Assembly: GCA_964252035.1 (NCBI GenBank) | Contig: OZ176200.1 | Length of the DNA: 64,000 nt | Source: Podarcis erhardii | Lineage: Eukaryota | Direction: 5' to 3' (one strand) | Shown here: positions 1 through 64,000 of the stretch, piece by piece | Position numbering within the stretch: position 1 is the stretch's first letter | Layout: each line of letters opens with the position of its first letter | Notes under the pieces: generated by a model | The model's database searches: none | Told to the model about the DNA's origin: nothing | What the model saw: the letters and a program-made list of their open reading frames with translations, nothing else | Program-made: the position numbers and the translations under genes

Positions 1-206
1 GGCTTAGCGGATTAGCGCTATTAGCGGTTTAGCGGCTTAGAAAAAGGGGGGGAAGGGAAAAAAACCCGCAGGAACTCGCAAGACATTTTCGTCTTGCGAA
101 GCAAGCCCATAGGAAATTCGTTTTGCGAAGCACCTCCAAAACGGAAAACTCTTTCGTCTAGCGAGTTTTCCGTCTTGCGAGGCATTCGTCTTGCGGGGCA
201 CCACTG
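1..206. mobile_element. Tc1/mariner (Tigger-like) MITE, partial; family A
   Basis: Ends ...CTTGCGGGGCACCACTG followed by TA; reverse complement of the 54242 copy. Confidence 0.85.
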
Positions 207-303
207 TACTGAAGGCATTTAAATGTATTTCCTATTTTGCACCAAAGAGAAAGATCAAATCAAGGCTTTATTAAAAGAAGAAGACAGAGCAAATATAACT
301 CAC

Positions 304-505
304 CAGTAGGTAAGGACCCTTTTTGTTGCGATGCATGCTGGAGCTGAAGAATGTGGAAACAATCGTTTAAGCAATTCATTGTGGCCATAGAGGTTGCCTT
401 GAGCATCAGCAGGTCTTGGTCCAAGGAAGAAAGATGGCCAGAGGAAGGAAGACATTCTATGTTCCTTATCAAGTCTCTCTGCTGTCCCTCAGCTTGCAAC
501 ATCAT
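304..505 (-). CDS. OSBPL11: OSBPL11 coding exon 6 ([12 protein letters not shown]...KGSLPT)
   Basis: ctag|ATG ATG ... ACT G|gtgagt; 202 nt. Confidence 0.95.
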
Positions 506-3500
506 CTAGCAGGCAAGTAATGCACAAAAGGCTGAGGTTTGGGTCATCTGAAACATCAGCTGAACTCTCATTTACCTAAAATTCCTTGTTATTCAAATTC
601 AGTGTGCCAACGTAACATTATGAAAAGAGCACAGGCTTCATCCAATCCCCTGAACTCTTCAAACATCCAAACTATATAGATGGTTAAATGAAGCTACTTC
701 TTACTTCAGTGGAGGCAGTGGAACATGTCCTTAACCATGCCCAAGAGCTAATGGCTAGTTATGGGGGCACAGGACAGGTCATACGTAGCCTTCCTTCCAG
801 CAAAAAGGAACAGCCAAGGGCTCAGCAAAAACATCTGGGGTAGGTGTGTCTGCCTCCATTGCCTCCCAGGTCTCTGCCTAATTATAGGGCCTGCCTTGCA
901 TTGCAGAAATGGCTTGAGACCTCAGGTGGTTCTTTAGTCAAATTATCTTGGGAAATAACTCTATCTAAACTCACCTAGCCAGTTTTTTTGGGTAACCTAC
1001 TCATTCAAACCAGCAAGAACATATTGCATATTCAGACTAAATAAGCAACCACACACACACACAAAAACCTATTTTTAAAAGCACCATATGATGGTGCCAA
1101 TCCATTCCTTTAGAACCATAACCATATAAATGATCACATTCCACTCCTTTGCTGAAACCTATGGCAGCAAATTTTTAGTTATTTAATTTATTAGTATTGC
1201 ATTTTTATTGCCAGGGAGAGGCGATTGTGGGGCTTTTTGCCTCGCATTCCAAAATAACACAGCCTTGGTTGAGCCAGTGGGTTGGGGTGGGGGAAAGTGG
1301 AGAAGACAACCATTTACTGTGAAATATCTTGGGCTGAACCTGAAGGAAAGAAACATTCGTGCTAATAATCTACTACACAAAAGTATCAGCCCTATATTAA
1401 AAAGAAGCACTATTCTTTTCTCTACTCAAAACAAGTTTTATCTTTTGTGGATGCTTCAGATGGGATGGAAACCAGGTAAGATATCACATATCTCCAGAGT
1501 CCTGCACCTTCCCTCTTGTCTTGTCTTAACCCCCCCCCCCCCACTATCTGAATGAAATACTTCAGCATTGGTTTTAACCACAGTCAAAGATTAATCACAA
1601 TTCTTCACCATCTTGAAGCCTCAAACCTGTCCAGTTCTCTGTCCTGCTTGTTCTTAATGCTCTTTTTAGACAGAGGAAAGCCAGAAATGTGGTATGGTTA
1701 ACACTGCTGGAGCAAAGCCAAGCACCAACCTAGAAGTTAAGACACAGTAGCAGAAATAGCTCTGCTTTGGATTTATTGAGACTTTAGAAATCCACCTTTT
1801 GAATCGAACTAGGTTCGCTCTGACTTTCATCATAGTTGGTGCTCAGTAGGAATGAGGAGTTACCATATCCTCACCCCTCAAAACCCAAGGGTAAAAGGAT
1901 GTCAATGGATCCTAAACTCCAGCGTTTTTGATTTTGTTTTAAGCAGATGATGAGCAGGCAGCACAGGATGTCTTGACCATGATCACTTGACAGAGTACTG
2001 AGAGCACAACTGGGTCACTCTACTTTTTGGCTATGTGATCTATTATGCATGGCGATCTCAACCTTCTGTAGCCAGCAATGAGAGCAGATTACATAGATAA
2101 TTCACTGCACAGCTTATTCAAACGAATATAAGGGAGGCTACGAGAGGGAGACTGATAGAATTTCATCACCATCCAGTGCTACATTCCAGCCCCAAGACTT
2201 ATTACAGGAGTGATGATGGAACTAGTCATGTGTTTCCTGCTCAGTTTCCTAATTTAAAGAATCATGGTCCAAGTGTCTGAGCTTGCTTTTCAAGAAAGAG
2301 CCAATCCCAAGTTCAGAGAGTAAGGTATCTCCCCACCCCTGTTAGGTCAAGATAACACCTGTAACCCCTTAGTTCCATGTGTAATATTTTCTTTCTCAAC
2401 ATGAAAGGATTATTTATTTATTTATTTATTAAATTTATACCTTGCCTTTCCATACAAAATACTCAAGGAAGCCAACAATAAAATAAACAAGAATAAATCG
2501 CAACTATCACCCCGCCGGGTACCCAGATAAAGAAGTATAGAGAATGGAAATAGCAGTTTATCAATTACTAGTTTTGTACTAGCGACCCATGATTAAGGCA
2601 GCGAAGAATGAGAGCACATGTTAAGCTCAATGCTCACTGCCAACCTCAACCTGAGTAGATTAAGGGAAAAGTAACCAGAATAAGTTATTGACGCTGCAAT
2701 GTGTAAATTACTATTATCATAAATTCAATTATTGTGTTGAATTTCAGATAGTACAGGGACTATTTGCTTCCCAAAGCAAGCTATTCTTAACCAAGAAACT
2801 GGTTTTTAAAAAAGTTAAGATTATACTAACCTCCCGTACATCAATTAAATGATCTGGCTGCAAAATGGGAATTCTCCTCCCAGCTGGCAGCTTGTGATGC
2901 CCAACATTAAAAAAGGAAGCTGCATTTTGGCTGGGTCTTCTTTGCACACCAGGGGAGCCACTTCCTTGAGATGCGAGAGAGAAGCTGCGAGATTTCAGAG
3001 GAGGATTGTTCTGGTGAACAAACATACATATTAGGAATACTTGAAAACTAATCTTTAAGTCTCCACCTTTTTTACTTATATACATATTAAGTACATAGAT
3101 ATACTATTAGAATATGCACTCAATAATTTCGAAAACCCTGAGGACTGGCTAAATCATCAACATATATTCAGGCCTTGACCAATGCTAAATATTCTTCAGA
3201 ATGCGGAACTAGCACCCATGGGGCTGCTGCTCCATCTCCCCCACCATAAAAGAGAACAGACATCTTCCCTGTTGTGCAGTATGCACTGTACACCTACCGT
3301 ATTTTTCGCTCCATAAGACGCACTTTTTTCCTCTTAAAAACTAAGGGGAAATGTCTGTGCGTCTTATGGAGCGAATGTGTGGCCCCCAGCCCCGCAAGCT
3401 CTAGGAGCAGTGGCAAGGCTGCCTGCAACCTTGCCGCCGCTCCCTGACCTGTTTTGGGGGCTGGGGTTGGGGGAAGCTCGGGCTTCCCCTGCCCCAGCCC

Positions 3501-6500
3501 CGTGGCTAAAAAGGAAGCCAAGATAGTGAAGCCATCCCGCTCGCTGTCTTGGCTTCTTTGCTCTTTGGGGCTGGGGGGGGGGGGGACCCGGGCTTCCCCC
3601 GGCAGCCCCAGCAGCTCTGGGAGAAGCGGACATAAGATTTTTTTTCTTGATTCCCCCCCCCTAAAAACTAGGTGCGCCTTATGGTCCGGTGCACCTTATG
3701 AGCGAAAAATACGGTAATTTACATCTACAAGAAAAAACAGATTTGCAGTCTAATCCCATGCATGCTTCCTCAGAAGTCCATCCCACTGGGTTCAACAACG
3801 ATTACTCCTAAGTGAAAGGGCTGCAGTTTCAGTTTTAAGGACTGCATTGCCATTACAATTTCAGGAAACAGACTTCAGATATCCCAAGTGCAGAAGAGAC
3901 AGTGGTCCATGGAAAAAGCCAAACCTAGTTGGAAAGTTGTAGAATTTCCTTCTCTGGGTGTTTAGCTAACTACCTGTCAGATTATTTAGGTTTTACTGAA
4001 CAGTGCCATAAGAAGCTACGGAGAAGTTACTTCAGTGGCAATCAGAGGAGGTCCCCGCTATTCAACTATTACAACAAATACACGCTTAAGTTTGCAGCAT
4101 CACATTTCAAATAAAACGTCATTAAAACCTAATTCGTCTTGGCATTGCTGTCATCTTTCTATGGTAGGCTGACGCTTCTTCAGCAATTGTAATTATGACC
4201 CTTTAAGCTACATAATTGATGGGCAGTTTAAATAACTGCTGCATAACTTAAAGTATACGTTACAGACAGTACCTTTCCAATTGCTTCAGTGTGGTGCTGT
4301 GTGCATATCTGAAGCCTGCTGACCCAATGCTGCCGTTCTTTGGCATCAGTAGCTGGGTTAAAAAAAAAAATCATCAGAAGGAAAAGGAAGTTCAGAGGCA
4401 AACAAGGCAAGAATATAATTATTTATTTCAGGTTAAGTTTTGTTTAGGGAATGTCACTTCCAGCAATGCAGAAGGAGAGGGTGTGTAAAATGTGGCATAG
4501 ATACAACCTGTGGCACCTCTTGCTTTGGGTTACTGGGTCTTATCCTGAGGCATATCATAACTCTAACCTCCCACTGCAATGGTTCTGTGATCGATGTAGC
4601 ATTGGTTGTCCACAGTATGCTTTTAGGTGATGCCAGGGCCACAGCAAAAATAGAGGAAAATGTTTTCTACAGCAAACAATGGCAAATGTTGAACTAAAAC
4701 AACTCCTCCTGCACTCTGAGGAAGCTATACTGAAAAAGGAGCGTGCACATGTCAAAAAGGAGCGCTAAGCCCTAGTGGGCTGCCCCCTTACCCGCTTGTG
4801 ACTGACAGACAGTCAGCCAATCAGGATTTTTATTCTTCACTTTTCACTTCCCTCAGTGATCCTGTGGCCTCTTGTTGTGGCCCTCATTTATGCATTTTTC
4901 ACCTGGGGCCCCCTTAGAATATCCTGGTGGCCCCCGGTTGGGAAACACTGTTCTAACACACCCACACCTTTTCACAATCCACTGATTGGGCTGGGACAAA
5001 TATGGGAATCAGATAAGTGCAACTGTAAGATATACTAAGTGTTGCAAGTATTCACTATGAGTCAGAAGAAACATTCCAGTCTGAACTACAACAGAAAACT
5101 CCTCTTCAATGAAATGTGGCATTTGTCTGAACGCCTGTGTAAAAGGGTGAAGACCTATCAACCCTCATTCTTCAGCAGTCACATTTTGCAACTATGTATT
5201 TTAGTAAAAATTTACAGCACATTGATTGGTTACATCTCTTGTTTTGACTAAAAGCACCACTCTCCCCAAACGATGCATATAGAAAAAATGTGACTGTTTT
5301 TATGCCAATTATCAAAGTGGAATGGTTAACATGATTTCAATTGTTTAAAATATATATATATATTTTAAAAACTTGAATAAATCTCAAGAACACACGGTAA
5401 TTACAATAGTTTTGTATATACCTATAATATGCATATAAATATTTTACCACATGGAGACATTATATTCACTAATATTTGTGTTATAGTCATTATTCCTAAA
5501 TTAGAGGATTTCACTTATCTTTAGTATTTCTCTTGTCTACTATGCATTTTTTATGTAAAAAGAAAGTGCTTTATACCTCTAGCAGTTTAATTTGTAAAAA
5601 AAAAATTGTTCAAATTCAGACACAGTAATTTTTCAGAATGCACAAAACAGCAAGCAGACACTGACTTGAAGAAGACAGCTACCCAAAGACAAGCAAAGAA
5701 GAGGCTAGGCTTCCTCCTAGTGGGGAAGTCCAAGAACTACGGAGTCTTACCTCGCAGCTTATATTGTTCTCCACTAGCTGCATTCACTGTGAATGTATGA
5801 GAATCTTCATCACTAGGAGAGATCACAGCTCCAGCCAGCTGTAATGTACCCCTGGGCTTCTGGTTTCTCAGCTGTTCATTCACAAAATACTCCAGGAGAC
5901 CAGCTTCATTGTTCAAGACAAAATACCTGTAAGTTTTGAGGGAAATAAACCGTGTAAGAGTAAAGCAAGACTAAAGGTTAAACAAATTATTCTTTACACA
6001 GATGGCCATATTTATACATTTTGGGATTACAGAAAACTGGGTTGTGTCAATAATAGAAATGATTAGTTTTGGAATGCCCATCAACTGACTGATCAAATAT
6101 TCCATGAAGTCATGAGCAGTCATTGTCTGCCTTGAAGACCAGTCTGCCAGCTATAACCAGTTTCTTCCTGTTAGTTCAATAAATTGACTCCCCACTCAGT
6201 GAATAAGCTGCCTCTGGGTCCACAGCCATGCTAAATGTACAGGCTGAGGGACAGGACCTCAGATCCTGCAGTTCCCCAGACTGGCAAGGAAGTCCTTCTA
6301 CCACGAAGGAATTGTACATGTTCATTTTGTCCTTAGAAAAATATTATTTCTCCCCTTGGTATGTAACTCTGTGCTGCTACCGAGACTGATGTTTTTGATG
6401 TGGGGGTGGTGAGGCTTTTCAGAGCAGCACAGGGTTAGGCCTGAATGTTGGGGGATTAGGTCACCAAAGTTCATCAGAATACTCTCTCATCACCAGAAAA

Positions 6501-9500
6501 CCTCTTGAACTTGGAACTGGCTTAGAGGGTCTGCATCTGGTGCTGGGCCATAAAAACAAACTAGGAATACCACTGCTGTGCCATCCCCCTTTGCTGCTCA
6601 GTAACCTCAGCGACTGAACTGGCTGAAGTGGTCTCTGGTAAGATTTTGGAAGAACAAAGACAATTATTCTAGGCGATTTCAATTTTCATGTGGGGTCTAC
6701 TGTCAGTCCAGCTTGGCATTTCCTAGCCTCCATGGCTATGATGGGAACGCCACAACAGACTGTTGGCAAACCACACAGAACAGAGCATACCCTGAATGTG
6801 GTTTTTGCTCTGAACAATGGGAGGAGCAGTCTGAAAGGAGGGGATTCCACAATACCCCTGTGTCACGGACAGACCACTTACTGGGAAAGTGCGGACTTCT
6901 GGTGCCAGTGTCTCTCTACAGGGATGGAGGACCAAGAGGGATAGCCTACCCCTGAGATTTATGGAATCCAAGGGATTCCTGAATGATATCTGGAGGATTT
7001 CCCACAGGCGAACCTGTTGAAGATTTCATCACATTGAGAAAAAGTGAGGTAACACACAATTGACCCTGAGTGTCCTCTCAGGTGCTGCAGAGTCCAGGCA
7101 GCCCCATGGTACTCTAAGGAGCATAGAAGATGAAGCAGGCTGGATAATGACTAGAATGCCAATGGCACATGTCTCATCCTGAAGCTGATCAAACACTAGT
7201 TAGAGTGCACAACCATGCCAACTATGCAGTAGTGCAGATGGCAAAACTTTATCAGATGCACTGCACCTTCCAGTAAATGTCCAACTGCGTTTTCTAATGT
7301 GGCCTGAAGTTTGATCACAACTGCTGTTGTGGGTGGACCTGTAGTGTCCTTGGAAGCCCTTTGTGACCATTTTGCTTTCTACTTTTGAGGACAAACTCAC
7401 TTGATGCCCGAAGGACACCTCTGTTGAGTTGTCCGTTGCCATGTCTAACCAGCTGCTGCAGCCTGACAGGGTGCTTTCTACTTTTGAGGACAAACTCACT
7501 TGATGCCCGAAGGACACCTCTGTTGAGTTGTCCGTTGCCATGTCTAACCAGCTGCTGCAGCCTGACAGGGTGCTTTCTACTTTTGAGGACAAACTCACTT
7601 GATGCCCGAAGGACACCTCTGTTGAGTTGTCCGTTGCCATGTCTAACCAGCTGCTGCAGCCTGACAGGGTGCATGCAGCAATGCTCTCTTGACCCCTGCT
7701 CTTCTTGGCTAATAAAAACTAGCTGAAAGGGTGTGACTGGGTGGGTTCAGAATGTAGCCAAGACATTTCTGCATTGGGGAGGGTCCCTGCTGTCCTCAAG
7801 GCAGCAGAGGTGTAGCCACTCCTCAAGCAGCCTGCCCTGGACCTTTGATATAGGGCAACTTCCTTTCTAAAGGAGGAAAGTCATGGTGGAATCATGGTGG
7901 AGCAACTGCAGGCATGCCTAGAGGATACCGATTTTCTAGACCCTTCCCCGTCTAGGTTCAGGCCTGGTTATGGGATGAATCACCCTTGGGTCATTCAAAG
8001 GATTACCTTTATTAAGAGCAGGACACAGAAAGTATAACCATTCTCCTTCTTCTAAGGTTTTTGATAGTACTGACAATGGCATCCTCTTGGATTACTCTAC
8101 GAAATTAGTACAGGAGGGACTGCACTGCATTATCTCCAATACTCATCTGCAGGGTCCAGAGAACAGGTTTATGACCCTCTGCCCAATATTTTTATTTTGC
8201 CAGAAAGGAACTTTTAAGAATGCCACATGATGTTTGCCTTGCTTCCAAAAGATAGAAGTCCTTTAGACTGTCTGCGCATAGGTTGTGGAACTCCTTCCCT
8301 ATTACTATTAAGCAGTAACAATTGGTGCTTTGTTTCAGATTCCTGCTTATGACTCTTCTGTTTGCACAGGCTTTGCTGATGTATGGCTCAGTCACTGGTT
8401 ATTGTGCATTGCAGCCAATATATTTGCTGAATACTTTATAGGGGGAGGGAAACACAGCAGCAATTTAGGATGGAATCATCTAGATTAGGGAACAGGGCTT
8501 AGGGACTCCTCCCCAGCACTGATGCTCTGACCAAATTCATAGTTCTATGCCTGTGTTTAAAAAAACGGGTTGCTGCTGTTTCTAAAAAAAGCTTGGTAGA
8601 TCCAGTCACATATCATGCATGGCTTGGTCCTTTCTGTTGCTGTACTTGTAAATTATGTGTACAACATTTTTAAAACTTGCTAAGTTGCCCAAGACATCAG
8701 GGCTGGGGAAGTGGGATAATTTTTTGTGAAGGACTTTTGGGGCACTCTGTTGGCTCACACACACCAAATAACTCTAATGATAATTATATACTACTATTTC
8801 CGTTATTAAAAGATGAAATTGTGCTACTGCTGCTTCATCACCGCCTGTTTATAGGACAATAAAAATGCAATGGTTTCCTATGGGGTTAGTTTAATCACTA
8901 TATAGCACCAATAACAAAATGTGTATTTGGGAAACCTCAGTGCAACGAAAACTAGTTGCTGACACATTGAGAGTTCAAGTTCAAACTGCACAGACAATAA
9001 AGATGGGAGAAGCAAATTGATACAGCAGATATTTAGAGGAAATCGTGAAATGCTGTTCCCTTAGCTCAAAACACACAATGCAATACAACTAAGGCATTAG
9101 GATAGAAAAGGAAGGTGAAGTGCTTGGTTCACTTTTTAATTCTTCCCCTTAACCAGCTCTAAAGTCCAAGCGAATTTAACAGGCTTTAAAAATATACTGA
9201 TGTGATTAACCTGAACCAAAACATAGTGCATACTTCAGAGAGCATACTTCAGAGAGCCGGGAGGAAAAAATAAGGAGGGGCATACCCAAATCTGTCAAAT
9301 CTAAATAACATTGAGCTTTTGGGGTAGAAGGAAAGACTGCAGGGGTTGGGAGCAGCAGCAAAATTTGAATTCCTCAAAGCCTCTTTAGATTTGTGAAAAA
9401 CAAGCACTTCAAACCTTTTTCAAATGTCCCCAAATACTAGGTATGCTAAATATTCTCCAAGAAGTATCTCAGAATACCATCTGTAATATTCAACGGGGAT

Positions 9501-12500
9501 GCAGTATTTTCTCTTGTAAACACTATGCTTTTCAAATGTACTGTACAATATAACATTTGAAAGCAAAGCATGCCTCATTATTTGCACTTTACTCCCAAAT
9601 ATTAACTGTGCTCTGGGTTTTTCAAATGTGTTTCATAGCAGAGTTTTTCCTCAGAAACACACAAAACCTACTAGTCAAATGAGGGCATTTACAGCTCAGG
9701 CAATCAATGCCTGGCACAAAAATAAGAGATTACTGATGCAACACTTCTGCCTTTATCTGTAGTTTGCTTATCCTTTTCTAAAACAGAACAAAAGCAGCCC
9801 TTGACTATTTCCAGCATTTTAAAACAAATCCCTGCCTACTGATTAAGACAACTTCATTTCATCATTAGGTAATACAGTGAATTTTTAAGAAACCGTACTT
9901 ACCGGTACTGCCAGCCTGTGACAAGATTTGTGTATTTCATTAAATAGCCCGATATATTTTCCATGTGGTCACTGTGACAAATATAAGAACAAAGTCCATC
10001 AGAAAAAGAGTAATAATGACAATGAAAACATTTCACGTAGAAGTTCTGCAATTTCATATTTGCAGCCTAAATCTTCTTCCAATAACTTTATTTTTAGAAG
10101 CTGACTCTAAGTCAGCATTAATGTCAAATGACTCTGAAACAGAGACTGCTGCAAGTGCTTGGTCTTCTCCTTGTCTTTGCAGTGTGGATTCAGAACGGGA
10201 GATGCTTTACACCTACTACGCAGATTAAGGGGAGCCAATTCCAGCATTACTGACACAGAAACCACTTTGAATCTGCATTAAAATTACACGGCACCTCTCA
10301 TTTATAAAGCTTCAACATTAAGATTAAATTACTCAACACACTTAAGGTTTCTAATTTCCCCCAAGATTACGTCTGGGCTCTTGGACAACTTTTCACTATG
10401 AAAATTGTTCTTAACTAAGGCTAAAAAGAACAGGCTTAACAGAATGGAGTTAAGCAAATCCATCACTGGGCACTAGTAATTAAGGAAAGAGTTGTTTTCA
10501 TTTCCAAACACACTGTTCTTGGAACCTCTAAGTGCACATTATAAATTATAACTCTCATTGGAAAATGGAATATTTGGTGCAATTCCAAAAATCTAAAAGA
10601 AAGCTCTGAAACCCTGCCATGGTTCAGAAGATCATAGGCTTGTTTACATGTTGCACTGAACACAGATGCAAGCAATCTTTACATACGTGCAAGTGTTTGT
10701 GCAAGCGTGTGCACTTCCTAATTGATAAAGGTAAAGGTAAAGGTAAAGGGACCCCTGACCATTAGGTCCAGTCGTGACTGACTCTGGGGTTGCGGCACTC
10801 ATCTCGCTTTATTGGCTGAGGGAGCTGGCGTACAGCTTCTGGGTCATGTGGCCAGCATGACTAAGCCGCTTCTGGCAAACCAGAGCAGCGCACGGAAACG
10901 CCGTTTACCTTCCCACTGGAGCGGTACCTATTTATCTACTTGCACTTTGACGTGCTTTCGAACTGCTAGGTTGGCAGGAGCAGAGACTGAGCAACGGGAG
11001 CTCACCCCGTCGCGGGGATTCGAACCGCCGACCTTCTGATCGGCAAGTCCTAGGCTCTGTGGTTTAACCCACAGCGCCATCTATATGGCTCAACTAATCT
11101 GTATAGGCTGTGCACTCATTAAATGTTATATGTGGATGTCTGTAGAAGTGTACATATCAACTCTTTGTGTATACAGATCATACACTTGTTGAATGTAACA
11201 TCTGAACACCCTTCATATCTTAGCTTAATAAAGTAAGTTCACTAGGTGCAAATAGTCATATCTTAGCTTAATAAAGTAAGTTCACTAGGTGCAAATAGTC
11301 AAAAGCTGCTACCTCTCTCTGTCTCTGTCTCTCTCTCTCTCACACACACACCTCTCCCTCCCTCTCTCTGCCTAAGTGCATTTCTCCCTCACACAAACCA
11401 CACATTCAAATATAACTCCCCCCTCAGACACTACACACATATATATCCATCTCTGTGCCCAACTGTGTAATTCTTAAAACACACAGTCCTTTCATGGGGT
11501 GAAGCAAGTGCCTTCTGTAAGCCACTCAGAGTGGCTGGGAAAACCCACCCAATGGGCAGGGTATACCGGTAAATAATAATATCATTATTATTGAAATTAT
11601 TATTTTTATTCTGACAGTTCTAGGTAGGCAACAAACAAGCAAAGAGGATGGGCCACTAGGCAAGCAAAGAAGTCATCCCTACCATTTCTCCCCCCTCCAC
11701 AATCCTTGTAGACCAACCAAATCCAAGGTGGCAGGCCCTCCCAGCTCAACCCTGCCCCCCACCCCCAAATATTGAGGGTTACCAAGATGGCAGTCGTGGG
11801 TGCCATGGTGCCTGGAAGAACCAGGGAAGGCATTCTGCATTGGTTATCCCCAAGTTAAAGAGTGTGCCTGGGCCACTAATAAATGGGCCACAGCACCTAC
11901 ACCAGACGCCCTCCTCCCTTTAGACACTGGATTCCCAGTTAGTATCAGCTCCACCATCTATTCTATATATAGTTTGTTCTTCAGCCCAATGGGCTGCTAA
12001 GACATTGTTCCTAACTGAATCCGCTGTAAAGGAAACATACTGCTGTGTAATGCAAGTATATGGACATGTTACTGCCATCCTTTTGGCAATCTCTTCCAGC
12101 AGGTCCACATAGACACCCAACAGAAGAGGACAGAATGAAACCCTGACATGCCAGCACAGAATTACCGAAGAGTGGAAGAACAATCCCTGATCCACCTATG
12201 AGACTTGCCCAATCAAAAAGGAGAGTTCCACTTCTGGGTTCCTAACCCCAGTCAGATCCTATAAGTGGCCCACCAAGTTGAGTTGATGTAACTCTGAAGT
12301 GATATTTCCAGCCCTGGTTAAAGTACATCAAACAATCAAACTGGAAAATCTACCATTCAATGAATCTCATGCTGTACTGGGAAGTTGTCAAGGTAAAGCA
12401 ATGCTTCTCCGTGGTCACTTGGGAGAAAAGCAGCCCTGCATGCCTAAACACCAGGAATAAATATTTTAAAACCTATAGAAACTCTAAAAGACCTATAAAA

Positions 12501-13929
12501 ATCCACAATCAGCATATCCCATACAGCTAAGGGCACAGCGATATTCTACTAGGCACAGCCTTACTAAGCAAGTCAGCACGGCTGGGTGCCTATTTCATGT
12601 GCAAAACACAGAACCTGCCCTAGATGCAAGCTGAACTGAAGCATTTACTAAATATAATGACCTATTTTTCATTTAGAATCCTACATCAAAGTGCCTTCCT
12701 TTAGAACTGCAGACACAGGGTGTGTGAATAATTGAAATAGCATAAAAGAATCAGAAACGTTACTCAATTCAAGGGTGAGAAAGAGCAACACATCTTATAG
12801 TGGCGCAAACTGCCAATATTTTTAAAGTGTTGGATGGCACAGAATGTGGTGTCTAGTACTTTTTCTCAAATTACATCAACATAGAACTACCTTGCCACAA
12901 TTTGTAAAGGTGAATTGCCGCAAGTTGTAGTTCAGAGGCTTGATTCTTTTAACAGAAACTATGGCAACAAAAGAATTAAGCCAAATCTGTGATTAAAAAA
13001 TTGACGAGTTACAGACAGAAAATATAGTAAAGATGAATGAGTGCGTGAATCAGTGGCTGCCTCAGCAGAGTACAGTAATCAGGCATGTATATCATAAATC
13101 AGGTGGCTATGGTATTAAAATCTGGCTCCTATAAAATGCTTGTTGCAACATGGAGAAAGATAGATATTCCTTTGACCATCTTTTCTCTTTTACTACATAA
13201 TAATTCTGGAACAGGAGATTAAGATTTAATCATATTAGTTTTGATGATTTAGTCAATGAAATTGACCATTTTATATATGGACATAGATCAGCCATAGTGG
13301 TGTAAGCATTAGGGAAAATACAAAAAAAGTCTCTTGGTATCCCAAATCAAGCTTTGGTAACTGGTGAATTGGACTATTGAAATGCATGGGCTACCCATGA
13401 GGCTGATTTGGAAACTGCAGCTAATATAGAATTCTACAGCCTGGTTTTTCCTTCTGGAGTAGTGAGACTAGTAATTTGGAACAATACTTTTATTGAAATC
13501 AGACAGCCACCAGTTTTGTTGCCTACTGAAAACACTTTTGTCAAAAACTTTTAGAGAATAATTTTGACCAAGTGTTGGTCATTTCTTCCATATTTTGTTA
13601 TCTTTATAATTTTACAGTGTTTTCATCATTCTGTTGTACACCTCTATGGTTTTCAATGAGTTGTGTGTGTATGTGTGTGATAAAAATACACATTACTCTT
13701 GTCCATTAGGCCCTTGTATATGACAAAAAGCTTCATTCCATCGTTGTCTCTGGCGTTTTTCACCAGATTCTTTCTTTGCCCTTCCCACTTGCTGAAGAAA
13801 GTCTCTTTCCAAAGGGCTAGAGAAAATATTTCTAGCCATCAAGGTCTAACAAAAAAAAATTAACCATATATTCTTTGCTGAGTGATTGGCTGCTGATCAC
13901 AGTAAATGAGCTAAACTTGTAACAGCATC

Positions 13930-13964
<35 letters not shown>

Positions 13965-16900
13965 GCAATCAACCCAAATGACATGGAACACAAGAGATTC
14001 TATCCAACATGGCACTACATTTAATCCTTACATCAGTGCAAGGATTTCTAATTGCACAATGGAACCTTCTCCCATGCATCCCCTAGATTTGTTCCATGGG
14101 TTCCCTGAACACTCCTGAAAAATTTAAGGAGGGTACAAGGCATACAGTATGGGAGGGGGAAAGGGGAGAAGGTCCCAATGTGGAAGAAGAAATCCTTGAC
14201 GGGAAAAATTAGTTGAACGTTACCCATTATGTTCCAGCTTCCTCTGGTTCAGCAAAAGCATTACTTTTGCTAATACTATATTAATTTACCGTAATTATGT
14301 ACCAGCAAGGTAGGCAAACAACAGTATGTATCAGAAGAAAACGCACTGGCTATGAAAGTCACCTCCAGGAATGTTAATGTGTCCCAAACTTTGATTTTAA
14401 ATGCAAGCAAGAAGTAGCACTATCCTGATTGACATTCACAATACAAATCATTCTGTGCTACTGTTCAAGAGCACTTCTTAGTTAAATACCCACTATCTGA
14501 AGAAAAGAAAGTCATTTTTATCCAGCATCTACAGGAGAAACATTTAGCTTAAGAACCACTTAAAAGAGTTAATGCACTGCTGCCTCCCTGAAATGTTGGG
14601 AAACACAACAAGAGTCTCTGCTTAGATTCTGCTTCTGTTTACCCTGTAAACACAACGCCACAAAATCTCAGCAAATGTGTAATGCCCCCCACACCACCTA
14701 TTGTTTTTTTCATGAGGTCATGTAGGGACAAGAGGGTACTTCCTGCACTCACCAAAACACTCAGCCCACTCCTTTTCCTGTTAACTTGCCCCTGCAGGAG
14801 GGGAGAGGAGTACAAAACAGGCAGTAACCACAAGCAAATAAGATTTGGCCAGTCTAAAACAGATTTTCAAAAACAGCTGTAAGAAAAATCTCAAGACTGG
14901 CAAGCTGTCCTTTAAGCATCCCCAACTGTAACAGGCAAAAACAAGATAGGTTGTTTACTTCAGGTCCAAAAAAAGTGGACTGAAGCTCCAGAAAAGGAAA
15001 GGAGCACAGCCCACTGGCCAGGGTGATGCTTATCTATCTGTAGAAAACCAAACTTATAATGGAAAAAAAAACAAGTTGCTTTGCTGTGCTGATGCCCCAA
15101 GCTTAGTGTGAAGAGTGGGGAGGACTTGCACCTAACTGGGAGAGATGAGGGCGTGAGATAACTCTGTCACTGGTCCTGAGAGAGGAACAGTCAGGGGTGC
15201 AAGAAGAAGAGATCAGGGAAACTTTTGTGCTTTCCTTGGCAACTGTCCATTTTAAAACCCATTGATCTAATGCAATGAACCTTACAAAACAGCTCTGTTC
15301 TAAAACAGTACAACTTATTTATATCACGGGCAGGAAATGCAGTATTAGATCCTCTGCAGAGCACTGTGAGGATAGGGAACAGAGCCCACAACACCATGAT
15401 TTTGCAACACAAAACTAATTATTTGTGGCAGTTCCAGTTGCTAAACCCTGCTGCCTAGCCTGCATCAAAATCAAATCACGTGAACTAGCTCTCTCTCTGA
15501 AATTAAAGTGCTTAAAATGGGGAGCTACACTCCCTACTCACTGCTGAGAAGCCTAGAACAAGCAAACAGTTCACAATCAATTTGCAGTTCTGAAACAAAT
15601 CGCTCACATGTCTGGCCAACGTGCACCACTTAGAAAGTAGCTCTCCTATCAGTCTCTGAAACCTACCTTTGAAGGGTCTTTGAAGAAAAAGCATAGAAAA
15701 GCAGAACAAGCCCATAAACAAAGGCTCATTTCCTCTCAGCTAGAAAGTGAAACATGTTTTTAAGCAGAAGGTAGTAAGCCTTAGTGCTCAAGGTCTGTTT
15801 CTAGCCCCTTTTAAGTATCCAACTCCTCCTGCCCTGCCCAGAATGGGTTAGTTAGTGTCTGTAGATGAGAAGCATGTGTCTACATCCTCATGACCAAGTT
15901 AAGAGTCTTGTATGCTTCCACTTACTTTGGCACAACAGTCAACAACCCTCACTGACTTGCTATCTAAGGCATGTTTTAAATTCTGAACTGAGCAGCGTGA
16001 AGTGTTGAGATAACCGAAGGCCACTTCAAAATGGCTCAATGAAGCAGCAGTTTCAGGACTTGATCTGAACTAGAACTCAGTTACAGCATTCACTCCTGAA
16101 ACATATCACACACAATATCAGTACATGCCTGCAGCTCAGGGAATGAAACCTCTCAGACATGGCAACTCCAAAGGCTGCAGCACATCTTATGTGTGGCAGA
16201 TGAACATTTATTACCCTGTGTACAGGCAGTGGGAAAGAACAGACAGTTTCACCTTTCTAGTGCACACACCACATTTTTGTGTGTACACAGAACATTTAGG
16301 CTGCTGTCTTATGCATGTTTACTTGGGAGCAACTCAGTGGAACTTAGTTCTAAGTATAAACAGGATTTCACTACTAATGTGTGAAGCAGCCCTTTTTTCT
16401 ACTTTCAATTGTACCGTGTGGCCATATTTTTCAAAAGCTGAAAATCTGAAGTTGTACTAAGGAAACACATTTCACATTCAGAAGAGATTATTCAAATGTA
16501 GTTCCTGCAGAGAGACTGAAAAGAATGCCAGCTAGTGATAAAGCTAAACTGACGTTCAATAACAAGAATGAATTCTAAGGATGATACTCCAGGTCAGCTC
16601 TTAGCCCCTCAGTTCCTAAAAGTTCTTCTTCAAGAAACAGGATGCTGTCACCTTCTCTTGGAGACTAGGACTTTGCGTGTTGTGAAACAATGTTCTCCAG
16701 GCATATGGGATGGTTAAAGAGAAACACACCCATCCCCCATGAAACTATTCTGTTGAAATCCTAAGCACTTAAGACATGGAAGAGAAGGAATGGAATTTTC
16801 CACATCTTATAAATGAGCCCAACCAATTTGTTTGCATCCCACAGTTGGAACTATGGCACAGGGAACCAGCACAAAGGCAACTCCCAGAACAGAGGTGAGT

Positions 16901-18803
16901 CTAGTCAAGGTCAGGCACATGAGCTGGAGTTGTTGACCAACAGGAGCCAAGGCAAAGTACATAGAGGAAGAGAGATCTTTGGGAGCTGTTGTACCAGCAA
17001 AGGTCAGTCAGAGATTGAGATGCTAGTACAGATAGATAAACTCCTTCCTGATCAGCAGCTGACTGCATGATACACCTGATGCCTCCTCCTCTTGAGTAGG
17101 CTTGTCCTTCTGAAGCTACCTTGCAATCACTCCTTTGTCAATTCATTACCTACCACAGGGCTTGCCTTCATCTTAGTTCATGGGAGTTCGGCATGAAGGG
17201 GAAAGAGCCTGGGTCCATTTTACATGTGGTGCAGCAGCTCATCAGGGGCTCCAAGAGAGTCAGTGTGGTGTAAGAGTATTGGACCATGACTTGGGACACC
17301 AGGGTTCAAATCCCCACTCAGCCCTGAAGCTCGCTGTGTGACCTTAGGCCAGTCTCCATCACTTACCATAACCTACGTCACAAGGTTGTTGTGAGGCTGA
17401 AATGTGGAGGAGGAGAACTATGTACACCATCTTGAGCTTCTTGGAAGATAAAGGTGGTACATACATTTAACTAACTAACTAACTAACTAACTAATTAATA
17501 AGGTGTCCTCATTACCTGGAGAGTTGGGTTGTTTAGGGCACCCTTCAAGTGTGCTGGGGCTTTCTGCAGGGTCCTAAGCCACTTGCTCAAATTAATATGC
17601 ACATTTTTGTTATTTTTATTTGGTTGAAAGTTGAAAAAGAAATAAAGAAGGTGTATTGTACGAGACCACAAGCTGGTAAGATTCGGTTTTTTCAGAGTGA
17701 TGAGAACAAATTGGACAATGCTCAGGGTAACCCATGAAGACAATGTGCAGCATTTATAGTTACCATTACTGAGTATAATTTCTAAGAGAATTGTAGTTCA
17801 GCACCACTGTAACTTAAAGGTTGGCTTCAACCATAATTCCAAAAGCCTATGAGCTTCCAAAATCATGAAGCCAGATCACCCACTTACTTACTTGCTCGCT
17901 AGTAGTTTGGATCTTCTATTTATTTCTTATATTTATATCCTGCCTTTCTTCCCAAGAAGAACCCAAGGCAGCTACAAATTTCCTCCAGGAGCAACAGCCA
18001 ATTTCCGCAGCACTGAGTGGCTAAGAGTGCCTCACTAATCACTACTTAGTCCAAGGCTGCAGTCTGAAAGACATTTACTTTTAAAGTAAAAATGCATAGG
18101 ATCTGGCTCTAAGTGCAACTGATGTTCACTATTCAGCCTCAGTCTCTTGCCTTTGGGAAGTGGGTCGTCCATGTACAGTACTTGTTGCTGAGTCCATACT
18201 GGAGGAGACAGCACCAAGGATTTCTCATCTCTAGAACAGGTGTCTGAAGCCACCAAGTAAGCAGATCAGCAACAATGCTGTTTCCCTAGTGCAGGCAAGT
18301 CCAAAAGACAAACAAACAACACTGCGCAATCTTTTCGGCTAACTCATGGCTGTCTGATCAGATGCCAGTGTGACAGATCTTGTCTATCAGTTCAGATTTT
18401 CAAGCCCCGAAGGTCATCCCAGCAACTGTCAGTCAGAGCATTACAAATCTCAGGGGGTCCTCATCTGCAGGTGTGCATTACTCATTATTTATATGACAGT
18501 GTACATTCACATCATGCTTCACAGACAGTTCCCCTTGTTTTGCTACTTAAAAGCAGGCTGCAGCCTTGTCAGAAAAATATATATATTCACATCGTTGAAC
18601 ACACAAGTCAATTTATTAAAGTTTATACCCCACTAACCCAAAAAGGTTCTCATGAATTTAGTACAATGCAGTAAGAAATAGTGTTTCTGTGGAGGCTTGG
18701 AATGGTAGAAAGATGTAAATACTCAGAGACATGAAAGGAGGAGAGGTCACTGCTTTGGAAGGGCAAGTCTGAAGGAACACAGACATAAAAATAGAACAGG
18801 GGA

Positions 18804-18853
<50 letters not shown>

Positions 18854-21800
18854 AAAGGAATGTTAGGTAATGTAAAAGCACACACGGTAACATGGAAAGG
18901 GGTTGGAAAAGCTCATATGAACAACTTGGACTCCATACATTAAAGCACTGGAGGAAGCCTCCCTCAAATGACAGCTGTCTTCTTCTTATGAAGCTAAGAT
19001 TCAGATAAAAGTTATTTGAGAAAAGTTAGCCTCTAATTTTAAAATACCAATATTGGTTCTAGCTGTGTCACTTTAAAGCAACTAAACGGAAACTTGATTT
19101 TCAGGAAGTAGGATCTTAAGTAGGGCACCCATAAATCATTACAGAAGCACTGCAACCAAAAAATCCACAAGATGGAAACATAAGAAAAAGGTGGGTGGGG
19201 GTATCCCAGTGATTAGCAGCTCACTTACTGATGTCACAATCCACCCCACTACCCAATTATGAGCTGTTTTCAGAGATATAGGACAAAATGAATAAATAAG
19301 CTGAAGAGCTAGCCAGAAGAAAGGCAGCAGAGGAAAAGCAAACATGCCTGGCTCAGCACAGAATCACCAGGTAAGGGTCTTAAAACAGAAAGAACAAGGA
19401 ATAAGAAACCTTAAAGACTTACACAGATTGTGGCATAAGCTTTCGTTTGCCAGAGCCCACTTGGTCAGATTGTTAAAGCAATCATCTTAAGAAACACCAT
19501 GGAAAAAATAAACAGGTCATGGTAATAGGTTCAAGCTCATTTTGAAGCTCCCAGCTGAGAATGAGAAACTGGTGCAAAGGTTAAAGTACACTAGGTAGGA
19601 CACTATCTACATCAGATAAACTAATATGCTACAGGCTCTGTGGCCTAACAAGATCAGTCTCAGCAGCTCAAACAACTAAAAATTCTTTATTAACTGGAAC
19701 ATGAGGTGCCTACAAACTGAATTTGGGGAACCAGTCAGAATCAAATGTCTTTCGCAAGTGGAAGCCAAGAGGAGTTTGTCAAAATAAAAATCAGAACAGA
19801 ACATTGTACGTGAGGGAAGAGATACAAAATAAAATAGGAAAGGAGGAAAGGAAAGGCTGGGATTTTTGAAAGCATCAGAGAAAACTAGCCATCAACAAAT
19901 TACGCAAACAAACCACCTTACTCATCAGAACAGCAGACACTTTCAATTTAATGGAAGCTCTGGCAAAGTGTCAACAGTCTAATCTCCATTAGGTCAATTA
20001 TTACTACCTATAGAATTCTAATGCACCGTCCAATACCCTAATATGAAAAAACGCAGGGTTAAAAACTGGGAAACATTCAACAACTGTGTTAAGGAAACCA
20101 ATATCCCGATTTTCATTTTCATGACTTGCAACAGTGCCACCCGCTTATGAAGGGCTAAACCACACATGTGATTTTGCCCAGAGAACATTGTAAGTATTAT
20201 ACAAATTCACTCTTTGGTCCCATAGTCATTTCCAGTAGTCCAATCACTTTAAAGTGAGCTAATGTACCCAGTCTGCCTTTCCCTATTTTACTTTTGAGCC
20301 AGGTTTGCAAGAATCCAACTGTATCAACTTAAACTGCAAGTTGATACACAGTGGGGCAAACAATCACATTTTTAAATTTACACTAACTGATGGGATCTGA
20401 ACTGAGAAAGAGATAATTGGGTTCAGATGGATAGTGCAATGATAGCACCAGCTGTGGGGCAGTAAAAGAGGCAAAGTATCTAGGCATCATTAGGAAAAAG
20501 TCTGAAAATACAACACTTAGTATCATAATGCCCCAATATAAATCTATGGTGCAGTCAGATTGGGAAAACCATGTACCGCTGTAGTCACCCCATTTCCCAA
20601 AATGGACAGTGTAGAGCTGAAAAATGGCTTTGCTAAGAAGAAACACTAAAGCATTGGGGGCTTTTTAGTTTAGGGAAGAAAGACAAGCAAGGGCAAGGAG
20701 GAGCACTCAAGAAATGTATCAAATAATTAATGATATAGAGAAAATGGGGAGAGATAAATCTTTCTTCATCTTTCATAATACTGGAACACATGGGAAGTCA
20801 ATGAGATTGATAGGCAGTAGGTTCCGGACAGAGAGAAACAAGTACTTATTCATGTAACGTTTACAGTATAAACCTTTGGAATTCGCTCTCAAGATGTGCT
20901 CACGGCCTCTGGCTTAGACGGATTCATGGAGGACCAGCCCATTACCAAGCTACTGCCTGTAGCGCAACTGAACTTCCAGGTTTAGAAACAATATACCAAG
21001 TTGCAAGAGGGCATAGATACAACAGGAGTGGGGAACAGGTATTGCCTTCATGTCCTCCTTGCAGCATTCCTAGAAGCTTCTGACTGGCCTAGCCGTGCAA
21101 CCCAGCAGGACTCTTAACGACCTTAACATTGCCTCTCTTTTTACTGCCCCAACAGACAAATGTTATGCTATGTAGTTATGTTGGTGCCTAGAATTTCCAA
21201 ACATTTTTAAACTACCCATGCCTATGTGCTTCTAACTTCATTTAGCTCATTGAAGTTTCTGAGTGTTCTGTAGAAGGGGGATTCTGATGAAAAGTACTGT
21301 CCAAAAATAGTGGCACTATGGAGTCACACCGCAGATCTAAGATGATGCCACAGGATGACAAATTAGTCCCAAGTTCAAAATGAAACAAAAGTTGAAAATC
21401 ATGTTACATGCACACAGTATTCGCCTGGTCAAGTTAAAGATGACATCCTTTGATATTTGGTACATAGTGAATGTTTAGAACTTAACTATTTCTTTGTGCA
21501 ATCTCCTGGCACTCCCATTTTACTTGCCAAAGAAGATGCCTACAATTTAGGGATTTTTTTAATCAAGAGTTTGAAATGGCTTAAGTTGGTGTGTACAGCA
21601 TCTAGCTTTCACACCCACATAACCTGTGAAGTACAGGTTTAGGGAAGATAATCTAACCTGGTATGTGATGAAATGCCAGAACAGAGAGAGTATTATAGCA
21701 TTTGTGGCTATATAACAACACTGTTATAACAACACTGTTAAGACTCAGCATCAGGAATGAAGAGTCTTTTCTTTAATCTAGGAGTCATATTGATAATTTA

Positions 21801-24800
21801 AAAAGCAGCCAGCAATCTTACACATGTCCTGTCATCTGTCCCTTTCCCATTCCTCATAGACAAACAGAACTGTAGTGCATTATCCCTGGGATAGCTCAGT
21901 TGGTACAGCATGAGACACTTAATCTTAGGTCATTGATTTGAGCCACATGCTGGGCAAAAGGCTGCAGGGGGTTGGACTAGATGACCCTTGTGATCCCTTC
22001 CAATTCAAAAATTCTATGATTCTATTATTCTACTTAGAGGGCTATCTTCTCCCATCTAAACTAATAAATAATCTGAACCTGCCTAAAAATACAAAAGGCA
22101 CAAGAAGACTGCATGCACAGTTAAATTAGACCAACCTGTCTAATCTGCAATCTATCATGAGAAAACTGGAATGTTCTAAACATTAATAAATTCCAGAATA
22201 TTTGTCCAAGTTGCCTGAAATTTGGCATGGAGTATCTATCTATACACTGAGTACCATATGACCAGATTTCAGACGGATCCATTACAAAGATGGTTGAAAT
22301 ATACAAGTTTCCCTTCTTAATAATTGTTGTGCTCCCTCATAATATCTGTTTTTTCCTTGTCTCTTCGAAGGAATTCTAAATTTAAGAAAATTGCAGGGGT
22401 CCTTCCTTCTTTTGTCAAAATGCATTGTGCCTTTATGAGTATATTACTTTTTAAATTACTACTTTAAATCCATCAGTTAAGGGTCAATCATCTTGAAAGA
22501 CACAGTAAGTCCCTGATTCGAGTCTTTAGGGTGGAGCCTTTTCCCTAAGCAAAGATGGCTGCCACCAGAATAAGGGGAAAGCTGTTAAATGGCATGTAGA
22601 TTACATAGCTCTAATGGCTAGACTAAAGCAAGACCACTTTCCATTTTCAATTGCCTTTTTTTTCATTGTCTCCCAGGGCAGAAGTAAGACTTGTGTGGGA
22701 AAGAGTGGGAATTAATGCCTCTCTTTACTATTAGTTTTCAGCTTTTTTGGGGGGGGGTAGCAGGGGGTGGGCATCCAGTTGCCAAATCATACCTACACTA
22801 AAATCCTGAATTTCTCCATTAATTTTTATGAGCTCTTCTCACTTCCATCCTAGAGGACTTAAAAAATGGCCACTGTAATGTAAACCTAGAAACTTTCTAT
22901 ATAACCTATGAGATTATTTTTCATATCTCTGCAGCATATTGGGGGAGTGGTACATATATGTGTATTTGTTGTAACTATGTACAGTGGGGTTAAGTGAGCT
23001 TTGTTTATCATTTCAAAAGAAAATGGGGAAGAAATAAAAAACAGATTATCATTTTGTTTTCTCCTCATGTGCTCCCACGCCTGCAGAAGCTTTAGTACAT
23101 TAGAAAAGTCTCTATCCTTTTATTTCTGGCTGTCAATGTGCCTAAACTAAGACAGGCAGGCATGGGCATGCAAGCCAGTAACTTTTGTAAACTTGTATGC
23201 AACACTGCCAAACAGCACATCATATCACATACAAATCCAATGTAGATGTAATTCATTAAGGGCTCTACAATGGATATGTCATAGAAGCACAGACAGCAAT
23301 TATGGCTTATCTGATACCTATAAGGTTCGCTTGCACCTTTCAGTAGCAAGCATTTCAGTCTAGCCAAATCTGAAAAGAAAAAGACATCCAGATCTGAGAG
23401 ATCTTTGCCTGTTACTTTTTAATTTGATCCATTTTTTAAATATAATACAGCCCTCGAGTGCATGAATACCTGCATCATCCTTGATTCCCAAACATGCTGG
23501 CTGCGGCCAATGGGAATGGATTCCAACAAGAACTGGAGTGCAACGTATTCCCTATCCTATCCATGCCTTGCACTGAAATGGCAGTTGGTATTCAAGGCAT
23601 TTCCCTTACCTATCCAAATATCCCATAAATTGAACCTGGGATCCTCCATGCGGAAAGCATAGTATAAGGGTGGGGAAGCCTCAGGTAGCCCTCCATGCCT
23701 CTTTGTCCAGCCTTGACACACTCCCTGTGGCTCATGTCCCCATAGGGCCATGCTCCACACCTTCCGTAAGCGCACTTGTCTCTCTATAATGTGCCCTTTA
23801 ACCCTGACAATGTCTCCTGCTTGTAATGCATGCAGAGCTGTGTGGCTGTAGGTATGCAAAAAGTTCTGATTTTTGCATGACTGGAATGCAACCTACTGTA
23901 CAAAGGTAAGATTTACAACCATTGCTCCACCACGTTTTGCTTCTGGCCCTGTGCACCACCGACCTTCAGGTTGAAAACAGTTCCTCCATCCTTAGCATAT
24001 GCCCTACAGCTGAACTATAGGTCTCTGAGCAAAGCTTCTGGTGCCTGGTGCCTTCAGTATGTGTGTTACATTTCTCGAAAAAGGACTGGATGAGCATATT
24101 AAGAGGTAGCATGTTAATGTGTTACGCTTTGCTTTTCAGTCACAAGCTACATCATTTCCTTAAGAACCTTTGCAGTTGAAAGATCTCTTTGTCAAGGTCA
24201 GTACAGCTAGTTTTCAACATATGATCAAGCAAGTCCAAATAAGACGATTTAGATTATTTTTTTAAAAATAATGGAAATTACCATTAAAGCAGCCCTATTC
24301 AAGTATCATGCATATCTGGAAACAGAACACATTAGTGGGGAGACAAGCATATTAGCTTCATCCTTATCTGAAGCGGGGAAACTCCTATATGCTTCTAAAC
24401 CCCAGCTGCAGGGAAACACAAGCAGAAAGAGTGCTGATGCACCCATGTCCTGTTTGCAGGCTTGCCACAGACACCTGGCTGACCACTGAAAGAACAGGAT
24501 ACTGGGCTAGATGAGTCTTTGGCCTGATGATGCAAGGATTTTCTTGTGTTCTGTGCTCACTGATGATCACATGCAATGTAGAACCTTGGGAAATGTGGGG
24601 AGCCTATGAGAGGAAAAGCACGTGGGTGGCAGTGGGTGGAACTAGCAACACATCCCTAAAATCCCTGCTTATGCGTTATAGATCTAGGTTTTACACCTGA
24701 GCAGGGTGTACCTAGCTCCACACCCAAATTCTCATAGTCCATTCTTTTAAAGTAGTAAATGCATAGCCCTTCTCGTTGCAAATAAAAAGCTTACAAATGC

Positions 24801-27800
24801 AAAGCATGTGGGCTGTGCACAACCAATGGCTTTTTAAAGAGCTGGATATGGTATTGTAGAGCTATCATTGCCACACTCTACCCCTCTCTATCACCAGTCG
24901 CGATTTTACTGCTTTCTGTAACATTTCAAGGAGATACATGGCAAAAGCTGTAACTAGCCCTCCGCAGTGTAGCTACCACAACTGCAACAGATATATGCAT
25001 TTTTTATTGTGACAGTAGATGCCCATGAAAAATATCCCCTTTCCCTATCCCACCATACCTGGAGAAACTTTGGAAGCATTGTAATGTATTGTCTAAAAAC
25101 AAATTTCTTGTTTAAGTAACAAAGGATATGTGCATATCCACAATGGCACACATTTGGTTCAGGTATGGGGAACCTGACTTAAATACCGTATTGGCCAACA
25201 TATAAGCCACTCCCGAATATAAGCCGCACCTTTAAAATTCAAAGGGGGGGGGAGAAAAAAAAGACAATACCCAAATATAAGCCGCTCCCTTAAAATTCCG
25301 CAGGCACTCACACCCATTCCGTTTTACCGTATGCCTGTTTCAACAGTGATATCGTAAAAGCCCATTTTTGTAAGGTCGCAAACTTAAGATGCACTTTAAC
25401 CTTTCACGGTCGGAATTTGGGGGAAAAGGGAGGCTTATATTCAGGCCAATACGGTATGACTGTCGAAGCCTCCCTATCTGGCTAGGCATCACACCCTCCT
25501 GAGCCATACCCCTCACCAGCCCTGATTAGCACCCTTCTGAAGTGTCTTTTCCTGGATGAATGTGTCCTTGAACTCTGATAATGCTTCTTGCTTACCTGGG
25601 TGGAGGACAGAGGGTGTGTGCATGCGAACAAACTAGCCTACTGTACAAATGTAACATCCACATTTATTGCTCTGCCCACTTTCCCCTCTGGCCCCACTCA
25701 TCATTAGTCTGGGGCCCCGAAAGGGAATGTGGCCCTCAGGCTGGAAACGTTTCCCACCCCAGTGCAGTTAGTTTTAAAATGTATCTGTGATTATAAATGC
25801 AGAACGTGACACCACATACCTGCTCCTAAATTAAGAGTGTGATACTCCTATGGGACTGAACAGCAAGGATCCCTCGTTCCTGCCTATCATCAAAACAGCA
25901 AAATACATCTCTCTCTCTCTCTCTCTCTCTCTCCATTATTGGCTCCATTTGATGGCAATCAAACAACAACAAACACGTAGCTGTGTTACAGACCCAGTGT
26001 GGGATGGATTTGAGTGCTATACAAATGAAATACATAGTGAATTAACCACTTCCCAGCCCTAATTAAATTAGCTCTACACCACTCTCTCCCCCCCTTCCCC
26101 TATTCTAGCATCTAAAATAAATAAAAAAATCCAGAGGTTGCAAAGAAACCAAAGTTCTGCAGTCAAGAAGGTACAGCAAGTAAGGAAATGTGTCTAGTTT
26201 AGCACAACTTTATAAAGTTTTTGAAGCTTTAGTGCTGCAGTGTGTGGGCTGCAGTGTATGAAGTCAAGATTAAGAAACATTACTTGCTATGTGATCTATC
26301 TGCATGGCTTATTTCCTATTTTGTAACCACTGTTCCCTCATGCATTGTATCCTTCTGGGATGTTCCAAGTCAAAACTGGACAGTGAAAGAAAATTTCTGA
26401 CTACCATTATTTGTCCGAAAAAGGCAAACGTTATCTTCAAAGCTGGTATAAAAGTTACCTTTCAAAGAAAGCTGATTTCCAAAACATTATAAACTAGCAG
26501 AATTGGAGCAACCTGGACTCCCAGATGAGGCTCATGATAATGAAAAGTTGTAGTTTACAGATAGGACCAAGCCTGAATCCAAGAGTAGACTCTTTAAGTA
26601 GGCTGATTTTACATAGCTCATTATTTACTTGGGAGATTTCTCCTGCTTTGTTTCCTCCCTCTGTAAGTGTGGGAGCAACAAAACACAATCCATGGCTTAG
26701 TATTATGTCTAAAGTGGGAGATCATAGTTTGGTTTGCTTAAACTTACTAGAATTGCTCAGTCTCAGGTTCATGTATCTACCATTTTTACTCTTCTCCTCC
26801 AATGCAACCATGAGAAGTTGGGAAGCAGTGTTTCGATTTTAAACTAATTGCAGTTTGTAATTTTGTCCAAACTGTGGTTAGTTTAAACCAGCACCCCAGA
26901 TTTTGTTGAACTCAAATCAGCTCTGACTACTGGTCATGGCTGGGGTTGATGGGAGTGGGAGTCTAACATCTGGAGTTACAAAAGTTAGCCCCCCTGGTTT
27001 GAATTTCAGTTTGTCAAAACAAGTCAAGATCAAGTTGTGGTTTGTGATCCTGACTTGTTGGAGCAAACCATAGTTAAATCAGCAGTCCCTGCTTTGGATG
27101 AAACACAGTTGGTTTAAAATGAAAGTGGATACTTCCAATTTCCTGCTTATAGCTTCATGTTCAATTGAGGAGGGGAGGGGAGGAGGAAGCAGGTTTGTGT
27201 ATGGAATTCTAAACTATAATCTGTCTGAACCAGGTGAATGCCAAGAACTAAGTCATTGGTTTCATTTTGTCATGTATGAAATCATTTACCATGTTCAAAG
27301 AAAATTCTAATAGCTTCAAGGAGTAACGTGCTGGCAACTTAGGAGGAGAAAGTGTAATGTAACATTAGAAGTGAAAATTCGAAGTGACATGCTTTAGGGG
27401 AGTTGAAGCTGGTGCTTAGCAATGTCCTGACATTTTAAAAAAACAACAACATTCCCTAAACATACTTTCTCACAATTGCTTTAAAAAGAAAACACAATGA
27501 CAAGGTATTTAAGGAGCATCAAAGTAGATACATTTAGTGAATTCATTGGGGTTTATTTTCTAGTACGAACGGATATGATTACACAATTGATGTATAGAAC
27601 GCCTGCAATTCACAAATCAATCTTATGGGAAACTGCCTTATACCAGGTCTATTGAGCTCAGCATTGTTGACTAGACCAGATATTAACTGACTGTAAATAT
27701 TAAAAATCAACTGAATGTGAAATAATGAAATGCCTGTATGGGGATGATGTGTATTCATTTTTGTTTCCTTACATCAAGGAACAGGACATATAGTAATATC

Positions 27801-29013
27801 TAGAAAGAAACAAAATAGCTATTTTGCACAAGCCTCAGTGTTATTTCACACACTGGGAGAAATTCAGTGTTACGCTTTCCTTTCCTGACTGTTCCATCAG
27901 TGGAAGCATTTCTACATTTATCTACTATATATTTTGGAAAGTTCCTTGCATTTGGACACCTCTTAAGATATCATAACCAAATTTTGCATAACCATTTCTG
28001 ATATCAAGGAGCAGGGTTTCTCTATGTTTGGATATAACTGATGCCACTTTGAATCAGAATGGGAGACTGAATCTTTCAAAACTGCACTGATTTTAATTAC
28101 TGATTTCAAAATTGTACTGATTTGGGGGGGCTTCTTAGAATTCCCAAGCAACCCTGGGTACAAAGCTGCTATTTTTAGGTATGTAGGCAACTCTCAACTA
28201 ACTCTGGGGTTATGTTCCGGGAATAGCGCCTAAAATCAAAATCATATATAGTCAAACACACTGGCAGTTCCACCCGCCATTGAACCCAGTGTTTTTAATC
28301 TCAGATGCCCGCCCCCTTTCCATTTTTTTTAATTGGTAAATGAGTGAAGCTGAATGCACACTAGTTAAAAGCATGTAATTTGTGAGTTACCTGTATACCC
28401 AAATATGTAAGCAGCTCTTGCCAAGGGACAATTTAAACATTTGTCAAAGCACTAAATGCTTTAAAGTACAACCCAAAGGAGCGCAATGGTAAACAGGCAG
28501 AAGAACGCAGTTCCACCACATGTGTCCACTGAGTATTCCGGCATATTTAGAAACGTAAATTCCAGCACATCACATTTTACTGTGTTATCATTCCAAAGCC
28601 CTTCAGAATACAAAATAAAACACTTGCAACTTTAGGGTTAGGCCTCTGTGGTGAAAAGTTCAGCTGCACCAGAAACTTTACCAGATGCACATCGGATGGT
28701 TTTAGGTGTATGCTTCCCATTTCTCAATACTCCCCCCTCCCCCCTAAAGAAAGAACCACCACCCACTTAAGATACCAACAAGTCAGTCCCCACTAGGCTT
28801 CAGCAGAGATACTCACCTATACTGCCAGCTTTTGGTAGTGCTTCCTCCTCTGCTACTGCTGATCCCACCACTGCTGATGCCACTACTACTGCTGCTCTTG
28901 CTTGTGCAGTTCTGGGCTGGGATCAAAATCTCCAGCTTGCCTTCACTTTCAGACACTTTCATCGCTGTCGGTGGCGCTGCCGGAGCCGTAGACACAGGCT
29001 CCGCACTTTGCAT
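304..29013 (-). CDS. OSBPL11: Oxysterol-binding protein-related protein 11, 5' part (PH domain and linker; gene continues off the left edge). Coding exons 29013-28817, 9971-9903, 5926-5751, 4352-4273, 3010-2831, 505-304
   Basis: The spliced translation [127 protein letters not shown] closely matches the recalled human OSBPL11 N-terminus. All introns are GT-AG with consistent phases (197, 69, 176, 80, 180, 202 nt). The Kozak context is ccaccATGc. Confidence 0.96.
2831..3010 (-). CDS. OSBPL11: OSBPL11 coding exon 5 ([10 protein letters not shown]...HLIDVRE)
   Basis: cag|AAC AAT ... GAG|gttagt; 180 nt, phase 0-0. Confidence 0.95.
3297..3714. mobile_element. Tc1/mariner MITE with CCGTATTT termini (Tc2/pogo-like); family D
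   Basis: TA|CCGTATTTTTCGCTC ... GAGCGAAAAATACGG|TA. Confidence 0.88.
4273..4352 (-). CDS. OSBPL11: OSBPL11 coding exon 4 ([26 protein letters not shown])
   Basis: Poly-T tract then cag|CT ACT ... GGA AAG|gtactg; 80 nt. Confidence 0.96.
5751..5926 (-). CDS. OSBPL11: OSBPL11 coding exon 3 ([14 protein letters not shown]...SGEQYKLR)
   Basis: cag|G TAT TTT ... CGA G|gtaaga; 176 nt; PH-domain core. Confidence 0.96.
6690..8160 (+). mobile_element. Decayed L2 LINE ORF2 (RT region) relic in an OSBPL11 intron
   Basis: Residual L2 motifs [12 protein letters not shown] (~7682), [15 protein letters not shown] (~7794), [14 protein letters not shown] (~7933) and [14 protein letters not shown] (~8051), with stops and frameshifts; boundaries approximate. 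Confidence 0.72.
7373..7672. repeat. Perfect tandem array, 99-bp unit x3
   Basis: Unit starts at 7373, 7472 and 7571; I found no mismatch between copies; 3-bp TGC microhomology at the array ends. Confidence 0.95.
9903..9971 (-). CDS. OSBPL11: OSBPL11 coding exon 2 ([22 protein letters not shown]; start of PH domain)
   Basis: cag|T GAC CAC ATG ... TAC CG|gtaagt; 69 nt; absent from the ORF track and found by reading the minus strand. Confidence 0.95.
10726..11079 (-). mobile_element. Sauria SINE (slightly 5'-truncated) in OSBPL11 intron 1
   Basis: Reverse complement of the 59442 copy; (TAAAGG)n tail on the plus strand. Confidence 0.9.
11213..11301. repeat. Perfect 43-bp tandem duplication
   Basis: TCATATCTTAGCTTAATAAAGTAAGTTCACTAGGTGCAAATAG at 11213 and 11256, followed by TCA. 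Confidence 0.92.
13290..13450 (+). mobile_element. Short L2 LINE 3' relic
   Basis: Resembles the L2 LDYCN..L..GLP..KLQL region (ttggactattgaaatgc..ggaaactgcagcta); boundaries approximate. Confidence 0.5.
13931..13965. repeat. (CTGT)n microsatellite
   Basis: Read directly. Confidence 0.95.
17257..17494 (+). mobile_element. CORE-type (MIR-like) SINE with (TAAC)n tail
   Basis: tRNA-like head with GGTTCAAATCC, CORE segment GTGACCTTAGGC..GGTTGTTGTGAGG, simple-repeat tail. Confidence 0.75.
18812..18848. repeat. (GA)n microsatellite
   Basis: Read directly. Confidence 0.95.
20455..20960 (+). mobile_element. CR1 LINE 3' relic
   Basis: CR1-like 3' RT and terminal sequence (ttttagtttagggaagaaag; ggcttagacggattcatggagga); boundaries approximate. 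Confidence 0.62.
21888..22031 (+). mobile_element. tRNA-derived SINE with CR1-type 3' tail
   Basis: A box TAGCTCAGTTGG, degenerate B box, then GGACTAGATGACC...ATTCTATGATTCT CR1 tail. Confidence 0.78.
25186..25454. mobile_element. Tc1/mariner MITE with CCGTATTGGCC termini; family E
   Basis: TA|CCGTATTGGCC..ATATAAG ... CTTATAT..GGCCAATACGG|TA. Confidence 0.85.
28817..29013 (-). CDS. OSBPL11: OSBPL11 first coding exon (65 codons + 2 nt)
   Basis: ATG at 29013 in ccaccATGc context; the exon ends TGG CAG TAT AG|gtgagt. Confidence 0.95.
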
Positions 29014-29329
29014 GGTGGAGCCTGTTGGGCCCCTGCCCACCCAAGGGTGGGAGAGTGCAACAAGCCAAGTCAACAAGGGCTTGAGGAAAACTTTTGTTAT
29101 CAAGGCTGTCAAGTATCCTTAGAAAAAAACGAGGGGTCACTCTGGAGTAGAACTTTTGTGAATGGGGCCAAATGTGGGCCAGAGATGGAGCACGTCTGTG
29201 GAAATAAGCTCGAATGACAGCTTTGAAGGGGGGAAAGGGAGAATATGGAGGGGGAAAGAGCCAGGTCTGGGGAAAAGGCCAGGGATCCAACAGAAGAGTT
29301 TCCTGAACACCCAGAGAATGAATCGGGAG

Positions 29330-29850
29330 CAGGGCAGCCAGCTGCGTTGGCAACGTCCAGGCACCCGCTCCCAAGGCGTGTTTAAACCGGGGGAGCAGCT
29401 CCGCGCACCTCAGTATCCCATGGGAGGGCAGAAGTGGGGTGGTGGGGAGGCAGCGGGAAATTCCTCAATTGTTCAGAGAGGCGGGATGCTGGCGCCGAAA
29501 GGAGGGCGGCCGCCTGGGGTTTGTACCTCCTTCCCCCAGAGGCTGCCTGCCTGCCTGCCTGCCTGGGGCTGGTCTCTCACCATGAACCGCAAACGCCCCT
29601 CCTGCAGCCCCCTCCCTCACTCGGCCAGGCTCCGTCTTCCAGGGTTGGCGGCGGCGGCTCGCAGCCCACACGAACCGAGGGCAGCAGCAGCAGCAGCAGC
29701 AGCAGTGGCGGAGCCGCTCCCACCCCTTCCGGGTCAGGCTTAGCCGCTCCCCGCCGCCTTCGTCCCTGTTTCTCCGCCCCGTGAAGGCCGAGGGCGGGCG
29801 TGAGCGCTGGCGGCGCCATCTTTGTTAAGGGAAACGGGGGAGGGATGCCC
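29330..29850 (-). promoter_or_regulatory. CpG-rich OSBPL11 promoter/leader with a YY1 motif (29813-29822), an ETS motif CCGGAAG (29726-29732) and GC boxes (29774-29780, 29792-29798)
   Basis: Abrupt GC/CpG enrichment 0.3-0.8 kb upstream of the ATG; motifs read directly from the sequence. The TSS position is inferred. Confidence 0.75.
29681..29704. repeat. (GCA)8, i.e. (CTG)8 on the OSBPL11 strand
   Basis: Read directly. Confidence 0.95.
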
Positions 29851-30364
29851 TGACAGGAAGGAGGAGCTGGCAGTAATAATAACAATAATTAATAAATAAT
29901 AACGAACAATGATAATAATACCTGCCTAAAACACCAGAAGGCAAACATAAAGGGCCTTTAAATCAAACACTGTTTGCTTGTTTGTTTGTTTGTTTGTTTG
30001 TTGTCCTCTTATTTCTGTGGAAGAAACCGAACTTGGAGCAAGGGTGTGACTCAGCTGCACGCCAGCGCGCCCTCTGAGTCCACTTCTGGGTGTGTGGAGA
30101 TCTATCTATTTTCACACAGCCTCTTATATTTTAGTTCTCGTCTGCTCCGTATTGTTCACGACGTTCTTTGCAGCCCCAGCAGCTCCAGTCTGCTGCAGCA
30201 AAATAAAAACAAAGGGCTTGTGACCACTTTTTAGCCCGAACCAGACTAAACCCGTTGAAATTAATGGGCATGGCTAACTTAAGTCCATTCGTTTAAATAG
30301 CGTGCTCTAACTTAGCTGGCTGCAACCCAATGGATTTTGTGGCATCTAAAAAGGCTAGCCAATT

Positions 30365-31720
30365 AGAGGGCTTCGATAATAGATTCGGGTGGCACGCGTA
30401 TTTATGGAAGAACAAAAGGAAAGTACACAAGGGGTTTGCAAATCACATTTTTAGAGGGCCGCTAATCGAAGTTTGGGAAAGATATCAAAATCTGTTAGAG
30501 CCGAAAACACCACATTGGCTTTCACCTCTCGAAGTAATGAGTATAAAAACCACTAATATGAGAAGCAATTGGGCAACTTATGATCAGCTACTAACTAAGG
30601 TTGAAGGGAAATGGAAGCTAAAACCGTATGAGCAAACAAAGGAACATGTTTACGATTGGCTACATCACCATCAGGTGAATCAGATGTTTAGTAAAGATAT
30701 CAAAGAAAGAGGTTATGCAGATAAAGACTCAAAATTCCAGACAGAAATAATAAATAATAAAGTGAAAATTATATCTAAGATATATAGGATGCTGTTGGAC
30801 TGGAATTTAGGCGACGAGGAAGTCAAATCGGTGATGATCCATTGGTCAAGGGATATAGGTCATAGTATACAGTTTGAGGATTGGGAGAAACTTTGGAAGG
30901 AGGGGGTAAACTTTACGGCGTGTACTTCGATAAGGGAAAACGTTATGAAGATGTTTTATAGGTGGTACTTGACACCCATGAAATTATCAAAAATGTATAA
31001 GGTGGATAATAAGTGCTGGAGATGTAAAGACATAGAGGGCTCCTTCTACCATATGTGGTGGGAGTGCAGAAGGGTGAAACAATTTTGGGAGAAAGTACAC
31101 ACTGAATTGAAGAAGATATTAAAGTACACGTTCATAAAGAAACCAGAAATCTTTCTTCTAGGGATATTAGGACAAGAGATAAAAAAGGAAGATCGCAGAT
31201 TGGTATACTATGCGGTTACGGCAGCAAGGGTAGTATTAGCCCAGAAGTGGAAACTACGGGAAACCCCAACGGTGGAGGAGTGGAGATCTAAGTTGTCGGA
31301 TTACGCAGAGTTGGATAGATTAACAGGAAAAGTTAGATACATAAGAGACCAAGTGTTCACCAAAGATTGGGAAAAGTATGTAGATTATCTGGAATGTATT
31401 AGTGAAGGGCAAATAACGCTAAAGGGATTTAGAGACGCACTGTGAAAGACTAAGAGTTATTGTGCAAAGCAAACAGGAATTAGGAATCGGTATAATGACA
31501 ATATAAGTAATGAAACGTGTAATTTTATTTATTGCTTCGAATGATTTACGGACAGGCTGAAGGAAGTCCCGTAAGAGACGACTATGTTATATGGATGATA
31601 TGGAAATGATAATTGCTGTTTATTATTTTTAATTTTTCTTTTCTGTGTATTTTCTTTGTATTTGTGTGTTACCTTGTGTGTTTTTTTGGAAATAACTAAT
31701 AAAAAAGAATAAGAGGGGGG
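30365..31720 (+). mobile_element. 5'-truncated L1-clade LINE: 3' end of ORF2 (Cys/His knuckle), 3'UTR and A-rich tail
   Basis: Stop-free frame to TGA at 31443-31445 containing CWRC-X8-H-X4-C (CWRCKDIEGSFYHMWWEC); AATAAA and A-rich end; perfect 17-bp TSD AAAAAGGCTAGCCAATT at 30348-30364 and 31721-31737; T/AAAAA-type target site. Confidence 0.9.
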
Positions 31721-31950
31721 AAAAAGGCTAGCCAATTGTGACATATAAGACTTTTTGGACCAGAACATGCTTGATTGAAGCTAAACTTATATTTTAAAAA
31801 GCCAAATTATTCTGTTCTTTTCAGCTAAAGATAAAGCCAATTTAAATATGAAAGACAAGCGTAGAAGAGCCTATTGATATTTTCTGGGCCCATAGAGTTG
31901 GTGGAAGTTGTCTAAGCCATCTGGAAGGTACCACCAGTGTCTACACTCTT

Positions 31951-32408
31951 GTTGTTTAGTCGTTTAGTCGTGTCTGACTCTTAGTGACCCCATGGACCAG
32001 AGCACGCCAGGCACTCCTGTCTTCCACTGTCTCCCGCAGTTTGGTCAAACACATGTTGGTAGCTTCGAGAACACTGTCCAACCATCTCGTCCTCTGACGT
32101 CCCCTTCTCCTTGTGCCCTCAATATTTCCCAACATCAGGGTCTTTTCCAGAGAGTCGAGTCTTCTCATGTGGTGGCCAAAGTATTGAAGCCTCAGCTTCA
32201 GGATCTGTCCTTCCAGTGAGCACTCAGGGCTGATTTCTTTAAGAATGGATAGGTTTGATCTTCTTGCAGTCCATGGGACTCTCAAGAGTCTTCTCCAGCA
32301 CCATAATTCAAAAGCATCAATTATTTGATGATCATCCTTCTTTACGGTCCAGCTCTCACTTCCATACATCACTACTGGAAAAACCAAAACTTTAACTATA
32401 CGGACCTT
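31951..32408 (-). mobile_element. 5'-truncated BovB (RTE) LINE 3' end
   Basis: ORF VFPVVMYGSESWT..DAFELWCWRRLLRVPWTARRSN..RALVHGVTKSQTRLND is the classic BovB C-terminus; short (CAA)-type tail; perfect 13-bp TSD TGTCTACACTCTT at 31938-31950 and 32409-32421. Confidence 0.92.
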
Positions 32409-32759
32409 TGTCTACACTCTTATATTGCCCTAAAAGTTCAGCCATTCCTATATGCTACTCAGTAAGACAAAGCCATGGATCTTGCTGCCTTGGGATGCTA
32501 CCTATGCTGCAAAAACACAGTGGACAGTCACAGATGGATAAGTATTCATCATTCATCCCTGTGTCACACTGCATGGCTTTTCATTACGCACAATGCCTGC
32601 TATACTTGATGAAATAGGTTGTTCCCTATGAGATCTAAACCAACTGAGACTGCTATACTAAACATACTCCCTAGAGAGTAAGCCTGTTTATAGACAATGG
32701 AGCTTACTTCCTAGTAAAATGCACACAGTTGTGCTGTTAGTCTCTGTGATGTCCTAGTA

Positions 32760-32903
32760 TAGGAGTGGGGAACCTATAGGCATTCAGGCATTATTGCATT
32801 TCAGTTTCCTATCAGCCCCAGTCCGGGTTGTCAATAATAAGGGATTCTGGGAGCTGAATGCATCTGTATCCAACACCTGGAAGGTCACAGGTTCCCTACC
32901 CTG
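32760..32903. mobile_element. Degenerate hAT MITE (MER20-like termini)
   Basis: AGGAGTGGGGAACCT ... AGGTTCCCTACCCTG termini; TSD only partly matching. Confidence 0.6.
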
Positions 32904-33107
32904 CATCTAGTGATTTTCCTCCTATAAAAATATGCATACTTTTGGCTTGCAATACACTAGAAATAAAGGCTCTTTCACAAGGCAGCAAGAGAAGAGTCCT
33001 GGCTGGATACCGACAGTTTCCATTGTGAGCATGACAGCTGCTTTCCATATGATGGTTGTTAACATTCTTTGCCTTTCAGGTTTCAAATATTATATATGTG
33101 CAATATA

Positions 33108-33248
33108 NNNNNNNNNNNNNNNNNNNNNNNNNNNNNNNNNNNNNNNNNNNNNNNNNNNNNNNNNNNNNNNNNNNNNNNNNNNNNNNNNNNNNNNNNNNNN
33201 NNNNNNNNNNNNNNNNNNNNNNNNNNNNNNNNNNNNNNNNNNNNNNNN
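33108..33248. other. Assembly gap (141 N)
   Basis: Run of N. Confidence 0.99.
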
Positions 33249-34924
33249 CTAACAGATTCTAATAGACAAGGCATTAGAAAACTTTGAACTTTTAATATAA
33301 AAAGTGAAATAACTATCTGTAATTATATGTTCACGTAAGGGCTTCTTGATTACAAAAATTAAGTTATTTCTTTGCATATGCATAGTATGTGTCTTCCCTA
33401 ACAGGCTACTTTCAAATCTTCCAGCAATAGGTGCGGTCTGTTCTTTAATAGTTCCCCAGCATTAATATTTAGGCAAACACAATAACATAAAATGAATCAA
33501 GTCTTACACCTGAAACACACTAAAACCAAAAGAGAATTGTAGATTGATTTTACAGTATTTAGCTGCTGTTTCCCTCTAGTGACCAAACTAAATACTACAT
33601 GTGAAAGAAGAGAAGCCAGTACAATGTCAAACACCTGTTTTTTAATGGTGATGATGAAACGTCTTTCTTATCTTAAGTTTTACCAAATTATGATACACAA
33701 AATTCACATAATTCTCACGTTAAGAGATAGGTGAACCACCACACCTCTACCATATGATGTGACAGGTTACATGTTTCAAGCGGAGGATGTGGCTGGGTTA
33801 CAAAGTATTGATTTACATGACACTTGATACTAGTTGGTTAACATACGTAGTTTATGCCCTGAAATGCTGCAGCCAAAGGGATTGTTCAGCTGTTGGGAAG
33901 GGTTTTCATTAGTGCTCCTGCCTTCTATTCACATAGGAAACATAAAAAGAGGGTTACCTCTTTCCAGCACAGCTGGGCACTCGAACTTTGGCAGAGAATT
34001 ATGTTTTTAATATCTTCTACCACACACAAGATGAATAAGGTCAGGCCATCTTGGATGACATGTGATGCCAGTCTTATAATAGGTTCAGTCAACTTTGCCC
34101 TATCATCTTTCAGGGAGTGCATTCAGTTGCATGCACCCCCTCCCCTTATTATTCATTCACAACACTTTATAATCCAGGGAAACATAAAAATACATTGAAA
34201 ATACTGACCTTAACTGAATGGTTAGTGGCCACAAATATTCAGCTCCCTCCATGGCTCCTGGTGTTCTACAGTACATAGTAATATCTACTAGATGGATTCT
34301 GATTTTCTTGATCACTGGAAAACCAAGCGCATATGCTGGTCCTGATTATGTACAGGTCATACTTGCAATCTTTCTCTTTAAAATGTATGTTAGTAATTTG
34401 TATCAGGTAGTCAATTCAGGTTTATTCCGAATGGGTTCGCTGAAGCTTTAAACAAACAGCAGACAGCTGGGTGCCTCAAACAAACCACATGTAGCTTTGA
34501 AAGTGTAGGTAGCAAACTTAACACACCCACAAAAGTCAACAGCTCACATGCCTAATGTGAACAAAAGCAACCTGTTTGTGCTTCAAAGAGCCTAAAATAT
34601 GTTCCCCTGACAACCATCAAGCTATCTGAGGGGTGAAATCACATATTTATTAATGCAGCTCAAGCATGCATGACTTTTGCCTCAAAGGAATAGGGGAAGG
34701 GAATGGCCCAGTTTCGGCTAGAGGCATGCTGTCAGAAGGAGCAGAATAAATGACTCATTATACTGGGGTTGGGGTGCTAACTATCTGTTCAGAACAAAGC
34801 CAATTTAAAGTACCCAAGAAACACAGAAAGTTGCCCTAAGTAAAACCATCAGTCTGCTTATTTCAGTCTTGTCCATGCTGGCTGGCTCTCCAGAGTGCCA
34901 CACAGCAGTCTCTCTCAGGGCACC

Positions 34925-35003
34925 TACCTGGGGGCACCAAAGACTGAATCTGGGACCCTTTGTATACAAAACATGTGCTCAATCACTGAGCTTCAGCCCT
35001 TCC
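34925..35003 (-). mobile_element. Degenerate tRNA-derived SINE head
   Basis: The reverse complement reads GGGCTGAAGCTCAGTGATTGAGCAC..GGTCCCAGATTCAGTC (decayed A/B boxes). Confidence 0.5.
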
Positions 35004-35580
35004 CCAAACTCTGACCCATATATCATCATTTCTCTTCTGTTCTTTGTTGCTGACCAGACTGCATCCCTGTTCTCCCTTTCCTACAACTTCCCTCAATCCT
35101 GCTTCCCTGGTTTCTACCGCTAAAAGAGTTTGAAGGATTTGCATTATTAACCTTATCGTGCTGTCTCAGCCTTTGGATTAGTGGATCTCTGGGTATTTAT
35201 CAGAAATACTTGAGATTGAGGGAAAACTTGGAGATGAAATGGGATCAGTTCCACTGAACTTAAATCTGTGCAATCAGTTCACGGCCCCAGTGACTCACTT
35301 CAGACCTTTATGAGGCTGGCCTTCATGTGGTGACAAGGAAGCTATGCGCTTCTGGCATGGCCATGTTCAATGTAGCATTTGCTGCTGTAAAAGAACAGTA
35401 AGGAGGGAGGTCATATTCCCATCTGATGCTAAGATAAAAGCTGCAACATCACACCTTTAGTCCTGCTTTTCGACATATTTAGAAAGTACTTCTATATCCA
35501 TTGTGTTGCTTGAGGTCACCTTTATACTTTAAGTAGGGTTAGCTTAGCAAGCATGTATTTACAACCAGAGAGGCTACAAG

Positions 35581-35615
<35 letters not shown>

Positions 35616-35616
35616 A
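35581..35616. repeat. (AGAA)n microsatellite
   Basis: Read directly. Confidence 0.95.
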
Positions 35617-36402
35617 TCTTGTTTCACCAACCACATCATTTTCTTCAGCTTTGATACTTCAATTCCCTCTTGGTCTATTTGTATCTTAACACAATTATAT
35701 TAATAGCTGCATCAAATGTGCTGAGTTAATTTTGCTTTCTCAGTCATGGGACTTTACTTCCTAAAAGCTACATTACCATTACTTCTACTGGGTTTTTTTG
35801 TGCTTCAGTTCCTATGGCAACATGGCAATCTCTGCATCTGCACATGCCACCCACTCTCGCTTAAATTGTGTTTCCCTTGGCTTAATTGTGGTCCTGATAC
35901 TCAGTTTTATGGATTAGCTCATGACTGCGGGGGAAGAGCAATCTTTGCCTGGCAAAAAGGGCAAAGCTGTGTTTCCCTGGAGCTAGGGATCTGTGAAGCA
36001 GGACTGGTAGTTCTGGATCAGGGCTGGGCTGGGGTCTAGATCTGATAAAACAACATACATTGCCCACCTACCCACACCAAACTAGGATTCTTTATGCCAC
36101 ATGGAACACTATTGGCATTGTAAATCCTAGCCTGGCTTCAGTTAATATATGGCTTGTGTGTGCACCATATATTTAAAGCACATGTTCAATGGTGCTTGCT
36201 CATAGGTGAATGGGATCAGTTTTCTGCTTCTCCAGTGTGACCTATTATTTCTGTTTTGTAATAATAGACCCTGAAATAACAGACCCAGAGATTACTTTAT
36301 GGCATCTATACTCCAGCCTTAGTCAAGAAGGCTCTCAGAGCAGGTACAGGCATTGTGCACTCTGTATATCATCACCACATCCACTCATTCTTAATTAATC
36401 AA

Positions 36403-36549
36403 CAGTGGCGTAGCATGGGTTGTCAGCACCCAGGGCAAGGCAAGTAATTTGCACCCCCTAACCCGTGGATTTGCGCCCCCTAACCCTAACCCCCAGATGT
36501 TGTGCCCAGTGTGGCCGGCCCCCCCTGCACCCCCCACGCTACGCCACTG
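36403..36549. mobile_element. hAT MITE
   Basis: TIRs CAGTGGCGTAGC / GCTACGCCACTG; perfect 8-bp TSD TTAATCAA. Confidence 0.9.
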
Positions 36550-37379
36550 TTAATCAATGAATCAAAGTTCAGTAGCCATAAAACAGATGTTTGTTTTGTG
36601 GTCCAGATAGTGATTAGGGAATATGCTAATACTGAAGATATTGGTCTTAAAATTTATATTTCCTTCAATCATAAAATGTGACAGTTTTCTCAGAATGTTT
36701 AAGTTGAATTCAAATTAAAACACCTATTAATTCATATTTAATACATGTGGGTCCTTCCAGACATTGTTTGCTCAGAAATGGTACAAGAACACAGCCCAAA
36801 GAAGAAAAATGTTCTGCATTAGCTGGTGCCTATTAGGAGTGGTAAAGCAGAAACAGCACTGGATTTAGGCTAGTGTGAGCGGTCCCCCCCCCCACAGGCC
36901 CTGAGCCGAGGGGGTGCAAAATTGAGAAGACCCATGTGGGGATGCCAAATTTTGGTCTTGCACAGAGCGCCATATTATAAAAGATTAGCAAAGCCTGCCC
37001 CTGGGCTGAAAGGAGCCAACACACTCTAGTTTTGTCCTTTTCCCTGTTGAGTGCCATGAAGGCAACACTGAGGAAGAAGAGGGAGCTATTAGCCCGTGCC
37101 AGAACCTGGACTGGTTATAAGAAAGAAGACAGGTAGGTGGGGAGGGGGTCTGGCAGAAGCTGTGGAAGCTGCTCCATTAGGGCAAATGGGGCACTGCCCC
37201 ACCAAGCTCAGCCTGCCCCACAGCAGCTGCCAGCCTTTTTTCTTCCAGTCAATCAGTCCAGGGGGTGACACTGGCAATCAGCTTCCTTAGTCTCCTTACT
37301 CTTAGTGTTATCCTTGTTGAGCTCACCAGGGAGGAGGATAGGTTGGCTTCTGCCTGACCTTGGCTCTGGCCCCCCCCCC

Positions 37380-38080
37380 CCTACCGTTGGCCTCCCTGCC
37401 TTCTGCCCAGCGAGCACCAGCCACCACTGAGGTTGGTGGGGCCGGGCTCGTTTGCCCCAATGGCTGACCCAGCAGGAAGAGAGCTACTCCTTTACTTCGA
37501 ACGCCAGCCCGCTGGGCTCCCTGACCCCGATCTTCTCTGACTGGTCTTTAGGGGCTGACCTCCTTCCACCGCGGGCTGGATCCCGGCAGACAAGGCTGCG
37601 CATGCAGGCCGGGGTGTGTCAAGCGTCTTTCCCAGCCTCCGGGATACTTAAAGCGGACGAGCGCCGAACTTGACGCCGCCGGGCGCGAAGGGACCCAGAG
37701 ACGACGTGGGGAGCCCAGACACCATGTCTGCGCTCAGAGTCTGCATTGTCGGTTCCGGGAACTGGTGAGTACGACTCGGACGGAGCCGAGGGGGAATCGC
37801 AGGGGGGCAGAGGACGAAGAGCCCCCTACCCACCCAGCCACCCAGCCACCCACGAGCTGGGTGCATGTGCGCCCTTGCAACAAAAGCCGAGGGTGGCCGA
37901 CGGGCTATCCAGAGAGAGGGCGAGGGAGCGCGGAGAGAGACAGCCATCCCTCTCCGGACCTTTCCTCTCTTGGACACCTGCGCAAAAATGCCAGGTCCCC
38001 CCGCCCCCGCTTCACCTTAGAAAATTTAATCGCCTTTGGATTGCCCCGATCGTTCCCTACGAGAGTCCAGAGGAAACCAG
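37380..38080 (+). promoter_or_regulatory. CpG-rich promoter of the GPD1-family gene with an NRF1-like palindrome TGCGCATGCA (37597-37606) and a TATA-like TACTTAAA (37645-37652)
   Basis: CpG-dense segment spanning exon 1; motifs read directly. Confidence 0.7.
37724..37764 (+). CDS. GPD1-family exon 1 ([14 protein letters not shown])
   Basis: acaccATGt start inside a CpG island; the exon ends AAC TG|gtgagt. Confidence 0.95.
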
Positions 38081-41000
38081 CAGACGAGGTTGCTTAGGCT
38101 GCAATCCCATCCCATTTACCTGGGAGTAAGCCCCACTGAATCCAATAGGGCTTCCTGCTGAGCAGGCATGCTAGTGCTGAGGACGCATCTGTTATGTTCT
38201 ATGCGGCTGCATATGCTCCCCTGAAATGTCAGTACCTTATAAAAACAGGAATGAGGAGCCTCTGGCGCTCCAATGGTTGTTGGACGGTCCATCAGTCCCA
38301 GGCTGCAGGACCGATGTTCAGGGGTGGTGGGAACTGTAGTTCCGCAGCAGCGGGAGGCTACTGGTTGGCCACCTCTGCTATAAAATAAGGGACAAGCGCA
38401 GAGCAGCTCTGTAATCCAAGCAGAAACGCTGTAGACCGATAGACTACAGTCTGTCCGCTGTAGACAGTCGGACAGGCTAGAAATCCCTGACCGACACAGA
38501 CTTGTACCAGTTTACTCGGGAAAAATGCCCCACAGGTTTCCCTAAGACATGTTTCGGACCACAGCCTCCCAGAGCTTTGCGAGAGGGAATCGTTTGTTGT
38601 TTTGCAGCGTTTCCACCTCCAGTCTGAACCATGCTTCATGTGTTTCTATAGCACCTGCAGATCAGACTAGAACATTGGCCTCAAAGGGAATATATCCAGT
38701 GACAGGCTGAGTTCCCCTGGGAGAAAAAGTGCTAGGGGAAACGGGCATGAAAGTGTCGTACATTTTATACCCCCCCCCCTTTGAAATCAGTTTGGGATTA
38801 ATTTCCCAAATTTGTTTTAGATGTGGAATTATTCCTGTGCTTTCATAATATCAGCCCTACATTGAAAGTCAGCATGGGTACTATTTCATAATGTGTACTT
38901 GCAGAGCAAGATGGTGGTTGTGCATCAGAAAGGGGAGGTTTTTGTTTATTCTTCTCAAGCGTTTTCTTTCCATAGTAGCTTCATGTAGGTCTAAGTGAAA
39001 GTCATTAGGACCAACCAGCACAGTTAATAGGACCAAAATGAAAAATTTACTAACACTGACCAAGAAGGACACTTTGGATTTTTAAAATTTATTTCCTAGA
39101 CCAGCAGAGAAACCTGCATTTTTTTGCAGTCATGTCCTCGCAGCGTGGAATACTTTGATACCATCTATGAAATTGAATGTTAGTTTATTTGCAGGAGTTA
39201 CTGGTCTCTCAAGAGAGAGAAATGTTGCACACACCCTGACCGACAGGCCGAGACTTACCGTATTTTTCGCTCTATAACACGCACCAGACCATAACACGCA
39301 CGTAGTTTTTAGAGGAGGAAAACAAGAAAAAAAATATTCTAAACGAAATAGTGGATATATGATTTTTGTGGTTCATGCTGTGGCCGCAGACATGTGATCT
39401 GACAGTGAGTTTGGAGTAGCCCAATGCAAAAATCCTGAGGATCCATGTGGATCCATGCTTTGTAACCACGGAGGAGGGAAGGAAGGGGAACCATGGATCC
39501 TCTGCTCATGACTGCAGCAGATTCCCCCCCGCCACCCGCAGGCATTCGCTCCATAACACGCACAGACATTTCCCCTTACTTTCTAGGAGGAAAAAAGTGA
39601 GTGTTATGGTGCAAAAAATACGGTAATTACAGTCATACCTATTTCTCCCTGTCTTCCCCACCCTTGTCCTTTTCATGTACGTTCTCAGATTACTATGCTC
39701 AGATTTGCATAAAGATTTATGCTTACCTTTCCATTCTTTAAAAGAATAGGGCATTCAGAGACAGGTCTTTGTTATCTTAACATCCAGTTTGGGCACTCAC
39801 CTAGAAATCCACACCAATTGTTCTTATTCCACAGTAACACCACTAAATAAATAAATAGAACCTGCAACTACAGAAATTTCATTATGGCTGTACACCTCAG
39901 CGACCTTTTCTGGTGAGCTATAGAACTCCTTGACCTTAGAGATGCATACTCCATAATGTAAACCCTGGGCAAGTTTCAGAATTTATGTTAAGCAGGGTGG
40001 AGGTTGAGCTTGAAAATAACAGGGAGGATTTGTGTATTTTATTCTTATATTTTCTCTCTTTGTGGCATACTCGAATGATGTCTCAGTTGGTAGTTTGGTG
40101 CAAATTCACCATTGTTTGTATGAAGAAAGAAAAGGCTGATCATGTGAGATGGGACACAACAGCCAAGGGCAGCACAAGATTCCTGTCCGGATAGTTAGGC
40201 AGAGATTATACCTCTTTCAGGAGTGAAAAGGGAGTGGGTGGAGCAAAGGGAGGAAAGCAGTGACAGATGACACAGAGTGTAGCATGGATGAACTGTACCA
40301 ACTCCACATTCAAGGTACAAGCTGTTGGATACTTTCACAGGAAAAGTTCACACCTTAAATCTGCACCTTAAGTGCACCTACGAAGGCAAGCCCTGCAGAA
40401 AGGTAGGCAGGTTCCTTAAGCCTCAACCCACAATGCACCAGAAATGTACCATGACAGATAAAATATGGATGTTCTGCTCCTTGTGCTTTGCCTGCTACTT
40501 GCAATTTTCCCACTCCCAGTTGCATAGCTACAGTTCCTTTGTTGGATTGGAAGCTCTAGCTGCATGTAGATTGGCAGTAGCAGATCCTACACTGAAGCAC
40601 TGGAGATATGGAAAATGGTGGCTGTTACAACTGCTTTGTTGCTGGTCCAAGGGTATACTGGATAGCTGGAGCTGTGCTGTGCTCATGGAACTCCACCCCT
40701 CTGGTGCCCAGAGCATCTCCACTAGTCCCTTGGTAAGCTTTGAAAGGCTAAAGGCAGCACTGGGGTGGGGGCACCAGAGGGTCATTGTTAGGTTTGATGG
40801 AGCCCTGGGCAAGGTGACCCCTGGCAAGCTCCCTCAAACATGGCACCAATCCTGGAAAAGGCCTCTTATTTGCACCCAAACACAAAATGAGCCACAATGA
40901 AAGCTGTCCCCGGACACAACAGCATAGCATGGGTAGCTTGAAATACCAACTTTTTGGTGATATCCTGGCTACATAGGAACTACCTTCAGAAAAGATGTCT

Positions 41001-44000
41001 GTCTCCCCTACAAGAAATAAGAATTGTGCCTTTCATGTACACATGCAGAATGGTTGTGTCTAACAGAGGTTAGACATTTGGTCTTGCAACCCACCTCACA
41101 TCCCACCAGCACCCCAAAATGCAGATGCAGCTCTCATGTGATAGGCTGCAAGTCAGAGTCCTTCAGAGGTGGGGGGAAATTTTGAGCTTTTTTGTCTGTG
41201 AGTTGAGTCAGAGACACTAACCTCCAAGCTTATCTGTAAGATTTGCAGTCAGGGTTGCATTCCTTTAAGCTACCAAAATAGATGTGAAAGTTCAATGGTC
41301 AGCAATACTGTACTTTCAAAAACATCTAAACAACCACTTGCATACTAAACACCCACTTCTCAGTTGTTGTTTTTGGAAGTTTCATAGTCAGGCCTTGAAA
41401 TATTTATTTTCCACAATGGTTTCTGATTTGCTGCTGGTTTGGTTTTATTGTTATTATTAGCTGTTAAATTGACAAACAAAATCAACATTTTGAAAATGTG
41501 GCCATCAAACTGATGTCAGGCATGACATATGCGAACCTGATTCTCAGACAGCTCAATACCACACCTTCCTGTTTCAGATTAGTTGGCCTGAACTCTTGAA
41601 CAACCAATGTTCTTGTTCAATATCCACAATCACAAATGTGGACTTGCATCCCCCACCTTATGCAAATGTTTACTTTTCTTTCATCAGTGTGACTAACTAA
41701 CCCATGTGCAAAAGTTTTGCTTGAAGAGTCTTAAGAAGTAGTTTGTCTGCTCATTTCTGGTGACCTGTGGGTTAGGAGCTCTTCTAGATTGTTGTATATA
41801 CAGTAACTTGTGAACCTGAATTCAATAGGTACCACAAGCTATCTTGTAGAGTCATTAGGAGAATATAAATATATTAATAAAGAAACGTACAAGCTGTCAA
41901 AAGCTTTTTGCCTTCTGATGAAGGCAGCTGCTAGGACATGGCTCAGTGAGGCAGAGAGATCCAATGCTGATATAGCAGCCTTCTCTTAGCTGAGATGACC
42001 TTTGGCTTAGATATGCTTGACACAGACATATGCAAAAAGGTATTGCCAGCATTTTAAAGATTTATTTAAGTTCTAACTTCAGAGGGGTGAGTTTTATGTG
42101 TGAAGTCTGTGGTAGCTCAACACACTCAGACCACCTGAAAACCCAACTTTATTTGTACAATTAATTTGAAAAGCTTTTCAACTGGTCTCTCGGCTGTAGC
42201 TGTATGTTGCTTACATTGCTGTGGAGCAGCTAGAGATACAATTTTGCTGACAGAATTTTGGGACTCCCAGGTTCTGTTTTACTTTCACTTGTTCGGTCAC
42301 AACACAAGGCGTTCAGATATAGCTCTCCTGAGGAAGTTGTGTTTGCTTGAATGACCTTGAATACCATTAATCTGACTTAGAAAAACACAGTGTAACTTCA
42401 CTGGATCTGCAATGGTGACACTCTGATGTTGCCCCAAGGAAGCCATTGAGGGAACAGCAGTGGCGGCAAGTCTCACAGGGGGTGCTCCAGCGGTGGGAGC
42501 CTCCCAGGCTGGCACGCCATGGCAGGCGGCATTTGCATCCCTGGTGGGCAGATTTTCGCGATTGGCACGATTGTCGTCATGAAAATCAGCCCGCCGATCG
42601 CGTAATACCACCCGCTGGGGATGTGAGTGCCGCCCGCCGAGCGGAGCAAACACCACCCGCCAGGGGGTGCCAGGCTGATCACAGGGCATATTTGCACGAT
42701 CAGCGGGCGGATTTTCACGACAGTGATCGTGCCAGTCATGAAAATCCACCCACTGGGGGTGCGAGCGCTGCCACTCCAATCCACCCGGGGGAGTTTGTCA
42801 CCCCCCTAGGCATGACACCTGAGGCAAACCGCACTCCCCCACACCCCCCTTGCAATGCCTCTGGGGGACAGAAGTCCTGGTCTCCTTTCTATTTGCATGG
42901 AACAAGGAGAAAAGCATTAGGAATTATTGTTATAGAGATTAGGCAAGATGGTATGATAATTTAAGTAAGGTTCATGTACTCTTTTGTGTACAGAAGTATG
43001 TTCCCCGACATTTCTCCCCATTTTTATTTTCATTATTTGTTAAGTTTAATATTGCCCTTGTAGATCTCATGGTGGTTCACAACAATTTGCAATATAAAAA
43101 ACACAAAATACAGACTAAAAATAAGAACAAAAACAAGCCAGAAATCCCACATCACATTTAAAAGGGCATTGGATATCAATCAGCCTGAGGCCTGGTTGAA
43201 GAGGAACACTTTCTACAAACGGGGAACTGTTGCAGAAAAGGCCCATTCTCATGTTGCCACCCTCTGGACCTTTCATGGACTCACATGAGGAAAGGGCCTC
43301 AGATTATGATCTCAGGGTTGAGATAGGCTCATATGGAGAGAGGTGGTCCTTGGGGGTATTGTGGTCCTAAGCCATAAGGTTTTATTGGTCAAAACCTGGG
43401 CCTGGAAATTGATTGGTAGCCAGTTGGGCCAGGATCAATGTAATGCGCAGACCTTCTTGCCCTGAATTCTGCACTAGGTGGAGAAGCAGTTCTAGACTAA
43501 CTGTGCACACAACTCTTTAAAGGGGAAACCATACTTCCTCCTCAGTTAAAATCTTTAAGGTCTAAATATGACATAGGTATCTAAACTGCCAATTTTCTTT
43601 GCTAAAAAAACCCCACATGGAATTTTGATGTGGGGTGTTGGTTTTGGCATCCGTCTGTCTTGAAAGACAGTGGAGGGCACCTCCAGGGATGAAGTCAAAC
43701 TGCTATGTTAGCAGCACCAAAGTGACCATCCAAAGTGCACAAGCAGTGCATATGTACAGTACATATGTTGTATACATTGGCAGCCATTTGTGAAATTTAC
43801 TATAGGAGGTAAAGCTTTATAAAGTTTGCTAAATCCAAATTACTATGCCAATTTTGCTTGTGTCCAAATTCTTGAGATATAGTGCTTGTGCAACCATACG
43901 CTTCTGGTGAGTGGGGATGCAATTAACACTGCCTTTAATTATTTGCCTTCTTTTCCTCCCCCTCCCCCACTTTTCTTTTTTTAAAGGGGAAGTGCCATTG

Positions 44001-47000
44001 CAAAAATCATAGGCAAAAATACCCAGAAATCCCTCAAATTTCACCCTACTGTAAATATGTGGGTATTTGAAGAGCAAATCGATGGGCGAAAACTCACAGA
44101 AATAATTAACCAAGACCATGAGAATGTGAAGTATCTCCCAGGGCATAAGTTACCTCCTAACGTGGTAAGTTCAATGTAACTCCTTAACTGTAGTTTCAAG
44201 TTTTAAAGGTAGTGTAGTTGGGCCATAATGGAATGCAATTCAATGTAACAAAGGCTGCTTCCATGCTGGGAATTTAGTGTACAATAGCTGCATTTTGGGT
44301 CGCTCACTTTTTATGAGGCTCATGTGAGCTAAACACCCTACTCCCATGCTTCTCCTTTTTGGCTTTCTTCCACCCCCACCCCATTCCTCAAGCTTAGAAA
44401 AATCTGCCCTTTCTTTAAAAAAACATAGCAGAACAGCTGTGCAGCTTTCCCAGGAGCAGACTGAGAAGGGAATGGTACTCAAAATCTATCAGAAGGATAA
44501 TGCAATTGATTAAAGAGCAGCATAGGTACACACAGACATTGATATGAGTTGTGTGTTATCTAAACTAGAGAAGAAATCCTGGCACAGCTGACAGAACAAT
44601 GCAAGAACCTTGTGAGTTTTGCAACTGGTTAGGCTTAGATACATTATTTGTCTTCAAACCTACTCGGTATTCCAGAATACTCTGAGGACCTGCAGACCAT
44701 TGTGTCCCAAATTGTAGAATGTGCACAACAAAGACAGGACACGAGGTTGATCCCCCCCCCCAAGTGGCTGCCAAGCTTGAGGCTCTAATCCTATACACAC
44801 TTACTTGAAAGCAAGCCTCACACCACTGGACTTACTTCTGAGCAAACATTGATAGAATTAGGTTGCTAAGAGAACTGAGCTAAGACACTTCAAGAAGTTT
44901 TTCAGATGCAAAGCTTAAATCTATGTTTACTTATATATAATATAAATGTAAAAGAGTGGTTTCTCTCTCTCCAAATATTCATTTGCAGTTGAACATTGTG
45001 TTTTCATGTGAGTTAGTAGATTAATGTTATTTTGTACGGACCTCAATTCAGGACAGCTGGCCCTATTAAGACTGCTGCAAAAAATACTTGTGTTGCATAT
45101 ATGGATGTGCCTTCCTGAATGCACAACCCCAGGAAATACACATTGCATGCTCAAAATGTGTATATATGTGAATGTCATCTCGATCCACTCTTGCCGCTAT
45201 GGGAAATGCTGCTGGATAGCTGTCCTTGTTTGTTTTTCAATAATAGAATGTGTAAATTTTCTTCTTCTTTTTTGTTTCAGGTTGCTGTAGCAGACCCAGC
45301 AGAAACAGTAAATGGTGCAGACATTATAATATTTGTTATACCTCATCAGTTCATTCCTAAAATCTGTCAGCAGCTAACTGGCCATGTAAAACAAGGAGCC
45401 ATTGGAATTTCGCTAATCAAGGTAGTTTGTGAACCTTTCCCAAGGGGTAGGACTGGTTAGGGAGAAAATGGAACAGTGAAATTTCCAGGGTCTTGACTGC
45501 ATATAGGGTGCAGCAGGGGCACCAACCTGAATAAAATATTGTGGGGGCCCAGGTAAGCCCCACCCCACATAATCAATAACATGTGTCACGAACGTGGCTC
45601 ACCTGAGCGCAGGGGAAGAGTCAGACTCAGAAATTGAGCTAAGTGAGAAACCAATTTTATTGGGAAGGCTGAAGCCCCCATTGTCCCTAGGAGTTGGCTC
45701 CTATGGGGTGAAGACAAAATTGTTTCTAACATTGTGTTTTAATTGTTATAACCTGCCTTGGGTGATAAATAATATTAACTCTAGAGCACACTTCCTCTCT
45801 GCCTACAGTCGGAATGAACCATGCCTCTGGGTTGGTTTCAAGAGCTATGGACACCCCGAGATGCAGAACAGAAGGCAAAAGTGCCATATTTGGAAAGGAC
45901 TAGTCATTTCCCCACAATATATTATTTTATTTTCTAAAGCTTATGTTATTATATAAAAAGTTGGCTATGTAACACACATCAAACAATCTTAAGAGAAATG
46001 TACTGTGTGGGTCATAACCAAGATATTTATCAACCCAACAACGTGCTGTCTGTTCCCATTATCCTTTGTTGTAAACAACTTCTGCACAGGCTCAATTTCA
46101 TAGAGTACAACAGGATCAGATCTATGTTTCATCTACTGAAGTGCAAGGAAGGCTAGTCTTACTTTTATTCACTGCCTTCCTGTTAAACAGGGCATAGACG
46201 AAGGCCCTAAAGGACTGAAACTCATATCGGACATCATTCGAGAGAAGCTGGGCATAGAAGTCAGTGTACTCATGGGAGCCAACATCGCAAATGAAGTGGC
46301 AGATGAAAAGTTCTGTGAAACCACCATTGGTAATTCTGTGTTCAAGACTAATGACTAAACGAGGGATCAGTTCAGTCCACTTACTCAAAATATAGATCCA
46401 GAATGTTTCTCCTGCTCCACTTTGTGGTGATCTAGAAGATATATCTGTGGATCTATAGCTGCTGTGATGAGACTTCCCCCCACCCCCACCCCAAAAAACC
46501 CTTGCCAACTTTGTTTGTTGTTGCAGTGTTCTGCACAACCCTGTAAGAATGAAAGGTAGCAGCTGGTCAAAGGTCACCCAATGAGATTCATGGATGAGTG
46601 GGAATTTGAATTTGCGTCTCCCTAGTCCAACACTCTTATCCTCTACATCTCACTGACACTCACAGCTGACCTAGGTGGTTTTTATTATTATTGCCCATGC
46701 TTTTGCAAATGGGAATGTTTGTAGCATTTGAATACAGGCATTCTTGTGTTTTCGGTAACACAGCACTGAAAGCGTATTTACAAATCATTATTGAGCATCT
46801 CTCCCTATAGAAAGCTTACTGGGTTTGGGTATGGTGAGTCTAATGGTGAGTCACAAGCATAGCTGAGATTAGAAGAGATGCTTCCATTTAAGTTAAAGTC
46901 ATATGATATGCTGTTACTTGGCCATTACCTCAGTCCTAATTTACTGTGCTTCTTTTCATAGGTTGCAAAAATCCTGAAAGTGGGAAGATCTATAAAGAGT

Positions 47001-50000
47001 TGTTGCAAACCCCAAATTTCAGAATTACTGTGGTAGATGACTGTGACACCGTGGAGCTCTGTGGAGCCTTAAAAGTGAGTCATTCCAAATCAAATATTGT
47101 GAGGCCAATTAAAGTTTTTTGCAAGCTGTGTGGCCAGCTAAGCTTTCAAAAATTTTTTCACAGGTTTTCTCATTCATTTGTTCACTGGTTTTACAAATCT
47201 GTAAAATGGGAGAACTGTACTTACATCCCACTTGCTATACTAATTAAAAATGGCCTTGATATAGGTTGGACAATAGCTGGTTGTTAAATCGCTGCCACCA
47301 ATTAGGAAGCAAATATATGTGACTTGTCACCTCAGAAAAAATGTAATCCTTTGGACATACTATTCTCAAGTGAATTTTCTTGGCTTTGATGTAGGCAGTG
47401 GGGAAATATGTCCAATGACTTCTTTTTTAAAGCGAGATCTGTTAGTTTTATGTTGGGCTCTTTTTAGATGACTTTCTAGGCAACGTCTGCACTGGAGTTT
47501 GTAGGACATATGATAAAGTACTTTTTAGAGATTTGTTGAAGGTGGGACAACATACACATACTTTTGTCCACTATGAGGAGTTGTGAAATACTTCTCTTCA
47601 GGTTTCTGATAGAGGAAGAAAAACCAGCGTCCACACAACACCATAGGCATTACTCTATAACACATCCAAAGTTGTTTTCTTCTAGGTCAGACTATTTGTA
47701 GATCAGCTCTGTGCTGTCTACTGCTGTCATTAGTAGAGGCCCTTTAATATCACTCTCTACCTGACGCTTTTAATTTGAGATGCAAGGGAATTTGGGATCT
47801 TCCGCCTAAAAACCATGTGCTACAGAGCTATGATCCCTCCCTCATATCACTATCTCACTTAAAAACATTCAGTACAAGGATACACCTCATTAGCTGCTTT
47901 GATCCTATGGAAATGTCTCACCAGCTGCTTTGATTCTGTGGAGATAAACAAGAAGTGTGGCTTGTTACTACCAAGACATATTTTAGCAGCATATTCTTCA
48001 ACTGCAGCAGCACTTCTTATAGTGACCAGACTTGCAGACACCACTTGCTGAATATATCTGAATAGACCACTGAACTGCATGCAGTTTTGCTCTTGGGGGC
48101 ATTTAGGAGCAACTGAATAGAGAAATGCAGCTGTTGGAATGCATTTGCGAATGGCACCTTTTGCTAAGCATTCATGCTTTCTGAAGTCATTAAACACGAT
48201 GCCTTTGTCTCATGTGATTTTTTTCTTCACTCTCCTTTTCTCCCTCTGTTCCAACTGGATTTAGAATATCGTTGCAGTAGGGGCTGGTTTTTGTGATGGG
48301 TTGGGCCAAGGTGACAATACCAAGGCAGCTGTGATTCGTCTGGGCCTAATGGAAATGATTGCCTTTGCTAAACTCTTTTGCAAAGGCCCTGTAGTAATAA
48401 ATACATTTCTGGAAAGTTGTGGTGTTGCTGATCTGATTACCACATGCTACGGGGGACGCAACAGGAAGGTGGCTGAAGCTTTTGCACGTGGTGGAAAAGT
48501 AAGTATTTCGCCCCAAGATTAATTGCTGTAATGGGTACACTTTTGTCTTATCAGCCCTTTCCCAATAGTATTCTGCATTTACTTATGAGGACAGGGGGCA
48601 TATCTAACTAGTATATTACAGTATGCATTTGTTTGTGGATGAGACCAGTGGTAGTGACCAAGGCCCCTTGCTAATAACTGACTTTGTGTGATGTTAAACT
48701 TTCTAAAATGGGCATAATATGGAGAAAGTAGATAGAAAGAAGCTCTTCTCTTTCCTCCTTTCATAATATAACCAGGCACCATCCAGGAAAAAAGAATGGT
48801 GGGAGATTCAGAAAAAGAAAGGGACATATTCACACCATGTAACTGTGGTATCCATTCCCAGAAAATGATGTGATGGTCTTCAACTTAGATGGCTTTAGAA
48901 GATTAGACAAATCAGTGGTGGGTATCTGCCACTACTCAACATTATAGCTGTTTCGGCTTTCTAGTGTCACACAGAGTTTAGCTGGAAATAATACCAAATG
49001 AGAGATGCCTGTCCTAATTTAAAAACACATACGTTTTTAGTATGTATAAGTAAATCTTGGGTATTGCTTAGATTGGAAATAATAATTTTGTGCAGACTCT
49101 ATTCTTTGCAAAAGAGAACAAAGGGAGTTCCAGCTTCAGCACTTTCACATTTATTACTTAGTTTTAAATGGAGTTTAGTGATGCAGTTTCCTTTAAACCA
49201 AATACAAATGATCTAACACTCTTTAAAAATAATTTCCAGACAATTGAACAGCTAGAAAAAGAAATGCTGAATGGGCAAAAGCTACAAGGGCCTCAAACAT
49301 CTGCTGAAGTCTACAAAATCCTGAAGCAGAAGAAAATGGTTGACAAGTACGTAGCTTGACTTTCTAGTAAATATCCTGTCTGAGAAGTCAGAGTATTCTC
49401 TGCACTTTGCTGGCTCCTTTGGCCATGGAAAAACCCTTGGGTGTCTCTGTTGTGAGCCATCACTAGGGTTGGGGGATTAGTTTGTATTTAAAGGTAAATT
49501 TACATAATTCACGCTTTCTGAGAAGGTATGGGAACCAAAACACACTCATCATTCAAACATCACACTTCTCTGAATTTTGCATGTAGTTCTATGGCCAAGC
49601 AATGTTTACAAAATGCACATAGTAGGATAAAGTGCACATCTAAGTGAAAATAACATACAAAATGCATTAAATTATGGAAAACTGATTTGTAAATAACATG
49701 TATAATGAGAAATCAGCTTTAAAATGCCGGTGAATTTTCATGAGGCTTCTTATTAAAAAAATTGCAAATTGACGTGGAAATGTTGAGAACTGGACTTGAG
49801 ACACAGAGAAACAGAAGTTGATATTCTCCCATTCATACTTGCTACAGTGCTTTAAAATATTTCAATAGTATTCTGTCCTGTATCTAATCATAAAGTTTAC
49901 ATCATGCATCAGCCATGTACAGAAAAGCCAGCTAAAAATGACCTTGCTGGTAAAAACTTAAATTGGTTGTATTTTGCATGAAAATTTACTTTAGCAATTG

Positions 50001-50109
50001 CATTTCTCCCAGGTTTCCATTATTTGTGAACGTCTACCTGATCTGCTATGAAGGGAAGTCTATCAAAGAGTTCATCACTTGTTTGCAAAGTCATCCGGAA
50101 CACATGTAA
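37724..50109 (+). CDS. GPD1L2: Cytosolic NAD-dependent glycerol-3-phosphate dehydrogenase, complete, 349 aa; GPD1/GPD1L family, probably the GPD1L2-type third paralogue. Exons 37724-37764, 43987-44164, 45281-45421, 46191-46329, 46962-47074, 48265-48498, 49240-49346, 50013-50109
   Basis: Exons of 41+178+141+139+113+234+107+97 = 1050 nt give an uninterrupted [18 protein letters not shown]...CLQSHPEHM*. The GxGxxG motif and F41, F97, K120, K204, D260, R269, N270, K296 and Q298 sit at the human GPD1 positions. The family call is near certain. The paralogue symbol is inferred from synteny and is less sure (it could be annotated GPD1L-like). Confidence 0.93.
39258..39623. mobile_element. Family D MITE in opposite orientation, GPD-gene intron 1
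   Basis: TA|CCGTATTTTTCGC ... GCAAAAAATACGG|TA; its right end is the reverse complement of the left end of the 3297 copy. Confidence 0.86.
42458..42863. mobile_element. GC-rich hAT-type nonautonomous element with nested inverted repeats
   Basis: Degenerate TIRs CAGTGGCGGC / GCAATGCCTCTG; 8-bp TSD GGGAACAG / GGGGACAG (7 of 8 match). Confidence 0.7.
43030..43440 (-). mobile_element. L2-like LINE 3' relic
   Basis: Similarity to squamate L2 3' ends (gaaaaggcc..tgccacc on the plus strand); boundaries approximate. Confidence 0.5.
43987..44164 (+). CDS. GPD1-family exon 2 (GSAIAKIIG...HKLPPNV)
   Basis: tttttttaaag|G GGA AGT ... GTG|gtaagt; 178 nt. Confidence 0.95.
45281..45421 (+). CDS. GPD1-family exon 3 (VAVADP...GISLIK)
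   Basis: tttcag|GTT ... AAG|gtagtt; 141 nt. Confidence 0.95.
46191..46329 (+). CDS. GPD1-family exon 4 ([18 protein letters not shown]...FCETTI)
   Basis: aacag|GGC ... ATT G|gtaatt; 139 nt. Confidence 0.95.
46962..47074 (+). CDS. GPD1-family exon 5 (CKNPESG...VELCGALK)
   Basis: catag|GT TGC ... AAA|gtgagt; 113 nt; ends at catalytic K204. Confidence 0.95.
48265..48498 (+). CDS. GPD1-family exon 6 ([12 protein letters not shown]...[17 protein letters not shown])
   Basis: tttag|AAT ... AAA|gtaagt; 234 nt. Confidence 0.95.
49240..49346 (+). CDS. GPD1-family exon 7 ([18 protein letters not shown]...MVD)
   Basis: tccag|ACA ... GAC AA|gtacgt; 107 nt. Confidence 0.95.
50013..50109 (+). CDS. GPD1-family exon 8, coding part (FPLFVNV...HPEHM*)
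   Basis: cccag|G TTT CCA ... CAC ATG TAA. Confidence 0.95.
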
Positions 50110-50164
50110 GATAGTGTTGTGACTTGCCTCTCTGCATGAGGATTCTGTCAGTTTGACCATGCTG

Positions 50165-50170
50165 AATAAA
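50165..50170 (+). terminator. Candidate proximal polyadenylation signal (AATAAA) of the GPD1-family gene
   Basis: AATAAA 56 nt after the stop codon; usage is unverified and more distal AATAAA sites exist. Confidence 0.4.
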
Positions 50171-52198
50171 AGCAAGCAAAACGATATCATCTGTACTACG
50201 TGTTCATTGTCACAGGCTATACAGAAAAACAATTTCCACAGAAAGTGAAGTCCGCTAGATACTACATCTCAGTATAAACTTCAGAAGCCAGGGAAGTGGA
50301 GGATATTACATAGGGCTCGTAAGTTGAAAATGAGGGTGTAATCTCAAAGTCACTCATGAGAATTTGGACATGGAACAGAAGAGTGTGTTCTTGTTCAGGT
50401 GCGCTTGTTGAGCCTTTTGTTAAAGACCTCCAGTGAAAGAGTGAAGAACCTCCTGAGGCAGTGTCTTTAATTTCTGAAGCTTTCTTTCCCCTGAGTGACA
50501 CGTTTCAACTTGGATCTACTGAAGCCAAAAAAGCCTGGCTCGGTAGTGGAAATCAACTTGTGAAATTGAATGGGGTAGAACTTGGCAGGGAGGTTACTGT
50601 CAAGTCAAAACGCTCTAGGTATCGTATGATGTTTTGCCAGTCTCCGCTTCCCTTCAATGTCTCCACATCTTGTCCCATGCTTTCCTGCCCACTGCCTGCC
50701 TTGTTCTTTGTTGGCCTCCTTGGATTCCTGTCTTTCCCCTGATTCCAGCAGGGATGGGGGAGATCTGCCCCACCAGCTCCACTTCCTCTGCCCTGTTCTT
50801 CAAATCCTACTTCACCTCTGCCCACCCTCATCTTAGATTTCTCTTTCTCAGTCCACTGCTGACTCTCAGCTCTTCTTTCAGCTGCATACCTATTGGTAGC
50901 TTCCCCACAAAGCTATGCCATCAGTGACAAACTGCTTTCCCTCACAGTCCTGAGGGAAAATTTGTAAGCTCATGGAGGAAAATGCAGTTATATGGAGCTT
51001 AAACACACATAAAAGCTAGGTCAAATTCCCCTGAGGCATTTAATATCTTTTGTTTACAATTTCATTTATGAATGAAATAATTCCCATGAGGTATCCCAAA
51101 GTGATATCAAAACAAAGTAGAACAGTACTGAAAAGTTTAAAATAATGACATAATTCAGTTTTTTCGGAGCAGTTGCAATGTATTCTACATTTCTCGCTAC
51201 AGAACTCAATTTCTTTCTAGAAAGTGTGTGTTTTCTGTAAACAAAAAGGACCAAAGATTTTTTTTTTAAGACAAGGTTCTTTAATTTGACACTAATGCTC
51301 AAAGTGCTTATGCTAAAAGAATCTTCCACATATTTTAAAAATAAATCAATTGCACATATAAACACCATACATAATCCAGCCTGAAGTCCACTCATGACAA
51401 GTGGAAAAGAATAGTTCTGCATAAATAGTATGTTGTATCAATCGGCAAAGTACAATTTACATGTAAAAATCTATGTTGACATTTTGTACTACGGAGTGAC
51501 AGACTGCACATATATACGGACTCTAACTGTATTACTGTTCTGAGTCATGATCCTGGTTCTCAAGAGATGTGCATCCACAGACAGTTCTCTACTGCTCATC
51601 CACAGCTTATACTGGATTTTAAACTACCCAGCTATAAACTGTATAACATTCATAGAAATTAATTCAGATAAGCATAGCGTCTGCTTTGGCCCACATATGC
51701 AGAGATAGGTAAGATTCCCCCCCCCCACAAAAAAAAAACAATCTATACCTTATTCAAGCTACACAAAATAAAATAATAAGATAAAATGTAAGTATGCTCT
51801 CATAAAACCCTCCCACGAGTTCAAGTTGTGAACCTGAAATAGAAAACAGCTCACTGGCATGGAGAAACTTGTCTAGATAAAATTAATATTTCAAGTAGGT
51901 TTATTTTGAGCATATCTGTACAATAACTGGGACCTAACACAATGAAAACATTTAAAATGAGCAGCTTTATGTAGGAGATCGCTTTAACATTCATTTCCTT
52001 CCTCATAACCAAGATATGCAGCATTCTATAGTATCGAGTAAAACATAGGTCATGTTTCCTTATGACATTTCATCAGAATGACTGGTAGGCTAGTGAATGC
52101 CAACATGGTGAGGAGTCTTGTCAGGCTAAATACAGTAATGCGTCTATTGTTTGTGTGCTTGCCAAGAAGAAGAAGAATGGTGGCAGTGTTATTTTGTA

Positions 52199-52432
52199 CA
52201 GTCGTACCTTGGAAGTCGAATGGAATCCATTTCGGAAGCCCGTTCGACTTCCAAAGCACGGCTTCTGATTGGCTGCAGGAAGCTCCTGCAGCCAATCGGA
52301 AGCTGCAGAAGCCCCGTCAGACCTTCAGATTCTAAAGAATGTTCGCAAACAGGAGCACTCACTTCCGGGGTTGTGGCGTTCGGGAGCCAAAATGTCTGAG
52401 TACCTAGGCGTTCAGGATCCAAGGTACGACTG
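52199..52432. mobile_element. Tigger-like MITE; family C
   Basis: TIRs CAGTCGTACCTTGGA / TCCAAGGTACGACTG, TA TSD, internal hairpin GATTGGCTGCAGGA..TCCTGCAGCCAATC. Confidence 0.88.
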
Positions 52433-54241
52433 TATTTAGAAAAATTGTGGGTATTTAACTGGACACAACAGGTTTCTGTTGTGAGCCACCCTGTAATCTT
52501 CGGAGGAAGGGCGGTATACAGAATTAATTAATGATAGTAATAGTTGAAATGTAAATACAGTTTAACTCAACTGCATCTACTGATTTCTGTCCTGAGTCAG
52601 GGATGTGCTCTTATATTCTGTGTTTTGAAATAGTCTATGGCTTCCTACTGCTACTTTTGCTCTCTTTAAAAAACAAACAAACACCACCCTGACCCATTTT
52701 TGATGAAACACTCAATCTCATTCTAATAAACTTGAAATCTCAATGCATCCCCAAAGAACAAAACGTACCTGAAACAGAGAGGCAGTTTTATGAAATTATT
52801 TGTTCCAGTGTGGGAAACATTATTCTACTGCAGAATCTAATCTGAGACGAGAAGCAGTTAATACATTTTATGAATGCCTCAAGCATAGGATCAACTCCCA
52901 ATGATCCTCCCATGATGAGCTACCCTCTTGCATCTTGGAGTTGCTAACATGACACACATGCATACATACACGTGTACATACACATGTACATTGTACCATG
53001 GGAAATTATTTGGAGAGGGAAGGATTATCCTTTTTCCTCCCAGGCATGATGCTCCCTTTCCAAAAATGCCACTCCAATAGAAGGCTTTTCTTTCTGCAGA
53101 CTGCAATTGCAAATGAAGGTTGATGCCATTTTGGCTTGTAGGTGATATATAAATAGATAGCTCTTGTTTCTCCAGCTGCCCTCTACAGGAAGGTTGGTTG
53201 CTTGTTCTCCCTGTCACAATGCTTGGGTGAGGCAGGGCAGCAAACATGCTTTTTGCCAAGCCTAATTTTAGGAGGAAGGGCGAGTGTGCTGCCCATAACA
53301 GCTTCTCTGGTTGGCAAATGTGCCCAAGGACTTGTGACCCCTGCTCAGAAAAATGTCCAGAAGCAGTTGAGATATCTGCAACGGTAACAGCAGTGGTAGC
53401 AGATCTTGCTTCCTGCACATGAGATTGTTCTATAACAGTAAAATATGTTTTAGATGTGTTTACCTTTGCTAATCAACCAGAATTTGTCTAACTCATAGAG
53501 GAGAATAGACTACTTCTATTTTAACTGAGGAGCATTTCTTTAAACACAATAATCAATACCAGTCACATCGGTTAGGGCTGTGGATTATAAATTGCTACCA
53601 TGTTCTCAGATATAACTAGAATCTCATATTAAAACTGTATTTTGCTTTCACAAGATGCATAAAAGCAACTAATAGCTGCATGCAAAGGAGCTGGAAGGTA
53701 ACACAGCCAAATGCTCTCTTAAGTTTTGGGCTAACATATTTACAAACTTGCAACTTTTACGGGGACCTTTAGATATTTCTCCATTTCATTACATTCTCAG
53801 ATGGACAATGCCTAGCAGAAGAAAAACCGTTTCTCAAACAGGACAATGTTCTATTTTTATGACACAAATTCATTAACATTGGTAAAAATGCCTATACACA
53901 AAGTTAGCCAAAAAGTTGATACAGTGCAATTGTTTTGCTTCAAGACAAACAATGAGAAAAATGTTCAAGTATATAAAAGCATCCTTACAAGATGCTATTT
54001 AAGTTCTATTATTATTGCACAGATAAGAATTAGTCTTTACTCCATGTTCCATGGAGCCATTTCCTATTAGTTGAGCTATAGATCTATTTAGAGAATTCTC
54101 ATTCATATTCAAATTGGACATATTTAAAGCATTTCTTAACCCTAATATTTTATTGCTATTTCCATGCCTTCCCTCCCCCGCCCCCCGCTTATTTAAGGCT
54201 AATGTTGTGTGTAATATAAATAGTATATTTATAGTAGTGTA

Positions 54242-54527
54242 CAGTGGTGCCCCGCAAGACGAAAAACTCGCTAGACGAAAGAGTTTTCCGTCTTTTGAGG
54301 TGCTTCGCAAGACGAATTTCCCTATGGGCTTGCTTCGCAAGACGAAACGTATTGCGAGTTCTTGCAAGTTTTTTCCCTTTTTTCCCCTTTTTCTAAGCCG
54401 CTAAGCAGCTAAGCCGCTAATAGCGCTAATCCGCTAAGCCGTCAATGGGCTTGCTTCGCAAGACGAAAAAACCGCAAGACGAAGAGACTCGCGGAACGGA
54501 TTAATTTCGTCTTGCGAGGCACCACTG
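54242..54527. mobile_element. Tc1/mariner (Tigger-like) MITE, complete; family A
   Basis: TIRs CAGTGGTGCC(C/T)CGCAAGACGAA; TA on both sides; many internal GCAAGACGAA motifs. Confidence 0.9.
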
Positions 54528-55750
54528 TACACATATTCACATCATTGGAGGAAATCCCCTCTCAAATGCTTCAGTCAGCTTTCTCATGCTTCAGGTAGGA
54601 AGCAGTTTACTGACTAGCTGTATTCACACAAACCCTCTTTGTAAAAATAAGGTTTATTTTAAGAAAAGAAATCTAGCAGGCACTATTAGAGCAGGGGTGG
54701 CCAACCTTTAGCTGTATTTGGACCGTTGACCATCCAAGTTATGGTCCAACATCTGGTTAGCCACAGGTTAGCCACTCCCAATGTACTTTCTTCAAAGAGA
54801 CTGCATTTCTTGTTAATGGAAGAGTTCACCTGATTCCACTCAAGTTTCTGATCTCACTATGCTGATCAGCCTGCTACCACTGCACACTTTTTGAGAGGAC
54901 TGGAAGATTTAGGTAAACATTTGCTTCTCCTACTGCAGCACTGCTTTCAATGGATCAGAATGCTCAGCAGGACCAGGTGTGAACCCCTCCAGTCCCAAGG
55001 CAAAAACCAATTTGTGCCAGTTGCAAGAAAGGAAAGTTATCAGAACTATGATCCCTGAGGGTTTTTCAGTCTCATGGGAACAGATTCTTCATCTACAAGT
55101 TGCTCACTGACTGACTTTTAGCAATTTATTCGTGGCACAAGCAGCATACTTTAAAAAAAAAAAAAGGAAGTTTACAAGTCTTCATGTACCCAACATAATT
55201 GAGCTCAGCAATTCTTTCACCCAAGAACCAGAATAGGGCCCCTGATAATAGAAACCCACATTTTGGCCCCAAAGGTGTCAGTATGGAATCTGTAAGTATC
55301 ACAGTTTGGTGTTGTTGTTTTTTAAAGCCCCCTCAAACTTAATTCACTCTTCCTCTGGCCTACTCACCTAAGTGTGTGAACCCCCCCCCCAAGGACTGGC
55401 TGTATACCAGCATTTGAAGAAGGCCAATGCAGTGAAATGAACGAGGGCTACTCCTTTCTTCAAATTACCTTGTAAGAAACTGAACATGAGTAACCTAACC
55501 CAAAACAAGTTTACTTAGGAATGTTCAATCCTAAACATGCTTGCTAGGATGCAAATCTTCCTAGTAAGTATGCTTAGGACTGAAGGCTTAAGTCCATCGA
55601 AATTACAGCATAATACTCTAGTTTAGTGGTTGGTCTTCAACAAGTTAAGGGGAGATTAAATATTTTCATTATTTAGAATATCAAAAGTGCATGATGTGCA
55701 GCTATTGAAAAGTTCCTCCATATTCTGAGCAGCAGATACTTCAGAGAATA

Positions 55751-55992
55751 CAGTGGTACCTCAGGTTACATACGCTTCAGGTTACATACACTTCAGGTTA
55801 CAGACCCCGCTAACCCAGAAATAGTGCTTCAGGTTAAGAACTTTGCTTCAGGATGAGAACAGAAATCGTGCTCCGGCGGCGCAGCAGCAGCAGGAGGCCC
55901 CATTAGCTAAAGTGTTGCTTCAGGTTAAGAACAGTTTCAGGTTAAGAACGGACCTCTGGAATGAATTAAGTACTTAACCTGAGGTACCACTG
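55751..55992. mobile_element. Tigger-like MITE; family B
   Basis: TIRs CAGTGGTACCTCAGGTTA / TAACCTGAGGTACCACTG, TA TSD, repeated TTCAGGTTA motifs. Confidence 0.9.
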
Positions 55993-56519
55993 TATCTTCA
56001 AATCACCAGAGTGTACAAAGCAAATAACAGTTCTGGAAGCATCCTAAAGCTGTACCAAAAGGCTAATTCTTTGGATACATCTGCAAGAATCCATAAAGCC
56101 ACACTCGGCTCAAGTTATTAGCAATGATGGCGACTTATTTTCATGGCTTTTAAATTAAAGGAAACTCTGAGGTATATCTCTAAGGATGCCAAAAATTCTG
56201 CTACCAGTCTCAGAGAATTCTGCCTATCAAGAGTGCTCCAGACCAGTGGCAACATAACACTACTGGCGATTTTGTTCCCCACAATTTGTTACCAATGTAA
56301 AAACAAAACTTTAATACTGGCACTTATTGAGATGACGCTGTAAACTTCGCCTCTCTTGGGATGGAGGCTGTTTCTCCTGCACCTTCTGCCTGTGATCAGC
56401 CGGCCTTCTTGCCACAAGGCAGGTGGAGATGTGTTTGCTCTTCTGGATAGCTGCCTTTGAGAAGAACTCAAATGGAGTGTACTCTAGACGTAGTCTATGG
56501 GGTAACCTGGGAGCCCAGT

Positions 56520-56620
56520 TTAACTCCATGCACAAAGAAGAAATCCAGCCAGTAGCGGAAGCAAGTTCGCCATCAATAGCCATAGGGTTACTACCAGGCT
56601 AGGGGAACAGGAACACAAAT
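56520..56620 (-). CDS. LMLN: LMLN last coding exon (hydrophobic GPI-signal-like tail, stop TAA)
   Basis: tttag|AT TTG TGT TCC ... TGG AGT TAA. Confidence 0.95.
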
Positions 56621-59600
56621 CTAAAACAAATGTTAAAATGGTATTAGCATAGTTTAGGTACTTTTGCAGATGCTGTTCAAAATAGTCCTTGACAAACAGG
56701 AATAGAGGCAGATGCTCTTTGAGAGTCTAAACCTTAATTCATCATTTTTCCAAACTAAAGGAAGAGAAGGAGGGGGAAAGAGTTTTCCAAAGCCTAATTG
56801 AATTGTCTGTTTTCGTCCTGCTCTCCTCCTCTAAAACCACTGTAGTGTAAAAAAGTGAACTAGTTCTCCGGTTTGCTAGGAATATAATTCTGAAAATGCT
56901 ACAAAGAACATCACAGCAAAACAAAACAAGAACTCTCTATTTCACTTAATGACTTTTGAAGGGTTGCTTACCAATAGATGTGAGTCTTGTTAAATTAGCA
57001 ACTGGAGGAGGATCCTGCTCAGGTGGGCAGAAATCGCAGAAGTCTGAACACGCTGGGCAAATTAGGTTCCCAATATGTACCCATCCATTCATCTGAATAT
57101 TCACTGTTAGGATTTGACCTGAGCGACTGCACAAATATGACTCATCCTTGACCCAAACAGTCAGCCCACGGGGAGAACAAGAAACCTAAGAAATAAAATT
57201 GGACTAGCTAGATTATTGCAAGCATTTATTTAATTTTTAAACCAAGTCTTTTAAGAGACATGTTGCTTGTAGTCGAGCTGTCAAAAGGAAAAGCTAGAAC
57301 AATTTGTGTGTACCTTCACTTGTTTGCATGCAGATTTGGAAGATGACAGATTGTTGTTCAGGCCGTGTAAGAGGGTATATGCTCACTTTAGAGACTTATA
57401 CTGTTGGCATAAAACTAATGGGCATGAGGTAGGGAGATATTTTGACTTCCACATGACTATCTGGTCTAATACAATTAGATACAAATATAGAAACATGTAA
57501 TGACTAATTAAGAGCAATAATGATTTCTAAACAGCACAACTTTACAAAATGCAACCTTAAATTAAGAGCTCCTGCAGTTACCTGGTAACAGCCACTGCCC
57601 CAGTCAGGGTAACTGAGTTTCTTTCTGCATTGTTCCATAACAAAAGCTGACTTCTGAATGAGACACACAGAATTTGGTCCATATTTCTCTGCACCATAGT
57701 TTTTGAAAGGATCTAAAAAAACCAGGAAAGCACTGTTAACACATACTGTGGACTGCTAACCAGCTTCAGACTATGATTTCAGATCCTAGTTTCTGAGCCT
57801 GAAACAAACCTGGGTAGACTCAGATACAGATGCAACATGACAACCATGGGTTAAGCTAAAGAAGCTATGGGTTTCCCTTATATTGGAACCCAAAATTTCT
57901 GAAAGATATTAAAGGAAAAAATAAACACAAAACCAACTGACCTGGTTGATTTTCGAGTATTCTACAGTCTGAACTTCGCTGAAATTCACCACTTAAGTGC
58001 CAGCTAAATTCCTGACTGAATGGACAGAAGTCCGCAATTTCAACAGACCCACCATAATAAGGCAAATCTTCTGATGGTACCCCATAAAGACGGTCAAAAT
58101 ACTGCAAAAGATACAGTGACAGAGGCAGCTATGAAGGTAGAAGAAGCACAGTAATATCATCACCATCACCTGGTAGTAATAGCAAACTTTAACAACATGT
58201 TAAAGAGAACCAAAGCACAAAGCTATAGTTGCTACTGCCATTAATAATTTTTATTTTAGGACCAACAGTATTGCTAGGTACTGCACATACAAGTCTGTTA
58301 AGCACAAGAAATGCATTCTCTTTTGACTGTGTGTTGTCTGAACCCTAAACGACGGTTAATCTTAACTATGGTGAGTGGAAACAAACCAGCTGCTTAAACT
58401 ATGATTTAAAGTTGACTTGTTTCAACAAACTACAGTTTGTAAGTGATTCAACAACAAATCAAGCTGAATCTAAAATGGAAGCAAAAGCTTCCAAATTCTT
58501 CCTTGTGGTTGCACTGGAAGAGAAGGAGGAAGTGTCCAGCCCCTCTGCTTGTTCTCATGTCTGAATGAGACTGGTGGTTCATAGAACTCACATAGAGTCA
58601 CACCCTTTATACCTGATATTCCTGAGGAAGCTGCTGTGGGAATTTCTGTAAATTGCACACTGCCACTGCTCTTTGGTCCTGTCTGCAGGTTAGCTGCAAT
58701 GGATTAGTCCGCAGAGTGTCACAATATGGATCCACCAATTCTTTCCTGTGAATAAAGTTGAAAACCACAATAAGGGAACTTAAAATCTTTTTATACAACA
58801 CTTAACAAAAAAAATCACTACTAACCAGACAAACATTAATAGGCTATTGCAATGCCACTGGCATCACAGAACATGCAATCTAAAGAAACATATTCTTACC
58901 TTCTCCTCTTGTGATCAATCCAAAACTTACAGCTTTTCATCACAAAGTCACAGCCTTTATCTCGGCCCCAATCAAGCTTTTCTGCCATGTTGTAATTGGC
59001 TTTATACCAGCTGTAAACATATGTTGAAACAGAAATGCTATTATTGCACTTCTGAACAGTCAGCAAAAAGTCATTTCAAAACTCTTGCATGTGTTAATCA
59101 AGCTACCCAATATGAACCATTTCCTAATGCAGGTAGAGCAAGAAAAGGCAAATGCATTTCTACAAACAGGCACACGTATTGTCGCCTCCAAGATTGCTGC
59201 TCCTCTTTTGGCTTAAGAAATGACGCCAAAAAATGGAATTGCTCTTCTCTTTCAATGAAGGAATAAACAATGAAGGCGGGGGGGGGGGGGGGGAGAGATT
59301 TCAACAGTTAGCGCTAATGCCACTCTAAGGGAATTCAACTCTGACTAGTTATTGCCAGCCTTTTCCACCCCCCATTATCCACTTTCAACTGGAGGGAAAT
59401 GCTCAAGAATTACGATTAGTTCAGGAGTATCCTTAATTTGAGGGACGTGGGTGGCGCTTTGGGTTAAACCACAGAGCCTAGGGCTTTCTGATCAGAAGGG
59501 CAGCGGTTCGAATCCTCGCGACGGGGTGAGCGCCTGTTGCTTGGTCCCTGCTCCTGCCAACCTAGCAGTTCGAAAGCACGAAATGTAAGTAGAGAAATAG

Positions 59601-62600
59601 GTACCGCTCCAGCGGGAAGGTAAACGACATTTCCGTGCACTGCTCTGGTTCGCCAAATGCGGCTTAGTCATGCTGGCCACGTGACCCGGAAGCTGTACAC
59701 CGGCTCCCTCGGCCAGTAAAGCGAGATGAGCACCGCAACCCCAGAGTAGTCTGTGACTGGACCTAATGGTCAGGGGTCCTTTACCTTTTAACCTTAATTT
59801 GATTATACAATTTCACATTGCACTAGCAGATAAATGGAAAATGAATGGAGAAATTTTGATTTCAATTTCATGTTAGAATTTAAGTTATTCAACTCAAGGT
59901 ATAGGCTTTTCACGTGCATTAAAAATAGCTGACTGGAACATGCAAATCCAGAATGGAAAGATTAATCTTAAGACAAAACCTCACATGAAACCCCAATATT
60001 TACAAGAACAGGGAGCGGCAACAATATCAACAAAATGATTTGCATAGAAATGTTGCATTGTTTCCAAAGCCTAAAATTCAAACACCTCCAACTACATAAG
60101 TTTCTTAACTATGTATTTAAGATCTGTCCAAACAAGGCATATTTATGAGAAAACCAAAACCAACTATACATCCTTACCCAGTGTCTTCCATTAATGCCAA
60201 AGTGATGCGGGAGAAGACCCTGTTCTGAGTGTGCGATCCAGTCATAGCTTCATTCTGAAAGTAACCACCCAAAAAACCCGTAAGCTTCGTGACAGAACAG
60301 CAACTCATTCCTCGTTTTGGGGTTGGGGAGAAGAAAGAATGTGTACCTTTGGGCATAAGCACTTATTACATAGGCCCATTAATTGTTTCTAACATTTTCT
60401 TGGTTATTTCATTTATGATCCCTCCCCATGAAATGGTCTGAAGTGATTTACATGTAAGTGCTATTCCTAAGCCAATTCGGATAAAGTCTGAGATAGTCTT
60501 CATCTCCACTTAGGAGGCCTGATGGTAGAGGATTCAATAGGTGTTTAAAGCCAGTGAAGATGGCACCTCCCAGGTTTATAAAGGTGTGGTTTCCAAAGGG
60601 TAGGCACTGCCATGCCACACTAGACGTCTAATTCCCACACTGTATGGGACAGGCTTCCTGATGAGCTGATATCTGTAGGAGGCCCTCTCATCACGGTATA
60701 AGTGTATAAGCTGACCACAGAATGAGGAGTTGCATGTAGTCAAACACTAGGGGACTGCCCTAAATTGCTCCTCTGGTACTGCTCATTTAAAACAAATAGT
60801 AAGAAATGGCAGAGTGGAAAGGTAAAGACAAATGAAGACAAAGGTAATAATTACAATATATCTTCTTTATATATTCAATATATATTCTTTATAATGCATG
60901 GTATTCTTTCACAAAGCAAGCTGTGCTGCTCCTCTTTTAAAAACTGCTTTATATAATCCCATTTTATCTAGATTGCAGTGACTGTCCAATTAACAAGTTC
61001 TAAGGGAAAGATTAAATAAAATCTGATGATGGGGGAAGGAATCTTTCCAGTGATAAAGCCTACTTTTAAACTTTCATCAATCTGCCATCCTGGAGACAAA
61101 GTATCCGATATCACAAAAACCTGTATTTCAGTCTATGATCACCTCGCAAAAAACCCAATAGCTACTGTATTATAATTAACTGTACTGACCTCCAACAATC
61201 TCTTTTCCCAATGATTGAGCTCTGTACCCATGCCACCTTGATTTTCAAGTTCCATCCCCTCTAGAAATTGACATCCAAAGTGTTTTCGGGCCTCCTCCTT
61301 CAAAAAGATGCACCAGAAGACCGCTGTCAAAATAATTAGCAATACCCTTCCTTGAGAATCAAAACTAACCCCCCCCCCATATTTTAAGTTCCCAGGAGGG
61401 GCTTCCTTCATCTTGCACAGATTTCCAATGAAAAGGGTCCCTCAATTCTTCTTCCTACATGTGTTGAAATGTGAGGCTGCTATCATAATGTGGTTCACAT
61501 GACTGGCAATAGGCAGCCATGCTGGACGGCAGAACAGGCAGGCAAGCAAGCAGTGTGGGTGGCAGGTGCCCCAGGCAAGATGTTTGGGAAGAGAGGCACT
61601 TCATAGAGTGATTTGCCCAGCAGCTCCCTGAAGTGCTTCCCCTGTTAAATACAGCTGCAACAATTGTTAATGGAGGGAGGAGGCACTTCAGAGAGTGGTA
61701 TTGGGCAAAAAAAAGCCCCTCCTTTAAAGCTTGGGGTGAGGGGAAGGGCAAGGTGTAAAGGGAGAAGGGGTTACATATACATGGAGAAGGGAGGATTGTC
61801 AAAGGGGTTGGTGGGTAGGTGAGGTTAGTGAATGGAACGAGCCGGAGATGGAAGCTGCTAGTAAGAAATACTATTTAAAGTTCATGAACCTGAGAGTAAT
61901 AATAATTAAAAAGTTTAAAAATTAATTCACCTATATGAAAAACATAACACGTTCTGATCTCATAATACCCATAATTTAAAGTCTTCAGAATGATTCGGTT
62001 ATTTGAATCACTTGGAGGAGAAAAAGCATATCTAACAGGTAGCTATGCAAGCCACAATGTGAACAGGCTTTTGCCCAACTTCCTTCCGCTTTAGTAGGCT
62101 GAAGGAATACAAGCAGCAACCCAGTGCTGAAGTTTTGTGTCTCTGCTGTGGCTTCATGCCACTCAGGTTCTATGGCGGCATGATGGCAGCTTCCATGCAC
62201 AGCTTGAGATCTTTCCTTTAGGTCTCTCATTTCTTTGAACTGATATCTTTGGCACACCTGCGATATCCGGAACCAACCCCATTCCCATGTCTGTGGGTGG
62301 CCTTGTTCTGGTGCTCTAGTAGTTGGAAAAGGGCCAGCCACTTTACTATTACAAGGATTGATCATTTTTCTAATGAGAATTATTCCTTTTGACATGCACT
62401 ATTTTACCAGTAAGCAGCTTGCCAGGGATACTGGGAGTAAGCTATTCCTATAATTCTCAAAGTGTTAGATAAACCTCCTAAAGAAGGCAAGGTAAATTGT
62501 GTAGATGTCCTTATCTGAGGAAGTTAGTTAGATTTATTCTGATAAAAAGTGAAAATGATACTTACAACTACTTTAGGAGTTATCAGAAGGAATACATTGT

Positions 62601-64000
62601 GAAGCAGTTTCTTATTGCCCCGTACATCCCATAACCGCACAGCGCTATTTACTACTTTATTGCTCCATTGATATACACCAAGGCTGTAAGGAAGGCAGAC
62701 TGAATTAACTCGACTGGCAAGCAGGATCAATTCTAAATATGATCAACAGGCTGACATCAGCAAATGTTAAATGCATTTCAAAAAAAATAATATTAAACAT
62801 GATAACTGTGAAGCTCATGACAGCTGGCTATGAAAGAGGACATGGAAGAAAAATCACCCAAGGAAACAAACCCACTGAGTCACAAGGTATTAAAATGTTG
62901 ACAAAAGAATTATTTCACAACTAAGTCACATCACTTCCTTCAACAAAACTTCACAGATTCATAAAGTCCAACATAGATTTCAATATATACCTTTCATTAA
63001 AGGGTGGCAATCCATTTTGAGATGGGGCAGTCAAAGGATTTCCATCATCATCACGATAAAATGCAAACAGCCCAGCAGAAAAACCCTTTAAGGCAATGCA
63101 AAGTCATTTATATTATTTATCATCAACATAAGAAAGCATGTTTTGCCTAGAAGTTAACAAACCTCAAAACAACAAAAAAAGTTGTCTGAAAGTAAAATAA
63201 ACATACAGTGTAGGCTAAGTTCACATCTATGTCTTTTAGAAGAGAAACAAAAACAAATAATTTTTTGCATGGTGCAACACAAAGATGTTGCTAGTATTTT
63301 AAATGAATGCAACAAATAACATATCTTACCAGTGCATGAATGATTTCATGTTTCACAGTAGACAGCATGCCAGCAAATTCTTGTGCTTGGGTTGAAATCA
63401 TATTCGGACAAAGATTAGCATACCCTGCAATTGGTCTGGGAAATAATGAAAAATATATTTCTATAGAATAAAAACTTCACCGTCTTAGGAACATGCTAAG
63501 CTTAATAAATTAATACAAACAATATGCACCCAACAACAACCAAAAATCTAAATTTAGAATGCTAAAGCGCGTAAGCAATTGTAGTTTCACCATTTACACA
63601 ACGGGCAGCAGAGTGAAACATATTTTCACTCAACCCGCATCTGACCACAAATTAAACAGATTTTGATAATGGTATTGCTAGTAAAATCTCGTAATAAAGA
63701 GATGTTGGATTTCTCTGCAAACAATAGAGATGAAGAGTGCAACATCTACTTTAGTAGGCGATTCTTCTAATTTCATGATTCAGGCTACAAACACAGGCAT
63801 CTACTGCTCAAAAAAGGAACTTAGAATAGACAATTCTAGTACCATTAAGAATTAGTCATTAATTTGAGCAGCGCAGTTCATCTAGTAAACTGGTCAGTTA
63901 AAGCCACCTTTGGAAGTCATTACACCAGTACACTTATAAATGAAAGTTAATTTGGAGGGGGAAAATGTTACCTGTCCATATCAGCTTCTAGTTGACAGTA
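56520..64000 (-). CDS. LMLN: Leishmanolysin-like peptidase (invadolysin, M8 metalloprotease), 3' part; gene continues off the right edge. Exons >64000-63972, 63435-63330, 63085-62991, 62683-62566, 61297-61190, 60254-60178, 59010-58900, 58745-58613, 58101-57942, 57712-57582, 57185-56972, 56620-56520
   Basis: The spliced translation [97 protein letters not shown] matches recalled human LMLN. It has the HEXXH zinc motif, the third His ligand (NHW), the Met-turn (EAMTG) and a hydrophobic GPI-type tail. All junctions are GT-AG and in phase. Confidence 0.96.
56972..57185 (-). CDS. LMLN: LMLN exon (VSCSPRGL...NLTRLTSI)
   Basis: cttag|GTT ... ATT G|gtaagc; 214 nt. Confidence 0.95.
57582..57712 (-). 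CDS. LMLN: LMLN exon ([10 protein letters not shown]...GSGCYQ)
   Basis: ttttag|AT CCT ... CAG|gtaact; 131 nt. Confidence 0.95.
57942..58101 (-). CDS. LMLN: LMLN exon (YFDRLYG...ILENQP)
   Basis: tgcag|TAT ... CCA G|gtcag; 160 nt. Confidence 0.95.
58613..58745 (-). CDS. LMLN: LMLN exon ([12 protein letters not shown]...QEYQ)
   Basis: cacag|G AAA ... CAG|gtata; 133 nt. Confidence 0.95.
58900..59010 (-). CDS. LMLN: LMLN 111-nt exon (WYKANY...WIDHKRR)
   Basis: tacag|C TGG ... AGA AG|gtaag; phase 2-2. Confidence 0.95.
59442..59791 (+). mobile_element. Full-length Sauria SINE in an LMLN intron
   Basis: GGGACGTGGGTGGCGCT head, B box GGTTCGAATCC, ACCTTT-type tail; 11-bp TSD CCTTAATTTGA at 59431-59441 and 59792-59802. 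Confidence 0.92.
60178..60254 (-). CDS. LMLN: LMLN exon (NEAMTGSH...LMEDT)
   Basis: ttcag|AAT ... ACT GG|gtaag; 77 nt. Confidence 0.95.
61190..61297 (-). CDS. LMLN: LMLN exon (EEARKHFGC...NHWEKRLLE)
   Basis: tttttgaag|GAG GAG GCC ... GAG|gtcag; 108 nt. Confidence 0.93.
62566..62683 (-). CDS. LMLN: LMLN exon (LGVYQWS...LITPKVV)
   Basis: tacag|C CTT ... GTT|gtaag; 118 nt. Confidence 0.94.
62991..63085 (-). CDS. LMLN: LMLN exon ([10 protein letters not shown]...LPPFNE)
   Basis: aaag|GGT ... GAA AG|gtata; 95 nt. Confidence 0.94.
63330..63435 (-). CDS. LMLN: LMLN exon carrying HEIIH zinc-binding motif
   Basis: cccag|A CCA ATT ... CAT GCA CTG|gtaag; 106 nt. Confidence 0.96.
63972..64000 (-). 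CDS. LMLN: LMLN exon, partial (YCQLEADMD)
   Basis: Ends GAC AG|gtaac; truncated by the window edge. Confidence 0.9.

Follow-up and report, generated by a model that had tools for sequence, protein, structure and literature searches.

A gpd1c-type glycerol-3-phosphate dehydrogenase gene between OSBPL11 and LMLN in Podarcis erhardii, a probable member of a third vertebrate paralogue group

The window, a stretch of 64,000 nucleotides of contig OZ176200.1 (assembly GCA_964252035.1) from the lizard Podarcis erhardii, contains one complete gene for a glycerol-3-phosphate dehydrogenase (GPD) and parts of its two neighbours (Table 1). The GPD gene was rebuilt from the window sequence with eight exons on the plus strand. 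All introns start with GT and end with AG, the phases are consistent across the eight exons, and the coding sequence of 1050 nt is translated into 349 amino acids and is followed by a TAA stop codon ending at position 50109. Thus, the gene bounds proposed in the initial annotation (37724 and 50109) are exactly the start and the stop codon of the rebuilt model, and its description of an intact protein of 349 residues with a first exon of 41 nt and the C-terminus HPEHM proved correct, as did every protein motif that it quoted. Past the stop codon, AATAAA/ATTAAA signals occur, the first at 56 nt and others at +1231 and +1658. A CpG-rich stretch spans exon 1 and is likely the promoter of this gene. 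Scans of the 64-kb window for Rfam families and tRNA genes gave no matches.

Table 1. Features of the window (nt, numbered from its first letter)
Feature	Position	Strand	Observations
OSBPL11, stop-free segment with exon 1	28816..29118	-	ATG at about 29013; peptide starts MQSAEPVST
OSBPL11, stop-free segment with PH-domain exon	5740..5970	-	PDB 2D9X, human ORP11 PH domain, E=4.9e-35, ~96% identity
OSBPL11, other exon segments	9902-10066, 4231-4422, 2747-3103, 263-505	-	
CpG-rich stretch spanning GPD exon 1	37501..38500	.	GC 0.65 and 0.53; CpG obs/exp 0.75 and 0.56
GPD exon 1	37724..37764	+	41 nt; ATG at 37724, GT donor at 37765
GPD exon 2	43987..44164	+	178 nt; AG/GT, phase 2 in; PF01210 E=5.6e-10
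GPD exon 3	45281..45421	+	141 nt; last residue is the catalytic K120; PF01210 E=1e-9
GPD exon 4	46191..46329	+	139 nt; PF01210 E=1.5e-9
GPD exon 5	46962..47074	+	113 nt; last residue is K204
GPD exon 6	48265..48498	+	234 nt; substrate-binding C-terminal domain; PF07479 E=3e-25; human GPD1 6E8Y E=2e-41
GPD exon 7	49240..49346	+	107 nt; Q295, K296, Q298
GPD exon 8, coding part	50013..50109	+	97 nt; HPEHM-TAA end
LMLN (leishmanolysin-like, Peptidase_M8) exons	56949..63476	-	PF01457 E=2.9e-8 and 1.2e-5
LMLN, stop-free segments	63294-63476, 61142-61441, 58899-59075	-	HEIIH zinc motif in 63294-63476
LMLN, further stop-free segments	57868-58128, 57507-57755, 56949-57185	-	

The neighbours named in the initial annotation were both recovered. 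The exons of OSBPL11 occupy the minus strand between about 29.0 and 0.26 kb, so that OSBPL11 and the GPD gene are arranged head-to-head with about 8.7 kb between their start codons, and a further CpG-rich stretch (29.0-31.5 kb) lies alongside. The N-terminus beginning with MQSAEPVST is presumably that of ORP11, and the match of the PH-domain exon shows that the neighbour is the gene of ORP11 and not of ORP10. LMLN lies on the other side, tail-to-tail with the GPD gene.

The domain content of the product is that of a GPD. Exons 2, 3 and 4 all exceed the gathering cut-off of 23.1 bits for the NAD-binding Rossmann domain (PF01210), and exon 6 scores 89.4 bits for the C-terminal domain (PF07479), where the cut-off is 25. 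Exon 1 encodes 13 residues and two nucleotides of the codon for W14, and the NAD fold with its GxGxxG motif begins there. The glycine residues of this motif (G10, G12 and G15) are invariant across 104 aligned sequences, and the same applies to K120, K204, N205, D260, T264, R269, N270 and Q295, five of which (N205, D260, T264, R269 and N270) are encoded by exon 6. We take these eight to be the catalytic and substrate-binding residues known from the structure papers on human GPD1, whose numbering is used. Human GPD1 (PDB 1X0V, 1WPQ, 6E8Y) and GPD1L (PDB 2PLA) share the fold families and catalytic residues with the protein from the window, and human GPD1 is also of the same length; both are nevertheless paralogues, which belong to other clades and have other neighbours. 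Exon 6 shares about 92% identity with the human GPD1 structures; its scores are 142.8 bits for GPD1 and 135 bits for GPD1L. Over its whole length, the protein has 75.6% identity to horse GPD1 and 76.7% to bat GPD1L. The residues E81 and A278, which had been pointed out as matching positions of Brugada variants in human GPD1L, are both present. They say little, because both positions vary within GPD1L itself (among 21 GPD1L sequences, D in 11 and E in 10 at the former, V in 15 and A in 6 at the latter).

The gene is real and already known, and it is annotated in close lizard relatives, albeit under inconsistent names. This follows from the comparison with the RefSeq protein XP_028599771.1 of Podarcis muralis, which is identical at 345 of 349 positions (98.9%, both 349 aa, without gaps) and differs only by R5K, V9I, H33N and L181F. 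Full-length orthologues are also annotated in Podarcis lilfordi, which is unlike the protein from the window at three positions, P. raffonei, Lacerta agilis and Zootoca vivipara; none of the five lacertid proteins is an exact match.

Database searches were run exon by exon, and the joined model of 349 residues was used for BLAST against fetched proteins, for the alignment and for the trees. A search of representative sequences with exon 6 yielded mostly exon-sized fragments and no near orthologue. Nor could the gene be placed with a mammalian GPD1L as the query, because all matches came from the GPD1L clade. True orthologues were found with a homologue profile made of the exon rows aligned on two scaffolds, one from a shark and one from a fungus.

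In the maximum likelihood tree of 104 proteins (support given as UFboot/SH-aLRT), the protein from the window falls into a third clade of 41 rows (96/98), which was recovered in 96% of the bootstrap trees. Its members come from sharks, ray-finned fishes (here named gpd1c), the coelacanth, amphibians, turtles, birds and squamates, and none from mammals; every mammalian match was either GPD1 or GPD1L, in agreement with the absence from mammals that had been proposed. The GPD1L clade (100/100) excludes the protein from the window. The GPD1 clade (95/78) comprises 37 of 38 rows, with one lungfish sequence of GPD1 type outside, and the third clade is sister to it (93/78), the backbone of the three clades being only moderately supported. 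The claim of a third paralogue distinct from GPD1 and GPD1L is therefore upheld by the tree, and the AU tests described below agree. The accompanying view of a gene retained specifically in sauropsids has to be given up, as sharks, ray-finned fishes, the coelacanth and amphibians also keep a gene of this clade, which must thus predate the tetrapods. The teleost gpd1c proteins of Sander lucioperca and Archocentrus centrarchus, which share the clade, have 349 aa and 79% identity to the protein from the window, from which they are separated by about the split of bony fishes and tetrapods. In Pleurodeles waltl and Latimeria, GPD1, GPD1L and the third paralogue occur together.

Could the gene be a GPD1L orthologue that has moved from a site linked to OSBPL10, where human GPD1L presumably lies, to its place beside OSBPL11? 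The RefSeq name of the Podarcis orthologue is 'GPD1-like protein', and GPD1L proteins are, with 76-79% identity, approximately the closest ones outside its own clade. Nevertheless, such a relocation is hardly conceivable: apart from the exclusion from the GPD1L clade, a tree joining the tetrapod third-clade and tetrapod GPD1L sequences was rejected by the AU test (p=4.9e-91), the adjoining gene encodes ORP11 and not ORP10, and snakes, iguanians (Phrynosoma) and geckos (Sphaerodactylus) carry a separate GPD1L of 353 aa. A lacertid GPD1L was not among the matches listed. An origin from GPD1, either as a tetrapod- or sauropsid-specific duplicate or as a relocated orthologue, would fit the sister position of the two clades, the equal length of 349 aa and the residues in common with GPD1 (C168 and, in the consensus of the third clade, F219 and N344). 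It is highly improbable all the same, since the clade also holds sharks, ray-finned fishes and the coelacanth and the joining of tetrapod third-clade and tetrapod GPD1 sequences was likewise rejected (p=0.0007). Moreover, a separate GPD1 was found in Podarcis muralis, P. lilfordi, P. raffonei, Lacerta, Zootoca, Anolis and Tiliqua. The lacertid GPD1 falls within the GPD1 clade, and in Podarcis, Lacerta and Zootoca it lies on a chromosome-sized contig other than that of the gpd1c-type gene (in P. muralis on a contig of 126.8 Mb, the orthologue of the gene in the window on one of 137.3 Mb).

An intact-looking copy could also be silent or decaying in Podarcis erhardii. This is very unlikely in view of the complete reading frame, the intact splice sites and catalytic residues, the CpG-rich stretch at exon 1, the short terminal branch (0.012) and the small number of differences, which amount to 3-5 residues to the three other Podarcis species and 8 to Lacerta. 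We infer that the gene is expressed in this species.

The locus is thus very probably the lacertid orthologue of the vertebrate gpd1c gene, encoding a cytosolic NAD-dependent GPD (EC 1.1.1.8). It represents one of three ancient paralogues of jawed vertebrates (GPD1, GPD1L and the gpd1c type), which presumably arose by whole-genome duplication. The gpd1c-type gene has persisted in lineages ranging from sharks to birds and squamates, and its absence from mammalian protein sets probably reflects a true loss.

The protein had also been described as a mosaic of GPD1 and GPD1L, but this turned out to be a surface impression. In all three clades, 214 of the 349 positions are identical, and at 80% consensus only three positions separate the clades, two of them common to the third clade and GPD1 and one to the third clade and GPD1L. 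The supposedly GPD1L-like residues I122 and S344 vary inside the third clade. An origin by recombination between GPD1 and GPD1L, or by gene conversion, was dismissed: too few positions discriminate the clades, and they also vary inside the third one. Most of the substitutions listed as private are not so, and only V248 and Q44 are restricted to Podarcis and the window.

The names in use for this orthologue group are 'GPD1-like protein', 'GPD cytoplasmic-like', 'GPD1', 'GPDA', 'GPD1L protein', 'gpd1c' and 'GPD1L2'; the labels in reptiles and amphibians are 'GPD1-like protein' or 'GPD, cytoplasmic-like'. Some shark proteins of the GPD1L clade are named '1c'. The chicken member of the third clade (XP_040531605.2) is 78.5% identical to the protein from the window and, by elimination, is most probably the chicken GPD1L2; some isoforms among the bird models have N-terminal extensions. 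Since GPD1 is the sister clade of this group (93/78), 'GPD1L2' is a misnomer. As a consequence of the inconsistent naming, studies of expression or of disease genes in which knowledge on GPD1L, for example on Brugada variants, is carried over to birds or reptiles can hit the wrong gene.

Chicken GPD1L2 has been detected as RNA and as protein, with expression in adipocytes, muscle, ovary and seminal plasma (PMC8182436, PMC6794883, PMC13330670, PMC11602595). The fish gpd1c gene, which in zebrafish is ENSDARG00000036942, is transcribed in trout (PMC7413064). The enzymatic activity of the lizard protein is predicted from its domains and conserved residues. The N-terminal Rossmann domain would bind NADH, and the C-terminal domain, with K120, K204, N205, D260, T264, R269 and N270, would bind dihydroxyacetone phosphate. 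Dihydroxyacetone phosphate would then be reduced to glycerol-3-phosphate, which may serve the synthesis of glycerolipids as well as the cytosolic half of the glycerophosphate shuttle.

A literature search for a paper on the evolution of this family or on its loss in mammals found none. It is possible, if rather doubtful, that three points have so far not been formally stated: the gpd1c genes of fishes, GPD1L2 of chicken and the 'GPD1-like' or 'cytoplasmic-like' genes of reptiles and amphibians may form one orthologue group, its sister may be GPD1 and not GPD1L, and it may have disappeared from mammals. The main value of the finding lies in annotation, and no new mechanism is implied. If the proposed grouping is true, non-mammalian vertebrates would run a cytosolic glycerol-3-phosphate dehydrogenase system of three isoenzymes, of which mammals would have a reduced set, and the third isoenzyme, which in chicken is known from adipocytes and seminal plasma, would serve a function that in mammals is left to GPD1 and GPD1L alone.

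The GPD gene, which encodes a predicted cytosolic NAD-dependent glycerol-3-phosphate dehydrogenase, is real, intact and correctly delimited. Reconstruction of the exons placed the ATG and the stop exactly at 37724 and 50109, as proposed in the initial annotation, and the joined coding sequence comprises 1050 nt (349 codons and TAA). All introns start with GT and end with AG, and their phases are compatible. Exon 1 lies within a CpG-rich stretch (GC 0.65, CpG observed/expected 0.75), and the nearest polyadenylation hexamer is located 56 nt 3' of the stop. In one region of intron 1, both strands carry long overlapping ORFs (160–172 aa) that contain a degenerate repeat. This region was not reported by TRF at a score of 100 and is likely a decayed repeat rather than a gene.

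The location between OSBPL11 and LMLN (leishmanolysin-like peptidase) was also described rightly, as shown by matches to PDB 2D9X and PF01457 in the window. Since the first exons of OSBPL11 lie upstream on the minus strand, this gene and the GPD gene are arranged head-to-head, with an ATG–ATG distance of about 8.7 kb; the LMLN exons lie downstream on the minus strand, and LMLN is therefore tail-to-tail with the GPD gene. The N-terminal peptide upstream is one which we take to be that of ORP11 (OSBPL11), and the PH-domain exon is identical to the human ORP11 PH-domain structure at almost all residues. The perfect tandem repeat in an OSBPL11 intron gives rise to long ORFs on either strand that are spurious. 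Interspersed repeats, probably SINE-type elements, occur as paired copies in OSBPL11 introns, GPD introns and the GPD–LMLN spacer. Neither tRNAs nor RNA families were found in the whole window with ARAGORN and Rfam.

Features of the window; the coding exons of the GPD gene were read from the window itself
Feature	Position	Strand	Evidence or remark
GPD coding exon 1	37724-37764	+	
GPD coding exon 2	43987-44164	+	
GPD coding exon 3	45281-45421	+	
GPD coding exon 4	46191-46329	+	
GPD coding exon 5	46962-47074	+	
GPD coding exon 6	48265-48498	+	
GPD coding exon 7	49240-49346	+	
GPD coding exon 8	50013-50109	+	
ORF region, GPD intron 1	42297-42964	both	
OSBPL11 N-terminus	28816-29118	-	stop-free segment, peptide start MQSAEPVST...
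OSBPL11 PH-domain exon	in 5740-5970	-	PDB 2D9X, E=5e-35
Further OSBPL11 exons	reaching 263-505	-	stop-free segments
LMLN exons	downstream of GPD gene	-	PF01457
LMLN HEIIH zinc motif	63.3-63.5 kb	-	stop-free segment translation
Tandem repeat, OSBPL11 intron	7373-7672		99 bp x 3.0 copies, 100% matches
Interspersed repeat pair	25-219 and 54002-54400		similar conceptual translations
Interspersed repeat pair	10782-11036 and 59495-59812		similar conceptual translations
Interspersed repeat pair	3250-3444 and 39506-39754		similar conceptual translations
Run of 141 N	33108-33248		assembly gap or masked; between OSBPL11 promoter region and GPD gene

Homologue searches were made exon by exon, and the joined GPD model was compared locally only. 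A profile (A3), in which every GPD exon formed a separate row beside two scaffolds (a shark and a fungal protein) aligned with MAFFT, recovered a large set of 349-aa proteins. Its best match was Podarcis muralis XP_028599771.1, with 98.9% identity across all 349 residues. The 90% cluster of this protein contains full-length proteins of P. lilfordi, P. raffonei, Lacerta agilis and Zootoca vivipara, which differ from the window protein at 3, 5, 8 and 15 positions, respectively. These matches place the window in a lacertid lizard close to Podarcis, and they show that RefSeq already contains the gene with an identical exon model. Members of the GPD1 clade were obtained by searching with a bat GPD1 protein; among them were those of Podarcis, Zootoca, tuatara, crocodilians, birds and turtles. 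A mammalian GPD1L query yielded GPD1L-clade proteins only, and their identity of 76–79% to the window model is too low for orthologues. One 339-aa protein of the representative library (P0054) is chimeric, with about 195 N-terminal residues of a GpsA-like bacterial type and about 145 C-terminal residues of mouse-type GPD1. This record, probably an artefact of assembly or contamination, was left out of the analysis.

The initial annotation had proposed a third paralogue beside GPD1 and GPD1L, and this reading was borne out by the maximum-likelihood tree (IQ-TREE, LG+C20+F+G4 by PMSF; 104 proteins, 350 columns; rooted with one fungal protein and two distant full-length matches of the representative search). 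The window protein falls into a third clade of 41 sequences (96/98), whose branch separates these sequences in 96% of bootstrap trees. The GPD1L group (21 sequences, 100/100) extends to proteins of chimaera, skate and shark and has a lamprey protein as sister (92/87), and the GPD1 group (95/78) holds 37 of 38 sequences, with one lungfish sequence outside. A translocated GPD1 or GPD1L orthologue would nest within one of these groups. Such nesting was not seen, and the AU test rejected both forced trees, i.e. tetrapod third-clade proteins with tetrapod GPD1 (delta lnL 66, p=0.0007) and with tetrapod GPD1L (delta lnL 116, p=4.9e-91). GPD1 is the sister group of the third clade, a relation that is moderately supported (93/78).

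The clade is not a sauropsid speciality, as had been assumed. Besides two turtles, six birds, eleven squamates and the window protein, it holds seven amphibians, coelacanth, two sharks, sturgeons, paddlefish, a bichir relative, gar, bowfin and teleosts, two of whose proteins carry the NCBI name gpd1c. Mammals are missing from it among the 104 proteins of the tree. All three genes occur in Pleurodeles waltl and likewise in Latimeria. GPD1 and the third-clade gene were both detected in Lacerta, Zootoca, Anolis, Tiliqua, Paroedura and Pantherophis; in P. muralis, GPD1 (XP_028566573) lies on a 126.8-Mb contig and the orthologue of the window gene on a 137.3-Mb contig. A 353-aa GPD1L was found in Thamnophis, Vipera, Protobothrops, Crotalus, Phrynosoma and Sphaerodactylus, and no lacertid GPD1L was among the matches listed.

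Mammalian matches in three search lists were GPD1 or GPD1L in every case, among the matches listed. Because an intact mammalian member should outrank these matches in the A3-profile search, these searches support the absence of the third-clade gene from mammalian protein sets; the mammalian LMLN–OSBPL11 interval is a separate matter. For crocodilians and tuatara, GPD1 was found, and no third-clade protein was among the matches listed in the A3-profile and bat GPD1 searches, which could reflect a second loss or merely which matches were listed. Some GPD1 models of hamster, yak, sheep and crane (P0335, P0360, P0371 and P0384) possess an extra PF14880 (COX14) domain. These are fused models and indicate that GPD1 adjoins COX14 in mammals and a bird, a locus unlike that of the window gene.

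The supposed mosaic of GPD1 and GPD1L features is a surface impression; 214 of the 349 positions share one consensus across all three clades. Positions that distinguish the clades at 80% consensus number just three, and the third clade has none of its own. The residues called GPD1L-like vary or are rare within the clade (I122, 20 I and 21 V; S344, S in 3 of 41 sequences), and its consensus equals GPD1 at C168, F219 and N344. Of the substitutions regarded as private, V248 and Q44 alone are restricted to Podarcis and the window protein. E81 and A278, which had been related to Brugada variants of human GPD1L, are present; the matching positions vary among GPD1L proteins, and therefore nothing follows for these variants.

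PF01210 (N-terminal NAD-binding domain) was detected on exons 2–4 and PF07479 (C-terminal domain) on exon 6, both over the curated Pfam cut-offs, and exon 6 by itself matched the solved human structures of GPD1 (E=2e-41) and GPD1L (E=6e-39). The window protein has the residues that are catalytic or ligand-binding in human GPD1 (K120, K204, N205, D260, T264, R269, N270 and Q295) and the GxGxxG loop, and none of these varies across the 104 aligned sequences. Its terminal branch in the tree is very short (0.012). Judged from its sequence, the protein is most likely an ordinary cytosolic glycerol-3-phosphate dehydrogenase. It would reduce dihydroxyacetone phosphate with NADH, and the glycerol-3-phosphate formed would serve glycerolipid synthesis and the glycerophosphate shuttle.

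For orthologues, expression has been documented. In trout, gpd1c transcripts are present at the primitive-liver stage and thereafter (PMC7413064). Chicken GPD1L2 is reported to be highly expressed in abdominal-fat adipocytes (PMC6794883) and raised in myopathic breast muscle (PMC8182436), and its protein was reportedly detected in ovary (PMC11602595) and seminal plasma (PMC13330670). By elimination, GPD1L2 is very probably the chicken third-clade member XP_040531605.2.

Three shark proteins named 'glycerol-3-phosphate dehydrogenase 1c' (P0248, P0239 and P0270) fall into the GPD1L clade (100/100), and in the true gpd1c clade sharks are represented by P0438 and P0439, which bear the name 'cytoplasmic-like'; public names appear to be swapped in cartilaginous fishes. 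With GPD1 as the sister group of the third clade, the name GPD1L2 is misleading. The window gene itself is ordinary; it is already part of the annotation of congeners and has names in fish and chicken, and the main use of the finding is that it flags the inconsistent names within this orthologue group.
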